Shown here piece after piece: positions 1 through 64,000 of a stretch of DNA of 64,000 nucleotides. Within the stretch, counting starts at the first letter, position 1, and every line of letters starts with the position of its first letter. The stretch is taken from positions 224,001 through 288,000 of the forward strand of contig CBDDCX010000006.1 in the NCBI GenBank assembly GCA_965226375.1, in the 5' to 3' direction. A model generated the notes under the pieces. The model was not told the DNA's origin. It ran no database searches and was given only the letters and a program-made list of their open reading frames with translations. Origin of the DNA: Longimicrobiales bacterium. Lineage in GTDB: Bacteria > Gemmatimonadota > Gemmatimonadetes > Longimicrobiales > Gaopeijiaceae. A program made the position numbers and the translations under genes.

Positions 1-2
1 GC

Positions 3-1001
3 AGGGACCAGAGCCGGTTGCTGGTGGTGCCGAGGGATGGTGGGCCGCTTCAGCATCGGGTGTTTTCGGATCTGGTCGATCTTATCGATCCCGGTGACGT
101 GCTTGTCGTGAACGAGACTCGGGTGGCTCCGGCCCGATTGCTGGGGCGGAAGCCTACTGGGGCGCCTTCGGAGGTGTTGCTGCTTCGGCCGTGGGGCGGG
201 GGAGGGGCTGCCTCCGCGCTCGATCCGGAGTCGGATGAGACGACCATTTGGGAGGCGCTGGTCCGGCCCGGCGGGAAGCTCAAGCCGGGGCGGGTGGTGA
301 ATGTCGCGCCGGGGTTCGATGTGGAGATCGTGGATGGGGCGCCGGGCGGTGGGCGGATCGTGCGGTTGGTCGTGGAAGGATCTGTGCGGGAGGCTCTTGA
401 GAATCACGGGCATGTGCCGTTACCGCCGTATCTGGGGCGGGAGGACGAGCCGCTGGATCGAGAGCGGTATCAGACTGTGTACGCCCGGGTGCCGGGGTCG
501 GTGGCTGCGCCCACCGCTGGGCTGCACTTCACGCCGGAGCTGCTACAGAAGATCGAGGCGAAGGGCGTGGAGCGGGTGGCCGTTACCCTGGACGTGGGGG
601 TGGGGACGTTCCGGCCGGTCGAGGTCGATGACCCGGCCGAGCATGATATGCACAGCGAGTCGTTTTTCGTTCCGGATGAGACGGCCGAGGTGATTAATGT
701 TGCGCGTAGGGAGGGGCGGAAGATTTGGGCGGTCGGCACCACTGTGGTGCGCACGCTCGAGAGTGCGGCGCGTGAGGGGGTGGTGGTTGGGGGGGGTGGG
801 GTGACGGAGCTGTTCGTTCGACCGGGCCACGCGTTTGGGGTGGTGGACGGGCTCGTTACGAACTTTCATTTGCCAAGGTCGACGCTTTTGATGTTAGTCG
901 CAGCGTTCGGCGGGTACGAGAGGGTGATGGAGGCTTATGGGGCGGCGGTTCTTGAGGGCTACAGGTTCTACTCGTACGGGGATGCGATGGTGGTGGGGTA
1001 G
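3..1001 (+). CDS. queA: S-adenosylmethionine:tRNA ribosyltransferase-isomerase (5' end outside window)
   Basis: Motifs VVNETRV, DRERYQTVYA, GSVAAPTAGLHFT, AVGTTVVRTLE, TNFHLPRSTLLML, YRFYSYGDAM; frame open to the window edge. Confidence 0.97.
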   Translation, partial: RDQSRLLVVPRDGGPLQHRVFSDLVDLIDPGDVLVVNETRVAPARLLGRKPTGAPSEVLLLRPWGGGGAASALDPESDETTIWEALVRPGGKLKPGRVVNVAPGFDVEIVDGAPGGGRIVRLVVEGSVREALENHGHVPLPPYLGREDEPLDRERYQTVYARVPGSVAAPTAGLHFTPELLQKIEAKGVERVAVTLDVGVGTFRPVEVDDPAEHDMHSESFFVPDETAEVINVARREGRKIWAVGTTVVRTLESAAREGVVVGGGGVTELFVRPGHAFGVVDGLVTNFHLPRSTLLMLVAAFGGYERVMEAYGAAVLEGYRFYSYGDAMVVG

Positions 1002-1068
1002 GGGGGGATGCCCTGGTCGCCTGACGCATGCAGGACGAGACCGGCGGTGCCGGGGTGATGTTCGCCCG

Positions 1069-2463
1069 GGTCAAGTCCCGAGTTGTGTGTAAAAGTGAGA
1101 GGAAGCTCCTCGATGCTTCTGTTAGGCTGCCTTGGCGACCTCCTTCGGTTCGAGAAGCGTGAGATCCAGGTAGCGACGTTCGCTCCAGGCCGCAGTAGTC
1201 CTTAGAGCAACCGCAGTGATGAGGCGGAGCGCGCTGGCTCGGTCGGGGAAGGCGCCGGCGCTCCGGATCCGACGCTTGATCTCGGTGTGCAGGCGCTCGA
1301 GGCTGTTCGTGGTGCGCAGTCGGGCCCAGTGGGGCTCGGGGAACGCGTAGAACTGGGTGGCGGCCGTGAAGCCCCGCTCAAGCACGTTGACTGCCTCGGG
1401 GAGCTCCTTGTGCCAGCGCGCCGTGATCTCGGCCAGGCGCTTCTTCGACTCAGCGAGCCCGGGGGCCCGGAAGACGGCGGCAACCTCGCGCGCCACACGC
1501 TTGCGCAGGCGATGCGGGACCTTGGCCAGCACGTTGCGTTGCAGGTGGACAGTACAGCGCTGGCAGCGCACCTCGGGCAGGAAGCGGCGCACCGCGGCTG
1601 CCAGGCCCGCGTGCTCATCCGCGATCACGAGCTGGACGCCGCTGAGACCACGCTCCAGGAGTTGCTCGAGGAGCTCCGACCAGCTGTTCTCCGATTCCTC
1701 AGGGCCCAGCGTGATGCCCAGGAGCCGGCGGTGGCCGTCCGGGCCCACGGCGTAGGCCACGAGCGCGCTCACGTTCTCGACCTTTCGGGCCCAGCGGGCA
1801 TCGAGGAACGTCGCGTCCAGGTACAGGTAGGGGTGGGCCCCCTCGATGGGTGCACTCCGCAGCGTTTGCACGCCCTCGTCGAGCCGCTTCGCGACCCGGC
1901 TCACCGTCGAGCGTCCCACGCGCTCACCCATGAGTGCCTCGGTCACGTCGCCCATCTTGCGCTGCGACACGCCGCTCACGTAGGCCTCCACCATCATCGC
2001 ATCGACTTCTTCACTCCTGCGCTGGTAGCGACCCATCACGTCGGCGGGCGAGCCGCCTTCCCGGCTGCGCGGGACCGTCACGTCGATCTGACCCAGGCTC
2101 GTAAGCAGGCGCCTCAGATACGTCCCGTTCCTGTGGCCCTTCCGGCTGCCGACCCGCTCGAATCGTCGCGCTCCGACCATCGCCTTCAACTCCTCCTCCA
2201 ACACCATCTCGAGCGTTAGCCGGATCGCGCCCTGAAACAGCGACTTCAAATCCTGACGCAGCTCGTCTTGCGTGGCCCGCTCAACTTCGACCATCTTTTC
2301 CATGAGGAAGCTCCTTGTTCCGGTTCCGACCTGCTCACGCAGGCCGGACTCCCGGGTTCATGTGATGATGAACAATTCACAAGGAGCTTCCTCTTTCTTT
2401 TCCGGGCTGTCCACCCTCCTCGGACGCCCTCACCCCCTTTTACACAATCTTAGTGACACTACC
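1069..2463 (-). mobile_element. IS256-family insertion sequence, copy A (1395 bp)
   Basis: Imperfect terminal IRs (GGTAGTGTCACTAAGATTGTGTAAAA / GGTCAAGTCCCGAGTTGTGTGTAAAA); 8-bp target duplication TTCGCCCG at 1061-1068 and 2464-2471. Confidence 0.95.
1122..2303 (-). CDS. IS256-family (mutator-type) DDE transposase
   Basis: RNG..R.L.T.LG, VPRSR, YLYLDA, VIADEH.GL, QRCTVH..RN, RTTNSLERLHTEIKRR motifs. Confidence 0.95.
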   Translation of the reverse strand: MEKMVEVERATQDELRQDLKSLFQGAIRLTLEMVLEEELKAMVGARRFERVGSRKGHRNGTYLRRLLTSLGQIDVTVPRSREGGSPADVMGRYQRRSEEVDAMMVEAYVSGVSQRKMGDVTEALMGERVGRSTVSRVAKRLDEGVQTLRSAPIEGAHPYLYLDATFLDARWARKVENVSALVAYAVGPDGHRRLLGITLGPEESENSWSELLEQLLERGLSGVQLVIADEHAGLAAAVRRFLPEVRCQRCTVHLQRNVLAKVPHRLRKRVAREVAAVFRAPGLAESKKRLAEITARWHKELPEAVNVLERGFTAATQFYAFPEPHWARLRTTNSLERLHTEIKRRIRSAGAFPDRASALRLITAVALRTTAAWSERRYLDLTLLEPKEVAKAA

Positions 2464-2527
2464 TTCGCCCGGGCGTCACACGGAAGCCCCGTGGAGTCGA
2501 GGGCGTGGAGCGACGGCGTCGCCCATT

Positions 2528-2818
2528 TCAAGGTCCCTCGCGGGGATCCGTCTGCGAGCGACCCGGGAGCGGCTCGTCCAGGGGACTCCGGATGCCTTGC
2601 AGCTGACGCTTCGAGACGTGGGTGTAGATCTCGGTCGTCTTCACGCTGGCGTGCCCGAGGAGCTCTTGGATGAGGCGCACGTCGGCGCCCGCCTCGTGGA
2701 GATGTGTGGCGAAGGTGTGTCGGAGGACATGAGGCGTGACGGGCTTGTTGATGCCCGCCCGCACGCGGGCGGCGGCCGTGATCTTCTGGACGCTCCGTGT
2801 GGTCAGATGGCGGCCCAC
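2528..2818 (-). pseudogene. 3' remnant of a tyrosine recombinase (integron-integrase-like C-terminus)
   Basis: Box II motifs HVLRHTFATHL, IQELLGH, catalytic Tyr in TTEIYTHV, C-terminal GIRSPLD; N-terminal two-thirds missing. Confidence 0.9.
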
Positions 2819-3049
2819 GAGGGCCCCGCGGGATTGCTAGTCGATTTGGAGCGGAACCAAGGATGCTCGGCCGCAACGACGAGGCAATCGAGTTCTTGAC
2901 CCAAGCCGATCCTGAAAGCGGCGGCCGTGATCTTCTGGACGCTCCGTGTTGCGCCCCGCGGGTGCTAGTCGATTTGGAGCGGAACCAAGGATGCTCGGCC
3001 GCAACGACGAGGCAATCGAGTTCTTGACCCAAGCCGATCCTGAAAGCGG
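2769..3049. repeat. Imperfect tandem duplication of the recombinase/TPR junction
   Basis: GCGGCGGCCGTGATCTTCTGGACGCTCCGTGT ... TGCTAGTCGATTTGGAGCGG...CCTGAAAGCGG occurs twice (about 2769-2921 and 2918-3049). Confidence 0.9.
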
Positions 3050-3806
3050 ATGGTTGCGAGGGTTTGATGAGTATTGGGTTCTTCTGACGCTGGCTTACCA
3101 CCAGCTCGGCGACTACGAGCGGGAACTCGAGGCTGTGGACCGCATGCTTCAGTTAAACCCGGAACGGTCTCGGATCGCCCTCGGGATCGAGATGGGTGTC
3201 TTGGCTGCCGAGGGACGCATCGAAGAACTTGGCACCCGTATTCCGGGACTTCTCCAATCTTACCACGGGGGTTCTACCGACGGGTTGTTCGATTGGTTTA
3301 CGGAGCTTCACTCCCACGGATATCCGGGCGCAGCCTCAAACTTGTTGGGCCGTGCCCTCGAATGGTTTGAGGACAGGCCTTCCGATTGGAGACGGGATCC
3401 CGGCCAATCCTTCGTATATGGGAACTTGCTCAGTCGCGCCGGACGTTGGGGCGAGGCGCAGGCAGTCCTAGAAGGCGTAGTGGCCGACACTCGTTTCACT
3501 GGCAAAGCGAACAGAATGGCCCTATTGGAGCTGGCGTATGTGTTGGCAAGCCAAGGTTACCGGAACCAAGCCTATAGGGCGGTCAGCCTAAGCCAATGGA
3601 ATGATATCGGAGTTCACACCTGGGTCGAGGCTGCTCTCGGTGAGCGGGAGCGAGCGATGGAGCTATTGCGTGAAATCCGAGCACAGAGGGATGGAGCAAA
3701 GGTGGATATGCTGGATATGCACGGCGGATATCTAAGCCTGCACCGGCTTGAATCGATGAGGGACTATCCGCCGTTTGTTGAGGAATTCCTCAGGCCAAAC
3801 GGGTAG
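2991..3806 (+). pseudogene. TPR-like helical-repeat protein, probably 5'-truncated (cassette 1)
   Basis: TPR-like segments (LAYHQLGDYERELEAV, GNLLSRAGRWGEAQAVL); 5' end runs into the scrambled junction. Confidence 0.65.
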
Positions 3807-4047
3807 CCGGCCCCGCACTGCCGCGTTCTCCTCCCGTGCTGTTCCGCTCGCAGAGGCCGAGCCCCACCCTCACGGTCGAACATCCGATTCCTTTTGAGGA
3901 TGATGTCGTCGGAATGCAGTCTGACGGAAGTCCGACGGAAGTCCTTTTCCCCCCTAGCATGGCACGCCCTTGCTCATGCAGCATGAGGTCTTTGATGGTC
4001 GAAGGATACGACTAGACTACGTGGCTGAGGTTGAGCAGCGTCACATC

Positions 4048-4203
4048 ATATAACACTGGGCCTCCGGCTCGGGCGGCCCCCGGCGACCCTCGACGCAACC
4101 GGCCCACGAGCGGTGTGCCGTGAATAAGGCGCTGGCGACAACATCCGTTGCGGGTTACCTGAACGTGGTCGACGGGCCGGTTCGGAGGCCCTGAACGTTA
4201 GAT
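4048..4203 (+). repeat. attC-like cassette recombination site 1
   Basis: ATATAAC-ACT-GGGCCTCCG-[side hairpin]-AACCGGCCC ... GGGCCGGTT-CGGAGGCCC-TGAAC-GTTAGAT; arms complementary; motif repeated at 5432, 6890 and 9020. Confidence 0.85.
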
Positions 4204-4245
4204 GACATCTCCGCTTAGGGGATGGCAGGGTGGAGAGGCCTTCTA

Positions 4246-4330
4246 TGTCAACGTATGACTTGCGTAAATACCAATCATGTGTCAAGTTATAACTTGCTAT
4301 CAGTCCTATGCATTGCAACCTATGGCTTTA
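4246..4330 (+). promoter_or_regulatory. Candidate operator repeats upstream of the mobile mystery A/B pair
   Basis: TGTCAACGTATGACTTGC (4246-4263) and TGTCAAGTTATAACTTGC (4280-4297, containing the perfect palindrome CAAGTTATAACTTG); weaker third copy near 4313; AT-rich context. Confidence 0.6.
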
Positions 4331-4334
4331 CACT

Positions 4335-4811
4335 ATGTCCGAACGTCCCGTTGATGTGATTGCGCGCCGGCAGCTCGACGAACGGCTGGCCAACATCCGC
4401 GCGGCAAGTGGCCTGTTTGAGCGCCCCCGTCGCGGGTGGATCGCGACGCTTCGACGGGCGCTGGGTATGCCTCAGGCTCACCTTGCCCACCGGATGCGCC
4501 TTTCGCGGCAGGCCATCAGCCAACTTGAGAAGCGAGAGGTCGACGGTTCTATCACACTCAGTGCCTTGGAACAGGCAGCGGAAGCACTCGGTGCGCGTGT
4601 CGTCTACGCTGTTGTCCCTGAGCGACCGCTTCTGGCCACGCTATCGGACCGCGCCTTGAAACTCGCGACTCGGATAACGGGCTCCGTCCGTCACACCATG
4701 CGGTTGGAGGACCAAGACCCTGGCTCGGACCTAGAACGTAGGACTCTCGATCTAGCTGCAAGCCTTATCGAGTCTCCGTCGCGGCTCTGGTCAGTGATTG
4801 ATGAGCGATGA
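4335..4811 (+). CDS. Mobile mystery protein A (XRE-type HTH; cassette 2)
   Basis: PRRGWIATLRRALGM..AHLA.RM.LSRQAISQLEKREVDGSITL, VYAVVP, HTMRLEDQ; overlaps the downstream Fic gene. Confidence 0.85.
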   Translation: MSERPVDVIARRQLDERLANIRAASGLFERPRRGWIATLRRALGMPQAHLAHRMRLSRQAISQLEKREVDGSITLSALEQAAEALGARVVYAVVPERPLLATLSDRALKLATRITGSVRHTMRLEDQDPGSDLERRTLDLAASLIESPSRLWSVIDER

Positions 4812-5379
4812 TCTTCCCACTGGGGCGACTCCGATCGACCCCGATGAGGCCGAAGGGCTAATACCCGAGCATGTGGCAACGCGTGGCGAACTCGACGAAC
4901 TTGAGGAGGCGAACATCCAAGAGGGCCTGGAATGGGCACTCAGGAGTTCGAGGGAGGTCTTGTCGGAGGAGTTCCTCTACGAATTGCATCGCCGCATGTT
5001 CGACGCGATTTGGACGTGGGCCAGAAAGGTACGATTGACCGACAAGAACATCGGGGTCGACAAGAACATCGTCCGAACCGAGGTGCGGAAGCTGATTGAA
5101 GACGCTCACTACTGGCGAGAGAACACGGTGTACGAACCCGACGAGTTGGCCGTTCGCTTTCATCACAGACTTGTCTCCATTCACCCCTTTCCAAACGGCA
5201 ACGGTCGTCACGCGAGGCTCATGGCTGACCTGCTCGCACGGGAACTGGGTGAGAGCGCCTTCTCATGGGGTGGAGTCAGCCTGACGAACACCTCGGATCT
5301 ACGTACCGAATACATCGGCGCCCTGCGCGCCGCGGACGGAGGGAACGTCGACCCACTTCTGAAGTTCGCTCGATCGTAG
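4801..5379 (+). CDS. Mobile mystery protein B (Fic/DOC family; cassette 2)
   Basis: N-terminus GATPIDPDEAEGLIP; Fic motif HPFPNGNGRHAR. Confidence 0.9.
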   Translation: MSDDLPTGATPIDPDEAEGLIPEHVATRGELDELEEANIQEGLEWALRSSREVLSEEFLYELHRRMFDAIWTWARKVRLTDKNIGVDKNIVRTEVRKLIEDAHYWRENTVYEPDELAVRFHHRLVSIHPFPNGNGRHARLMADLLARELGESAFSWGGVSLTNTSDLRTEYIGALRAADGGNVDPLLKFARS

Positions 5380-5431
5380 TGAGACCCTAGGAGGGGGCGT
5401 GCCCACGACTATGGCCGGAGTAGACGACGGC

Positions 5432-5584
5432 ACATAACACTGGGCCTCCGGCTCGGGTCGCCTCCGGCGCCCCTCGACCCAACCGGCCGCCACCGGGAGG
5501 GAGTTGGGACACGGAAGTGGTAGGTCGAAGAAGGCAGAAGTAACGAACGAAGGCGGGCCGGTTCGGAGGCCCTGAACGTTATCG
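5432..5584 (+). repeat. attC-like cassette recombination site 2
   Basis: ACATAAC-ACT-GGGCCTCCG...AACCGGCC ... GGGCCGGTTCGGAGGCCCTGAAC-GTTATCG. Confidence 0.85.
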
Positions 5585-5790
5585 GACAGCGCGAACGCGT
5601 ACGAGTGCGTCATGGGCACGGAGCTCCTGGAGTACGTCTGATTGAACCAGGACTTCGGTAGTGCTGGTCAAGAGCGTCGTCTTTGGAGTTGGTTGGGACC
5701 TAGCCTACGGTCTACTCCAATAACTACGATCTGAAACCAAGACTCGTTCTGTCTCCTTGCCGCTTGCTTGTAGCTGAAGGGATAAGGCCC

Positions 5791-6816
5791 ATGAGTCCAA
5801 GATTGGCACGTCACCTGCGGGACGCTGTCCCGGTCATCGTCTTCTTTGTGATTGTGGCGTTCACGTGGGACAATGTCAGGTGGTACCTAGCACCCGAGGA
5901 CGGGCCGCGGGAGCCCCTGACCGTCATGTTCATCGGGGTGCTCCTGGCCCTACCCCTGATCGCACTCGAGTCTTCGGCCCTGGCGGAGCGTTTTCGTCGT
6001 CGCCCGTTCTGGGCTGCGGTCCTTCTCAAGACCATGACCTACGTCGCCGCACTGGCCGCAATCATCCTGGGCGTGGGAATGATCTTAGGGAGACTCGAAG
6101 GCCGCACGTTCGACGAATTCGTCGAGGCCTTGCCGCGGAATCTCGCGGCGATGGCTACGGCGTTCCTTCTCTACATGGTGATCATCTTTCTACGGCAGCT
6201 GGACCGCCTTCTCGGGCCCGGCGTGTTGCTGCGCTACGTCACCGGTCGGTACCACCGTCCGCGGCGAGAGCAGCGGGTCTTCATGTTCGTCGACATCACG
6301 AGTTCTACCGAACTCTCCGAGCGTCTCTCGCTCGAGGCCTATTACGGGCTGGTCAACGATTTCTTCCACGACGTGTCAAGGCCGGTGTTGGATACGCGCG
6401 GCGAGATCTACCAATACGTGGGCGACGAAGTCGTAATCACGTGGAAGCTCGACCAGGGAGTCAAAGACGCCAACTGCGTCCGGGCGTTCTTCCAGATCGA
6501 TGCAGCGGTCCGCGCGAACGCCGACCGGTACCTGACGCGGTACGGGGCCGTGCCCGATTTCAAGGCCGGTCTGCACTCGGGTGAGGTGATCGCGGCAGAA
6601 ATGGGAGATCTCAAAAAGGAGATCGTGTTCAACGGTGAGACGTTGAACGTGACGGCGCGGATTCAGGGGGAATGCAATCGTCTTGGTCGACGACTTCTGG
6701 CGTCCCGCTCCCTCCTCGACCGCCTCGACCTCCCCGCTGAACTGACCGCGGAGCCCATGGGTGCGGTCGCGCTGCGAGGGGTTGGAGAGCCGACAGAGAT
6801 CGTTGCTTTCTCATAG
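5791..6816 (+). CDS. Membrane-anchored class III adenylate/guanylate cyclase (cassette 3)
   Basis: Several N-terminal TM segments; FMFVDITSST, YQYVGDEV, KAGLHSG, GETLNVTARIQ motifs. Confidence 0.9.
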   Translation: MSPRLARHLRDAVPVIVFFVIVAFTWDNVRWYLAPEDGPREPLTVMFIGVLLALPLIALESSALAERFRRRPFWAAVLLKTMTYVAALAAIILGVGMILGRLEGRTFDEFVEALPRNLAAMATAFLLYMVIIFLRQLDRLLGPGVLLRYVTGRYHRPRREQRVFMFVDITSSTELSERLSLEAYYGLVNDFFHDVSRPVLDTRGEIYQYVGDEVVITWKLDQGVKDANCVRAFFQIDAAVRANADRYLTRYGAVPDFKAGLHSGEVIAAEMGDLKKEIVFNGETLNVTARIQGECNRLGRRLLASRSLLDRLDLPAELTAEPMGAVALRGVGEPTEIVAFS

Positions 6817-6889
6817 CGAGCCGCCGATTGTGACAGGCCCCTTGGATGGGGAATCCGGTGGCTGGCGAGCTGTCTGGGGCAGCGCCGTC

Positions 6890-7043
6890 AGCTAACATTG
6901 GGCCTCCGGCTCGGGCCATTCGGCCCTCGACGCAACCGGCCGCGGTTACCGTGTGGGCTTCGGTCGAAGGATGTGGCGCTAGACCTGAAGGAGCAGTATT
7001 GAACGACACAGATGGGCCGGTTCGGAGGCCCTGAACGTTAGCC
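6890..7043 (+). repeat. attC-like cassette recombination site 3
   Basis: AGCTAAC-ATT-GGGCCTCCG...AACCGGCC ... GGGCCGGTTCGGAGGCCCTGAAC-GTTAGCC. Confidence 0.85.
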
Positions 7044-7559
7044 GACAACCTTAGTCAGACGAATGCGGTGAGGAGGTAGATCGAGAATGCCTATGACCGA
7101 GGGACAGCTCGCGCTCATGATCATCGACGTGCAGGAGGGGATGTTCAACATCCCAGAAGCTGTCGTTCATGAACCCGAAGCGTTCTTGTCGCGCGTCTCC
7201 GGGCTGGTCGCGGACGGCCGCTCATCTGGCGTTCCAGTGATTTACATCCAACACCTTGGCGCGCCAGGACATCCGCTCGAACCCGGGACCGAGGGGAGCC
7301 GGATCCACCATGCGATCGCGCCGATAGCGGGCGAGCGGGTGATCCAGAAACGGGAGTCGGACGCCTTCCTAGGCACGAGCCTTCAGGCCGAGCTCGAGGA
7401 GTTGGGAGTAACAGGCCTCGTAGTGTGCGGGATGCAGACGGAGTACTGCGTGGACACGACGTGTCGCCGCGCCCACGGGCTCGGTTACAAGGTGTTTAGC
7501 GCCCCCGATTTCTCTGGACAGTAGATTGGCAAAGACAGCGGGTCCAGAGAGAAAGGGAC

Positions 7560-7922
7560 GTGATGGCCCAGAAGCCGAGGGAGAACAAGGCGACCGCAGG
7601 TCGTGAGAAGGTACCCGAGCGGTGGAGTGCCCAGCAGAAAACGGAGGTGGTGCTGCGCCTGCTACGGGGTGAGGACCTGGTGGAGGTCAGCCGCGAGGTA
7701 CAGGTCTCACCGCCGGAGCTGGAGGAATGGCGGCGGGTGTTCCTGGAGACCGGTCAGCAGGGACTGAGACGCCGGGGCCGAGACCCTGGAGAACGGGAGC
7801 TGACCCGGACCCGGGCGAAGCTGGGAGAGTTGACGATGCGACTGGAGCTTGCGAGAGAACTCCTGGAAAAAAGGGGGTACGGGGACGAGCTGGAGAAGCT
7901 CTTGAAGCGCGGACGCGGGTGA
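7560..7922 (+). CDS. IS transposase OrfA (HTH)
   Basis: RWSAQQKTEVVLRLLRGE..EVSRE....ELEEWR HTH followed by a coiled coil. Confidence 0.8.
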   Translation: MMAQKPRENKATAGREKVPERWSAQQKTEVVLRLLRGEDLVEVSREVQVSPPELEEWRRVFLETGQQGLRRRGRDPGERELTRTRAKLGELTMRLELARELLEKRGYGDELEKLLKRGRG

Positions 7923-8805
7923 GTCCGGGGACAGGGCGGCTCTACCCTCTGACGATGATCTGCGAGGTCTGGCGGGTGGGGCGCTCGACGGTCTACGCGG
8001 CCCGAGATCGAGAAGAGAGCGACGGGCCGGCAGGGCTGAAGAAGCGCGGACCGAAGACGAAGCTGAGCGACGAGGAGTTGGTGGAGGAGATCCGACAGGT
8101 GCTGAAGGAGAGCGACTTCCTGGGCGAAGGCCACCGGAAGGTCCGGGCCCGTCTGAGAGCCAAGGGGATCGGTGTGGGCAAGAACCGCGTGCTGCGGCTG
8201 ATGCGGGAGAATGGGCTGCTGGCCCCCGTACGGCGCGGAAAGCACCCGCGTGGGGACCGGAGCCACAGCGGCCGGATCACGCGACGGATGTGCCGAACGA
8301 GCTGTGGGGTACGGACGCGACGCGGTTCTACACGAAGGAGGATGGGTGGTGCTGGTTCTTCGTGGCGGTGGATCACTGCATCACAGACGTGGTGGGCTGG
8401 CACGTGGCGAAGAAGGGCGATCGGTGGGCAGCGCTCGAGCCGATCCGCCAGGGTGTACGAACCCACATGGACGGCTACGCGCCCAAGATCGCTCTGGGGC
8501 TCGGCCTACGGCACGACTGGGGCCCTCAGTACACCGCCCATCAGTTCCAAGGAGAGCTGGCCTGGCTCGGGATCCGCTCGACGGCCTCGTACGTAGGAGA
8601 GCCGGAGTGCAACGGCGTCGCGGAACGCTTCATGCGGACGCTGAAGGAAGAGTGCCTGTACCTCCACGACTTCGAGAGCCTCGAGGAGGCCAGGCAGGAG
8701 ATCGATGCGTTCATCGAACGCTACAACCGCGGGTGGCTCCTGGAGCGGCACGGGTATCGGACCCCGGCCCAGGTCCGTCAGGAGCTCACCCTGAAGGCGG
8801 CATGA
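7919..8805 (+). pseudogene. IS transposase OrfB (rve integrase core), frameshifted near 8280
   Basis: GHRKVRARL, NRVLRLMRENGL in one frame; PNELWGTD, LRHDWGPQY, NGVAERFMRTLKEE in the next frame. Confidence 0.85.
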
Positions 8806-9019
8806 TTAGGCCGCCGACTTGTCCAGGAAACCGGAACCGGTACAGGTGTTCCTAGCTCAGGACGCCCATACAACGGTGGACGCCGAATCATTGACAGCCG
8901 CGCAGATCATCGCGCACCACAACGAAACCCTAGGTAGCGCGTATGTGACGCTATGCCACGCGGAGGAAGCGTTCGCGTAGGTTGGGAGGTGTCGGATCGG
9001 CTGAGCGGCCACGGTCATC

Positions 9020-9141
9020 GTTTAACACTGGGCCCCCGGCTCGGGGCGCTGTAGGCGGCCCTCGACCCAACCGGCCCAAACGAGCGGGCTTCCCTCAGCG
9101 CATGTGGCTGCGGTTGCGGAGCACTACGTTCGTCAGGGCCG
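9020..9141 (+). repeat. attC-like site 4, right arm truncated or degenerate
   Basis: GTTTAAC-ACT-GGGCCCCCG-GCTCGGG...CCCTCGACCC-AACCGGCCC; right arm stops after GGGCCG (9136-9141). Confidence 0.75.
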
Positions 9142-9279
9142 CTCCGCTCGATCCGAGGGTGTTACCGGGAGTTGCCCGGTCTCCACCTGCCCCAGTATTG
9201 TCCTGCCGTGGATCCGCCCACAGGCCGCGCGCCTGTCGGATCCCTGAAAGCGGATCGCCACTCGAGAAGGAAGACGGTC

Positions 9280-11382
9280 ATGGGGAACGACGCTCGCCTC
9301 CAGCCTTGCCGCCGGTCTTGTCACCGGCCTTGTAGGCTCTCTTTCGTCCTCCTGACGCTGACGGCGTTGGGGTTCTTGTTCTCACCGACATCCGCGCAGG
9401 CTCAAGGCTCCGGCGTCGAGGACGGACAATGGACCTACCTCGGCGGGGACGCGGGGCATACACGCTACCAGCCCTCGGACCAGATCAACGCTTCGAACTT
9501 CGAGGACCTGGAAGTGGCGTGGCAGTGGGACGCCTCGAGCTTCGGCCCCAGCACGTCCCGCGCGACTCCGACCTACGTGGACGGCAAGCTCATCACCGTC
9601 ACAGGAGACCGGCGGCACGTGGTCGCGCTCGATCCGGCGACCGGTGAGTTGCTGTGGAGCTACTCCGAGCCGAAGACGGCGCGCTTCGAGTATTCCATGC
9701 GAAAGGGCTACGGGAAGGGCATCACGTTCGCCGAGGTCGACGGGCGAGGCGTCGTCTTCATTACGAGTCCCGCCTTCTTCCTGCACGCAATCGACGCCGA
9801 GACAGGATTGCCGCTCGAGAACTGGGGCTCGCCGGTCCCGATCGACGGGTTCCCCGCGACGGGCGTGGTGGACCTGATTCCGCCGCTGGTCGAGGACTGG
9901 GGCCCGTGGTTCCAGAACAACCAGCCCTACGATCCCGACCAGGGGATTCCTCTGGAGCTGGGCTACATCACGTCGTCGTCGCCGCCCATCGTCGTGGATG
10001 ACGTGATCGTGGTGGGTAACTCTGCGGAGCAGGGCTACAACCAGACCCGTGTCGAGATGGTTCCGGGCGACATCCTCGCTTTCGACGCCCGGACCGGGAA
10101 CATGAAGTGGAAGTTCCACATCATCCCGAAGCCGGGTGAGTTCGGTCATGAGACCTGGGAGAACGACGCCTGGACGTATACCGGAGACGTCTCTTCGTGG
10201 GCCCCCATCTCGGCCGATCCCGAGCTCGGACTCGTCTACATCCCGACCAACGGTGCGACGATCGACTACTACGGCGGTTTCCACCCGGGTGACAACCTGT
10301 TCAGCACGAGCCTCATCGCCCTGAACGCTCAGACCGGCGAGCGCGTGTGGCACCAGCAGCTCGTGCGCCACGACATCTGGAACTACGACACGCCCACGGC
10401 GCCCGTCCTCATGGACGTGACGGTGGATGGCGAGACGATCCCGGGAATCTTCCAGATTACCAAGCAGTCGTTCGTGTACTCCTTCAACCGCGAGACGGGC
10501 GAGCCCATCTGGCCCATGGAGGACACGCCGGTGCCGCAGTCGAACGTGCCGGGTGAGCAGCTCGCGGCCACGCAGCCGTTCCCGACCAAACCCGCGCCCT
10601 TCGACCTCCAGGGGCGTACCGAGAAGCACCTGATCGACTACTCACCCGAGGTCAAGCAGAGTGTCCTCGAGTACGCACGCGAGAACGACTTCTTCACGCC
10701 GTTCTTCGCTCCCCCGACCCATCGGGGGAACCCGCAGGGTGTCGGCCCCGCGCTCGTGTGTCCAGGCGGGGGTGGCGGCGCGAACATCTACAGCCCGGCC
10801 GTGGCGGATCCCCGGGAGGGTATCCTCTTCGTCGCGTCGAGTAGCGGGTGCTCCGAAGCGGGGTTGGTGCCCGGTCTCGGAAACTCGATGGACGGCCCCC
10901 ATCAGACCGGAAAGACGCATTCCGATTTTGCGCGCGCCATGGAGTGGCGAGGCGGGCCTCGCGCCGACCTGGCCAAGCTCGACGGCCTCTCGATCTGGAA
11001 GGGGCCTGTGGGGCGGATCTCGGCCATCGACATGAACACGGGTGAATACCTGTGGGTGATCCCCAACGGAGACGCGTCGGAGTCGGAGCAGGAGACGATC
11101 AGGAATCATCCGCTGCTTCAGGGCGTCGAGGGCGTGCCGACCAACCCGGGCCGCCGGGGGCACGCCGTCATGGTGGCCACGCCCACCTTGCTCATCGCGT
11201 CGGGAACGAGCAGCGACGGGACGCCCCAGCTCTATGCGATCGACAAGCATACGGGCGAACGGCTCGGAGCGGTCGAGATCCCGGGCCCGACCCGCTACGG
11301 CATGTCGAGCTGGGTGCACGAGGGCAAACAGTACGTGATGGTCCAGCTCTCGGATGGGCTGGCCGCGATGGCGTTGCCATAG
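9280..11382 (+). CDS. Secreted PQQ-binding beta-propeller protein (quinoprotein glucose dehydrogenase-like)
   Basis: Signal peptide ending AQA; W.YLGGDAGHTRY, ADPELGLVYIPT, PGDNLFSTS, HDIWNYDTP motifs. Confidence 0.85.
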   Translation: MGNDARLQPCRRSCHRPCRLSFVLLTLTALGFLFSPTSAQAQGSGVEDGQWTYLGGDAGHTRYQPSDQINASNFEDLEVAWQWDASSFGPSTSRATPTYVDGKLITVTGDRRHVVALDPATGELLWSYSEPKTARFEYSMRKGYGKGITFAEVDGRGVVFITSPAFFLHAIDAETGLPLENWGSPVPIDGFPATGVVDLIPPLVEDWGPWFQNNQPYDPDQGIPLELGYITSSSPPIVVDDVIVVGNSAEQGYNQTRVEMVPGDILAFDARTGNMKWKFHIIPKPGEFGHETWENDAWTYTGDVSSWAPISADPELGLVYIPTNGATIDYYGGFHPGDNLFSTSLIALNAQTGERVWHQQLVRHDIWNYDTPTAPVLMDVTVDGETIPGIFQITKQSFVYSFNRETGEPIWPMEDTPVPQSNVPGEQLAATQPFPTKPAPFDLQGRTEKHLIDYSPEVKQSVLEYARENDFFTPFFAPPTHRGNPQGVGPALVCPGGGGGANIYSPAVADPREGILFVASSSGCSEAGLVPGLGNSMDGPHQTGKTHSDFARAMEWRGGPRADLAKLDGLSIWKGPVGRISAIDMNTGEYLWVIPNGDASESEQETIRNHPLLQGVEGVPTNPGRRGHAVMVATPTLLIASGTSSDGTPQLYAIDKHTGERLGAVEIPGPTRYGMSSWVHEGKQYVMVQLSDGLAAMALP

Positions 11383-11438
11383 GGGCCGTCGCAGGACCGC
11401 TCCCCTAAGGGAGCACTAGGTAGGGATTTCCAGGTAGC

Positions 11439-11465
11439 GCGGGCCTCCTTCGGGGGGCCCGCTTT
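11439..11465. terminator. Hairpin terminator between convergent genes
   Basis: GCGGGCCTCC-TTCG-GGGGGCCCGC followed by a short T run. Confidence 0.6.
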
Positions 11466-11469
11466 GCGA

Positions 11470-11712
11470 TCAGGCGTTGGGCACGCAGGCGCAGCCGGAG
11501 CCACACCTCTGCATGGCTTGGCTCCCACCCGAACGCGCGAGCGGTACCGGCGCGCTCATGATCCTCTCGACGGGGGAGTCGGCGGGTGTGCTACCCGGAT
11601 CGTGTCCAGCGAGTTGAGAGACTTCACCCCACGTCTCCAAACGCTCGTTCATCCCATGGCGAACCTCGACTGTGTGCCCGTTCGAGGTGCAGTGGTATTC
11701 GTAGTGTGGCAT
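11470..11712 (-). CDS. FmdB-like zinc-ribbon small protein
   Basis: MPHYEYHC..NGH.VEV.H.M start and C-terminal CGSGCAC. Confidence 0.75.
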   Translation of the reverse strand: MPHYEYHCTSNGHTVEVRHGMNERLETWGEVSQLAGHDPGSTPADSPVERIMSAPVPLARSGGSQAMQRCGSGCACVPNA

Positions 11713-11851
11713 GCGGTACTCCCTTGCTGGCTTGCCATCAATTGTAAGCAAGCTCCAATGCCTCGAACATGCCTACGGCCTCCCCAACCTCGAGGATCCG
11801 ATCCCGTCGGAGCTCTCCCGCCCGGCTTGGAGGGATCGACGAGTTATGGGG

Positions 11852-14800
11852 TCAAGCCGCCTTCCCCGCCGCCGCCCCTCCATACCGCAGGAACAACACG
11901 GGCACCACCACCATGTTCAGGGCCAAGGACGTGAGGATGCCACCCAGCACCACGACCGCCATCGGACTCTGGATCTCGTTGCCCGGCTCTCCCCCGGACA
12001 AGGCCAGGGGTAGTAGGGCGAGTCCTGCGGTGAGCGCCGTCATCATGATCGGGCTCAGCCGCTCCATCGAGCCCTGGATCACCGCTCCGCGAAGTTGCGC
12101 GCCCTGCTCCAGTAGGTGGTTGTAGTGGCTCACCATGAGAATCCCGTTCCGGATGGCGATTCCGAAGAGTGTGATGAAGCCCACCAGCGTCGCGACGTTG
12201 AGCACGCCGTCCGTAATCCACACGGCGAGCACGCCGCCCACCAGGGCCAGCGGCAGATTCACCATGACGAGGAGAACCTGCCGTAGGGATCCGAACTCGA
12301 CGAAGAGAAGCAGGAAGATGGCCACCAGGGACAGCAGGCTCATGAGCCCGATGGTCTGGGTGGCCTCACCCGCGGCCTCGAACTGACCTCCGTACTCGAT
12401 GTAGTAACCCGACGGCAGGTCGACCTCGGCCCGCACTCGCTCCCGAATGTCCTCCACGACGCTGCCCACATCCCGGCCGGCCACATTGGACTGGACCACG
12501 ATCTTGCGTTGAACGTCCTCGCGGGAGATGGAGTTGGGACCCAGGTCGAAGCGGACGTCGGCCAGCGTCCTCAATGTGACGAACGATCCGACTGGGGTGC
12601 TGACCCGCGCATCGCGGACGGCCTCGAGGCTCCCCCTGTACTCCGGCGCGAAGCGGACCACGAGGTCGAACGCCCGTCTCTCCTCGAGGATCTGAGAGAC
12701 CGCCTCTCCGGCGAACGCGACGTCGATGGCTTCAGCCAGGTGTGCGGGTGTTACGCCGAAGCGCGCCATGGAAGGCCGGTTCATGTCCACGCGGATTTGG
12801 GGGACGTCCGCCTGTTGTTCCATGGCGACATCCACCGTGCCTTCGACTTCACCAGCGAGTGCCTCCACCTCCTTGGCCAGTCGTCTCAGCTCGTAGAGGT
12901 CGGGTCCGAAGATCTTCACTGCGATGCTCGCCCGCGTTCCCGACAGCATGTGGTCGATCCGGTGGCCGATGGGCTGACCGATCGTGATCTGGGTGCCCGG
13001 CACGGCGGCCAGATCTGCGCGGATCTCCTCCAGGATCACGTCGTAGTCGTAGTCGGCCAGGTCGAGGCGCGCGTCGATCTCGGCGGCGTTGACCCCCTGT
13101 GCGTGTTCGTCCAGCTCGGCTCGGCCGGTGCGGCGAGCCGTCTCCACGACGGCGGGGTGAGCGAGCAGAATCTGCTCGATCCTCTGACCCAGGGCGTCGG
13201 ACTCGTCGAGTGACGTTCCGGGAATGGTCAGCGCGCTGATCACCAGTGAGCCTTCCTGGAATTCCGGCAGAAAGGAGCGGCCCAGGAACGGGAGCACCGC
13301 CAACGATCCGATCGCAAGCGCTGCGGCTGAGGTCATGACCAGCCCTGGATGCTGGAGAACGCGCTCCAACGTCGCCGCGTAAGCCCGCTTGAGTCTTCTG
13401 ACGATCCAGGTCTCCTCGTCCTTCTCAACGGCCTTCGATCGAGACAGGAGATAGGCGGACAGAGCCGGTGTGACGGTGAGCGCCACGACCAGAGACGCGA
13501 GGATCGAGACGATGTAGGCCAATCCGAGGGGGCGAAGCATGCGGCCCTCGATGCCCGAGAGGAAGAGGATCGGTACGAACACCACGATGATGATGAGCGT
13601 GGCGATGACGATGCTGGTCAGGATCTCCTTGGACGCGTCGAAGACCACCGTGTTGACCGGTCGTCGTTCCTCCGGGGGCACCTGACCATTCTGTCTCAGG
13701 CGCCTGAACACGTTCTCGACCACAATCACGGCATCGTCTACGAGTGCCCCGATCGCGATGGCCATGCCGCCCAAGGTCATCGTGTTGATCGTGATGTCCA
13801 TCATCTTCAGCACGAACACCGCGGTGATCAGCGAGAGCGGGATGGCCACCACCGAGATGAAGGTCGTGCGGACGCTCCAGAGGAACAGGAACAGGATGAG
13901 GATGACGAGGAGGGCTCCGTCGCGCAGCGCCGACATGACGTTGTCCACGGCCGTGGATATGAAGTCGGCTTGGCGGAAGATGCCGCGGTTGATCTCCATC
14001 CCGGCCGGGAGACTCGCCTCGATGTCGGCCAGCTCCTGGTCGATCCGTTCTGTGAGTTCCAGGGTGTTCGTGTTCGGTTGTTTCTGCACCGTGAGGATGA
14101 CGGCACGGTTGGCGTTGGCCGATCCGTCACCGAGACGGGTGGCGGCCCCAATGGTGACTCGGGCTACGTCACCGATGGTGACGGGTGTGCCCTCTCGCAC
14201 GGCCAACACGGTCTGCGCGATGTCGTCGAGGTCCTGAACACGTCCGGTCGCACGGATCAGGTACTCCTGTCCCCGGTCCATGAACACTCCACCGGACGCG
14301 TTCACGTTGGACCCTTCGGCCGCCCGCAACACGTCTTCGAGTGTGACGTCGAAGGCCTCCAGCCGAAGAGGGTCTACCAGGATCTGGTACTGCTTGACCT
14401 CGCCCCCGAGGGGCACGACCTGGGCGACTCCGGGCACCGCCAAGAGCCGGCGGCGAATCGTCCAGTCCGCCACGGAACGCATGTCCATGGGGGACACGGA
14501 GGCGTCCCCCGTCACCGCGATGAGCATGATCTCGCCCATGATGGACGAGATCGGGGCCAATGTGGGGGTCCCCACCCCGCCGGGGAGGCCCGCCGATACC
14601 AGCTGAAGCTTCTCGTTCACGATCTGGCGGGCCCGGAAGATGTCGGTGCCCCAATCGAACTCCACCCAGACGATGCTGATCCCTTGTGAAGTGGCGGAGC
14701 GGACCCGGCGCACGCCGGTAGCGCCGTTCACCGCCGTCTCGACCGGGAAGGTGACGAGCGTCTCCACCTCTTCGGGTGCCATGCCGTGGGCTTCCGTGAG

Positions 14801-14953
14801 GATCGTCACGGTGGGGGCCGTCAGATCCGGAAAGACGTCCACGGGCATGCGGACAGCGGTAATCGTTCCGGCCACCAGAAGAAGGCCGGCGGCGACCATC
14901 ACCAAGAGGGGATTGTCGATGGACCAGCGAATCAGACGGTCTAACATCGTCAT
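11852..14953 (-). CDS. Heavy-metal efflux RND permease (CzcA/CusA family)
   Basis: MPVDVFPDL, EEVETLVTFPVE, GALVDDAVIVVEN, ERLSPIMMTAL; 1033 aa. Confidence 0.95.
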   Translation of the reverse strand: MTMLDRLIRWSIDNPLLVMVAAGLLLVAGTITAVRMPVDVFPDLTAPTVTILTEAHGMAPEEVETLVTFPVETAVNGATGVRRVRSATSQGISIVWVEFDWGTDIFRARQIVNEKLQLVSAGLPGGVGTPTLAPISSIMGEIMLIAVTGDASVSPMDMRSVADWTIRRRLLAVPGVAQVVPLGGEVKQYQILVDPLRLEAFDVTLEDVLRAAEGSNVNASGGVFMDRGQEYLIRATGRVQDLDDIAQTVLAVREGTPVTIGDVARVTIGAATRLGDGSANANRAVILTVQKQPNTNTLELTERIDQELADIEASLPAGMEINRGIFRQADFISTAVDNVMSALRDGALLVILILFLFLWSVRTTFISVVAIPLSLITAVFVLKMMDITINTMTLGGMAIAIGALVDDAVIVVENVFRRLRQNGQVPPEERRPVNTVVFDASKEILTSIVIATLIIIVVFVPILFLSGIEGRMLRPLGLAYIVSILASLVVALTVTPALSAYLLSRSKAVEKDEETWIVRRLKRAYAATLERVLQHPGLVMTSAAALAIGSLAVLPFLGRSFLPEFQEGSLVISALTIPGTSLDESDALGQRIEQILLAHPAVVETARRTGRAELDEHAQGVNAAEIDARLDLADYDYDVILEEIRADLAAVPGTQITIGQPIGHRIDHMLSGTRASIAVKIFGPDLYELRRLAKEVEALAGEVEGTVDVAMEQQADVPQIRVDMNRPSMARFGVTPAHLAEAIDVAFAGEAVSQILEERRAFDLVVRFAPEYRGSLEAVRDARVSTPVGSFVTLRTLADVRFDLGPNSISREDVQRKIVVQSNVAGRDVGSVVEDIRERVRAEVDLPSGYYIEYGGQFEAAGEATQTIGLMSLLSLVAIFLLLFVEFGSLRQVLLVMVNLPLALVGGVLAVWITDGVLNVATLVGFITLFGIAIRNGILMVSHYNHLLEQGAQLRGAVIQGSMERLSPIMMTALTAGLALLPLALSGGEPGNEIQSPMAVVVLGGILTSLALNMVVVPVLFLRYGGAAAGKAA

Positions 14954-14957
14954 CCCC

Positions 14958-16493
14958 TCAGTGTGTGTGGCCGCCGGCGAAGTCGCCGCCGGACAGTGAG
15001 GCGAGTCGCACCTGATAGGCGCCTACGGTCACAGCCATCTCCCCCAGGCTGAGCCCTGCCAGCACCTGGGTTCGGGTGCCGTCGCGTGCCCCCAGCGTGA
15101 GGATTCGGCGTACGAAGGTCTCACCGCCGGTCTGCACGTAGGCCACCGGAGTCCCGTTGTCATCCAGGATGGACTCGTTGGGCATGGCGATGCCCCGCAC
15201 CACCCCGCCGATGGGCACAGTCGCTCGGGCCAACTGGCCGTACGTGAACCGTTCGCCGGCCTCTTTCACCTCGAACACGACGGGTACGGTCCGCGTCTGA
15301 GGGTTCATGACGTTCCCCGCCGACAGAAGTCGGGATGTGTGGAAGACATCGTCCGAGTCCTCCGTGGTGAACGTGGCCGGTGCGGCGTCGTCGGCCTGCG
15401 CTGCCGTCGCGGCAGACATCTGGACCCGGAGCCACGCCGTCCGGGGATCCACGATGGTGAAGAGCGGCTCGCCCGCGTCCACTCGTCCGCCGGGCAGGAA
15501 GCTGCGCCTGGCGATCACCCCCGAGATGGGAGCCCGCAGACTCAGCCGGTAGGCGCCGTCGGTCGCCCCGCCCATCGCATCCAGTTCGGCACGTGCGATC
15601 TCCAGGTCGTGACGGGCCTCTTCGAGGCGCTTGCCGGCGATGGCCCCGGCGGCAAAGAGCCGCTCGCTCCGCTCCACCTCTCGTTGGAGTCGCTCCACCT
15701 GCCCGCGAGACTGCGCGAACCCGCCGCCCTGAGCGGTGGGAGCGAGGATGACGAGGATCTGACCCTCCCGGATCCGCTCTCCTACCGATGGGGCGTCGCG
15801 GTTCTCATCTGCGGGTGCGATCCCGTCCACCAGCGCGCTCACTTCGACCAGCGCACCATCGGGCGGCACGACCTCGGCGGGACTCGTGACGGTCCGCTGC
15901 ACATCGTGCTCCGCCACCGCGTGGACTTCGAAGGGGATCACCCACTGCTGTTCCTTCAAGAAGCCGATCCCGCCTTCATCTTCAGCCGCCTCCACGCCCA
16001 GAGCCTCCTCGAGGCTCGCGTGAACCCGCACCTGGGTGAGAACATGCCGGCTGTTCACCTGGGGGCTCGTGAGGGCCAGCTCCACACGGTAGACGCCGGG
16101 CTGGCGCAGCACCGGATCCAAGAGGAAGATCCCGTCCCGAGCCGGAGCATCGACCTGGAACGTCTGGGCCCCGCCCTGGTCACTGATGAAGTCGACCGTC
16201 AGGGTTCCCGAGCGAATGGGCTTGAAGTCCTCCATGTCGGTCAGGTGGATGGCCCAGTTACCGGTCCGCTCCCCTGCGACCACGAGGGGATACTCCAGGA
16301 ACAGCTCAGTGGAGTCGTTCCACTGAGTGACCACGACCGCGCCGATCTCCGGTTCCAGCGCGGCCTCCGTGTTGGTGCAGGCGCTGGCCGCTAGAACCGC
16401 CGCGCTCGCCCCGGCGATCGTCATCATGGACCGGGCACCAACTCTCGCGGCGATCATCGCCGTGAACCGGGAAACAACTCTCCTGGCGATCAT
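14958..16493 (-). CDS. RND efflux periplasmic adaptor (CzcB/CusB-like), lipoprotein
   Basis: Lipobox LAASAC, ELFLEYP, LRAPISGVI, TRTVPVVFEV, C-terminal GGHTH. Confidence 0.9.
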   Translation of the reverse strand: MIARRVVSRFTAMIAARVGARSMMTIAGASAAVLAASACTNTEAALEPEIGAVVVTQWNDSTELFLEYPLVVAGERTGNWAIHLTDMEDFKPIRSGTLTVDFISDQGGAQTFQVDAPARDGIFLLDPVLRQPGVYRVELALTSPQVNSRHVLTQVRVHASLEEALGVEAAEDEGGIGFLKEQQWVIPFEVHAVAEHDVQRTVTSPAEVVPPDGALVEVSALVDGIAPADENRDAPSVGERIREGQILVILAPTAQGGGFAQSRGQVERLQREVERSERLFAAGAIAGKRLEEARHDLEIARAELDAMGGATDGAYRLSLRAPISGVIARRSFLPGGRVDAGEPLFTIVDPRTAWLRVQMSAATAAQADDAAPATFTTEDSDDVFHTSRLLSAGNVMNPQTRTVPVVFEVKEAGERFTYGQLARATVPIGGVVRGIAMPNESILDDNGTPVAYVQTGGETFVRRILTLGARDGTRTQVLAGLSLGEMAVTVGAYQVRLASLSGGDFAGGHTH

Positions 16494-17815
16494 CGTCCGT
16501 TCTCCGTCGAAGTCGTCTCTCGTGCGGGGGGCGTCTCGAAGCCACCCACCGCCCGTGCGAGGTCATAGTAGGCGGTCCACAGGTCCGCCTTGAGTCGTGC
16601 CTCGGCGGCTTTAGCGTCCCAGAGGGCCTCGGCGGCGTCCAGCAGTTGCACCAGATCCATCTCCCCGGCGTCGTATGCCACCTGGGCGATCTGTAGGAGG
16701 TCCGGGTACTCGTCCAACCCGCTCTCACCGAGGAGTTCGTTGAGGCCGCGGAGGCTTCGGTAGGACTCGATCGCTCCTCGCAGATCGTTCTCGATCTGGC
16801 GTGAGGTCAGTGCGAGACGCTCCTCGGCGGAGCGGACCTGCGCCTCTGTGGCCTCTACGGCCCCAGCGCTCCGATCGAACAGGGGAAGAGGGAGGGACAG
16901 ACCCAGATAAAGGCCGCGAAAGCCGTCGGACTGCCGCTTGGAGCCGCCTATGGCGGTGATGTCGGGAATCCGTTCCGCTCGAGCGAGACGGACCCCCGCC
17001 CGAGCCGCCTCCACCTCTGCGCGCGCCGCCGCGATCTCCTGTCGCCTGGCGACCGCACCGTCGAGCAGCAAGTCCAGGGCCGGCTCGGAGGGTGAATCAC
17101 CGAGTGGGTCCGCTGGGGCCGCCTCTGCGGACTCTGCCTCGGGGAGAATCAAGATGGCCAAGGCTCGTCGGGTGGCCGACACGGCCAATCGAGCCTCGGC
17201 CAGCAGGCTCACGTACCGTGTGCGCTCCACGACCAGGCGCCGGAGGTCGAAGAGGGAGATGTCTCCTTCCGCCTCTCGCACCACGGCCCGTTGGGCACCC
17301 TGCCGGAAGACCTCGGTGACTCGCTCGGTCACGGCGAGGCGCGTCTCCGCCGTGGCCGCTTCTACGAAGGCGTGTTTCACGGCGAAGCCGAGGCGTGCAC
17401 TGTCGGCTCGCAACCGTGCCTCAGTGGCTCCTAGGACCCGATTCGCCACCGCACTTCGGGCGTTGCGCTCACCTGGAAGCTCGAAGCGTTGGCTGAGGTT
17501 CACATAGGTCTCGGAGTAGTCTTGGCCATCCCTGGACAGCGGTTCGTGTGTGACGCTGGCCGTCGGGTTTGGAAAGGCAGTCGCCTGCCGGGCGAGGCCC
17601 GCCGCCTCCGCCCGCCTGCTGCGTGCGAGGCGCAGTTCCAGGTTGTTCGTGGCGAAGAGCTGGAGGGCCTCCTCCATGCTCACGCGCCTCGTGGCTTCCT
17701 GGGCGGCTACCGTGGTGGGCCGGCTACCGAGGGTTGTCACCAGCAGAAGGGCGGCCACCAGCAGTGGGGTCTTGGTTGTATCGTGCACGAGCATGACTCC
17801 GGTATGTGTGCCCAT
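16490..17815 (-). CDS. TolC/CzcC-family outer membrane efflux protein
   Basis: Signal peptide; FPNP, LSLPLPLFDR, AYDAGEMDLVQLLDA motifs; first gene of the efflux operon. Confidence 0.9.
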   Translation of the reverse strand: MGTHTGVMLVHDTTKTPLLVAALLLVTTLGSRPTTVAAQEATRRVSMEEALQLFATNNLELRLARSRRAEAAGLARQATAFPNPTASVTHEPLSRDGQDYSETYVNLSQRFELPGERNARSAVANRVLGATEARLRADSARLGFAVKHAFVEAATAETRLAVTERVTEVFRQGAQRAVVREAEGDISLFDLRRLVVERTRYVSLLAEARLAVSATRRALAILILPEAESAEAAPADPLGDSPSEPALDLLLDGAVARRQEIAAARAEVEAARAGVRLARAERIPDITAIGGSKRQSDGFRGLYLGLSLPLPLFDRSAGAVEATEAQVRSAEERLALTSRQIENDLRGAIESYRSLRGLNELLGESGLDEYPDLLQIAQVAYDAGEMDLVQLLDAAEALWDAKAAEARLKADLWTAYYDLARAVGGFETPPARETTSTENGR

Positions 17816-17904
17816 TCGGCGCCACCTCGGTGAAGGGGGTGCCGACGCATCGGTTGTCTTGGGGCAATACGGATCGCGTTCCGGGCGCCGGAAGACGCTC
17901 GGAA

Positions 17905-19148
17905 TCAGACGGAGAGGGGGGGGGCTCGTGGGGAGGTGGAAGGAGGAGCGCGCTCGCGAGGAAGGTCGCCCTGTGAGGACGGGTTCACAGGCGCGACGAG
18001 CACTGGATGATTGAAGCTGCTCGTTGTATCCGGGAATGATGTCATCGAACTCGTCGCACCCATGATCTGGAAGACCGTCGTGCTCCCGTCCTCATTCCAG
18101 CTGTTCACGGCCACCACGAGATCCAGCAGCGGGATCGCGAAGACGTGCTGTCCTCCGAAGCCCCAGCCGAACCAGACATCGTTCGGGGTCGGCTGGTGGC
18201 CCGCGAGACCCGTTAAGGGCCGGAGCCACCATTGGAAGCCGTAGTAGTCGGACCCGGAGACCTGGGCCCGCGTGGTGGTGGCCTGCTCTACCAGCCCGCG
18301 GACACGACTTGCTGTCCTCCCCAGCGCCCGCCGTCCAGGTAGAGTTGGCCCAGCTTGGCGAGATTCCGTGATTTGAGGCGCAGGCCTCCCCCGAAATGTG
18401 GCAGGCCGTCAGGGTGGTCGCCGTTGCGAAACCACCGATAGTCCTCGATCTGGAGTGGCCCAAAGAGATAGTCTTCGGCGAAGGCCGTGGGATGTTGCCC
18501 GGTGGCGTCCTGGAGGATGGCAGCCAGTAGGTTCGAGGCGCCCGAATTGTAGACGAAGTGCGTGCCGGGTGTCTCCACCACGGGCTGGGAGAGCACGTAG
18601 CTGACCCAGTCGTCCGAGTTGTTCATCAGGATGTTGCTGTTACAGTCGGACTCGAGGTAGCTGCACGTCCACTCATCCCACTCCAGACCGGCGCGCATGC
18701 TCAAGAGGTCGCGGAGGCGAATCAGGGACTTGTCAGGATCCAGCGCGATCTCTTCGGCGCGGCTGGGTAGCATCTCGGGGAGTGTTGCGTCCAGGTCGAG
18801 GACGCCCTGATCGATCGCGATCCCGATGAGCGTGGCACCGACGCTCTTGGTGACGGACTGGAGCGTGTGCACGGAGTCCTGGTGATGTTCTCGGTAGTAC
18901 TCCTCGAACACCAGCTCGCCGCCCCGGGCGATGAGGAGGGAGTGCACGTGCTTGTACTCACCCTGTTCGATGCGAGCCGACAGGCCGAGGATCTGCGCCG
19001 GATCGATGTCGTGCTCGACCATCGACGCCACGGCCCAGCCATCCCCCAAGACGTCGGGGATCGTCGCGGGGGGGAGCTCGACGTTGGTCGTACCGTCGTC
19101 GCAGGCGAGGGCGGCGAGCAGTAGGATTAGCGCGACGCTACGCATCAT
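17905..19148 (-). pseudogene. Beta-lactamase-related serine hydrolase lipoprotein, frameshifted near 18290, with a RAPP-containing tail
   Basis: Lipobox LAALAC, QSVTKS (SxxK), FVYNS; continuation YGFQWW, GWGFGGQHVF, DLVVAV lies in the frame of ORF 17905..18117. Confidence 0.8.
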
Positions 19149-19310
19149 CGGGAGTGGATCTCCGGCAGGGGAATCATCTGTAGATCCTACGACGAAACAG
19201 TCTAGGGCTGTCTGGGGCGGTAGCGCCACGCACGGATTGCGTTTCCATGAAAAGATACTATAATATTGTATTAGAACATATAATACTGTCTAGGCACTGT
19301 GGATACTGTC

Positions 19311-20255
19311 ATGAGGCCCATCGCCGGCGACCAAAGCCCGCTCCAGTTCCCGCTCAACGACCTGCTCAGCACCGGTGCCCAGGTTCGTCTGCTACGGGTT
19401 CTTGCCAACGAAGTGGTAGGCCCGATCACGGCCCCTGACGCCGCGGGGCGCACCGGACTGACGGAGGCAGGTGCGCGTCGTGCCTTGAGTCGTCTTGCGA
19501 GCACTGGTTTCGTGGTACGGGTTGGCGGTGGCAGGTCTCAGCAGTTCGCGCTCCGGGAGTCGGATTCATTAGTCAGGGCGCTCTCTCAACTCTTTCACAC
19601 CGAGCAAGAGCGATACGATGGGCTCCTATCTGCACTCCGCGAGGCATTAGGGGAAGACCGGGGAGTACGAACCGCTTGGGTTCAAGTGATGCCACGGAGC
19701 AGTGGCGAGCCCCTGGAGCTCGGGATCGTAGGTCATTCCAAGACCGTTTCACGGGTGAAAGATCAGGTCAGGTGCAAGCTCTTGCCGGTCGAGGAACGCT
19801 TCGACTTGACCATCGAGCTGCACGCCTATACTCGTGCCGACGTCCCGGAGGTAGAGTGGAATAGTGTGATCCTACTCGCGGGAATTGCGCCGTCAGAATC
19901 TCCGCCAAAATCTTCGAGGGAGCCGAAGCACGGGGCATCCACACACCGAGACCGGGAAGAGCGTGCGCTCAGTTTCAGCCGAGTGGTCGCCAACTACCTC
20001 GACAGAGATCCCTCATTGAGGCGCCGAGCCCAGCGGCACGTTGACAGGCTCCTTGCCGAGGACCAAGGAATGGCCACTCAGGATCTGCGGGAGTGGCAGG
20101 CCATCCTCGAGAGATATTCGCTTCGGCGTCTGAGGGAGTTTCTCGTGTCCTCGACCCCCCGTGCCCAACGACTCCGGGAGAGCTCACCGTTCTTCGCCGT
20201 GCTGAATGCGGAGGAACGGGATCACCTTTTGGCTGCGATGGAGGATCAGGGATGA
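19311..20255 (+). CDS. Winged-HTH protein with a possible degenerate nucleotidyltransferase-like middle and antitoxin-like C-terminal domain
   Basis: N-terminal HTH (APDAAGRTGLTEAGARRALSRL..TG); C-terminal EWQAIL...RLRESSPF...ER motif; AT-rich upstream region. Confidence 0.6.
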   Translation: MRPIAGDQSPLQFPLNDLLSTGAQVRLLRVLANEVVGPITAPDAAGRTGLTEAGARRALSRLASTGFVVRVGGGRSQQFALRESDSLVRALSQLFHTEQERYDGLLSALREALGEDRGVRTAWVQVMPRSSGEPLELGIVGHSKTVSRVKDQVRCKLLPVEERFDLTIELHAYTRADVPEVEWNSVILLAGIAPSESPPKSSREPKHGASTHRDREERALSFSRVVANYLDRDPSLRRRAQRHVDRLLAEDQGMATQDLREWQAILERYSLRRLREFLVSSTPRAQRLRESSPFFAVLNAEERDHLLAAMEDQG

Positions 20256-20391
20256 CAGGCGTCACACCTAGTCCTTGACCGGCCGGCCTCCGCGGCTACA
20301 GTCCGTCAGGCACGAAGATAGCGATACCATCCGACGGTTCCCCCGACTCCTGCGCAGGGGTGACGGGACCCTACCTTTTGCGGAGCGAGCT

Positions 20392-21954
20392 GTGGGCGAA
20401 ACGCGCGTCGACCTTCTTCATCTCCTCTAGGACCTGAGGGATGCATACCCCGGGGCCGTCGAGGAAACGATCCTGACCGAGATCGTAGCCAACTCCCTCG
20501 ACTCGGGTGCGGGTACGATCGCACTGACGACTGGCCCTGAGAACTCCACGCTCACCGTGGTGGACGACGGCAAGGGAATGCAGCGCCGAGAGCTCTCCGC
20601 CTACCACGATCTCGCCACCACGAGCAAGAAGCGTGGGCGCGGGATCGGGTTCGCCGGAGTGGGGATCAAGCTCGGGCTGTTGGTGTGCGACGAGGTTCTT
20701 ACCGAAACGCGCCGAGGCAAGCAGCATGTGGCCACCACCTGGCACCTCACGTCCCGGCGGCGAGCCCCGTGGAAGTGGCTGAGACCTCCACCCGGATTGG
20801 TTGGAGAACGAGGCACGGCAGTCCGGCTCTCGGTCCAGGACGCGTTCTCCGCGCTGGTAGATGCGAGCTACATCGAGACCGTCCTCTATCAGCACTTCCA
20901 CCCGCTGTTCGATCCCGATTTCGACGAGCTTCTTTCGCGGCATTACAAGGATGGCGTTCGTTTCGTCGTGAACGGACAGACCCTTGCCCCACGCAAGTGG
21001 CTAGGGCAGGAGAGAGCACACGTGGCGGTCCGCTTGCCCAGGAAGCGTAAGCCCTCTGCGGTCGGTTACCTGATACGTGCGGACGGCCCTCTGCCGGACG
21101 AACAACGGGGGATCGCGATCAGTGCGCTCGGAAAGGTCATCAAACGTGGCTGGGACTGGATTGGGGTGGCTCCGAGTTCTCCGGATTCCATCGGTGGTGT
21201 AATTGAGGCTCCGGACCTCGCCGCCTGCCTGACCCTCAACAAAGCAGACTTCATCCGCACCGGCCCTCGCGGCGCCACATACCTGGCCTATCGCAAAGCG
21301 ATCCAGGAAGCGGTCTCGATCCGTCTCTCCGAGTGGGGGAATCTGGGAGACCAGCGGGTGGACAAGCGACGCCATGCGGCTCGCCCGATGGAACGTGACC
21401 TGGAGACGGTGCTGATGGATCTGGCCGAGAGCTTCCCGCTTGTGTCGACGCTCGTCGAGCGCCGCGCCGGCGGTCAGCGTAGCCTACCGATCGGGCGTCC
21501 GTCCCCGATCGGAGCCGAGCTCCAGGCGATGGCGCCCGAGGCGAGAGGCAAGGAACCGGCATCGGCCGACGAGCCGCCTCAGCCTGCCTCCGGCCAGGCT
21601 CCCCCGCAGCGCCCGCCCGAACTTCCTCCCGCCGCCTCTGAGCCTCCCTTGGGTAGGGGTCCACGTCGGCCGACGCGCTATATGCTGAGCATTGAGTTCG
21701 AGGCGCGCCCAGACGACCCCGAACTGGCTCGGCTGGTCGAATCCACAGTGCGGGTTAACGAGGCCCATCCGGCGTACCAGAGGCTGGTGGGCTCCCGGGC
21801 CATCGAGTATCACGTTGCTTTGTCGACCGCCATGGCGCTCGCCCCTCTAGCGGTGGAGCCACAGGAACAGCACGAGTTCATCACGGCGTTCCTGGCCCGA
21901 TGGGGTACTGCACGAGACGGGCGCACGAAGAAACGCGGCAAGTCGAGGATCTGA
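20392..21954 (+). pseudogene. GHKL (HATPase_c) ATPase with an in-frame TAG at 20428-20430
   Basis: In-frame upstream segment VGETRVDLLHLL*DLRDAY...EIVANSLD, then DDGKGM, GIGFAGVGIK, GTAV. Confidence 0.8.
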
Positions 21955-22025
21955 TGGCACTGTAGACGAGAACTTCTTGTATTAGACCAAAGAGGTTCTC
22001 TTGCCAGCGATTCGGGAATAGCGGT

Positions 22026-22081
22026 GGTGGAGACCCGGCGGTGGAGACCCGCTGGTGGAGACCCGCTGGTGGAGATCCGGC
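22026..22081. repeat. 4 x 14-bp tandem repeat (GGTGGAGACCCGCT consensus)
   Basis: Read directly; intergenic, between convergent genes. Confidence 0.9.
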
Positions 22082-22084
22082 GGG

Positions 22085-22717
22085 CTAGCCGTTCTCGTCC
22101 GCTAACTGACGCCGCATGAGCGCGGCGGTCCCACGCTCGGTGCTCTCTTCCGAGTCGGCGAGCGCGTCGGCCACCGCCGCCCTGTCCTCTCTGGACCGGT
22201 TCTGACTGAACTTCAGCTTTCCGATCATTCTGTCGATCGGTATCTCGAAGCCGACGATCGCCTGAAGCTCAGTAGGGATGACGGGCTCGGCCTTCGCGAG
22301 CGACCAGTCTCCCTCCACGGCGGCTTCATGTCGCTCGGTGAGACGAGTCGTCATCGCGAGCAGGGCGTCCACATCGTGGATCAGTCTCGGGCGTCCGTAT
22401 ACGTGCACGGCGGCGTAGTTCCAGGTGGGCACCGTGACCTGGTCATGGTACCAGTTGGGCGAGATGTACGCGTGCGGTCCCCTGAAGATCACCATCACTT
22501 CGGTGTCCTCATCCCAACCCTTCCACTGCGGGTTCGCCCGAGCCATGTGGCCGATCAATGTGCCGTTCGGAGCCGGATCTGGGTCGACCATGAAGGGTAG
22601 GTGCGTGCCGGTGAGGCCGTCGGGGCCACGGTCTATGATGACTCCGAACGAATACCGTCGGATGAGGTCGTGAAGTGCGGCGACGTCTTGTTCTTTGAAC
22701 GATCGGGGAGACCACAC
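22085..22717 (-). CDS. FMN-binding negative transcriptional regulator (PaiB family)
   Basis: THLPF, GHMARANPQW, GPHAYISPNWY, VPTWNYAAVHVYG, KFSQNR motifs. Confidence 0.9.
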   Translation of the reverse strand: MWSPRSFKEQDVAALHDLIRRYSFGVIIDRGPDGLTGTHLPFMVDPDPAPNGTLIGHMARANPQWKGWDEDTEVMVIFRGPHAYISPNWYHDQVTVPTWNYAAVHVYGRPRLIHDVDALLAMTTRLTERHEAAVEGDWSLAKAEPVIPTELQAIVGFEIPIDRMIGKLKFSQNRSREDRAAVADALADSEESTERGTAALMRRQLADENG

Positions 22718-23377
22718 ATCGGTGACTCGGAGGGGTCGTGGGATGGGTGGGCGAGAGCGATAGGCCCGGGAACTGTAACGCTTCAACCCCCAAGGTTCGA
22801 AAAGGGTTTGGAGCGGGTAGCGAGGGTCCGGGTCAGAATCGGGGTGCGACGCCCCGCTACGGCGAGCGCGCCACTCTGAACCCGTTGCCAAAGTGCTGAT
22901 TGTTCGTGGACGTGCCCCACCGGTAGGGGATGCCCGACCCCCGCGGCGTGTTGCCGATGCCTCCGCCACGGAGGTATCCGGTTCTCGCCGTCGCTGTGCA
23001 CCGGATCCGTCACGCTCGGCGCCAAGGTCGAGTAGAGCTCGTCGTCCAGGCCGTCGAAGACCCACTCCCAGGCGTTGCCGAACATGTCGTAGAAGCCCCA
23101 TGCGTTTCGGCGGAACGTGCCGACCGGTGCTGTCGCCTCCCAGCCGTCGTCCCAGGGAAAGGCCTCCCAGTCCATCTCTGGATACGTGCGCTTGACGGGC
23201 GCGTCGAATCCGTTGCCCCATCCCCCGCCTTCGGTAATGTCGTTTCCCCAGGGATAACGTGTCGTAACCCCGGCCCGCGCCGCGTACTCCCACTCGGCCT
23301 CGGTCGGAAGTCGCAGGCTGAAGTGCTCGGAGAAGGCCGTCGCCACATCCCAGCTCACCAGGACCGCGGGGTAATCG

Positions 23378-24772
23378 GGTAGTGTCACTAAGATTGTGTA
23401 AAAGGGGGTGAGGGCGTCCGAGGAGGGTGGACAGCCCGGAAAAGAAAGAGGAAGCTCCTTGTGAATTGTTCATCATCACATGAACCCGGGAGTCCGGCCT
23501 GCGTGAGCAGGTCGGAACCGGAACAAGGAGCTTCCTCATGGAAAAGATGGTCGAAGTTGAGCGGGCCACGCAAGACGAGCTGCGTCAGGATTTGAAGTCG
23601 CTGTTTCAGGGCGCGATCCGGCTAACGCTCGAGATGGTGTTGGAGGAGGAGTTGAAGGCGATGGTCGGAGCGCGACGATTCGAGCGGGTCGGCAGCCGGA
23701 AGGGCCACAGGAACGGGACGTATCTGAGGCGCCTGCTTACGAGCCTGGGTCAGATCGACGTGACGGTCCCGCGCAGCCGGGAAGGCGGCTCGCCCGCCGA
23801 CGTGATGGGTCGCTACCAGCGCAGGAGTGAAGAAGTCGATGCGATGATGGTGGAGGCCTACGTGAGCGGCGTGTCGCAGCGCAAGATGGGCGACGTGACC
23901 GAGGCACTCATGGGTGAGCGCGTGGGACGCTCGACGGTGAGCCGGGTCGCGAAGCGGCTCGACGAGGGCGTGCAAACGCTGCGGAGTGCACCCATCGAGG
24001 GGGCCCACCCCTACCTGTACCTGGACGCGACGTTCCTCGATGCCCGCTGGGCCCGAAAGGTCGAGAACGTGAGCGCGCTCGTGGCCTACGCCGTGGGCCC
24101 GGACGGCCACCGCCGGCTCCTGGGCATCACGCTGGGCCCTGAGGAATCGGAGAACAGCTGGTCGGAGCTCCTCGAGCAACTCCTGGAGCGTGGTCTCAGC
24201 GGCGTCCAGCTCGTGATCGCGGATGAGCACGCGGGCCTGGCAGCCGCGGTGCGCCGCTTCCTGCCCGAGGTGCGCTGCCAGCGCTGTACTGTCCACCTGC
24301 AACGCAACGTGCTGGCCAAGGTCCCGCATCGCCTGCGCAAGCGTGTGGCGCGCGAGGTTGCCGCCGTCTTCCGGGCCCCCGGGCTCGCTGAGTCGAAGAA
24401 GCGCCTGGCCGAGATCACGGCGCGCTGGCACAAGGAGCTCCCCGAGGCAGTCAACGTGCTTGAGCGGGGCTTCACGGCCGCCACCCAGTTCTACGCGTTC
24501 CCCGAGCCCCACTGGGCCCGACTGCGCACCACGAACAGCCTCGAGCGCCTGCACACCGAGATCAAGCGTCGGATCCGGAGCGCCGGCGCCTTCCCCGACC
24601 GAGCCAGCGCGCTCCGCCTCATCACTGCGGTTGCTCTAAGGACTACTGCGGCCTGGAGCGAACGTCGCTACCTGGATCTCACGCTTCTCGAACCGAAGGA
24701 GGTCGCCAAGGCAGCCTAACAGAAGCATCGAGGAGCTTCCTCTCACTTTTACACACAACTCGGGACTTGACC
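23378..24772 (+). mobile_element. IS256-family insertion sequence, copy B (1395 bp)
   Basis: Same ends and identical transposase to copy A; 8-bp target duplication GGTAATCG at 23370-23377 and 24773-24780. Confidence 0.95.
23538..24719 (+). CDS. IS256-family transposase
   Basis: Protein identical to 1122..2303. Confidence 0.95.
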   Translation: MEKMVEVERATQDELRQDLKSLFQGAIRLTLEMVLEEELKAMVGARRFERVGSRKGHRNGTYLRRLLTSLGQIDVTVPRSREGGSPADVMGRYQRRSEEVDAMMVEAYVSGVSQRKMGDVTEALMGERVGRSTVSRVAKRLDEGVQTLRSAPIEGAHPYLYLDATFLDARWARKVENVSALVAYAVGPDGHRRLLGITLGPEESENSWSELLEQLLERGLSGVQLVIADEHAGLAAAVRRFLPEVRCQRCTVHLQRNVLAKVPHRLRKRVAREVAAVFRAPGLAESKKRLAEITARWHKELPEAVNVLERGFTAATQFYAFPEPHWARLRTTNSLERLHTEIKRRIRSAGAFPDRASALRLITAVALRTTAAWSERRYLDLTLLEPKEVAKAA

Positions 24773-25356
24773 GGTAATCGTCCCCGTTCATCGAGACGGT
24801 GGAGTCTCGAGGGAAGGGGCCGCTGTCGTGCTCGGGAAGGAACCGCCGCAACTGGGCGTTGGTCACCTCGTATAGGCCGAGGTAGAAGGGCCGCGTGAGC
24901 ACGACCTCATGCTGCGGACGCTCGTTGGTGCGGTCATAGGGATCCTCGGGAGCGGCGCCCCGTAGGTACGAGCCGGGGAGTACGAGGAGGAACTCAATGC
25001 CGCTCTCGTTGTCGAGCACGCGCCAGGGAAGCCCCGACGCTGTGATACCCGCCTGGAGCTCGGCGTCCTCGATCACATCCGGATCCGCTTCCCAGTCGAG
25101 GACCGTCGCCCACTCGGGGCCTTCCCGCGTGCTCTTACAGGACGCGGAGGCCAAGACCAGGGAGCCGAGCACTCCCAGCACCACGACTCGGACCGACCAC
25201 CAGACGTACGGACCCCCCCCCCCCCCCCCCCCGCCGACCATCCCCGACCTCCTGAGCAGGCATCATTGAAAAGAATATTTCAACTTACGGTGCCCGGTTC
25301 ACCGCACAAGTGCGCGGTGGGCCCGGGGACCTATTCGTCCTGAGAGGACCGCCGGC

Positions 25357-28029
25357 TCAGTCCTCCCTGAGCGCCTCGACAGGATCGACCCTGGACGCCC
25401 GGATCGCGGGGATCAGGCTAGCGAGCACTGAGACGGCCATGGCGACTACGGCCGTCCCCCCGTATGCCCAAGGGTCCAACGGCGACACACGGAAGAGCTG
25501 AGTCTCGAGGGCTCGACCGAGAGCCAACGCGCCAACGAGCCCGATCGTGATGCCGATCGCAGCCAGCTTGGCGCCGCTCGCGACGATCCTAGTCGTGAGG
25601 GATACGGCCAGTGCACCGAGGGCGAGCCTCAGGCCCAACTCCTTCGACTGTTGCCGAACCGCGTAGGAGAGCACCCCGTACAGTCCCACCGCCGACAGCA
25701 TGAGGGCGACCCCGGCGAACACCTCCATGAGGATCAGCATGAAGCGTGACGCCGCCAACCGCTCCGAGATGTACGAGCTCATAGGACGTAGCTCGGCAGG
25801 AAAGCCGGCGTCGACGCTTTGGATGGCGCCGAGTAGCGCGCGGCCGGTGACCGCTGGGTCACCCGTCACCTTCGCGACCACAGCCACCTCGTGGCTCTGA
25901 TACTGGACACGCGGCAGGTACATGGTGGGCCGATCGTCTCGGTGGTCCCCCTGTGGAGACCACTCGACCACGCCCACGATCTCCGGGTTGATCGTGTCTC
26001 CCTGCATGGCGCGTACGAAGAGTCGCCGGCCGATCGGATCCACGTCCGGGAACTCTGCGCGGGCCAGCCGGGCGTCGAGGATCACGACGGGCGCCTCGAT
26101 CACCTCGTCCGACGACGTGAACTGGCGTCCGCGCAGCAGCTCGAGCCCCATGGTTTCCATGTAGCCCGGTGAGATGGTCCGATAGTACGCCGATGTCCAC
26201 GCGGTGGGATCGGTCTCGAACCCCGGAAGCACGTACTCTGCGTCGCGCTCGTAGACACCGTTCATGGGTAGCGGAAAGACGATACCCACCGATTCGACCC
26301 CCGGGACCTGCCGCGCCGCCTCGATGAGCTCGGCCTCGTACGCTTGCCTTTCCTCTTGGGGTCGACCCGTCTGTGTGGCGGTCACCGTGAGCAGCCGGTC
26401 CGGCTCGAAGCCGAGCGGCATGCGCTCGAGCTCCGAGAACGTGCGAATCAGCAGCCCGGCGCCCACCAAGAGCATCACGGAGAGCGCCACCTCGCTGACC
26501 ACCAGCCCCATTCGGGCTCGGCTCGAGAGCGCCTTGCCACCTCGTATGGTCAGGTGGCCGGACACGCTGCGGCCCGCCGACTGCAGGGCAGGAAGCAGGC
26601 CCGCCAAGAGCGTGGCAGCCACGGTCACCAGCGCGGTGAAGGTCAGCACCGGCAGGTCCAGGGTCACATCCGCGAAGCGGTGGAGCTCCGGGGGACGGAG
26701 TAGTTGAAGGGCTTTAACACCGTACGCGGCGAGTCCGATTCCCGCGACGGCGCCCAGCACGGCGAGCACGGCGCTCTCGGTGACCAGCTGGCGCACTATA
26801 CGAGCCCGCCCGGCACCGAGCGACGCCCGCACCGCCAGCTCATTCGCGCGTGCGGCGCCCCGGGCGAGCAGCAGGTTAGCCACGTTCGCGCACGCGATCA
26901 GCAGGACCAGGCTCACGGCGCCCATCAGGACGAAGAGGGGCCCTTTGATCGGACGCGCAACCGCCTTCTCCACGCTCGTAATGACCAGGCGGGTCTTCTC
27001 CAGCGCGTGGTGTGGATGCCGTTCCCTGAGCCTTCCCGCGAATGCGTCCAACTCGGAACGGGCAGAGCTTACGGTGGCGCCCGGAGCAAGGCGCGCCACG
27101 GTCCGGTACCCTCGACGCTCTCGCGACCCTTGAGCGAGGTCGGTACGCGTGACCCGGTAGATGTCGACGTCCGCCCCGATGTTGAGCTCGGGAGGCAGGA
27201 TGATGTCGAAGTCCTCGGGGAGTACGCCGACGATTTCCGCGTCGCCGCCCCAGACCTTCACAATCCTGCCAAGAACGTCGGGATCACCTCCGAATTTCGT
27301 TTGCCAGAAGTCGTAACTGATGACGCTCGCCGCGGGCGGGAACGTGGTCGTCTCCGGGGGAAAGCCGTCGCCTTCCGATTCGACGAAGGTCCGGCCGAGC
27401 GTGGCCTGCACGCCAAGCATGTCGAACCCATTCCAGGTGACGAATGAGACGAGTACGTGCTCAGGCCGATCGACCTCGGTCAGCGGGCCGATGGTCGGCT
27501 CACCGAAGCCGACCGCCTGTTCGATGGATTCGACTTCGGCAATCAGATCGACCAGGTCCGGTCCGGACAGATAAAGCGTATCCGCCGAACCGCCCATCGT
27601 CGAGGTGATCATGACCAGCTCGCTGGGCTCGTCGTAGGGCAGGGGAGTCATGAGTACGCCGTGCACGGCCGAGAAGATCGCCGTGGTGGCTCCGATGCCC
27701 AGGGCCAGCGTGAGGATGACGACTGCGCCGATTCCCGCGTGACGGCGCAACTGCGTAAGCGCGAACGCGATGTCTTGACTTACCGACTGCACCAACCCCT
27801 CCCGATCCCGTGATTTTCCCGATCCCCGTCGTTGCCAGCGCAGCCGCAGTGAAGGTCCGGCGCTGTTCACCACTTGGGTCCAAAGCCAGCGTCCGGCCGC
27901 CCGGCGTCCGAGGTCCCGGACCCTTCCGTCCCATATCTCGTGGATGTCTTCGATGACGCCGTCCCTCGTGTCGTTGGGCAGCAGCACTCGAAGCAGGAGT
28001 CGTGGGGCGCGGGGAAGCTGGGTCCGCAT
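25357..28029 (-). CDS. ADOP-type duplicated MacB/FtsX-like ABC permease
   Basis: LTLALGIGATTAIFS, LVLLIACANVANLLLAR, R..ELAVRASLGAGR, ASRVDPVEALRED. Confidence 0.92.
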   Translation of the reverse strand: MRTQLPRAPRLLLRVLLPNDTRDGVIEDIHEIWDGRVRDLGRRAAGRWLWTQVVNSAGPSLRLRWQRRGSGKSRDREGLVQSVSQDIAFALTQLRRHAGIGAVVILTLALGIGATTAIFSAVHGVLMTPLPYDEPSELVMITSTMGGSADTLYLSGPDLVDLIAEVESIEQAVGFGEPTIGPLTEVDRPEHVLVSFVTWNGFDMLGVQATLGRTFVESEGDGFPPETTTFPPAASVISYDFWQTKFGGDPDVLGRIVKVWGGDAEIVGVLPEDFDIILPPELNIGADVDIYRVTRTDLAQGSRERRGYRTVARLAPGATVSSARSELDAFAGRLRERHPHHALEKTRLVITSVEKAVARPIKGPLFVLMGAVSLVLLIACANVANLLLARGAARANELAVRASLGAGRARIVRQLVTESAVLAVLGAVAGIGLAAYGVKALQLLRPPELHRFADVTLDLPVLTFTALVTVAATLLAGLLPALQSAGRSVSGHLTIRGGKALSSRARMGLVVSEVALSVMLLVGAGLLIRTFSELERMPLGFEPDRLLTVTATQTGRPQEERQAYEAELIEAARQVPGVESVGIVFPLPMNGVYERDAEYVLPGFETDPTAWTSAYYRTISPGYMETMGLELLRGRQFTSSDEVIEAPVVILDARLARAEFPDVDPIGRRLFVRAMQGDTINPEIVGVVEWSPQGDHRDDRPTMYLPRVQYQSHEVAVVAKVTGDPAVTGRALLGAIQSVDAGFPAELRPMSSYISERLAASRFMLILMEVFAGVALMLSAVGLYGVLSYAVRQQSKELGLRLALGALAVSLTTRIVASGAKLAAIGITIGLVGALALGRALETQLFRVSPLDPWAYGGTAVVAMAVSVLASLIPAIRASRVDPVEALRED

Positions 28030-28032
28030 GGG

Positions 28033-28371
28033 CTACTGCTCCTTCAGGAGCGGGTGGTCCTCAGCCGCGTCCCAGAGCTGATCGTGTTGATGTCGTAGCC
28101 GGGTCAGGAGGCGTCCGCCTTCTGGAGAGAGCCGGTAGTGCCGTCTCGGTTTGCCGCCCCGGCCGGCCTCGGGTGCGGAGGTCCGGCACCGTGCCCAGCC
28201 TTTTTCTTCGAGGCGGTTCAGGGTGATGTGCGCGGCGGCGACGGACACGTCGCGCCCGCTCGCGGCCACTAGGGCCTCGTAGACTTGCCGGCCGGTGACT
28301 TCTTCCGCGAATCCGGCGAGGGTCAACAGAACGAGCTGCTCGAACTCTCCCGGCACCGATCCTCTACCCAC
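28033..28371 (-). CDS. PadR-family transcriptional regulator
   Basis: GEFEQLVLL, TLNRLEEKG, RGGKPRRHY; directly upstream of the ADOP permease. Confidence 0.88.
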   Translation of the reverse strand: MGRGSVPGEFEQLVLLTLAGFAEEVTGRQVYEALVAASGRDVSVAAAHITLNRLEEKGWARCRTSAPEAGRGGKPRRHYRLSPEGGRLLTRLRHQHDQLWDAAEDHPLLKEQ

Positions 28372-28549
28372 ATCCCCTCCCAGTTTCGCGGCAAAGACCA
28401 GAGTGGCGGTCACTCTGGCGGCGAGGAGGCAATTTAGTGGAATTAAACGGAGTCTGCAACTTTTGTTTCAGTTACTGGTCTGCGAGGGGAGTCGGCTATC
28501 CCGACGACGTCCGGCTTGCTGCTCCCTCCGCCACAACGCATGGTTCAAC

Positions 28550-30520
28550 ATGCCTGACCTGATGGATCTGGAGTTCGTCGCGCTTCAAGAAGCGCTGGTC
28601 GGCCGCTACTCCCTGGAGAGTGAGATCGGCCGTGGTGGGATGGGCATCGTCTACCTGGCGCACGAGGTTGCGCTCGACCGGCCGGTCGCGCTCAAGCTCC
28701 TGCCACCTGATATGGCCGTGCAGCCGGCCCTGCGGGAGCGCTTCCTACGGGAGGCCCGCACCGCGGCCAAGCTCTCCCACCCCAACGTCGTACCGATCTA
28801 TTCGGTGGACGAGGTCGACGACTTCGTCTTCTTTGTCATGGCGTATATCGACGGGGGGACGTTGGGTGAGAGGATTCGGGGTCGTGGCCCCATGCCGAGC
28901 CATCAGGCGGTCACCGTGCTGCGAGAGGTGGCGTGGGCGCTGGCATATGCGCACGCGGAAGGTGTGGTGTATCGGGACGTGAAGCCGGACAACATCCTAC
29001 TCGGGAAGGGCAGTGGCCGGGCGCTCGTCACAGACTTCGGCATCGCACAAGTCGGCCAGGAGCCGGGCACGACACACGATGGGGGAATACTCGGTACGGC
29101 GGAGTTCATCAGCCCGGAGCAGGCGAGCGGCGAAGACGTGGATGCCCGGAGTGATCTGTACTCACTAGGGATCGTGGGCTTCTACGCCCTCACCGGCCGT
29201 TTTCCGTTCGAGGACTCCGACGCCACGGCTTTGCTCACGAAGCACATGACGGAGCCCGCACCTCCGGTCGCCTCGGTAGCGCAGGAGGTGCCGACCGAGG
29301 TGGCGCGGGCCATCGACCGGTGTCTGCGGAAGCGCCCCGAAGATCGCTTCGCCGACGGTGCGATGCTCGCAGAGGCGATCGGCGAGGGCACCGAGGCGGA
29401 GCGCCAGCTACCCATCCCGGTACGGGTCTTCATGAAGCAGATCCGTGAGCTGGTTACCGGAGTGCCTTTGATTCTCATCATGTGGATGTCGGCACCCCTA
29501 GCCTGGATGTCACTCGTCCTAGGCGTCGTAGGCGGCCTGTTCTCTGCGGCCTGGGGGATCGGGGCGGGCGTGGCGTTCGCCCTGGTTTTGCTCGGCATCA
29601 CGTTCGGCCCCATAGGCGCGTTCGTGGCCCACACTCGCAGGCTTCTCCGGGCCGGTTTCGCGATCGAGGATGTGCGCCGGGCGTTCGAGCGGGACGTCGC
29701 CCGGCGTAACGAGGAGATCCGCTTCGAGTATGGCAAGGAGATCACCTGGATCGACCGAGGCCTCACGCCCCTCGCCTGGACCGGGGTCGGGTTGACCGTG
29801 GCTTCCGTCGCCGCTCTTGCCCTGGGTGCGCCGCAGTCTCTCGACCTGATCCCGGTCGTCTCCATCGAGGTCGCCCTTTGGTCGAGCATCCTCAAGGCGG
29901 GACGAAACAAACGAAGGCGAGACGCCATAGGTGAGTGGTGGCTGGGTCTTCTCAAGGGTAAGGTCGGAAAGTGGCTGTTCAAGCTGGGCGGACTGGGCCT
30001 CGAGAAGCGGTTGCTCAACCGAGGCGGTGCTCACCGTCCGACCGAGATGGCCATCGGGATCGCGGCCGATCGCCTGTTCGAGGAGTTGCCCAAGGCTACG
30101 AGGCGGGAGCTCCAGCGTCTGCCCGAGATGATCCAGAAGCTCGAGGTGGATGCCCAGGAGATGCGCCGTCAGGTCGACGAGCTGAACGGCGTCCTTGCCG
30201 AGATCGGTGATGACCCGGTGCGGGTGGGTACCGAGGAGCGTGCCAGCCTGCGTGCCGACCTGGAGGCGACGCGCGACCTGGCCCAGAGTCGCATGACCGA
30301 GGCCGTTTCCGCCCTCGAGAAGATCCGCCTCGGTCTGCTGCGATTACACGGCGGGGCCGGTAGCGTCGAGAGCCTTACGATGGACCTCAGTTCCGCGCAG
30401 GAGCTGTCCGATGACATCGACCACCTGCTGGCGGGTAAACGTGAGGTGGATGAACTGCTGGGGATCGCGCGGTCCACCCGTCGGTCTCCCCGGGAGCTGC
30501 TGACGCCGCAGCCGGCTTGA
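28550..30520 (+). CDS. Hanks-type Ser/Thr protein kinase with TM segments and C-terminal coiled coil
   Basis: GRGGMGIVY, VALK, YRDVKPDN, DFG, GTAEFISPEQ motifs. Confidence 0.93.
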   Translation: MPDLMDLEFVALQEALVGRYSLESEIGRGGMGIVYLAHEVALDRPVALKLLPPDMAVQPALRERFLREARTAAKLSHPNVVPIYSVDEVDDFVFFVMAYIDGGTLGERIRGRGPMPSHQAVTVLREVAWALAYAHAEGVVYRDVKPDNILLGKGSGRALVTDFGIAQVGQEPGTTHDGGILGTAEFISPEQASGEDVDARSDLYSLGIVGFYALTGRFPFEDSDATALLTKHMTEPAPPVASVAQEVPTEVARAIDRCLRKRPEDRFADGAMLAEAIGEGTEAERQLPIPVRVFMKQIRELVTGVPLILIMWMSAPLAWMSLVLGVVGGLFSAAWGIGAGVAFALVLLGITFGPIGAFVAHTRRLLRAGFAIEDVRRAFERDVARRNEEIRFEYGKEITWIDRGLTPLAWTGVGLTVASVAALALGAPQSLDLIPVVSIEVALWSSILKAGRNKRRRDAIGEWWLGLLKGKVGKWLFKLGGLGLEKRLLNRGGAHRPTEMAIGIAADRLFEELPKATRRELQRLPEMIQKLEVDAQEMRRQVDELNGVLAEIGDDPVRVGTEERASLRADLEATRDLAQSRMTEAVSALEKIRLGLLRLHGGAGSVESLTMDLSSAQELSDDIDHLLAGKREVDELLGIARSTRRSPRELLTPQPA

Positions 30521-30615
30521 TTGGCGCGTCGCCAGGCCATCGTGTTGCATTATATCATCCCATATCATACTGTACGGTATAATACTTCACAGTACAATCT
30601 TCGGAGACGCATCCG

Positions 30616-30996
30616 GTGGAAGACAAGCATCGACACGACGAGGGCCGGCTCGAAGACGACCTCCCGCTGAAGCCTCAGTGGTTCCATATCCTCCTCGCCC
30701 TGTCCGAGCAGGAACAGCACGGCTCGGGCATTGTGCGTGCCGTGTTAGAGCAGACCGACGACAAGCTGCGTCTATGGCCCGCCACGCTGTACGGGTCGTT
30801 AGAGGATCTGGAAGCCAAGGATTGGATCGCCGAGCTGACCGAACCCGCTGATCGCCCTGAGGGCGAGAGCGAGCGAAAGCGGATCTACCGCATCACGCCG
30901 TCGGGAGCCCGCGTTCTGGCCGCCGAAGCGAACCGACTCCAGTCTCTCGCCAGTGCGGCGTTGGCGAGGGTGGCAGCGGGCAAGGCGGCCGGATGA
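30616..30996 (+). CDS. PadR-family transcriptional regulator
   Basis: LPLKPQWFHILLAL, LWPATLYGSL, RKRIYRIT. Confidence 0.88.
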   Translation: MEDKHRHDEGRLEDDLPLKPQWFHILLALSEQEQHGSGIVRAVLEQTDDKLRLWPATLYGSLEDLEAKDWIAELTEPADRPEGESERKRIYRITPSGARVLAAEANRLQSLASAALARVAAGKAAG

Positions 30997-33701
30997 TGGA
31001 TCGGTTGGGCCGCCCGGCCTACCGGCTCTTGCTGCGACTCCTGCCGCCCGACTTCCGGGCCAAGCACGGGGCCGAGATGGAGGAGCTGTTCGCGGCAGCT
31101 CTTGGGCTCCATCGGCTGCGCGGGATGCCGTTGTGGATTCTCGGTTGGGTTCGTGGTGTCGCGGATATAGTGGAGTTGGCGATTCGGCTTCGGTCGAGAT
31201 GCCTGGAAGGGGAGAGAACGCTCTCAAGGGGGAATCGGATGGACGCGATGGTCCAGGATCTGCGCTTCGCGCTGCGCTCGTTATCGAAGGCCCGCGGGTT
31301 TGCGGTGGTGGGCGTGCTCACGTTGGCGCTCGGCATCGGCGCGAACACGGCAATCTTCAGCCTGATCAATGGGGTCCTGCTGCGCGCGCCGGAGCACATC
31401 GTGAACCCGGACGAGCTCGTCACAATCTGGACGTCGGACTTCTCCGGCCCGCCCTTCGGCGCCTCGTCCTACATGGACTATGTGGACTATCGGGACCGTT
31501 CCCCCGGAATCGAAGACGCAACAGCGGTCAGCCCGGGCGTCGTGAACATGGCGGGCGAGGACGGCGTCACTCAGATCCGATTGGCCGAGTTCGTCACCGG
31601 TAACTACTTCGACGTGCTCGGCGTGAGGCCTCGCCTCGGCCGATGGTTCACCGAAGACGAGGGGGACCCCACATCAGCGGCATCCGTTGCGGTGATCAGC
31701 GAGGGGCTCTGGGAGCGCGAGTTCGGTCTGGACCCCCGTGTGTTGGGTCGGACCGCCCGACTGTCTGGACAAACCGTCACGATCGTCGGTGTCGCTCCGG
31801 CCGGTTTCATGGGATCTCTTCCGCTCGTGACCCCAGACTTCTGGATTCCCTCGTCCACGCAGGCGCTGATTCAGGGCGACCAGCAGTTCCAGCGTAGGGG
31901 GTTCCGCGGGGTTCTGATTCGCGCCCGCCTGCGTGAGGGCGTCAGCATCGAAGCGGCTCAGGCCCAACTCGACGTCGTGGCGTCGCAGCTCTTCGAAGAG
32001 GACCCGGGATCCTGGACGGACGTCCGCGAGCAAGGGCGCCGGGTCAGTGTGGTGAAGGACTCCCGCCTGCCTCCGCAGGTGCAGACGGCGGCCAACGGGT
32101 TTGCCGCACTCTTGATGGCCGTCACGGGAATCGTCCTCCTGATCGCGTGTGCGAACGTGGCCAACCTGACACTTGCCCGGGCGTCTCGCCGCAACCGTGA
32201 GCTGGCCGTGCGCCTATCCCTGGGCGCCGGCCGGGGCCGAATCGTTCGTCAGCTACTCGCCGAGAGCGGCATCATCGGGTTGGTCGGCGGACTGGCCGGG
32301 GCGGCGCTGACCTTCGCGGGGGTCGCGTTCGCCGAGTCCTATCGTCCCGCCACCGGCGTCGCCATCTCCCTCGACCTGGGAGTCGATGGCACGGTGCTGC
32401 TGTTCAGCATCTCCGTTACAATGCTCACGGTGGTGGCGGTCGGGTTGCTGCCTGCGCTGAAGGCTTCGCGGCCCGATCTGGTGACCGACCTCAAGGAGGG
32501 CGGGGACGGAGCCGGCGCGGCACGCCGCTTGTTAAACCTGAAGAACCTTCTCGTGGTTGCGCAGGTCTCGGCTTCTCTCGTTCTTCTCGTGGGTGCGGGC
32601 CTTTTTCTCAAGAGTCTTCAGTCCGCCATGCGGCTGGACGCGGGGTTCGAGCCCGACGGGCTCGCCACGGTCGCGCTGAGCCTGGCTCGCGAGGGGTTCA
32701 GCGTAGAGGAGGCCGAGCTCTTCTTTGCGGATCTGAACGAGCGGGTGGCGGCTCTTCCGGGAGTAGAGTCCACGGCCCGGACGGACGCACTGCCTCTGAC
32801 GATTTCCGCGGGTAGACGGCGCGGCGTGACCGTTCCGGGCTACACGCCGCTCGAGGGCGAGGACATGGAGTTCCAGTTCTTCGCCGTGAGCCCGGGGTAC
32901 TTCTCGACCCTACGGAACCCACTGCGTGCGGGGAGGGAATTTGCCGCCGAGGACGGCCCCGAGGGAGCCGAAGCGGTGATCGTGAACGAGGCGTTCGCCG
33001 AGCACTTCTGGCCGGGTGAGGAGCCGCTGGGCAAGCTAGTCAACTGGAGTGGCAACGCGGATGCGCAGGTCGTGGGCGTGGCGGCCGACGCCGCGTACCG
33101 CACGCTCAACGAGGAGACGCGCATCGCGTTCTTTACTCCCTTGAGACAGACTCCGTCGGCCGCACAGACGCTCATCGCGCGCACGTCGCCCGATCGCGCC
33201 GAAGATCTACTCGGGCCGATCAGGGCCGAGGTCATGGCTCTCAACTCTCGGCTGCCGATCTCGTCGCTCCGCACGGTGAACGAAGCCGTCGCAGGCACAC
33301 TTCTGCCTCAGCGGATCGCCTCGTGGCTGCTCTCGATAGCCGGCGGACTGGGGCTGCTCCTGGCGTCCCTTGGGCTCTACGGTGTCATGTCGGTCGTAGT
33401 GGCCCAGAGGACTCGCGAGGTCGGAGTGCGGATGGCACTCGGAGCAAGCCAGGGCGATGTGGTTCGCATGGTGGTGCGGCAGGGTCTCCGTCTGGCGGTG
33501 GTCGGATCCGTCGTGGGACTTCTGCTCGCCGGCGGGGTGACGCGGTTCCTCGAGTCGCTGCTGTTCGGAGTGAACGCGCTCGATCCCGTGGTGTTCCTCG
33601 GGATGCCTCTAGCGGCTCTGCTGGTCGCGGGCGTGGCGAGTTTCCTGCCTGCGCGAAGGGCGGCGAGCGTCGATCCGGCGATCACGCTTCGGGAGGAGTA
33701 G
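30993..33701 (+). CDS. ADOP-type duplicated MacB/FtsX-like ABC permease
   Basis: LTLALGIGANTAIFS, LLIACANVANL, RTREVGVRMALGA, RAASVDPAITLREE. Confidence 0.92.
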   Translation: MMDRLGRPAYRLLLRLLPPDFRAKHGAEMEELFAAALGLHRLRGMPLWILGWVRGVADIVELAIRLRSRCLEGERTLSRGNRMDAMVQDLRFALRSLSKARGFAVVGVLTLALGIGANTAIFSLINGVLLRAPEHIVNPDELVTIWTSDFSGPPFGASSYMDYVDYRDRSPGIEDATAVSPGVVNMAGEDGVTQIRLAEFVTGNYFDVLGVRPRLGRWFTEDEGDPTSAASVAVISEGLWEREFGLDPRVLGRTARLSGQTVTIVGVAPAGFMGSLPLVTPDFWIPSSTQALIQGDQQFQRRGFRGVLIRARLREGVSIEAAQAQLDVVASQLFEEDPGSWTDVREQGRRVSVVKDSRLPPQVQTAANGFAALLMAVTGIVLLIACANVANLTLARASRRNRELAVRLSLGAGRGRIVRQLLAESGIIGLVGGLAGAALTFAGVAFAESYRPATGVAISLDLGVDGTVLLFSISVTMLTVVAVGLLPALKASRPDLVTDLKEGGDGAGAARRLLNLKNLLVVAQVSASLVLLVGAGLFLKSLQSAMRLDAGFEPDGLATVALSLAREGFSVEEAELFFADLNERVAALPGVESTARTDALPLTISAGRRRGVTVPGYTPLEGEDMEFQFFAVSPGYFSTLRNPLRAGREFAAEDGPEGAEAVIVNEAFAEHFWPGEEPLGKLVNWSGNADAQVVGVAADAAYRTLNEETRIAFFTPLRQTPSAAQTLIARTSPDRAEDLLGPIRAEVMALNSRLPISSLRTVNEAVAGTLLPQRIASWLLSIAGGLGLLLASLGLYGVMSVVVAQRTREVGVRMALGASQGDVVRMVVRQGLRLAVVGSVVGLLLAGGVTRFLESLLFGVNALDPVVFLGMPLAALLVAGVASFLPARRAASVDPAITLREE

Positions 33702-34068
33702 GGGGGGCCTCCCGGTTCCTGGCCGCCTTGACACTCTCTCTCCCGGCCGTCGTACGGATATGCGATGAGCCGTGTGGCAGGGGCCGATCAGGCTCAGTAC
33801 ATCGGCGACGTTGTGGGGGTTGGACAACGGGGTGGAGGAGTGTTGATGAGATCGCTTGCCATCGGACTGATCGTGCTCATGGGGACGGTGTGTTCGGCCG
33901 CCGATCCCGCGCCGACGAACTTCGAGAGCGAGGGACCGGAGCCGCCTTCGCTCCCCGCACGTGTTCCGAGACCAGGCGGAGTGGCTCGAGCCTATCCTCG
34001 GCATCGATCTGGCCCGGTTCGAGTTCCCGCCCCCACCGCCGTGAGGGGTAGGGGGTGCGAAGGACCGG

Positions 34069-34452
34069 CTAGGCCCCGGCTCCACGTGGGCGGATCTCGC
34101 CCATTACCTCCACGTCGACCTTGAACCCCCGGAACGTCGCGGGGATCTGCTCCGCAACGGTGGTGTCCGCGCGCACGAGGTAGACCTTGATGCACACGGT
34201 ATCGCCGCAGAGGCCGACCGCCGTTCCGTTGACACCAGGCAGCGCCATCACCGTCTTGGTGAGTTCTTCCTGAGCGGCGATGATGGCGTCGTCCGGCATG
34301 ACAGTCTCCTCTGTGGCGGCCGGGCTGGCGCCCTCTTCGGCCGACGGGTCATCGGCGGGCGCCCGGCCGGCGCCCCCGCACGCTACGGCGCTCCATAGCA
34401 GTAACGCCGTGAGGCAGAGGGCCCGGGCCGTGCGTCGCCACCGCTCTGTCAT
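34069..34452 (-). CDS. Small lipoprotein resembling the N-terminal domain of the adjacent protease
   Basis: Lipobox SAVAC; LPGVNGTAVG...IKVY...IP....G..VDVEV.GEI. Confidence 0.7.
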   Translation of the reverse strand: MTERWRRTARALCLTALLLWSAVACGGAGRAPADDPSAEEGASPAATEETVMPDDAIIAAQEELTKTVMALPGVNGTAVGLCGDTVCIKVYLVRADTTVAEQIPATFRGFKVDVEVMGEIRPRGAGA

Positions 34453-34480
34453 CGAACCTCCGAGCGGGGTAGACGCTCTC

Positions 34481-35458
34481 CTAGTTCCCGTCGATCGTCA
34501 GATCGCCGAAGCGGTGGAGGATCGGATCGATCGGGCTGATGATCGTCGATAGGCGTGAGCCGGCGAAGAGGAGTCCCACAGGCCTGCGATCGTCGTTGGA
34601 CGCCCGGCCTTTCCCGTCGACCACGACCAGGGATCCCGAATCGCCTCCGTCACTGAAGGCTCCAGGTGTGATGATGATCTGGCCAACAAAGCAGGCGACG
34701 CCGTTAGCGCCGTAGTTGACGCTTACAGTTGCGTTGATCGCATTCACCGAGCCCTTCGTCTGACCCGTGGTTCGGCCGAACTTCTTCACCTTCATATTGA
34801 GCGCGGCGCCGACGGTCGTCGATGAGGGCGTCCCGTAGCCAGCGCTGGGGGTGGAGTTGCCGAGGGAGTCGGCGTCGGCGAGAGCGATCGCGGCGTCCAT
34901 TTCGTTGGTAGGGCTTGCGTCCATGACGTTAATGGTGTTGCAGGCGCCTTCGAAGACGATCGGCTCGAAGTCCGCGAGCGTCCCGATGTCGTCGTCTGGA
35001 CTGGTCCCCCCGTCGACATCGCCGGGTTGGATGACCGCGTCACCGATCGTGGCGTCGTTCTGGTCGGCGTACACGTGGTTGTTGCTCAGCGCCCAGACGT
35101 TCCCGTTTCCGTCCGTGACGCGCGCTCCGATGGTCCCAGCCGAGATGTCGGGGTGCCCAGTCGACACGCCGATCGGCACCGGCCGGTCCCAGCGTTCCGT
35201 TGGCGACGGCTCCGGCTCGGGGTCCGGTTCGGGGTCCGGATCGGGGGGAGGATCGTCGTCACACGGATCGAGCTTCCCCTTCCCACAGGTCGGTTTCCCC
35301 TGCGGCTTCGCCTGTGGTGGCGCCTGCCAGTCGAGTGCGCTGATCCTTCCTACGACCAACACCTCGACGCCCTCGGGCACGGAGACGCCCGCGTGTTCCA
35401 CCAACACCACGGCGGTCGGAAGTCCATCATTGCCGAGCGCGACGGCGGAACCGACCAC
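34481..35458 (-). CDS. Trypsin-like (Nal1-like) serine protease; 5' end uncertain
   Basis: RPVPIGVS, AGTIG, LSNNHV (His), DAAIA (Asp), KFGRTTG, GDSGS (Ser). Confidence 0.82.
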   Translation of the reverse strand: MVGSAVALGNDGLPTAVVLVEHAGVSVPEGVEVLVVGRISALDWQAPPQAKPQGKPTCGKGKLDPCDDDPPPDPDPEPDPEPEPSPTERWDRPVPIGVSTGHPDISAGTIGARVTDGNGNVWALSNNHVYADQNDATIGDAVIQPGDVDGGTSPDDDIGTLADFEPIVFEGACNTINVMDASPTNEMDAAIALADADSLGNSTPSAGYGTPSSTTVGAALNMKVKKFGRTTGQTKGSVNAINATVSVNYGANGVACFVGQIIITPGAFSDGGDSGSLVVVDGKGRASNDDRRPVGLLFAGSRLSTIISPIDPILHRFGDLTIDGN

Positions 35459-35646
35459 ACCAGGCGAGGCGAGGAGTCCTTTGGGGATCTGTCTCTGGAG
35501 ACGAAGCGCGCTGGGCAGGTGCCGGAGTGGGATTGCAAGTCGGGAGGGGAGGAGTTGGCCCCTCGCTGCCGTGTCGCACCAAGGTTGGCGCTCCTAGAAT
35601 ACGACTTGCCACCACCCGCGATCACTATGAGTCCAGGAAGTACCCC

Positions 35647-37059
35647 ATGCACCCAGCCGTTTCGAAGTGGACAAGCATGCTGACCCTCGCCCTGCTTTTG
35701 GCCGTCGTCCCCACCGGGATCGCGGCACAGGTAGACCTGACCGCCCTCCAGGACGAAGCCGTCCAGTGGCTCCAGGACTACATCAGCATCAACACGATCA
35801 ACCCGCCGGGGAACGAAATCCGAGGCGCGCGTTTTTTCGCCGGGATCTTCGACGCCGAAGGAATTCCGTATGAGATCGCCGAGTCGGCTCCGGGTCGTGG
35901 CAACATCTGGGCGCGGCTCGAAGGCGGCACTGAACCCGCAATGGTTCTGCTCCACCACATGGACGTGGTCCCCGCCGACGAGCGCTTCTGGAGCACCGAC
36001 CCCCTCTCGGGTGACCTGCGCGACGGTTACATCTACGGGCGCGGCGCCTTGGACACCAAGACGAGCGGCATCCTGCACCTCGCGTCGTTTCTCGCGCTCC
36101 ATCGCTCGGGCACGCCGCTCAAGCGGGACATCATCTTCATGGCCACGGCGGACGAGGAGGCGGGGGGTTTCTTCGGTGCCGGATGGCTGGCGGAGAACAG
36201 ACCGGAGATCTTCGAGGGTGTCGGGTTCCTGCTGAACGAGGGCGGCGGGGGCGAGGATGTATCAGGCAATATCCAGTTCGGCCTCGAGGTCACCCAGAAG
36301 GTGCCCTATTGGATCAGGGTCACGGCTTCGGGCGAGCCGGGGCATGGATCGAGGCCCCTGGTCTCCTACGCGTCTATCAAGTTGGTGGAGGCCTTGGATC
36401 GCCTGCGTCGCCACAGCTTCGACGCGCGCATCGTCCCCGCGGTCGATGAGCACCTCAAGGGCATGGCGGCGGGGCACCCGGAGCCCTGGCGGTCCCGTTT
36501 CGCGGATCTCGCGTCGGTTCTCGACGAACCCGGCCTTCTGCTCGAGCTTCAGGAGTACGACCCCGGGCTGCACGCATTAACGCGCAACACATGCTCCATC
36601 ACCCGGTTCGAGGGTAGTCCGAAGATCAACGTCGTCTCCCCGGAGGTGACCGCGGAGATCGATTGCCGGCTGCTGCCCGATCAAGACCCCGATGTTTGGC
36701 TCGCAGAGTTGCGTGGCGTGCTCGGCTCCGAGGTAGACGTCGAGGTCATCATGGGATTCAGCCCCGCGGTTTCTTCGACCGACACCGAGCTTTATCGCAC
36801 CATTCGTGACGTGACGCTCGAGGTTTTTCCCGACGCCAACTTCGTCCCCCAGGTGCTGGGCGGGTTTACCGACAGCCACTTTTTCAGGGATCTGGGCATT
36901 GTGAGCTACGGATACGAGGCCACTGCGACGCCCCAGGCCGACGCGAGTGGCGTGCACGGAAACGACGAGCGCGTGACGGAAGAGAATGTGCGTCGCGGTG
37001 TGACGATGACGCTCGAGATCCTTCAACGATTCGCGGCCACGCGGCGCATCATGGAGTAG
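35647..37059 (+). CDS. Secreted M20/M25/M40 metallopeptidase
   Basis: HHMDVVP, GRGALDTK, ADEEAGG, NEGG, GHGS, HGNDER motifs. Confidence 0.92.
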   Translation: MHPAVSKWTSMLTLALLLAVVPTGIAAQVDLTALQDEAVQWLQDYISINTINPPGNEIRGARFFAGIFDAEGIPYEIAESAPGRGNIWARLEGGTEPAMVLLHHMDVVPADERFWSTDPLSGDLRDGYIYGRGALDTKTSGILHLASFLALHRSGTPLKRDIIFMATADEEAGGFFGAGWLAENRPEIFEGVGFLLNEGGGGEDVSGNIQFGLEVTQKVPYWIRVTASGEPGHGSRPLVSYASIKLVEALDRLRRHSFDARIVPAVDEHLKGMAAGHPEPWRSRFADLASVLDEPGLLLELQEYDPGLHALTRNTCSITRFEGSPKINVVSPEVTAEIDCRLLPDQDPDVWLAELRGVLGSEVDVEVIMGFSPAVSSTDTELYRTIRDVTLEVFPDANFVPQVLGGFTDSHFFRDLGIVSYGYEATATPQADASGVHGNDERVTEENVRRGVTMTLEILQRFAATRRIME

Positions 37060-37063
37060 GCAT

Positions 37064-37528
37064 ATGGACCATCACCCGGAGGGACATGAACACCCGACCG
37101 ATCCGAGCGAGGGGCGCGTCAGGCTAGCCACCAGCGCGACGGCGCACTGCCTGGCCGGCTGCGGCCTAGGGGAGGTTGTCGGAGTCATCATCGGGATCGC
37201 GATGGGCCTGAGCACCGTGGCCACGATCGTGCTGGCTGTGATTCTCGGTTTCGTCTTCGGGTTCGCATTGGGCCTGATCCCACTGCTTCGGGCCGGGTTC
37301 TCGCGCTCCTGGGCGTTCAAGCAGGTGCTGGTGGCCGAAGGCTTGAGCATCGCGGTCATGGAGACGGCCGAGGTTCTGGTCGAGGTCTACACCCCGGGCG
37401 TCATGACGTCGGGTCTAGCGAGCCCGATCTTCTGGATCGGGATGCTGGCGGCCCTGACGGCGGGCTTCATCACCGCGTGGCCGGTGAACTATTGGCTCGT
37501 GGGGAAGGGTATCCGGCATATCCACTAA
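37064..37528 (+). CDS. DUF4396-like membrane protein
   Basis: ATAHCLAGCGLGEVVG, SIAVME, WPVNYWL..KG. Confidence 0.8.
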   Translation: MDHHPEGHEHPTDPSEGRVRLATSATAHCLAGCGLGEVVGVIIGIAMGLSTVATIVLAVILGFVFGFALGLIPLLRAGFSRSWAFKQVLVAEGLSIAVMETAEVLVEVYTPGVMTSGLASPIFWIGMLAALTAGFITAWPVNYWLVGKGIRHIH

Positions 37529-37597
37529 CGCCGATCGGCCGGCGCTTGGTGGCCTCCACTCGTCGTGTCGGCTCGTTGCTAACGGCTTCGAGTGGCT

Positions 37598-38263
37598 CTA
37601 CGGATCCAACCGCTCGAACTGATGCCTGAAGTAGTCGGACCAGCTAGCCGGTAGTGCCGGCACCGCAATGGCCTTCTCCAAGAGGGCAACGTTCTTCCGT
37701 TGGGTGGTATAGAGACTCGTGACATTAGCGACGGATAGCCCGTCCGGATGCTCAGAGAGCAACTCGATGGCATCTCCCGCCTTCACCTCGCCCTCCTCGA
37801 CGACGCCGAAATAGAAGCCGCTTCGCTCACTCTGAAGAAAGCGTTTCACCATGTCCGGGCGGTCGAAGCGCACGTTCAGCTTGACGCACGGCATGCGCGG
37901 CTCAGTCACCACCAAGCGCGTTGTGCCAATCCCGAATTCGTCACCGATGTGCACCGAGGCCTCGTCTGTGCCGTCCACGGTGAAGTTCTCCCCGAAATGG
38001 CCCCACCCGAAGTCGACCTCCGGTAGCTCGGTACGCCAGTAGTCGTAGTGGTGTGAAGGATAGACGTAGACCGATTTGGTGGGTCCGCCGTGCACGGAGA
38101 GGTCGGCCTGCCGGTCTCCGGCCAGATTGTACCCGCGTAGAGCCACCGGGCCTTCCACCGGCCTCTTGAAGATGCCGGTGACGATGTCTTGGCCCTTCCA
38201 CGAAACGGTCGTGGGCAGCCCCACGTTCACGGAAACCAATTTCATAGGTGTTCGATCGATCAC
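37598..38263 (-). CDS. MOSC-domain protein (YiiM-like)
   Basis: GDRQADLSVHGG, FGENF, PRMPC.KL. Confidence 0.92.
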   Translation of the reverse strand: MIDRTPMKLVSVNVGLPTTVSWKGQDIVTGIFKRPVEGPVALRGYNLAGDRQADLSVHGGPTKSVYVYPSHHYDYWRTELPEVDFGWGHFGENFTVDGTDEASVHIGDEFGIGTTRLVVTEPRMPCVKLNVRFDRPDMVKRFLQSERSGFYFGVVEEGEVKAGDAIELLSEHPDGLSVANVTSLYTTQRKNVALLEKAIAVPALPASWSDYFRHQFERLDP

Positions 38264-38700
38264 GTCGACGACCTGAGGTCCCGGCTACCGGAACCCCCTC
38301 CCCGCAGCAGGATGTACGCCGACAAGACCATCACCACGGCCGGTATGATCGGTTCCTCGGGTTGGAGAGGGAACAGAGAGGGATCGTTGACCACGATGTG
38401 TACGTAGGTCCCCACGATCATGATGTTGAACACGAGCAGGGTGGCGATCCGCGTGTAGAAGCCGATCAGCAAGGCGCCGCCGACGCCGATCTCGATGAGG
38501 GGCACGACCCAGCGATTCAGGTCTTGAAATGGGATGTTCGCCGCCGCGAGTTGTCCGGCGAACGCGGCTCCCAGGACGGGTACAGCGAGCTTCATCACGC
38601 CGGTCATCACGAATAGGATTCCTACGGCGATGCGGATGCCTGCCGCGACTCGGTCGACTCGAGTGTTGCGGGTAGCCCGAAGGGTCTTGGTCAAGTTCAT
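38260..38700 (-). CDS. DoxX-family membrane protein
   Basis: RIAVGILFVMTG..K, EIGVG..LLIGFYTR, GGGS.S.D. Confidence 0.85.
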   Translation of the reverse strand: MNLTKTLRATRNTRVDRVAAGIRIAVGILFVMTGVMKLAVPVLGAAFAGQLAAANIPFQDLNRWVVPLIEIGVGGALLIGFYTRIATLLVFNIMIVGTYVHIVVNDPSLFPLQPEEPIIPAVVMVLSAYILLRGGGSGSRDLRSST

Positions 38701-38824
38701 GGTCACGTCCTCCCTTAGCGTCATGATGGAGTCGGTTCCTCATCGCGAAAACCCGTCGGCAGGCGGATCCGGTCCCGGGGATCGAGGAGCCGGTCCGCCA
38801 GTGCCGGCAGTGAGCGAAGCTGGC

Positions 38825-39256
38825 TCAGTTCCCGATAGCCGGTTCCCAATCCTCGAGCCCGTGTATCGCACGAACGTCCGTGATGACGTCAGCGAACGTG
38901 CGCTCCGGCACGAACTTCAAGTCGTTCCAGCGGGCCACCCCGAGCTCGATGGAGAACTCTTCCAGCATGTGAGGCGCCGTCGTCTCAACGACCCAGAGGA
39001 ACGTGTGCTCGAGACCCGAGTGGTACTGATCCACGACGGCCGTAACACCGTACTTTGCCATCAATGGTCCGAGGTCGGTCTGGCTCAGGGCGATCACCTC
39101 CTTGGCCGTCTCACGATTGTTGATGGGGCAGTCGTGCCGATTGTGGGCGCCGTAGATGCCCCACAAGGTCGGTCCCGCGGCTTGCGCCGAGGCGATTCCG
39201 GGAAGCAATGGTACCGATGCAATTGTCGTGGCGAAGATGAGATGCTTGATGTTCAT
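38825..39256 (-). CDS. Hypothetical secreted protein
   Basis: Signal peptide ending ASAQ; H..HDCP motif; co-oriented with the DoxX and MOSC genes. Confidence 0.7.
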   Translation of the reverse strand: MNIKHLIFATTIASVPLLPGIASAQAAGPTLWGIYGAHNRHDCPINNRETAKEVIALSQTDLGPLMAKYGVTAVVDQYHSGLEHTFLWVVETTAPHMLEEFSIELGVARWNDLKFVPERTFADVITDVRAIHGLEDWEPAIGN

Positions 39257-39373
39257 GACGGTTCTCCATGTGGGTGTCGGGCAAGGGTGGTGCTCGTTCA
39301 TGCTGCTTTCATCGCGGACAAGGCCTGGTCAGTGGTGACCACGTCGTTGGCGATGTCTCCTTAGTGTGGTCTC

Positions 39374-39391
39374 TTACCGAACGTTCGGTAA
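39374..39391. promoter_or_regulatory. Candidate TetR operator (perfect 18-bp palindrome)
   Basis: TTACCGAACGTTCGGTAA; same core occurs at 40016-40029. Confidence 0.8.
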
Positions 39392-39440
39392 AGATCATCG
39401 AAAAATAGAACTCCGCGCTCAGAGTAAGGTCGCATGGGGT

Positions 39441-40010
39441 CTAGTCCGGTTTCCTAAGAAGATCCCGAGGAAGGTTCTTGAGTGTCCGCTGGAAGGGTAG
39501 GACATCACCTTTCGCGCGGGCCATCACGAGACCACCCTGGATGCGGATCAACGCATCCTCGGCCCGCTCGCGCGCCGTGCGTGTCGGGAGACCCGACTCT
39601 CGCAGCATCGTGGCGATGGCTTCGATCCAGGCTTCCATCCCAGCCCTTTGATAGTCCCGCATTCCGCCCTCAACGGTGCCGAAGGAGAGCGCGTCGAGAA
39701 GGCAGGACCGCTTGCCGCCCTCGTAGAACTCACTCAGCTTTACCGCCATCTGTCGAAGACGATCCTCCGGCGGACCCGATTCTGCGAGAGGAGCGAGGGC
39801 ATTTTCCGCCAGCCATTCGCCCGCGCAGTACAGGACGGCCTCGGCCATCTCGGCCTTTCCGCCCGGGAAGCGGTGATAGAGGCTCGCACGCTTTAGCCCG
39901 GTGGCCTCCGAGATCTTGCTCAGGCTCGCTCCCTCGTAGCCGTGCGTGCGGAATACTTCCGTCAGGCACTTCAGCAGCGCGGTGTCGGTGATCTTGGTCA
40001 TGGCAGCCAT
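39441..40010 (-). CDS. TetR/AcrR-family regulator
   Basis: F..HGYEGASLSKISEATGLKRASLYHRFPGGK HTH. Confidence 0.93.
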   Translation of the reverse strand: MAAMTKITDTALLKCLTEVFRTHGYEGASLSKISEATGLKRASLYHRFPGGKAEMAEAVLYCAGEWLAENALAPLAESGPPEDRLRQMAVKLSEFYEGGKRSCLLDALSFGTVEGGMRDYQRAGMEAWIEAIATMLRESGLPTRTARERAEDALIRIQGGLVMARAKGDVLPFQRTLKNLPRDLLRKPD

Positions 40011-40037
40011 ATTATACCGAACGTTCGGTCAAGTCAA
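40011..40037 (-). promoter_or_regulatory. Candidate tetR promoter with embedded operator
   Basis: Minus strand TTGACT-N15-TATAAT (short spacer) overlapping the palindrome ACCGAACGTTCGGT. Confidence 0.65.
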
Positions 40038-40134
40038 CCCCCTTTCGGATCACGTCTCCGAGAGGTGCAGGCCGCGGGATTCGTAGGCGCTCCACATCCT
40101 TGCCGCCCGCGGCCGTGAGGCGCATGGTGACCCC

Positions 40135-40296
40135 ATGAAAGGTTTCCTCAACATGATGGGCATGTCCGTCGGCGGATGGCTGGGCTGGATGATCGGAGCT
40201 CCGATCTCGTTCTTCACAGCTTTTGTGGTCAGCATGGTCGGGACCGGCGTCGGGTTGTACGTGACCCAGCGCACCTTGAAGCGCCTTCTTCCCTGA
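40135..40296 (+). CDS. Small 53-aa membrane protein (not in the ORF track)
   Basis: MKGFLNMMGMSVGGWLGWMIGAPISFFTAFVVSMVGTGVGLYVTQRTLKRLLP; Gly-rich hydrophobic helices. Confidence 0.65.
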   Translation: MKGFLNMMGMSVGGWLGWMIGAPISFFTAFVVSMVGTGVGLYVTQRTLKRLLP

Positions 40297-40310
40297 AGCG
40301 GAGCATCAGG

Positions 40311-40634
40311 ATGTGGGACACGAAAGTGCTCTGGCTCGACGCGGCAGTCGTACTAGGGATCTTCGCGGTCGGTAGCATCTTGTTCGGCCACTTCGAGGAG
40401 CACCGGCCCAAGTGGCGGCGGGTGCTCAAGCTGGTGATCGTCCTAGGGGTGGTGCTGGGACTTTCTGCAACGGTGGGCCGAGCATGGGCCTACGGTGTGT
40501 TGGCCCTACCTCTCCTGGGTGCCCTCGTCATCCACACGTGGTGGCTTCCCAAGAACGGCGTGAACGGATGGACGGGCGAGCCGAAGGAGCGCTACTACGA
40601 GCTGATCGGCCACAGGAAGGGCGATCAGTCTTGA
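40311..40634 (+). CDS. Hypothetical membrane protein
   Basis: Hydrophobic segments; ILFGHFEE..PKWRR..K and H.WWLPKNGVNGWT.EP motifs; GGAG RBS. Confidence 0.75.
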   Translation: MWDTKVLWLDAAVVLGIFAVGSILFGHFEEHRPKWRRVLKLVIVLGVVLGLSATVGRAWAYGVLALPLLGALVIHTWWLPKNGVNGWTGEPKERYYELIGHRKGDQS

Positions 40635-40661
40635 GGCGTGTGCCCGTTGCGCCAGCGCGGG

Positions 40662-41856
40662 TTACGAGGCGTCGCCGAAAAAGCTCTGCATGTCCGGTGC
40701 CGCTGCTGGCGCTCTAGAAATCGCGAGTGGAATGCGCGGGTCGGGCCGGCGCATCGCCGAGAACCGCTCGATGGCTCGTTCCACTGCTCGCTGCTGGGCC
40801 TCCTCGTCCGGCTCCATCGACCAGACGCCGCGCTCCATGGTGGTGCCCAGCGCGATGCCGTCGGAGCGCGGCATACACCCGTACCTGTAATTCACCTCGG
40901 GCTGGGGAACCAGGAACGTGAGTTGCCCTTTGACCGGCATGAGCTCCTGGTCACCGAAGAGATCCCGTGAGCCGAGGGCCGTGCAGTTGATGACGACCGG
41001 CTCGTCCAGGCTCATGAGGTCTCGCGGGGCGTCGAACTTCCGGATGACGATTTTGCCCCCGAACCGGTGGAACTCGGTCAACATGGCGTCGAGGTAGATG
41101 GGCGGTTCGATCCGGATCGTGGGGCGGCGTGTGGCGTACGGTGTCTCGAACGGATGCTCGCCCGGGTAGAGGATTTCACGGCCCGTCTGGAGTTCGGCCG
41201 GCAGCAGAGTCCCTTCTCCGAACTCTCCCCGGTCGACCTCGGTGGGAAGCTCCTGTTGGGTGTTGTACGCGTCGATCCAGGAGACTCCGTAGTGCCGCCC
41301 GGTCATCAACTGGAGCTCCTCGTAGGCGATCTTCGCCGCGCTCCTGAATTGGACGGTCCATTCCGGAGTCGGGTCGTCGGACAGAAGCCCGGAGGTCGGG
41401 GTGAAGCCCCCCCACGCTTTGTTCGAGGTGGTGTCGGGCGGCACGGCCATCGCGTAGATGGTGACGTCGAAGCCGCGCCTCTGGAGCTGCCGGGCGGCGG
41501 CAAGGCCCACTGCTCCGGCGCCGAGGACAGCGGCGCGTCGTGCATCGTGCTCGATTGCCAGGTCGGCCGCCAGCGCTCCGGTGCCCCAGGAAAGCGACAG
41601 GCCGGCCCCGCCATGGCCGTAATTGTGGATGACGGTCTTCGCGTTTGTCAGCGCGGAGCACGAAACCCGACGGTCGGTGCGGACGCAAGCCGACCGTGGT
41701 CCGGATGACGCGCTCCCAAGAGGCCTCGACTGGCGCGAGGTTGAGCATGGGCCGTATAGGCTTTCCGCCGGGTCCACGATTGCGGACCGTACACCCACCC
41801 ATCCCCAGGCCCAGGGCGGCCATGCCGCCGGTCTTCAGCAGGGTGCGTCTGTCCAT
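40662..41856 (-). pseudogene. Tat-exported FAD-dependent oxidoreductase (D-amino-acid oxidase-like), frameshifted near 41640
   Basis: MDRRTLLK Tat signal and TVGLRPHR in one frame; HNYGHGGAG, VLGAGAVG, PVKGQL in another. Confidence 0.85.
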
Positions 41857-41992
41857 GACATCTCCAGAGGGTAGCGAGAATGATACCGCCATGGCCGTCC
41901 AGTCAACCGGAGGGGCTCGAAGCTTACCCAGGGATGGCTTGCCGTATTCCGGATCTCTGAGAGATCGTCCACGGATTCGGCCCTGACCTACC

Positions 41993-44782
41993 CTACATGT
42001 TGATCCAGTAGTTCACCTTGATCAGGAAGATGTTGTCCGGCGGGAGGCCGAAGAGTTCGCCCGCGTCGTTTCCTAGGTCGAACGTACCTACCCCGTTGTA
42101 GCCTTCCTCGGGGTACTCCGAGCCCAGGATCCGCTGGGAGCGACTCTGCTGCCAGACCAGGAACAGAGTCGAGCCCGGGCTCCACTCCCACCGCAGTACG
42201 GCATTTCCGAGAAGGCTCTGATAGTTGAAGTCCCGGTCACTCACCGTGAACGGCTCGGCGGGTCCGCTGCCATCCGGATCGACGAGGTAGTTGCCGTCGT
42301 TACCCCGTCCGATGGTCCCGACATCTTCTCCGTAGGTCAGGAAGTCGAGGGTTCCGGGTGCCTCGAATTCCTTGAGGTTGCCGTAGTTACCGCGTGACAT
42401 GAACGGCTGGGCGAACAACTCGAAGGTGAGGGTCGGAGAGAACGTGATGTTCAGGCGGGTCTCCAGGGAGACGGTCGTCTGATCGATAGGTGCGAAAACG
42501 TAACGACGTCCGTACGTGGAAGTGGCGAACTCGTCGCCTACTGACGTGACGTACTGGGAAGCCGAGAAGCTTCGACTTACGTCCGGCCCGATCCGGAGCT
42601 CCACCTTCTCACCCGACTTGTACGTAAAGTTGATGTTGCCGCTGTGTTTCCAGGAACCGTCCTCCTTGAACTCCCAGTTGTAGCGGGTCCGGAAGCCGAG
42701 CGCCTTCCGGGAGTCGGAGTTGACGTTGACGTTGCCCGACACCTTGCTCGAGCGTCTGGCCATGGGCCCACCACGGGTCAGGCGGTCGTCGTAGGTCTCG
42801 AAGTCGTATGCGCCGCGCACAGACCCGCCCCAGTAGTTGAGAAGTTGGAACCTGAAGTTGCTGTTGAAGTTGGCGAAGATCAGATCGCCGTTCGAGTTCC
42901 ACTTCGCGTCGGGGCTTCCCCACATCCGCCAGTTGCGGAAGTGACGCCCGGGCCGTGGCTGTTGGTAGGAGATGTCCGTATCGACCACAATGCGATCGGC
43001 TTCCGTCTGGAAGCCCATATCGTTCACCTCGTATGCCGGGCTCATTGCCGCCATTGAGAGCTTCATCTGGACGTATCCGGACTGCTTGTTCAGGTCCACC
43101 ATGGCGTAGTATCCGGACAAGGACGTAGCCGTCGAGTCCACGCTCAGGTAGTCAGCATCGGGGCGCTGGAAGTACCGTGCCGAAGCGCGCTGAGTGCCGA
43201 TCATCACCTCTTCGCTTCCCTTGATCAGGCTGGACGCGAAGGCTCCATTGAGTCTCCACCCGCGATCTGCCCACTCGTGCTGGAAATCCAGGCCTGTGGT
43301 GTAGGCCGCTGTGCGGAGGTCCTCAGCGAGCGTCGGGTCGGTGATATCACGATTCACCGCGGTGACCAGGGCGCCGATCCTGGTCTGGCCGGCCCGCATG
43401 TCCCTTCGCGCCCTGCCCAATAGGTAGTTCGTGGCGGGCTCGATGATCGACGAGCCGTCCAGCCCGCCATCGTCGATGTAGTGAGCCGACTCGGCGCCGG
43501 TCACGGCGTCCAGGAGTCCCAGGGACCACCCACCACTCACCTTACCGGTGATCTTGGCCGCCCCACGGATCGTAGTGGCTCCAGGGGCGTCCGAGTACAC
43601 GGCGTCGGACGATACGCCACCCTGGGGCCGACGCCCGATCCGACGCGAGTAGAAGATCTGGGGAGCTCTACCGGTGCTGCCGCCCGGCCCACCCCTTCCA
43701 AATTCAAAAATCTCGGCGCCCTCGACGAAGAAGGGGCGTCGCTCCTGGAAGCGCGTCTCGAACGCCGTGAGGTTGATCACGGCCGGGTCCACTTCGACCT
43801 GGCCGAAGTCGGGATTCACCGTGGCGTCCATGGTCAGGTTCGAGCCGAGGCGGTACTTCATATCCAAGCCCGCTCGACCGAAGTAGTCGGAACCCGAACG
43901 GAACGGGTTCTCGAAGATCACGTCCGAACTTTGGCTTTGGGGAATGTACTCGGCGCTCATCCCGATGTAGGGCAACAACTCGAGCTTCTTGCCTCCTCCG
44001 ATGCCACGGATACCGGACAGGTGGCCGTACCGTGCCACGCCACCGCGCTCGAGTTTGGGCGTGAAAGAAAAGACGGCCCGTTCCTGCCGCCGGTTGATCG
44101 CTCGCTCTACCTGGATGCCCCAAGTCTGCTCCTCATCGGGGCTGAACCGGAGCTGCCCAAAGGGAATGCGAATCTCCACGAACCAGCCGTGGTCCGTAAT
44201 GGACGTAGCCACGTCCCAGATCGGGTCCCAGGAGGTGTCTCCCCCACCGAAACTACGGCCCCCTCCGAAGCGACGTCCGGACTGGACCTCGTCCCGTTTC
44301 ATACCAGACGGGTTCGTGGCGAATCGATACGCAGTCTGGTGATCGTGATAGCTGTCGAAATAGATGACGAAGAAGTCTGAGTCCGAGACGAAGGCGTCCC
44401 GCCGAGCCAGGCGCGTCGTGATCGGCTCCGAGTCGTAGAACCAGCCGCCGATGTATAGGGCGTCGTCGTCATAGAGGAAGCGCACCTCGGTGGGCTCACT
44501 GACGGGCGCGCCCTCGTTCGGATCGTTCTGTGTGAACTCCGTGATGGCTGGTGCTTGCCGCCAAACGGCTTCGTTGAGTGTTCCGTCGACATTGACGGGC
44601 ATGGTCGTACGGATCGCGACGGCTTCGGGAGCCTCGTCGTGAGGCCGAAGCGTCGTGGTGATCGGAGAGGCCGAGTTCTTGGCCTCCGAAGGCCCGATCG
44701 AATCCTGAGCGACCAGGCCGGCGGGGACGAGAATGAGGGCAAGCGCAAGGAGTGCGCTGGTCCACGAAATATATTGGCGCAT
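41993..44782 (-). CDS. DUF5916 / CBM9-like-domain exported protein
   Basis: VDG.LNE..W, TEVRFLYD, W.VEIRIPF.QLRF, TVNPDFGQVE.D, ERRPFFVEG. Confidence 0.85.
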   Translation of the reverse strand: MRQYISWTSALLALALILVPAGLVAQDSIGPSEAKNSASPITTTLRPHDEAPEAVAIRTTMPVNVDGTLNEAVWRQAPAITEFTQNDPNEGAPVSEPTEVRFLYDDDALYIGGWFYDSEPITTRLARRDAFVSDSDFFVIYFDSYHDHQTAYRFATNPSGMKRDEVQSGRRFGGGRSFGGGDTSWDPIWDVATSITDHGWFVEIRIPFGQLRFSPDEEQTWGIQVERAINRRQERAVFSFTPKLERGGVARYGHLSGIRGIGGGKKLELLPYIGMSAEYIPQSQSSDVIFENPFRSGSDYFGRAGLDMKYRLGSNLTMDATVNPDFGQVEVDPAVINLTAFETRFQERRPFFVEGAEIFEFGRGGPGGSTGRAPQIFYSRRIGRRPQGGVSSDAVYSDAPGATTIRGAAKITGKVSGGWSLGLLDAVTGAESAHYIDDGGLDGSSIIEPATNYLLGRARRDMRAGQTRIGALVTAVNRDITDPTLAEDLRTAAYTTGLDFQHEWADRGWRLNGAFASSLIKGSEEVMIGTQRASARYFQRPDADYLSVDSTATSLSGYYAMVDLNKQSGYVQMKLSMAAMSPAYEVNDMGFQTEADRIVVDTDISYQQPRPGRHFRNWRMWGSPDAKWNSNGDLIFANFNSNFRFQLLNYWGGSVRGAYDFETYDDRLTRGGPMARRSSKVSGNVNVNSDSRKALGFRTRYNWEFKEDGSWKHSGNINFTYKSGEKVELRIGPDVSRSFSASQYVTSVGDEFATSTYGRRYVFAPIDQTTVSLETRLNITFSPTLTFELFAQPFMSRGNYGNLKEFEAPGTLDFLTYGEDVGTIGRGNDGNYLVDPDGSGPAEPFTVSDRDFNYQSLLGNAVLRWEWSPGSTLFLVWQQSRSQRILGSEYPEEGYNGVGTFDLGNDAGELFGLPPDNIFLIKVNYWINM

Positions 44783-44906
44783 AGTATCTATTATCCGGAG
44801 AATTACTTTCTTGGTGCGTCATGGAGGGGGCGTAGCGAGCTACCCCCCAATCCAAGACAGCCCAGAAAGATAAAACGTTGAGGGGGCAGAGCGGCAGGGT
44901 AGAGTC

Positions 44907-47110
44907 TTACGGGTTCGTGTCTGCGGGAGACACACGCAGCGTCTGGCGCACCGTGCCGGCCTTCTCCGATGACACCACCACGGTCACACCCACGGGGCGT
45001 TGCGGATTCACTGCCCGGACGGACCAAGAGACCTCTCTCGGCTCGGCGCTGCCTCCGTGGGTACCCGGGAGTACACCGAGGTCGGCAATGGACTCGCCGT
45101 CCACAACCTCGGCGTTTTCGAGCTCGAGGTAGACGCGCACCGGCTTGGCCGTCCCGAGCGTCTGAGCCGCCTGTACCGTCGCTGTGGCCATCCAGCCCAC
45201 GTTGGCAACCACGGCGTCGACACGGATGACGTCTCCTGCAAGACGAGTGGCGGAGGCCTGCCTGATGGCTACGCGCGGCGTCTTCTCGGCAAAGGTGAAT
45301 ACCCATCGGACGTTGCGATCGACTTCGGCGGCGATCATCGGCTCGGGGGGACTCGACGTCGACCAACGGTCCCATCCGCCCAACTCCACACGGCCCAGCT
45401 CGGGGTGATCGAACGGATACCAGTCGATGAAACCTCTCCCACCGAGCACTTGGTCGTTCCAGCTGAAGAGTGCGTCCTGACCTTGGCCGAGCGCGTGAGC
45501 CCACATTTCCGTGGTGATCGCCAGGACACCGAACACCTTGGATGCCCAGTCGTTGAAGACCCCGTGGCCGGGGCTCATCAGATCGACGATCGGCTTCTTC
45601 TCGACGGCGAAGTTTCGGTATCCGGTGAGCGCGATGCCATCCTCCGCTATTCCCCGGTACTCCTCAATGTCCGCCCTTGGAAACTCGAAGTCCTGATCCG
45701 CCAGGGTCGGGAAACGGAGAATGAGGCCGCCGCTGGTGTGGAACGTGTGGATGGCCGCGATGTTCGGCCGCGCGGTGATGTAGGCGACGAGCGCGTGGGT
45801 CTCGGGTTCGGAGAGCGGGAGGGGCCCGACGCGAATTGGGCCGCGCTCCAGTTGGCCGGGAAGTCACGGTTGAGGTCGACGCCTCCGACGCGGTCCTCGT
45901 TGAAACGACCGTCTCCGTCGTTGTCGATGCCCTCTCGCTCCATGCGGTATCTCGGCCTCGCCGCCGCGTCCCCCCGCACCATGCGCCTCGGATCGGTCGG
46001 GTGGATGGACCAGGACCCTTCCGGGTCCAGGAGGCGCATCTGGAGCATACGGCCGTCCCCATCGAGATCCTCGGGTGGATCTTCGTCCATGAGCCCGTCG
46101 CCGTCTTCGTCGACGGGCCGAATGTTCCAACGGTGGTTTGCCGGCGTGTCGACCGAAATGGCGCGGCCATCCGGGTTCACGATCGGGACCACATAGAACG
46201 CGCGTGAGTCCACGAGCTCCGTGATCTCCTGCTCCGTGCCGTATCGTGAGGTCAGCCTCTCTAGGAAGGCCAGTGCCCCCTCGCCCCCGAGCACTTCACC
46301 ACCATGGATATTCCCGTCCACGTAGAAGCCCGGCTTCTCGGCCGCGGGACCTGTGGCGGGGTTGTTGACGTCGACGGCCCAGATAGGCCGGCCGACTCGA
46401 CTCCGCCCGATCTCGTGCAGTGTCACGAGCTCGGGGTAGCGGGCGGCGACCTCCCCCAGATACGTCTCGATCTCAGCGAGCGTGTGGTAGTGGTCGAACG
46501 TGATCAGCGGTGCCTCCTGTGCCGTGATCGCCTGCGGCGGCGCCAGCAACGAGAGAAGCAGGTAGCTCCACCCGAGCCTCCCAGCGCCGACTGCCATCGC
46601 AGCCCCCACTGCCGACTTGACCGCCCCGCCCCCCACGAAAGGGGCCACGCCCTGCTCGAAGGCCGACGCGTAGCCGAGGGTGCCTCCCAGCCTCAGCCAA
46701 CCGAGCAGCAGAATCGCCGCGTGGCCCAGCACCATGGCCCCGAAGGCCGGAGCGAAGCGATTCAGGTGACCTCGTGCGGCGAGCCACCCCACCCCACCCC
46801 CCGCCACGGCGAAGCCGATCAGGTATCCCGCGGTCGGGCCCACCAGGTGCGTCCAGCCGGCCGCACCGTCCGCGAACACGGGAGCGCCGGCCGCGCCGAC
46901 CAGCAGATATGCGGCAATTGCCAGCGTTCCGTCCCTGCCACCGAGGAAGAACCCGACGAGCAACACGGCGAGGGTTTGCAAGCTTTGGGGGACGGGGGAG
47001 CCTGGGATGGGGACGCTGATTCGGGCGGCTACGCCGACGAGCACGACCGCGAGTAGGATCGCGGCGACGCGATGGGCGAGACGGGGTGGGATCCTCTTGG
47101 GCTCAGACAT
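44907..47110 (-). CDS. BioY-like membrane domain fused to an M14 zinc carboxypeptidase; frameshift near 45820
   Basis: PVPQSLQTLAV, Y..VG.AG.PVFA.G, GPTAGYLIGF (BioY), then in frame IHGGE, VNPDGR, DLNRDFP; continuation SEPET, FHTSGG, TTEMW. Confidence 0.8.
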
Positions 47111-47299
47111 CTTCTGGCTTCTGCTCCTGGAACCGATTGGGGAGGACAAGCTAGCCGTGACCCTTGGCCTGCGGCCACTGGGCTGAGGCACGGTGGCCCG
47201 AGGCCTCTTCGTGACACCCGGATTCCCGAGTTGACTAGGACCACCGTGCGACGGACGTTGCCAGATCGCCCCGACCGGGCGCTCTTGAGGAGGGAACCC

Positions 47300-49321
47300 A
47301 TGTCCGACGGATACGATCGCGATCTCGGGATGCACCGGAAGATCACGCGGCGGGACTTCGTGAGTGGCGTGGGTGTTGCCGTCACCGGTTCGATGTTCGC
47401 TCCCGGCCTTCTCTCGCCGCGCCAAGAGCTTTCATGGAAGGACCGGAAGTCGCTGGCGGTGCAGGAGTACTATCCTCCCGCCATGACCGGCATGCGGGGC
47501 AGCCATCCCGGCTCCTTCGAGGTGGCCCATGGACTGCGGGACGGGAACCCTTGGGCGGATGCGGGCCCGGAGGCAGATACCGGTGAGCACTACGACCTGG
47601 TGGTGGTCGGAGCCGGCCTGAGCGGCCTCTCTGCGGCGTACTTCTTTCAGACGTCGGCGGGGCCGGGAGCAAGGGTCCTCGTGATCGACAATCACGACGA
47701 CTTCGGAGGTCATGCGAAGCGGAACGAGTTCACCTACGGTGGCCGCACGCTGTTACTGAATGGCGGGACTTCGAACCTCGAGTCCATCAACCACTACAGT
47801 ACCGTGGCCAGGACGCTCCTGGGTGCTGTGGGCCTGGACCTGGAGAAGGCGAGTGCCGCCAGCGCGGCGAGCGGGCGTTTTTATCGATCGTTGGGCCTGG
47901 GGAGCGCCACCTTCTTTGCCGAGGAGACGTTTGGCGAAGATCGTCTCGTGAAGGGTCAGCCCGGCCGATCCGCCTCGAGCACCAACGCGGCGGCATGGAC
48001 AGAATGGCTTGCCCGGACCCCCATGTCACCCGAGGCGCGCCGGGATATCGCCTGGCTCCACGAGGGTGCGGCTGCCCATCCCGACCATTTGGCCGGGCTG
48101 TCGGACACCGACAAGAAGGAGCGGCTCTCGCGAATCAGCTACAAGGACTTCCTGCTTCGCATGGTCGGCGTACATCCGGACGTCATCCCCTTCTTCGACG
48201 ATCGGCCCAAGGGACTCTTCTGCGTCGGGATCGACGCGTATCCGGCGCTGTACGCCTGGGCCGACGGTAGCCCTGGCTTCCAGGGAATGAGCCTGGAGCC
48301 TTTTCCCCCCGTGGGCCCGCTCACGCACATCGGCGGGGGTCAGCACGGGCGGGAGACCGAGTTCGACGGTGGGCCCACAGTGAACCTCCCGGACGGGAAC
48401 GCCACCCTGGCCCGGCTCCTGGTACGGGCCATGATCCCGGATGCGTTGCCCGGCACGACCTTGGACGACTCCATCATGTCACGCCTGGCCTACGATCGTC
48501 TCGACCGCGAGGGGTCGGACGCTCGCATCCGGTTGAACAGCACCGTGGTCTCGGCGCGCCACGTTGGCGATGCCGACACGGCTCGAGAGGTCGAGATCAC
48601 GTACGTCCGGGCCGGTCGGGCCGAGAGGGTACGGGCGGACCACGTGGTCATGGCCTGCTACAACGGGGTCATTCCCCACCTGTGTCCCGAGATGTCGGAG
48701 CCTCAGAGGGAGGCACTCGCCTATGGGGTCAAGATGCCAATCGTCTACACCAGCGTTCTGATCCGGCAGTGGACGGCCTTTACCAACCTGGGTATCCGGA
48801 GCGCGAACGCGCCGGGAATGTACCATACCGGTATCAGCCTCGGTCGGGCCGTAGAGCTGGGCGACTACCGTCCGTCCCGATCACCCGACGAGCCTATGGT
48901 GCTTCACATGACGCGCACCCCGTGTGCTCCCGGAAGACCCAAGAAGGAGCAGCACCGAATCGGGCGTCAGGATCTCCTGGAGACGTCCTTCGAGACGTTC
49001 GAGCGAAAGATCCGGGACCAGATCGGTCGGACGCTGGCCGGGGGAGGGTTCGACCCGGCTCGAGATATCGAGGCGATCACGGTCAACCGCTGGCCTCACG
49101 GGTACGCGTACAGCTACGACACCCTGAACGACCCCATCGAGTGGGCACTTTTCGCTCCCGACGATCGGCCATGTGTCATCGGCCGGCGGCGTTTTGGGCG
49201 AATTTCCATTGCCAATTCGGACGCTGGGGCGACCCCTCATACCGATGCGGCCATCGACGAGGCCCACCGGGCGGTGCGCGAGGTCTTGAACGTCCGGAGT
49301 CGGGCGAGGGCCGAGGCTTAG
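47300..49321 (+). CDS. FAD-dependent oxidoreductase, spermidine dehydrogenase (SpdH)-like, Tat signal
   Basis: ITRRDFVSG, YYPPAMTGMRGSHPGSFE, VVGAGLSG, DNHDDFGGHAKRNEF, ITVNRWPHGYAY. Confidence 0.85.
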   Translation: MSDGYDRDLGMHRKITRRDFVSGVGVAVTGSMFAPGLLSPRQELSWKDRKSLAVQEYYPPAMTGMRGSHPGSFEVAHGLRDGNPWADAGPEADTGEHYDLVVVGAGLSGLSAAYFFQTSAGPGARVLVIDNHDDFGGHAKRNEFTYGGRTLLLNGGTSNLESINHYSTVARTLLGAVGLDLEKASAASAASGRFYRSLGLGSATFFAEETFGEDRLVKGQPGRSASSTNAAAWTEWLARTPMSPEARRDIAWLHEGAAAHPDHLAGLSDTDKKERLSRISYKDFLLRMVGVHPDVIPFFDDRPKGLFCVGIDAYPALYAWADGSPGFQGMSLEPFPPVGPLTHIGGGQHGRETEFDGGPTVNLPDGNATLARLLVRAMIPDALPGTTLDDSIMSRLAYDRLDREGSDARIRLNSTVVSARHVGDADTAREVEITYVRAGRAERVRADHVVMACYNGVIPHLCPEMSEPQREALAYGVKMPIVYTSVLIRQWTAFTNLGIRSANAPGMYHTGISLGRAVELGDYRPSRSPDEPMVLHMTRTPCAPGRPKKEQHRIGRQDLLETSFETFERKIRDQIGRTLAGGGFDPARDIEAITVNRWPHGYAYSYDTLNDPIEWALFAPDDRPCVIGRRRFGRISIANSDAGATPHTDAAIDEAHRAVREVLNVRSRARAEA

Positions 49322-49920
49322 AATCCTCCTAGCTTGATCGTCAGTACCCCGGCCGGCCCGCCGATGTCGCTGTTGTCGAGGCTTATCAACTCCACGTCGC
49401 CCACAAATCTGTACGAGCCTCCGAACCCGATTCTGAGGTGCTTGGTCACATTGACGATCGCGTTCAGGCCGGGCTCGGTGACGAAGAATGCGTCGACGTC
49501 GTCCTCCCAGTCGTGAGGGCCCCCATAACGCTCCCACATGGTGCCTCCCGCTCCTATCAGAACACTCAAAGAGACGTGTGCAACCTCATGGGGCCTGACG
49601 ATATACTCGAGCTCGAGGCCGCCATACCCCATGAGCAACTCCCATCGGTTTCCGTCATCGTCGAAGAAGTCGTCAAAGTTCTCCTCGTTGACCAGGCCGT
49701 AGCCGCCCGCCCCGATTACGAACGAGTCGTTGATGATCCATCCTCCGCGTCCCCCGATCAGTACACCGAACTCGTCGGCGACCTCGGTGAACTTCACCAC
49801 AGGTCCGCCGAATCCCCCGTTCCGGATATCGCTCCCGAGCAGGGTCTGCACTTCCTGAGCGCCGGCGCTTGCAGCCACGGAACTCATCGCCAGGGCGATC
49901 AAAATATTCCTCAACATCAT
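49318..49920 (-). CDS. Hypothetical exported beta-barrel-like protein
   Basis: Signal peptide; Gly/aromatic alternating strands; C-terminal Phe. Confidence 0.7.
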   Translation of the reverse strand: MMLRNILIALAMSSVAASAGAQEVQTLLGSDIRNGGFGGPVVKFTEVADEFGVLIGGRGGWIINDSFVIGAGGYGLVNEENFDDFFDDDGNRWELLMGYGGLELEYIVRPHEVAHVSLSVLIGAGGTMWERYGGPHDWEDDVDAFFVTEPGLNAIVNVTKHLRIGFGGSYRFVGDVELISLDNSDIGGPAGVLTIKLGGF

Positions 49921-50030
49921 CCACTCCCCCGATTGAATTGCCCGCCTACTTCCATTATCAGAACGATCGACGCTCTGGTCCTCTGCCAGCACCCGTTGCC
50001 AGCTTCCGCCATCGGTATGAGGCTTATCCC

Positions 50031-52286
50031 ATGAGCGATATCCGAACCGCCTCGAATCGACGAGATGCGGGCCTGATGGCTCTCAGCCTCGTCTTGCTGC
50101 TCGGCGCGTTCCCTGTGGGAGTCGCCGCACAGGACCCTGTCTACCTGTCCCGACTCGAGGGTCCGATAGAGCTCGACGGGGTCTTGGACGAGCCGGCCTG
50201 GCAGACACTCGAACCGCTGCCGCTGACCATGCACACGCCGACCTACGGCGGTGAGCTAAGCGAGCGCACAGAGGTTCGGATCGGATACGACGACGAGTAC
50301 CTCTACGTAGGAGGTCACCTGTACGACTCCGACCCGAGCGGGATCCGAGAGAACTCTCTCTATCGGGATCGCTGGAGTGGCGACGATACCTTCGGATTCA
50401 TCCTCGACACGTTCAACGACAAGGAGAACGGCCTTTGGTTTCTCACGAACCCGGCCGGGGTGCGTTTCGACCAGACCGTCACAGCCGACGCAACCTCGGG
50501 GACTTTCGGTACCTATCCGTTCGAGAATAGCTGGAACACGTACTGGGACGTTGCGGTGACCCGGAGCGATGAGGGCTGGTTCGCGGAGTTTCGCGTTCCC
50601 TATTCCAGCCTGGGATTCCAGGACGTCGACGGGCGGGTCGAGATGGGCCTGATCGTGTCGCGATATATCTCGCGACGGAGCGAGCGCCAGCTCTACCCGG
50701 CCATCCGACCCAATTGGGCGTATGCCTACGCGAAGCCGTCCCAGGCTCAGACGGTGGTGCTGGAGAACGTCTCCAGCCGCAAGCCGCTTTATGTGACACC
50801 GTACGCTCTGGCGGGCCTGAGCCAGGAATCACAACTGCCCGAGGGCGCTGGGCGGTACGATCTGCAGAACGACACACAGCAAGAGGTGGGACTCGACGTC
50901 AAGTACAACCTGCGGAACAACCTCACGTTGGACGTGACGGTCAATACAGACTTTGCCCAGGTCGAGGCCGACGACCAGCAGGTCAACCTGACCCGTTTCT
51001 CGCTGTTTTTTCCGGAAAAACGACAGTTCTTCCAAGAGCGAGCGGGCACCTTCGCCTTCCGCACGGGCATGGTCGACAGGTTGTTCCATTCGCGCGAGAT
51101 CGGGCTTCATGAAGGCGAGCCGGTGCGCCTTCTGGGTGGTGGCCGGTTGGTGGGTCGAATGGGCGGATGGGACCTGGGACTCATGAACCTGCAGACCGGC
51201 GAGTCCGACGCTCTCAGCTCTGAGAACTTCGGCGTTCTGCGCCTCCGCCGGCAGCTCTTCAACCCCTTCTCGTATGCCGGCACTATGGTGACCAGTCGGT
51301 TCGGGACCGACGGTTCCTACAACGTAGTGTACGCGGCCGACGGTATCCTGCGGCTGACCGGGGACGAGTATCTCACGCTTCAGTGGGCGCAGAGCTTCGA
51401 CGACCGTGTGGCCGACGCCACGGGGTTCAACTTCGGGAGGGCCGCTCTCTTTAGGGCGCACTGGGAGAGGCGTACCCAGCAGGGCCTCTTCTACCTGGGG
51501 CAGGTCAACTACATCGGCGGCGACTTCGTGCCCGGCCTAGGCTTTGTCCAGCGGACCGGAGCGACGCTGGTCGAGACTCGCCTCGGGTACGGATGGATTC
51601 CCGGGGCGGAATCACCGTTTCGCACCATCACGCCGAACTTCCTGAGCTCCCAGCTTTGGCTCCGCAACGGTGACGGCTCCATCGAATCGGCATCGGTCGG
51701 GAGTTGGTTCAACTACGAGCTCAAGAATGGCGGCAGCGGGTGGATCGGTCTGGAGGCCAACATCGAAGACCTGGACGAGCCTCTGTCGCTGCCGGACGAC
51801 GTCGTGGTGCCTGTGGATCGCTACGAGTTCTGGACCCTGAACACGTCCTATAGGCACACCCGGTCGAGTCTTCTCAGCTTCACCACCAAGGTCGAGGTCG
51901 GGACCTTCTACGACGGCTGGCGGGTGAACTACACGCTGGCCCCCACGTGGAACGTCTCCCGTTACCTAGAGCTGGGGGCGGACTACCAAATCGCGTGGGC
52001 CACTTTCCCGGACTTGGACCAGGACTTCGTGGTTCACGTCCCGCGGGTGAAGGTCCAGCTGGCTCTCGATACCAAGCTCTCGGCCAACGCCTTTGTCCAG
52101 TACAACACCGAGACCGACCTGATCACACCCAACGTCCGGATTCGCTACAACTTTCGGGAGGGCAACGACCTTTGGCTGGTCTATAATGAAGGGCTCAACA
52201 CGGATCGGGGTGTGGTCGATCCGCGGCTGCCGCTGACCGACACGCGCACCGTGCTGCTCAAGTACACTTACACGTTCGGGTCCTGA
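50031..52286 (+). CDS. DUF5916 / CBM9-like-domain exported protein
   Basis: LDG.LDE..W, TVNTDFAQVEAD.QQVNLTRFSLFFPEKRQFF. Confidence 0.85.
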   Translation: MSDIRTASNRRDAGLMALSLVLLLGAFPVGVAAQDPVYLSRLEGPIELDGVLDEPAWQTLEPLPLTMHTPTYGGELSERTEVRIGYDDEYLYVGGHLYDSDPSGIRENSLYRDRWSGDDTFGFILDTFNDKENGLWFLTNPAGVRFDQTVTADATSGTFGTYPFENSWNTYWDVAVTRSDEGWFAEFRVPYSSLGFQDVDGRVEMGLIVSRYISRRSERQLYPAIRPNWAYAYAKPSQAQTVVLENVSSRKPLYVTPYALAGLSQESQLPEGAGRYDLQNDTQQEVGLDVKYNLRNNLTLDVTVNTDFAQVEADDQQVNLTRFSLFFPEKRQFFQERAGTFAFRTGMVDRLFHSREIGLHEGEPVRLLGGGRLVGRMGGWDLGLMNLQTGESDALSSENFGVLRLRRQLFNPFSYAGTMVTSRFGTDGSYNVVYAADGILRLTGDEYLTLQWAQSFDDRVADATGFNFGRAALFRAHWERRTQQGLFYLGQVNYIGGDFVPGLGFVQRTGATLVETRLGYGWIPGAESPFRTITPNFLSSQLWLRNGDGSIESASVGSWFNYELKNGGSGWIGLEANIEDLDEPLSLPDDVVVPVDRYEFWTLNTSYRHTRSSLLSFTTKVEVGTFYDGWRVNYTLAPTWNVSRYLELGADYQIAWATFPDLDQDFVVHVPRVKVQLALDTKLSANAFVQYNTETDLITPNVRIRYNFREGNDLWLVYNEGLNTDRGVVDPRLPLTDTRTVLLKYTYTFGS

Positions 52287-52424
52287 CCGCACCTGTTCGC
52301 GATTTGCTTAGGAAAAGCCCTGCCACCTCCGTAGATTGGCCGCAACGTGCCTTCGCCCGGTGTGGCCGAGGGGGCTGGCTGGGTCGAGGCGGAACGGTCG
52401 AACCCATTGGATATGGAGGGAGAG

Positions 52425-53012
52425 ATGGCTACCAAGCAGTTCACCATGGCCACTCTGGCCGGCGGGGTCACTGCATTCGTGTTGGTGTACCTTTTCTACG
52501 GCCTGTTGTTGATGGACTTCTACAACGGCAACCTCGGAACGGCGACCGGGGTCTACAAGGAGGTGCCCATCTTCTGGTCGTTGGCGGCGGGCCAGCTCCT
52601 ATGGGCGGGCTTCCTTACCATGGTCATGGGCTGGCGCGGGGATGCGTCGGCGGGAGCCGGACTCAAGACCGGTGCCATAGTGGGGTTGATCATGGGTGGT
52701 AGCATCAACCTTACCATGTACGGTACCGCGAACATCGCGAACCTCACGGCTTCGCTCGTCGATCCGGTCGTTGCCATGATCGGTACGGCCATCACGGGTG
52801 CGGTCATCGGCCTGGTGCTCGGAATGGGCAGCGGATCGGCCGAGCCCGCGGTGGCGAGCGCACCAACCTCGCCTTCGGCGAGCGCTCCAACGTCCCCAAC
52901 GTCTCCCCCGTCCCCAACGTCTCCCCCCCCAACGTCTCCCCCGTCCCCAACGTCTCCCCCGTCCCCCCCGCCTTCGGCGGAGCACGACGGCGAGCAGTCG
53001 GCCGGCATGTAA
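52425..53012 (+). CDS. Four-TM membrane protein with a Pro/Thr/Ser-rich repeat tail
   Basis: Four hydrophobic segments; PTSP repeats encoded by tandem DNA repeats at about 52857-52978. Confidence 0.75.
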   Translation: MATKQFTMATLAGGVTAFVLVYLFYGLLLMDFYNGNLGTATGVYKEVPIFWSLAAGQLLWAGFLTMVMGWRGDASAGAGLKTGAIVGLIMGGSINLTMYGTANIANLTASLVDPVVAMIGTAITGAVIGLVLGMGSGSAEPAVASAPTSPSASAPTSPTSPPSPTSPPPTSPPSPTSPPSPPPSAEHDGEQSAGM

Positions 53013-53088
53013 CGCTCCTCGGTCTCCACAGATCCCCGGGGCGCGGCGTACAGCACCGGCTGACGTCGCGTCTCGAGGGTCGGGTTGA

Positions 53089-54222
53089 TCAGCGTGTAGA
53101 CCTGACTTCACGGGGCAGCGGCTCATCCCCGAACACGAACGCCTCGATGAAGAGGCGGGCCACGTCAGACCGGAGCACGTTGCTGTCTCCCCCCAGACCG
53201 TACGCTCGACTCATGTAGTTCGTGTTGGCTAGCACCACGAAGGTGAGCTCCCGCTCTGGCACCCGCACGATCAGCGAGGAGTTACTGGTCCACCATCCGT
53301 AGTACCACTGGAAGGTTATGTCCTGACGGTCTTGGATGAACCAACCGAGTGCATACGGGAGCGTCTCGCCGGTGTTGGATACGGCCGGCGTGAAGACCCG
53401 ATCCCAGGTGTCGGCCGCCAGGAAGCGGCCCTCGTCTATCGCGATGGAGAAGGTGGCCATGTCCTCCGCCGAGGCCACCATTCCGGCCGCCGTGCCGAAG
53501 AAGCCGGGATGGTCGATCGGTAGCACCTGCGATCCGGTCCAATCGTAGCCGGCCGCCATATCGGCCATGAAGGCCGTTCGATCGAGTCCGCTGTGAGCGA
53601 AGGCACCCGCGTCCGCGGGATTTGGAGCCGTATTGGTTAGCGCGAGGGGCCCGAGGATCCGCTCCGCGACGAGTTCCGCGAACGACCGTCCAGAGGCCAC
53701 CTCGATGACCCGGTCCAGGTTGCCGAACCGGTTCCCGTTATACGAGTAGGCGGCTCCGGGGACACCTTCGGACGTGTGCGACAGAAGATGGCGCACCAGT
53801 ATGACGCCACTGGCCGACAGGTTCACTCCGTAGTCGGTGACCGGGTCGTCCAGGTCCACAAGCCCCTCTTCCACCAGCTGCATCAGGATGATCGAGTCGA
53901 ACGGCTTCGTCAGGGATGCCAGGTGGAAGGGGGTGGTCGGCGTGGCGGCTCGGCCCGTTGCGGCGTCTGCCTGGCCGAGCCCTGTCGACCAGATGATGTC
54001 TCCTTGGTAGGCGATGGCGGCCGACATCCCCGGAATCCGGAGCTGAATACGAAGCGCATCCAGGTCTGCCGCGAACCCTTCGAGTCCCGGCGTGGCCGTG
54101 ACCTCGATGGGCACGGACTGAGTGGTGGGCCCAGTCGTATTGTCGGAGCCACAGGCCAGAAGCACGACGACGACAACGCAGACGCACATGAAGTGCGTCG
54201 CAGTTCTCACGATCGTCCGCAT
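53089..54222 (-). CDS. Beta-lactamase-related serine hydrolase lipoprotein
   Basis: Lipobox LLAC, IPGMSAAI, ASLTKPF (SxxK), RHLLSHTS, YSYN. Confidence 0.88.
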   Translation of the reverse strand: MRTIVRTATHFMCVCVVVVVLLACGSDNTTGPTTQSVPIEVTATPGLEGFAADLDALRIQLRIPGMSAAIAYQGDIIWSTGLGQADAATGRAATPTTPFHLASLTKPFDSIILMQLVEEGLVDLDDPVTDYGVNLSASGVILVRHLLSHTSEGVPGAAYSYNGNRFGNLDRVIEVASGRSFAELVAERILGPLALTNTAPNPADAGAFAHSGLDRTAFMADMAAGYDWTGSQVLPIDHPGFFGTAAGMVASAEDMATFSIAIDEGRFLAADTWDRVFTPAVSNTGETLPYALGWFIQDRQDITFQWYYGWWTSNSSLIVRVPERELTFVVLANTNYMSRAYGLGGDSNVLRSDVARLFIEAFVFGDEPLPREVRSTR

Positions 54223-54410
54223 GTCAGTATCGCCCTTCCACCCGGCCCATGAATCGATGTGTTCTGGATACTGAAACGATCGGCACGCCGGGATTCTACC
54301 AACAGGGCGTTGCGGTGATTCGGGCTGCACGTCCCGTCAATGCTTTCCGGATCGGAGGTGCCTGGTGCCGATGGCTTCCGGGCGCTCTACACCAGTGAGG
54401 ATTCCGCCTC

Positions 54411-57237
54411 CTACGCCGCCGGCCGTCCCCCGCTGAAGAACGCATTGAAGAGCAACCGGAACGTCCCGTGGGTCTGCATGCGGTGCTGCACCCGGAATCC
54501 GTACATGAGAATCCGGCCGCTCCCGTACCCGACATCGAGCACTGCGCCCTTGCCGGCCAGGAACTCGGCGCCCACCAGCTGGCCCGCCGCGAGGACATCT
54601 CCAGGATCGGAGGCCCACTTGCCGACCACCTGTACCGTCCCGGACTCGCCCTCCCATCCCGTCGGCTCGTAGGCCCGACCGCCGGCCCACTTGCCCAGGA
54701 CGGTGGACGGGCTGCCCGCAGAAAGCTCGTGATCGGGCGACAGTTCCATGCGCAGCAGCGAGGCCGGCAGGAAGAACTCGTCGCTGCTCACGTCCTCGAG
54801 GGCGTTCCTGATGGGTACGTCGAATCGGTCCAGGACGACCTGGTCTCCGCGTTCCAACGTCACCAGCGTGCCACCGGCCCGGACGAAGGCCTGCAGGTTC
54901 TCGACGCCTTCGTCGCCGATGCCGCCGGTATACCCGGCGGGCATGTCCTCTTCATCGTGTCCGTCCACCAGCCGATCCACGGAGATCTCCGAAGGGATCA
55001 TGATCACGTCGAGCCGACTTCTGAGATCCGATTCGCGCACGTCGTCGTTCGACAAGCTCTGAAAGGAGAAGCCGAACTCCTCGAGCAGGAGGCGCGTCCA
55101 GCCTTCGTCCATCGAACCGGCCCATCCACGGTACAGACTGATGCGCGACGCCTCGATACGGCGTGTGCTCGCGATATCGGGCGGATCGCTGAAGACGGGC
55201 ACCCCGACGGCCAGGTTCTCCAACGCTGCCTCGAGCCCGGATTGGCCCGCGGGTATCAGAAACGCGCCCCGCACGTCCTGACCGCCGAGGGTCACGGCTT
55301 CATCGGCACGATGAACGGTGAATCCGGCTTCCATGAGATCGTTGGCCACCCGATAGCTCTGGTTTACCTCGGAAGTGAGTGCGTACCAACTGCTCGCCCG
55401 ATCAGGAGCCGAGATGGTGAGGGACGGGACCTCCGTGACCCTCGTGAGCGACACATCGAAGGGCTCCTCGACCCGCACGGCTTCGACGCCCATCTGCATA
55501 GCCATAGTGTAGGCGGCAGCGTCGTACATGCGCAGGAAGGGCCCGTCGGGATAGAAGTTGCGTACCGGAAGAAAACGGGGCTCCAGAAGATCCATGAGAG
55601 CCGCCCGGCTGGCCTGAGCCACCACCACCACGAAACTTCCGGCTTCGAATCGACGTGCTTCGGGCTCTACCCACTCCTCTTCGTCGTCGTCGTGGGCCTC
55701 ATCCTCGTCGTGCCCTTCCTCGTCGTCGTCGTGGGCATCATCCTCGTCGTGCCCTTCGTCCTCGTCGTCGTGGGCCTCACCCTCGTCGTGCCCTTCGTCC
55801 TCGTCGTCGTCATGCGCCCCACCCTCGTCTCCCTCGCCCCCATCGGCCGTCTCCGCGGGGGGTGCCTTCGGTTGCCGGATTCCGGCTACGTCGGCGATGG
55901 TGTCCAGGACCGTGGGGAAGGCCTCGAACGCTCGGTCGGCCCGGTGGACCTCGATGCCCTGCATGGCCAGGCGCCGCACAAAGTCCGTGGCGGTGAGGGG
56001 ATCGCTCTGACGGGCGGGGATCACGAAGGCATACGGCCCCGTGGCGCTTGCCCGTTCCATGGTCTCCTTGGCCATCTGCCAGCGACCCAGGATGTAGTCC
56101 TCGCGAAAGCGTGCCGTCTGACGCAGAACCGAGAAGGCCGCCACGGTCTGGTAGTCCACAATGTCGCCTAGCTTCCACTCACCGCCCCACCAAGGGTCGG
56201 GCATTGCCATGGAGAACTCGTACGCCTCGAGGCCGATCCCAGGGCTGGCGAAGCCCTCCAACTGCTCCATGGTGACGGTGTCCGGGCTCGCGAGATTCGA
56301 GCTGGCGGTTTCCGTCAGTAGTCCGATCACGTTGTGGAAGCGCTCTGCGAGCGCTCCCTCCTGTCCGAAGATCCGGTACATGCTTCCGCTCACCACGCCC
56401 TGCTTGCCGGCGGCTTGCAGGTCCCGGACGATGCCCCCGCCCATGAATTGGATGCCCTGCCACAGCAGCGGATGGACCAGGGGGTTCATGGGATCGGGAT
56501 AAGGTGGTACGAAGATGCGGGGTCCGCTCCCGCCCATCTGGTGCTGATCCAGATAGATCTGCGGCCGTACGGCGGAACATCACGTCGAACCAATAACGGG
56601 TCTCCAACAACGCGCCCTGAAAGAAGTCCCGGTTGTTGTCGTGGCCGGCGTAATGGTGGTAGAGGTAGGGCATGCGGGCGTCCCAGTGCTCCGTCCCTAC
56701 GATCTGGTTGTACCAGTCCACCACCATCACCGTCACCACGTTGTCGAGAATCTCGAGTACATCGGTGTCCGTGCTCGTGGCCAGTCGGTGGACGAGGTCG
56801 ACGCTGGTCTGTGACGAGCCGATTTCGGTGGAGTGGATGTTGTGGTTGATGACCACGGTGGCCGGCAGGCCGACGACCAGCCGGTCGGCCTCGACAGCCG
56901 ACACACGGCCCTCGGCCAACACCGCGGAGGTCGCGGTGATTTCCGCGAGGCGGGCCAAATTGTCGGCCGACGAGAGGGTCACAGTGATGAATGGGTTCCC
57001 GAGAGTCGTGGGCCCCAGCGTGTCGACCCGAATGCGATCGGATCCGTCGGCGAGGATCTCGAAGTACTCGAGGATGCCGTCCCAGCGAGCGAGCTTCTCG
57101 TCCGTCCCCATGGCAAAGCCGAAGTGGCTTTCGGGAGAGGGAAGGGCCTGAGCCGCCGCGCCCCCGGGGCCGAGCGGAAGAACCAACAGCGGCAGAACTC
57201 CTACGAGAGTACGGAACCGAACCACGAAACACCTCAT
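54411..57237 (-). pseudogene. Large secreted M14-family metallopeptidase, frameshifted near 56565
   Basis: PSPESHFGF, NIHSTE, YAGHDNNRD, then DQHQMG, LTETAS, YDAAAYT, MDEGWTR, FRVQHR.QT.GTFRLLFN in the second frame. Confidence 0.85.
55675..55830 (-). repeat. His/Asp/Glu-rich tandem repeat inside the M14 gene
   Basis: Encodes GAHDDDEDEGHDEGEAHDDEDEGHDEDDAHDDDEEGHDEDEAHDDDEEE. Confidence 0.9.
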
Positions 57238-57295
57238 CAAGTTTAAGCCGTGGGGTGGACGGACCCGCGCCCACCTCCGAGACTATTCGATCTAG

Positions 57296-58471
<1,176 letters not shown>

Positions 58472-58538
58472 ACCAGTCGGAATTGGCGACCCGGCACGGG
58501 CATCGCCACACACACATGAGCTCTAGCGGAGATCGGTT

Positions 58539-58856
58539 TTGTCAGAGGCCGCGTTGGCAGTTTTGATGGCGCCCCGACAAGGGGCGGACGGCACGTTCGT
58601 GTTCTTCCTGAACATGACCGCCGTGATCCTCATCTTCTACTTCCTCCTCATCCGTCCGCAGCGGAAGGAGCAGCAGAAGCAAAAGGAGATGATCTCCGCC
58701 ATAGGGAAAGGCGACGAGGTGGTGACGACGGGTGGAATCATCGGTACGGTGATTCGGGCGGAGGAAGATCGCCTGGTCATCAAGACAGGCGGTGGCGAGA
58801 CCAAGGTCACCATCGAGCGGAGTCGGATCGCCAGAAAGGTCAAAGCGGAGGAGTAG
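58539..58856 (+). CDS. yajC: Preprotein translocase subunit YajC
   Basis: FYFLLIRPQRK, KGDEVVTTGGIIG. Confidence 0.96.
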   Translation: MSEAALAVLMAPRQGADGTFVFFLNMTAVILIFYFLLIRPQRKEQQKQKEMISAIGKGDEVVTTGGIIGTVIRAEEDRLVIKTGGGETKVTIERSRIARKVKAEE

Positions 58857-58886
58857 TGTTCCGTTCCCCCGACACCCGTAACTAGC

Positions 58887-59399
58887 GTGGCCATTCGGGA
58901 CATCGTCCTCCTGGGCGAAGAAGTGCTTCGTACCCCCGGCGAGGAAATCGTCGAGTTCGACGACGATCTGCGCTCGCTGGTAGAGGATATGTGGGAGACC
59001 ATGTACCATGCCGAGGGGATCGGCCTGGCGGCCCCCCAGATTGGAGTGTCCCTTCGTCTGTGCGTTGTCGACGTCCGCGTGGAGGACGACCCCGAAGCAG
59101 GGCATCTAGCTCTGGTGAACCCTGTGGTCTCCGAGGCGAGCAAGGAGACCGACAAGGCGTCCGAGGGCTGTCTGAGCATCCCCGGCCTCGAGGAGGTGGT
59201 GAGCCGTCCCGCCGCAGTGACCGTGACCGCCGTCACTCCGGACGGAGAGCCCATTGAAGTTCAGGCGGAAGGACTGATGGCTCGGGCGCTGCAGCATGAG
59301 ATCGATCATCTGGACGGGGTGCTCTTCATCGATCGGGTGAGCCCACTCAAGCGCAAGATGTTCCTCAAGAAGTGGAAGAAGAGCCAGGAGGAGGAGTAG
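58887..59399 (+). CDS. def: Peptide deformylase
   Basis: GIGLAAPQIG, EGCLS, QHEIDHLDG. Confidence 0.98.
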   Translation: MAIRDIVLLGEEVLRTPGEEIVEFDDDLRSLVEDMWETMYHAEGIGLAAPQIGVSLRLCVVDVRVEDDPEAGHLALVNPVVSEASKETDKASEGCLSIPGLEEVVSRPAAVTVTAVTPDGEPIEVQAEGLMARALQHEIDHLDGVLFIDRVSPLKRKMFLKKWKKSQEEE

Positions 59400-59409
59400 T
59401 AGGTACACC

Positions 59410-60345
59410 ATGAAGATCCTCTTTTGGGGTACGCCCGCCTTTGCGGTTCCATCGCTGCTCGCTCTGAGCGACGAAGGACACGACATCGTGGGGGTGGTTA
59501 CCCAGCCCGACCGACCCGCTGGGCGTGGCAGACAGCTCAAGGCCTCAGCCGTGAAGGAGGCCGCCCTGGCGGAAAGCATCACGGTCCTCGAACCCGAATC
59601 CCCGAAGGGGGATGCCTTCGTGAGGGAGATCGGGGCTTTGGGAGCCGACCTCTCGGTCGTGGTCGCCTATGGCCATATCCTCGTGCGCGAGGTACTGGAC
59701 GTTCCCCCGATGGGCTCGGTCAACCTGCATGCGTCGCTGCTTCCCGCCCTCCGCGGTGCCGCACCCATCAACTGGGCCATCGCCCGCGGGCACGAAATGA
59801 CCGGGGTGACGGTCATGCGCATGGTCGAGAAGATGGACGCCGGACCCGTCCTTTTTCAGACGGAGGAGCCGATCATCGGGGGAGAGACGGCCTCTGAGCT
59901 CACGACACGGCTTTCCGAGGTCGGTGCCGGGGCGCTGGTGGAGGCGTTGGCGCTTCTGGAGGCCGGAGCCGTGGAGGAACAGGAGCAGGATGAGTCGGCC
60001 GCCACTTATGCGCCCAAGGTCGACCGGGCCACTGCCCGCATCGACTGGACGGCACCCTGCGCGGAGGTCGCTGATCTGATTCGGGGGATGGATGGCGTAC
60101 CGGGCGCCTGGTCGGAGCTGGGCGGGGATCCCGTGAAGTTGTTCCGGCCCGAAGCCGAACCGGAGGTCGCGCCGGAAGGGTCGTCGGGAACGATCGTGGA
60201 GGCCGACCGAATCACCGGACTGTTGGTGGCGGCGGGGGATGGAGCCGTTCGGATCGACGAGGTCCAGCCTGCGGGCAAAAGCCGCATGAAGGCGGGCGAC
60301 TGGGTGCTGGGCCGGGGAGCGAGCGCCGGCCAGCGATTCGAGTGA
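59410..60345 (+). CDS. fmt: Methionyl-tRNA formyltransferase
   Basis: FWGTPAFA, TQPDRPAGRG, NLHASLLP..RGAAPI, MDAGP. Confidence 0.97.
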   Translation: MKILFWGTPAFAVPSLLALSDEGHDIVGVVTQPDRPAGRGRQLKASAVKEAALAESITVLEPESPKGDAFVREIGALGADLSVVVAYGHILVREVLDVPPMGSVNLHASLLPALRGAAPINWAIARGHEMTGVTVMRMVEKMDAGPVLFQTEEPIIGGETASELTTRLSEVGAGALVEALALLEAGAVEEQEQDESAATYAPKVDRATARIDWTAPCAEVADLIRGMDGVPGAWSELGGDPVKLFRPEAEPEVAPEGSSGTIVEADRITGLLVAAGDGAVRIDEVQPAGKSRMKAGDWVLGRGASAGQRFE

Positions 60346-60956
60346 TTCCCAAGCTTCACGTCGTCACCGACAGTGGGGTGCTCGCTCGGGAGGACTTTCT
60401 GGTCGACGCTCGGCAGGTCCTCGAGGCCGGTCCGGACGTCGCCCTCCATCTCCGCGGACCCGACGCGACCGGGCGGCACCTGTCCGATCTGGCCGGGGCC
60501 CTCACCGATGAGGCCGCCGCCGCGGGTGCCGCGCTGTTGGTCAACGATCGGGTGGACTTGGTCCTGTGCTCCGGGCTGGACGGCGTTCACCTTGGCCGCC
60601 GTTCCTTGCCCCTCGCCGAGGCCCGCCGACTCCTCGGGTCGGATCGATTGATAGGGGCCTCGGTGCACAGTGTGGAGGAAGCGGTAGAGGCGGTGCGGGG
60701 GGGAGCTGATTTCCTGTTCGTGGGGACTATTTGGGCGACCTCGTCCCATCCAGGCCGCGCTCCGGCGGGGCCGGAGCTGATCAGCGATGTGGCAGCGGCC
60801 GTCTCCGTGCCGCTGCTGGGCATCGGGGGCGTGACACCGGGGCGGGTAGCAGACATCCTGGAAGCTGGAGCACACGGCGCGGCCGTGGTCAGCGGGATTT
60901 GGCACGCCCCCTCTTCAGGCGAAGCCGTGCAGGCTTATCTTCAGGCCCTGGCGTAA
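60342..60956 (+). CDS. thiE: Thiamine-phosphate synthase (ThiE/TenI family)
   Basis: LVNDRVD, DGVHLG, GASVHS, IW.TSSHP, GIGGVT; adjacent to thiS and thiG. Confidence 0.8.
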   Translation: MIPKLHVVTDSGVLAREDFLVDARQVLEAGPDVALHLRGPDATGRHLSDLAGALTDEAAAAGAALLVNDRVDLVLCSGLDGVHLGRRSLPLAEARRLLGSDRLIGASVHSVEEAVEAVRGGADFLFVGTIWATSSHPGRAPAGPELISDVAAAVSVPLLGIGGVTPGRVADILEAGAHGAAVVSGIWHAPSSGEAVQAYLQALA

Positions 60957-60987
60957 TAGGACGATTAAGCGAGATGACGTACAGATC

Positions 60988-61206
60988 ATGAGTGAAGGTC
61001 AGACGATAAATGTACGACTCAACGGCAAGGACCGTGAGATCGACTCGGGGCTCTCCGTTCAGGAGTTGGTCGAGTCGCTGGATCTAGATCCAAAGCTCAT
61101 CGTCGTAGAGTTGAACAGGGAGATCCTCAGCCGGGACTGCTTCGGCGAGATCGAGGTCTCCCAAGGAGATCAGGTAGAGTTCGTCCACTTTGTCGGCGGA
61201 GGATAA
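60988..61206 (+). CDS. thiS: Sulfur carrier protein ThiS
   Basis: LNG, VELNREI, GD.VEFVHFVGGG C-terminus. Confidence 0.96.
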   Translation: MSEGQTINVRLNGKDREIDSGLSVQELVESLDLDPKLIVVELNREILSRDCFGEIEVSQGDQVEFVHFVGGG

Positions 61207-61231
61207 GCCAGCTTGCTCCGTCTTCGTCAAA

Positions 61232-61326
61232 GGACCCGAGGAATGAGATAGGACCCGTGGGACGAGATAGGACCCGAGGACGAGATAAGACCTGAGCAAC
61301 GAGATGGGACCCCGAGGTATGAGATG
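61232..61326. repeat. Five imperfect 18-20-bp tandem repeats between thiS and thiG
   Basis: Consensus GGACCCGAGGNAYGAGATR; the last unit contains the thiG start codon. Confidence 0.85.
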
Positions 61327-62142
61327 ACCACATCGATCGATACAGAAGCCCGGCCCGAGATCTTCGCAACCGACGATGCTCTGCATATGGGGGGGCGGCG
61401 GTTCGACTCCCGCCTGTTCGTGGGGACCGGCAAGTACGCGGACAACGACACCATGGTGGCGGCGATCAGGGCGTCGGGAACGGCCATGGTCACCGTGGCC
61501 GTGCGCCGGGTCGATCTGGATCGCACCAAGGAGGAGGGCATTCTCTTCCACCTGGATCCCGACGAGTTCTTCCTGCTCCCGAACACCGCCGGTTGCTACA
61601 CGGCCGAAGACGCTATCCGCTACGCCCGTTTGGCCAGGGCGGCGGGCTTCAGCGAGTGGCTGAAGCTCGAGGTGATCGGCGATGAGACCACCCTCCTGCC
61701 CGACACACAAGCCACGGTAGAGGCCGCCAAGACGTTGGTCGACGAAGGCTTCAAAATCATGGCCTACACCAACGACGACGTGATCACGGCCCTACGGCTC
61801 GAGGACGTCGGGTGCGTGGCCGTCATGCCCCTCGCCAGTCCTATCGGTAGTGGGCTGGGCGTGGTGAACCCGTACTTCATCCGTGAGATCAAGCGGCGTT
61901 GCGAGGTGCCCATCATCGTCGACGCCGGTGTGGGTACGGCATCCGACGCTTGCGTCACCATGGAGCAGGGAGTGGACGGGGTGCTGATGAACACGGCCAT
62001 CGCCGCTGCCGATGATCCGGTCGCCATGGCCCGCGCCATGCGGTTGGCCATTCAGGCGGGCCGGTTGGCCTATCTCGCGGGGCGCATGGAGGCCAAAGAG
62101 ATCGCGATTCCGTCATCTCCCACCCGGGGGATGCTGGACTGA
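61324..62142 (+). CDS. thiG: Thiazole synthase
   Basis: SRLFVGTGKY, TVAVRR, LPNTAGC, KLEVIGD, MPLASPIGSG.G, VDAGVGTASDA. Confidence 0.98.
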   Translation: MTTSIDTEARPEIFATDDALHMGGRRFDSRLFVGTGKYADNDTMVAAIRASGTAMVTVAVRRVDLDRTKEEGILFHLDPDEFFLLPNTAGCYTAEDAIRYARLARAAGFSEWLKLEVIGDETTLLPDTQATVEAAKTLVDEGFKIMAYTNDDVITALRLEDVGCVAVMPLASPIGSGLGVVNPYFIREIKRRCEVPIIVDAGVGTASDACVTMEQGVDGVLMNTAIAAADDPVAMARAMRLAIQAGRLAYLAGRMEAKEIAIPSSPTRGMLD

Positions 62143-62176
62143 GCCCGCTCTTCGACGCCCCGCCGGCTCTGGAGCC

Positions 62177-63520
62177 GTGACGTCCCCCGAGTCCGGGACG
62201 GGGGTGACGCCCGCCCGGCAGGCGGCGCTGGAGATGCTCACCGCGGTCAAGCGCGGCCAGCGCGTGGACCGGGCCTTTGCCGATTCGGCGCGTGACCTCG
62301 ACCCCCGCGAACGAGCGTGGTGCCGTGAGTTGGTGTACGGCGTCCAGCGCCTTCGCGGCCGTCTCGACTATCTGCTTGACCGGAGGGTTCGGAGGGGACT
62401 CGATTCTGTAGCCCCCGAGGTGCTCGACGTCCTCCGACTGGGCGTGTATCAGATCCTTTACATGGACGGCGTACCGGAATATGCGGCCGTGTCTCAGACC
62501 GTGGACCTGGCCCGGGCGGTGGGAGGTAAGGGTGCGGCGGGGTTCGTAAACGCCATCATGCGAGCGACCGTTCGCGAGAGACCGGGCCAAGAGCACTTCC
62601 CGGACTTCGAGTCCGACCCGGCAGGTTTTCTGTCCACATGGGGATCACACCCCCGGTGGATCGTGGAACGCTGGCTCGCTCGATGGTCGGCGGCGGAGGT
62701 CCGCCGGCTGGTCGACGCGAACAATGAGGTGCCTCCCATCTACCTGCGGTGTCTCCGGGACACGCCTGAGGATGCCACCAAGATCCTTGCCGACGCCGGG
62801 TTGGAGGCGGAGCCGGTGGGTTCTGGCACGGGATGTGTAGTGCTCCTCGGGGGATCCTCTCCCGTCGATGCCATGAGTGTGGTTCCGTCCGTGGTGCAGG
62901 ATCCGGCAGCGGCCCTGGTGGTGCCCTACGCGGATCCCCGGCCCGGTGATCGAGTGGCCGACTTGTGCGCGGCGCCGGGAGGGAAGGCTATGGCCGTGGC
63001 AGCTCGGGGGAACGTGGTGGTGGCGGCCGACCGATCCCTCGAACGCTTGAGGCTGGTACGGGGAAACGTGCGCAGACTCGCAGCCCGACCCTGGGCGGGG
63101 TCGAGCTTTACGGTGTCGTTGGTGCAGGCCGACGCTCTGGCCCCCGTTGTGGAGGGCGCCGACATGGCTCTGCTCGACGTGCCCTGTACGGGGACCGGAA
63201 CCCTCCGGAGGAATCCGGACGCACGTTGGAAGCTCACGCCCGAGCGGCTGGGCGAGTTGGTGGATCTTCAGGAGGGCATCCTGGAGGCGTGCACGAGCGT
63301 AGTACCTCGTGGAGGTCGTTTGGTGTACTCCACGTGTAGCTTGGAACCGGAGGAGAATGAGGACCGGATCTCGGCGTTTTTGGAGCGGCATCCGGAGTTC
63401 GAGTTGGAACCGAGCTCGGGTATAGACGAGGCGTATCTGAATGAGTGGGGCCAGCTCTACGTGCTGCCCCAGGAGTACGGGTTCGACGGTGCTTACGCGG
63501 CCCGACTGAGAAAGCGATGA
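62177..63520 (+). CDS. rsmB: 16S rRNA m5C967 methyltransferase RsmB/Sun
   Basis: NusB-like N-terminus (LRLGVYQI, FVNAIMR); SHPRW, DLCAAPGGK, DVPCTGTG, YSTCS. Confidence 0.93.
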   Translation: MTSPESGTGVTPARQAALEMLTAVKRGQRVDRAFADSARDLDPRERAWCRELVYGVQRLRGRLDYLLDRRVRRGLDSVAPEVLDVLRLGVYQILYMDGVPEYAAVSQTVDLARAVGGKGAAGFVNAIMRATVRERPGQEHFPDFESDPAGFLSTWGSHPRWIVERWLARWSAAEVRRLVDANNEVPPIYLRCLRDTPEDATKILADAGLEAEPVGSGTGCVVLLGGSSPVDAMSVVPSVVQDPAAALVVPYADPRPGDRVADLCAAPGGKAMAVAARGNVVVAADRSLERLRLVRGNVRRLAARPWAGSSFTVSLVQADALAPVVEGADMALLDVPCTGTGTLRRNPDARWKLTPERLGELVDLQEGILEACTSVVPRGGRLVYSTCSLEPEENEDRISAFLERHPEFELEPSSGIDEAYLNEWGQLYVLPQEYGFDGAYAARLRKR

Positions 63521-63536
63521 GGCGAGAGCGGCGGGG

Positions 63537-64000
63537 ATGAGACTAGGAAGCTCGATTCGACAAAGGCGCGGCGGCGGGAAGCTTCGTCTGGAATCCATCC
63601 GCACCTGGTGGCGGGGCGTGCGGAGCTATAGGCCCACGCCCGGTACCTGGGGCGTGGTGGCCTCTGTGCTGTTGGTGGGGTTCGGACTCGGTTACCTGCT
63701 CTCCACACGAGTCCTCTTTCCCGTTCCCGCCCGCCCCCGAGACCTCGTCGAGGTCCCGGATGTCCGCGGCGTCGACCGTTCTGCCGCGCTGGAAGCGGTG
63801 CGCGCTGCAGGGCTCCGGATGGCGGTTGTGGATTCGTTCAGCCATCCGATAGCGGTCCGAGGCGAGGTGCTGGGCCAGAGCCCCTTGGCCGGCCAACTCT
63901 CCGTTGCCGGTGACACAGTCCGTCTCACGGTGAGCCTCGGTCCGGTCCGGCGGCCGGTGCCCGACGTTGTCCGGCTCAGGGCGGAGAGGGCCCGTGACGT
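63537..64000 (+). CDS. PASTA-domain membrane protein (runs off the window)
   Basis: Open frame from ATG 63537: TM segment, then VEVPDVRG...A...AGL...G.V..QSP.AG...V.L.VS.G...VPDV. Confidence 0.85.
   Translation, partial: MRLGSSIRQRRGGGKLRLESIRTWWRGVRSYRPTPGTWGVVASVLLVGFGLGYLLSTRVLFPVPARPRDLVEVPDVRGVDRSAALEAVRAAGLRMAVVDSFSHPIAVRGEVLGQSPLAGQLSVAGDTVRLTVSLGPVRRPVPDVVRLRAERARD

What the first reader, a model, noticed from the sequence alone, without database searches (positions are those of the whole stretch)
4048..9141. Cassette sites predict a three-way-junction single-stranded fold with a covarying side hairpin
Seen: the left arm is TAAC-N3-GGGCCTCCG-[25-30 nt]-AACCGGCC and the right arm is GGCCGGTT-CGGAGGCCC-TGAAC-GTTA. 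The right arm pairs contiguously, so the left-arm insert is extruded. That insert is itself a hairpin whose sequence changes while most pairing is kept: GGGCGGCC/GGCGACCC, GGGTCGCC/GGCGCCCC, GGGCC/GGCCC, GGGGCGCT/GGCGGCCC. Canonical attC sites have single extrahelical bases at this position, not a branch. The ends extend to GTTA-N3-GAY in most copies. Inference: the recombination substrate is recognised by structure and has a different architecture from attC.
Basis: partly seen in the sequence, partly recalled or inferred. Interest (0 to 1): 0.8.

Follow-up and report, generated by a model that had tools for sequence, protein, structure and literature searches.

The report
Branched cassette sites of atypical integron
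These repeats are the cut-and-paste sites of a gene-cassette array built like an integron, but each folds into a three-armed DNA junction without the usual flipped-out bases, and the neighbouring recombinase lacks the part that normally reads those bases and carries a junction-binding-like domain instead.

Summary
In detail: three complete sites and one with a decayed right arm. The four window copies do not show covariation; the larger set does. Among 305 related sites, outer stem, side hairpin and inner stem keep pairing while sequence changes (side-hairpin pairs significant across families, not within the window's family alone). The bottom strand is favoured: G·A tandems flank the hairpin in 263 of 305 sites (top strand 3). 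The sites behave as cassette borders: a site's right core matches the next site's left core (84 vs 16 pairs), and attI-like junctions match the first cassette. The recombinase beside these arrays lacks the 41-residue IntI insertion (I2) and usually has an N-terminal HARP-like domain. Twenty true IntI loci of the same class had no such site and mostly ordinary bulged attC sites; four near-complete genomes with branched arrays gave no IntI hit. In the window the recombinase is a C-terminal remnant and the array is decayed. Verdict: works like an integron but fails two defining tests. That HARP reads the branch is inference. Not found in 10 paper searches; this scan noted I2-less arrays, once with branched sites, on other genomes.

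The parts
2528..2827 (-). C-terminal remnant of a tyrosine recombinase of the I2-less type, divergent from the array; the N-terminal part and attI are missing
   Evidence: PF00589 E 1e-22 and TIGR02249 107 bits, under its cut-off of 265; best matches are I2-less HARP recombinases (70%, 134 bits) against best IntI 59%, 95 bits; keeps the GAxxGRHL spacing of the I2-less group
2823..3049 (.). Direct duplication with 128-nt period at the joint between the recombinase remnant and the first cassette remnant
   Evidence: absent from contigs of 3 of 4 runs laid (joint 2834 to 2963)
2946..3806 (+). TPR-repeat gene remnant, the tail of the first cassette (bounded by site S1)
   Evidence: Pfam TPR hits; the bases before S1 match the end of the kinase cassette that follows attI in G002
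4048..4203 (+). Site S1 (156 nt): left core 4048-4054, outer stem 4058-4066 with 4183-4191, side hairpin 4067-4096, inner stem 4097-4104 with 4175-4182, right core 4197-4203; the bottom strand is the predicted folded substrate
   Evidence: model score 113 bits (a training sequence)
4308..5379 (+). Cassette cargo: mobile mystery protein A (HTH) and B (Fic domain)
   Evidence: TIGR02612 and TIGR02613 over their cut-offs
5432..5584 (+). Site S2 (153 nt): outer stem 5442-5450 with 5564-5572, side hairpin 5451-5480, inner stem 5481-5488 with 5556-5563
   Evidence: the bottom strand folds as a three-way junction
5764..6816 (+). Cassette cargo: membrane-anchored adenylate/guanylate cyclase-like protein
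   Evidence: PF00211 E 1.6e-7
6890..7043 (+). Site S3 (154 nt): outer stem 6900-6908 with 7023-7031, short side hairpin 6909-6933, inner stem 6934-6941 with 7015-7022
   Evidence: bottom-strand fold z -2.96, three-way junction
7087..8980 (+). Cassette cargo: isochorismatase-family gene split by an IS3-family element (about 7497-8843)
   Evidence: PF00857 and rve hits; the frame resumes after the element; contigs of 3 of 4 runs skip the element (joint 7489 to 8844)
9020..9166 (+). Site S4: intact left arm (9020-9076) and decayed right arm ending in GTTA at 9161-9164; last site of the array
   Evidence: model score 41 bits
1122..2303 (-). IS256-family transposase flanking the element on the recombinase side
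   Evidence: NF033543 over its cut-off

Best explanation
The repeats are attC-like cassette recombination sites of an integron-like system whose recombinase lacks the I2 insertion. SHOWN by sequence comparison: each cassette runs from the GTT core of one site to the GTT core of the next; cassettes dock at an attI-like GTT beside the recombinase gene, which is co-oriented or divergent; the sites keep three helices, with an unbulged 8-9 bp outer stem and a side hairpin on the arm where canonical attC carries its extrahelical bases; asymmetries favour the bottom strand; the adjacent enzyme is a SAM_4 + PF00589 tyrosine recombinase 41 residues shorter than IntI across the I2 region, usually with an N-terminal HARP-like domain. 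INFERRED: the bottom strand folds as single-stranded DNA and is cleaved at the conserved AAC as in integrons; the branch takes over the job of the extrahelical bases (marking strand and orientation, holding the outer-stem monomers away from cleavage so that only one strand is exchanged and replication resolves the junction); and the HARP-like domain is what binds the branch (my estimate for this last step: 0.45). In this window the system is a decayed relic.
For: Cassette signature: right core against the next site's left core 4.03 of 5 matches, against its own 2.63, random 2.39; 84 vs 16 of 115 pairs in 49 loci, p 3e-12. attI-like junction matching the first site at 4 or more of 6 bases in 7 of 11 loci, and by eye in L036 and G025. 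Helices on a sequence-only alignment of 80 sites: outer stem 96% paired, inner stem 98%, side hairpin 78% with 5 of 6 pairs changed on both sides, 0 of 500 shuffles as high. Tree-aware null on 137 anchored rows: hairpin pairs h2, h3, h5 at E 0.01 or less. Two-base against three-base G·A motif agrees on both hairpin arms in 230 of 239. Bottom strand: GA or GNA flanks 263 of 305 (top 3, shuffled 20); C-GNA-G loops 97 vs 7 of 237. Partner enzyme: all 6 recombinase hits in site-first loci are of this short type; 10 of 18 enzyme-first loci have model hits against 0 of 20 IntI loci; 15 of 21 IntI loci have bulged attC sites; G211, G238, G050 and G139 (1-9 contigs, 92-97% complete) carry arrays and are not among the 77 IntI-positive genomes. 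HARP: 9 of 24 N-terminal domains hit PF07443, best PDB match is the SMARCAL1 HARP domain, E 0.0012, and the profile retrieves HARP-bearing SNF2 helicases.
Against: No recombination was measured, and contigs of four runs showed no clean excision joint at a GTT. The window's own three junctions do not show the cassette signature (2, 3, 3 of 5 to the next site; 4, 2, 4 to their own). Within the window's GGGCCTCCG family alone (75 rows) no pair reached significance (best E 0.58). RNAalifold on the sequence-only alignment recovered the outer and inner stems but not the side hairpin. Nearest-neighbour folding favours the bottom strand only slightly (all three helices in 127 vs 110 of 237). Outer-stem pairing was a search criterion for most sites, so its covariation is partly built in. 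Six G238 sites can also be drawn with one extra base at the spacer edge. 4 of 11 loci showed no matching attI. The fold search did not single out HARP (Z 5.4, tied with eIF1). The window's genome also holds a true IntI and a HARP-less I2-less recombinase elsewhere. The loci are related, so p-values overstate.
Confidence: 0.8

Rival explanations
1. The system is as described, but the side hairpin is not read by the enzyme. It is a fixed part of the variable terminal structure that helps the bottom strand fold, and strand choice comes from the asymmetric spacer.
For: Canonical attC sites of the same class carry similar small hairpins in their terminal structure. For two canonical sites, deleting the extrahelical bases hardly changed bottom-strand recombination (PMC5027507, passage). 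HARP-less, I2-less enzymes (G335, G297) head arrays with a different multi-branched site, so HARP is not needed for cassette arrays as such.
Against: The branch point is fixed directly after the 8-9 bp stem (insert 27-31 nt in 252 of 305), the stem ends in G in 292 of 305, and the G·A motif and junction bases are kept across families whose stems differ, in both the 150-nt and the 87-nt size class. Such conservation of position and shape fits a contact surface.
Confidence: 0.3
2. The sites are unusual attC sites used in trans by an ordinary IntI, and the short recombinase is a passenger.
For: The window's genome has an IntI over the TIGR02249 cut-off on another contig; G002, G251 and G294 also have one; bulge-less attC can recombine with IntI1 (PMC5027507, passage).
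Against: Those three genomes keep their IntI next to ordinary bulged sites. None of 20 IntI loci has a branched site. Four near-complete genomes with branched arrays have no IntI hit at E 1e-60. attI-like junctions sit within 110-310 nt of the short recombinase.
Confidence: 0.06
3. The enzyme recombines the sites as double-stranded DNA, like other I2-less tyrosine recombinases, and the inverted repeats are just paired binding sites.
For: I2 is reported as necessary for cassette capture and single-strand recombination (PMC7790495, passage), and this enzyme lacks it.
Against: The arms lie about 130 nt apart with a variable spacer; stems change sequence freely while keeping complementarity; partner sites share little beyond GTT; one-strand features (G·A tandems, GNA loops, a conserved A/C opposition at core position 11 that is T·G on the bottom strand, 209 and 220 of 237) have no meaning in a duplex.
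Confidence: 0.07
4. The repeats are structured RNAs, terminators or REP-like elements, or they fold as a simple linear hairpin.
For: Top strands of S2 and S3 fold linearly in the single-sequence prediction. The loop of long sites is purine-rich on the top strand. RNA expression was not tested.
Against: No Rfam match in the window at gathering scores. The linear helix is 67.7% paired with few two-sided changes, against 98% and 78% for the branched helices. The favoured strand is the one opposite to the cargo genes. Neither reading explains the core-matching of neighbouring sites or attI.
Confidence: 0.04

Closest known systems
Canonical integron attC sites (attCaadA7, Vibrio cholerae repeats)
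   Same: AAC and GTT cores, unpaired central spacer, paired L stem, variable terminal part, bottom-strand purine and G·T bias, place between co-oriented genes, cassette-type core matching.
   Different: No extrahelical base in the L stem; a conserved hairpin branches off right after 8-9 bp on the arm that would carry those bases; the spacer is shorter on the left than on the right arm (mostly 3-5 against 5-8 nt); core complementarity extends to about 10 bp; most sites are 145-158 nt, above the 57-141 bp given in PMC5027507. Branches in known attC are described only as a variable feature of the terminal structure (PMC2727003, PMC5027507, passages).
Integron integrases (IntI1, VchIntIA PDB 2A3V, TIGR02249)
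   Same: SAM_4 + PF00589 architecture; VchIntIA is the best PDB match (E 3e-44); groups with IntI apart from XerC/D in a quick tree (support 99); sits beside an attI-like GTT, divergent or co-oriented.
   Different: Lacks the insertion (70-74 residues from the KDR motif to HxxRHSFA against 111-116); forms a separate clade from IntI; most members carry an N-terminal HARP-like domain.
'Integron-like' subgroup of simple tyrosine recombinases (Smyshlyaev et al. 2021, PMC8138268)
   Same: [quoted passage not shown]
   Different: The passage calls the insertion essential for integron function and links no cassette arrays or branched sites to the I2-less members. The appendix was not read.
HARP domains of SMARCAL1 and related SNF2 helicases (PF07443, PDB 4O66)
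   Same: [quoted passage not shown]
   Different: Here it is fused to a tyrosine recombinase; most single hits are under the Pfam cut-off; DNA binding of this domain is untested.

Membership tests
Integron (IntI / attI / attC) | Tyrosine recombinase with the IntI-specific insertion (I2, patch III) | tested here: not met
   70-74 against 111-116 residues across the region; query 260-284 spans VchIntIA 173-239. The window remnant starts after this region; it is assigned by similarity and spacing.
Integron (IntI / attI / attC) | attI site with a GTT crossover next to the recombinase gene | tested here: met
   7 of 11 loci match the first site's core at 4 or more of 6 bases, plus L036 and G025 by eye; missing in the window.
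Integron (IntI / attI / attC) | Array of co-oriented cassettes whose two ends reconstitute one site | tested here: met
   84 vs 16 of 115 consecutive pairs; not evident in the window's own three junctions.
Canonical attC | RYYYAAC and GTTRRRY cores with an unpaired central spacer | tested here: met
   AAC and GTT invariant in 80 of 80 aligned sites (a selection criterion); spacer present but asymmetric; the RYYY part is only loosely kept.
Canonical attC | Two or three single extrahelical bases in the L stem | tested here: not met
   79 of 90 model hits outside the training set have no extra base in the stem and 3 have one on the left-core arm; 6 G238 sites allow one at the spacer edge.
Canonical attC | Recombination of the folded bottom strand with a single strand exchange | not testable with these tools
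   Only indirect strand asymmetries.
Integron (IntI / attI / attC) | Pc promoter driving the cassettes; SOS control of the integrase | not tested
   No promoter or LexA-box scan was run.
HARP domain (PF07443) | Sequence profile match | tested here: inconclusive
   9 of 24 members hit at E 0.1 or better (best 9.7e-6), L080 18.8 bits under the cut-off of 25; PDB 4o66 E 0.0012; 9 of 20 picked profile hits carry HARP, 8 of them SNF2 helicases.
HARP domain (PF07443) | Fold | tested here: inconclusive
   Model pLDDT 85; no Foldseek match at E 0.001; best Z 5.4-5.5 shared by aIF1/eIF1, CASTOR and the XPB N-terminal domain (rmsd 2.2, 55 aligned), UvsW Z 4.9.
Known structured RNA (Rfam) | Match at gathering score | tested here: not met
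   0 matches in the window.

The most novel reading that the evidence does not exclude
A second, independent solution to single-strand cassette recombination: a recombinase clade beside IntI that never had, or lost, I2 uses a fused HARP-like domain to read a three-way DNA junction with a sheared-G·A hairpin, in place of I2 reading flipped-out bases. Cassette shuffling would then not depend on I2, and IntI-type and HARP-type arrays in one genome would be two separate cassette pools.
Probability: 0.45. Interest if true: 0.92.

Novelty: new variant of a known kind. Interest (0 to 1): 0.8.

Why it matters
Integrons are defined and detected by the I2 insertion and by bulged attC hairpins; I2 is held to be the innovation that made single-strand recombination possible, and intermediates are said to be lacking (PMC7790495, PMC9024848, passages). 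A cassette system with neither I2 nor extrahelical bases makes that claim directly testable with one enzyme and one site in a standard conjugation assay. It offers a possible ancestor or parallel route for integron evolution, and it implies gene-capture arrays that IntI-based annotation would not call. It also names a concrete protein-DNA pair (HARP-like domain and three-way junction) that could serve as an orthogonal structure-specific recombination tool.

Tried and rejected
Rfam at gathering scores: nothing. Single-sequence folds: weak z-scores and mixed folds, not decisive. RNAalifold on the MAFFT alignment did not return the side hairpin; the hairpin families are one column out of register there. 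My first covariation run had an offset error in the outer and inner stem columns; only its motif-class table and loop tally are used, and one search is the corrected run. The 'branched' column was counted from sites found outside the IntI loci, so its zeros for IntI loci are not a test; searches are the tests (one search flagged 2 IntI-side sites, both bulged on reading). Contigs of four runs showed no cassette-excision joint at a GTT; contigs drop rare forms, so this is no evidence of inactivity. Fold searches for the N-terminal domain were inconclusive. A Bacteroidota plasmid homolog (L367) had no model hit within 10 kb on either side. The Burkholderia and Mycobacterium pattern hits (L088, L092) gave no model hit and are treated as chance. 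The careful tree did not finish; the quick tree is cited. The paper on the HARP structure was not held, so the likeness of HARP to the XPB and UvsW N-terminal domains is recalled, not read. Ten paper searches listed no description of branched attC sites or of I2-less cassette integrases; the library lacks most subscription papers, and no supplements were read (the appendix of PMC8138268 may bear on the I2-less members).
Full report
Observation. The window holds three complete repeats, S1 4048-4203, S2 5432-5584 and S3 6890-7043, each TAAC-N3-GGGCCTCCG-insert-AACCGGCC-loop-GGCCGGTT-CGGAGGCCC-TGAAC-GTTA, with inserts of 30, 30 and 25 nt. A fourth, S4 from 9020, has the left arm and a decayed right arm. 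The right-arm 18-mer occurs 3 times against 0.08 expected, the genome has no further copy, and a sequence-free finder returns only S1-S3 in 4.2 Mb. There is no Rfam match. The differences between the four hairpins mostly make mismatches, so the window does not show covariation on its own, and single-sequence folds are weak (z -0.55 to -2.96).

Surroundings. The sites separate co-oriented genes: a TPR remnant, mobile mystery proteins A and B, a cyclase-like gene and an isochorismatase split by an IS3-family element. Upstream, on the other strand, lie a 96-codon C-terminal remnant of a tyrosine recombinase and an IS256. Contigs of 3 of 4 public runs lack the IS3 element and the 128-nt duplication at the recombinase joint. 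The array is decayed: the N-terminal part of the recombinase and attI are gone.

The site family. A finder that asks for the cores, a perfect outer stem and an inner stem, but not for a hairpin, gave 305 distinct sites, 199 of the window's GGGCCTCCG family and 106 others with many stem sequences (loci fetched for IntI and Xer were left out of this scan). The outer stem is 8-9 bp in 268 and ends in G in 292; the insert is 27-31 nt in 252; total length is near 150 nt or near 87 nt.

Is the fold real? On a sequence-only alignment of 80 bottom strands (3 window sites and 77 of 103 representatives) the outer stem is 96% paired, the inner stem 98% and the side hairpin 78%, with 8 of 9, 8 of 8 and 5 of 6 pairs changed on both sides and 0 of 500 shuffles as high. 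The linear rival helix is 67.7% paired with few two-sided changes. With my own tree-aware null on 137 distinct anchored rows (from 239 of the 305 sites; the rest were dropped for unclean geometry or motif class), hairpin pairs h2, h3 and h5 reach E 0.01 or less and h4 0.15. Against this: in the window's family alone (75 rows) the best E is 0.58; outer-stem pairing was a search criterion; and RNAalifold did not return the side hairpin from the sequence-only alignment. Among 90 covariance-model hits outside the training set, 79 have no extra base in the outer stem and the side hairpin is 91% paired (this alignment is fitted to the model).

Which strand? On the bottom strand the hairpin stem is flanked by GA/GA or GNA/GNA in 263 of 305 sites, on the top strand in 3, in shuffles in 20. 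The two- or three-base form agrees on both arms in 230 of 239. In the window's sites this is 5'-CGAG opposite 5'-CGAG, the block of tandem sheared G·A pairs solved by NMR in DNA hairpins (PMC10085684, passages; the three-base zipper form is recalled). C-GNA-G loops occur in 97 bottom and 7 top strands of 237, and core position 11 is an A/C opposition on top, T·G on the bottom (209 and 220 of 237). Nearest-neighbour folding, which scores such pairs poorly, leans only slightly the same way (127 vs 110 of 237).

Cassette behaviour. In 115 consecutive pairs from 49 loci, bases 5-9 of a right core match the next site's left core at 4.03 of 5, its own at 2.63 and random partners at 2.39 (84 better, 16 worse, 15 ties). 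This is what is expected if each unit once existed as a circle closed at GTT. An attI-like GTT 110-310 nt from the recombinase matches the first site at 4 or more of 6 bases in 7 of 11 loci and not in 4; L036 and G025 match by eye. The window's own three junctions do not show the signature. The loci are related, so the p-values overstate.

The enzyme. Starting from sites, recombinase hits were found in 6 loci (window, L036, L080, L085, L107, L149), all of one short type; three cover the I2 region and lack it, three are remnants assigned by similarity. Starting from the L080 protein, 51 of 301 genomes of the class match at E 1e-40. Of 18 such loci fetched, 10 have model hits (6 of them gave training sequences), 2 have another multi-branched site, 3 end within 330 nt of the gene and 3 show nothing. 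As control, 0 of 20 true IntI loci have a model hit and 15 of 21 have bulged attC sites, 99 in all. G002, G251 and G294 carry both systems, each with its own site type. G211, G238, G050 and G139 (1-9 contigs, 92-97% complete) have arrays of 5-16 sites and are not among the 77 genomes with an IntI hit at E 1e-60. Of 7 of 151 genomes with model hits, 6 have the short enzyme and 2 an IntI. The short enzymes have 70-74 residues from the KDR motif to HxxRHSFA against 111-116 in IntI; in a quick tree they form a clade (support 84) apart from IntI (99), both apart from XerC/D (99). The tallies and two IntI rows of the tree include the unpublished genomes G037 and G076; no conclusion depends on them.

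The N-terminal domain. 24 of these enzymes share a domain of about 75 residues. 9 of 24 hit Pfam HARP, the best PDB match is the SMARCAL1 HARP domain (E 0.0012), and among 20 proteins picked from the 150 best profile hits, 9 carry HARP (8 of them SNF2 helicases) and 8 are SAM_4 recombinases, six with three or four copies of the domain. Fold searches were inconclusive. [quoted passage not shown] HARP-less I2-less enzymes in G335 and G297 sit beside sites of another branched design; the G335 array shows the same cassette signature, so HARP goes with this site type rather than with cassette arrays in general.

Mechanism. The rivals are a hairpin that only helps folding (0.3, compatible with the system), IntI acting in trans (0.06), double-strand recombination (0.07) and RNA or linear fold (0.04).

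Comparison with what is known. Canonical attC has two or three extrahelical bases, a 5-6 nt spacer and branches only in the variable terminal part (PMC2727003, PMC5027507, passages). IntI is defined by its extra domain (PMC9024848, PMC9668308, passages), which is called necessary for cassette capture, with intermediates lacking (PMC7790495, passages). PMC8138268 (passages) notes that the insertion is not fully conserved in its integron-like subgroup. PMC8618304 (passages) lists Gemmatimonadota among phyla with integrons. This element meets the attI and cassette tests and fails the I2 and extrahelical-base tests: it works like an integron and is not a canonical one. Ten searches (listings and abstract starts, plus passages of the nine papers named in this report) showed no description; subscription papers and supplements were not seen. 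Unchecked notes of this scan report I2-less arrays in other phyla and once the same branched-site reading; I saw them after reaching my reading and did not test their genomes.

Verdict. Observation confirmed, interpretation supported and extended. New variant of a known kind; interest 0.8.

Noticed in passing
L310 (G335:C16) 687-8342 and L308 (G297:C1) 3195-5271: I2-less recombinases without the HARP-like domain head arrays of a different multi-branched site (mostly about 130 nt, some 170-200 nt); 12 or more sites in G335 with a clear cassette signature.
   Followed up: partly
P0046, P0050, P0057, P0061, P0064, P0148: SAM_4 tyrosine recombinases of 580-790 residues with three or four tandem HARP-like repeats; their genomic context was not examined.
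   Followed up: no
G000:C4:70278-71219 (L049) and G002:C3:1028977-1029906 (L048): Divergent true IntI genes on long branches, co-oriented with what follows; G002's lacks the second histidine of the HxxRH motif and heads bulged attC sites, while no attC was found near G000's.
   Followed up: partly
G011:C1 (six places, for example L311): Six copies of an I2-less recombinase region with internal stops, one next to an IntI piece; looks like a multi-copy mobile unit.
   Followed up: no
L098 6489-6647 against 7393-9027: Branched sites on both strands of one contig, facing apart.
   Followed up: no
window 4067-4096, 5451-5480, 9039-9068: The mismatched hairpin halves look shuffled between copies: the left half of S2 is the perfect partner of the right half of S1, which hints at recombination or conversion inside the hairpin.
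   Followed up: no
L304 (G139) 14033-19438: Many units of about 340 nt start to start, too short for a normal gene, between near-identical sites.
   Followed up: no
window 11852-17815: Heavy-metal or RND efflux operon on the minus strand (CusA/CzcA-like 1033 aa gene and neighbours, read from the translation; not searched against families).
   Followed up: no
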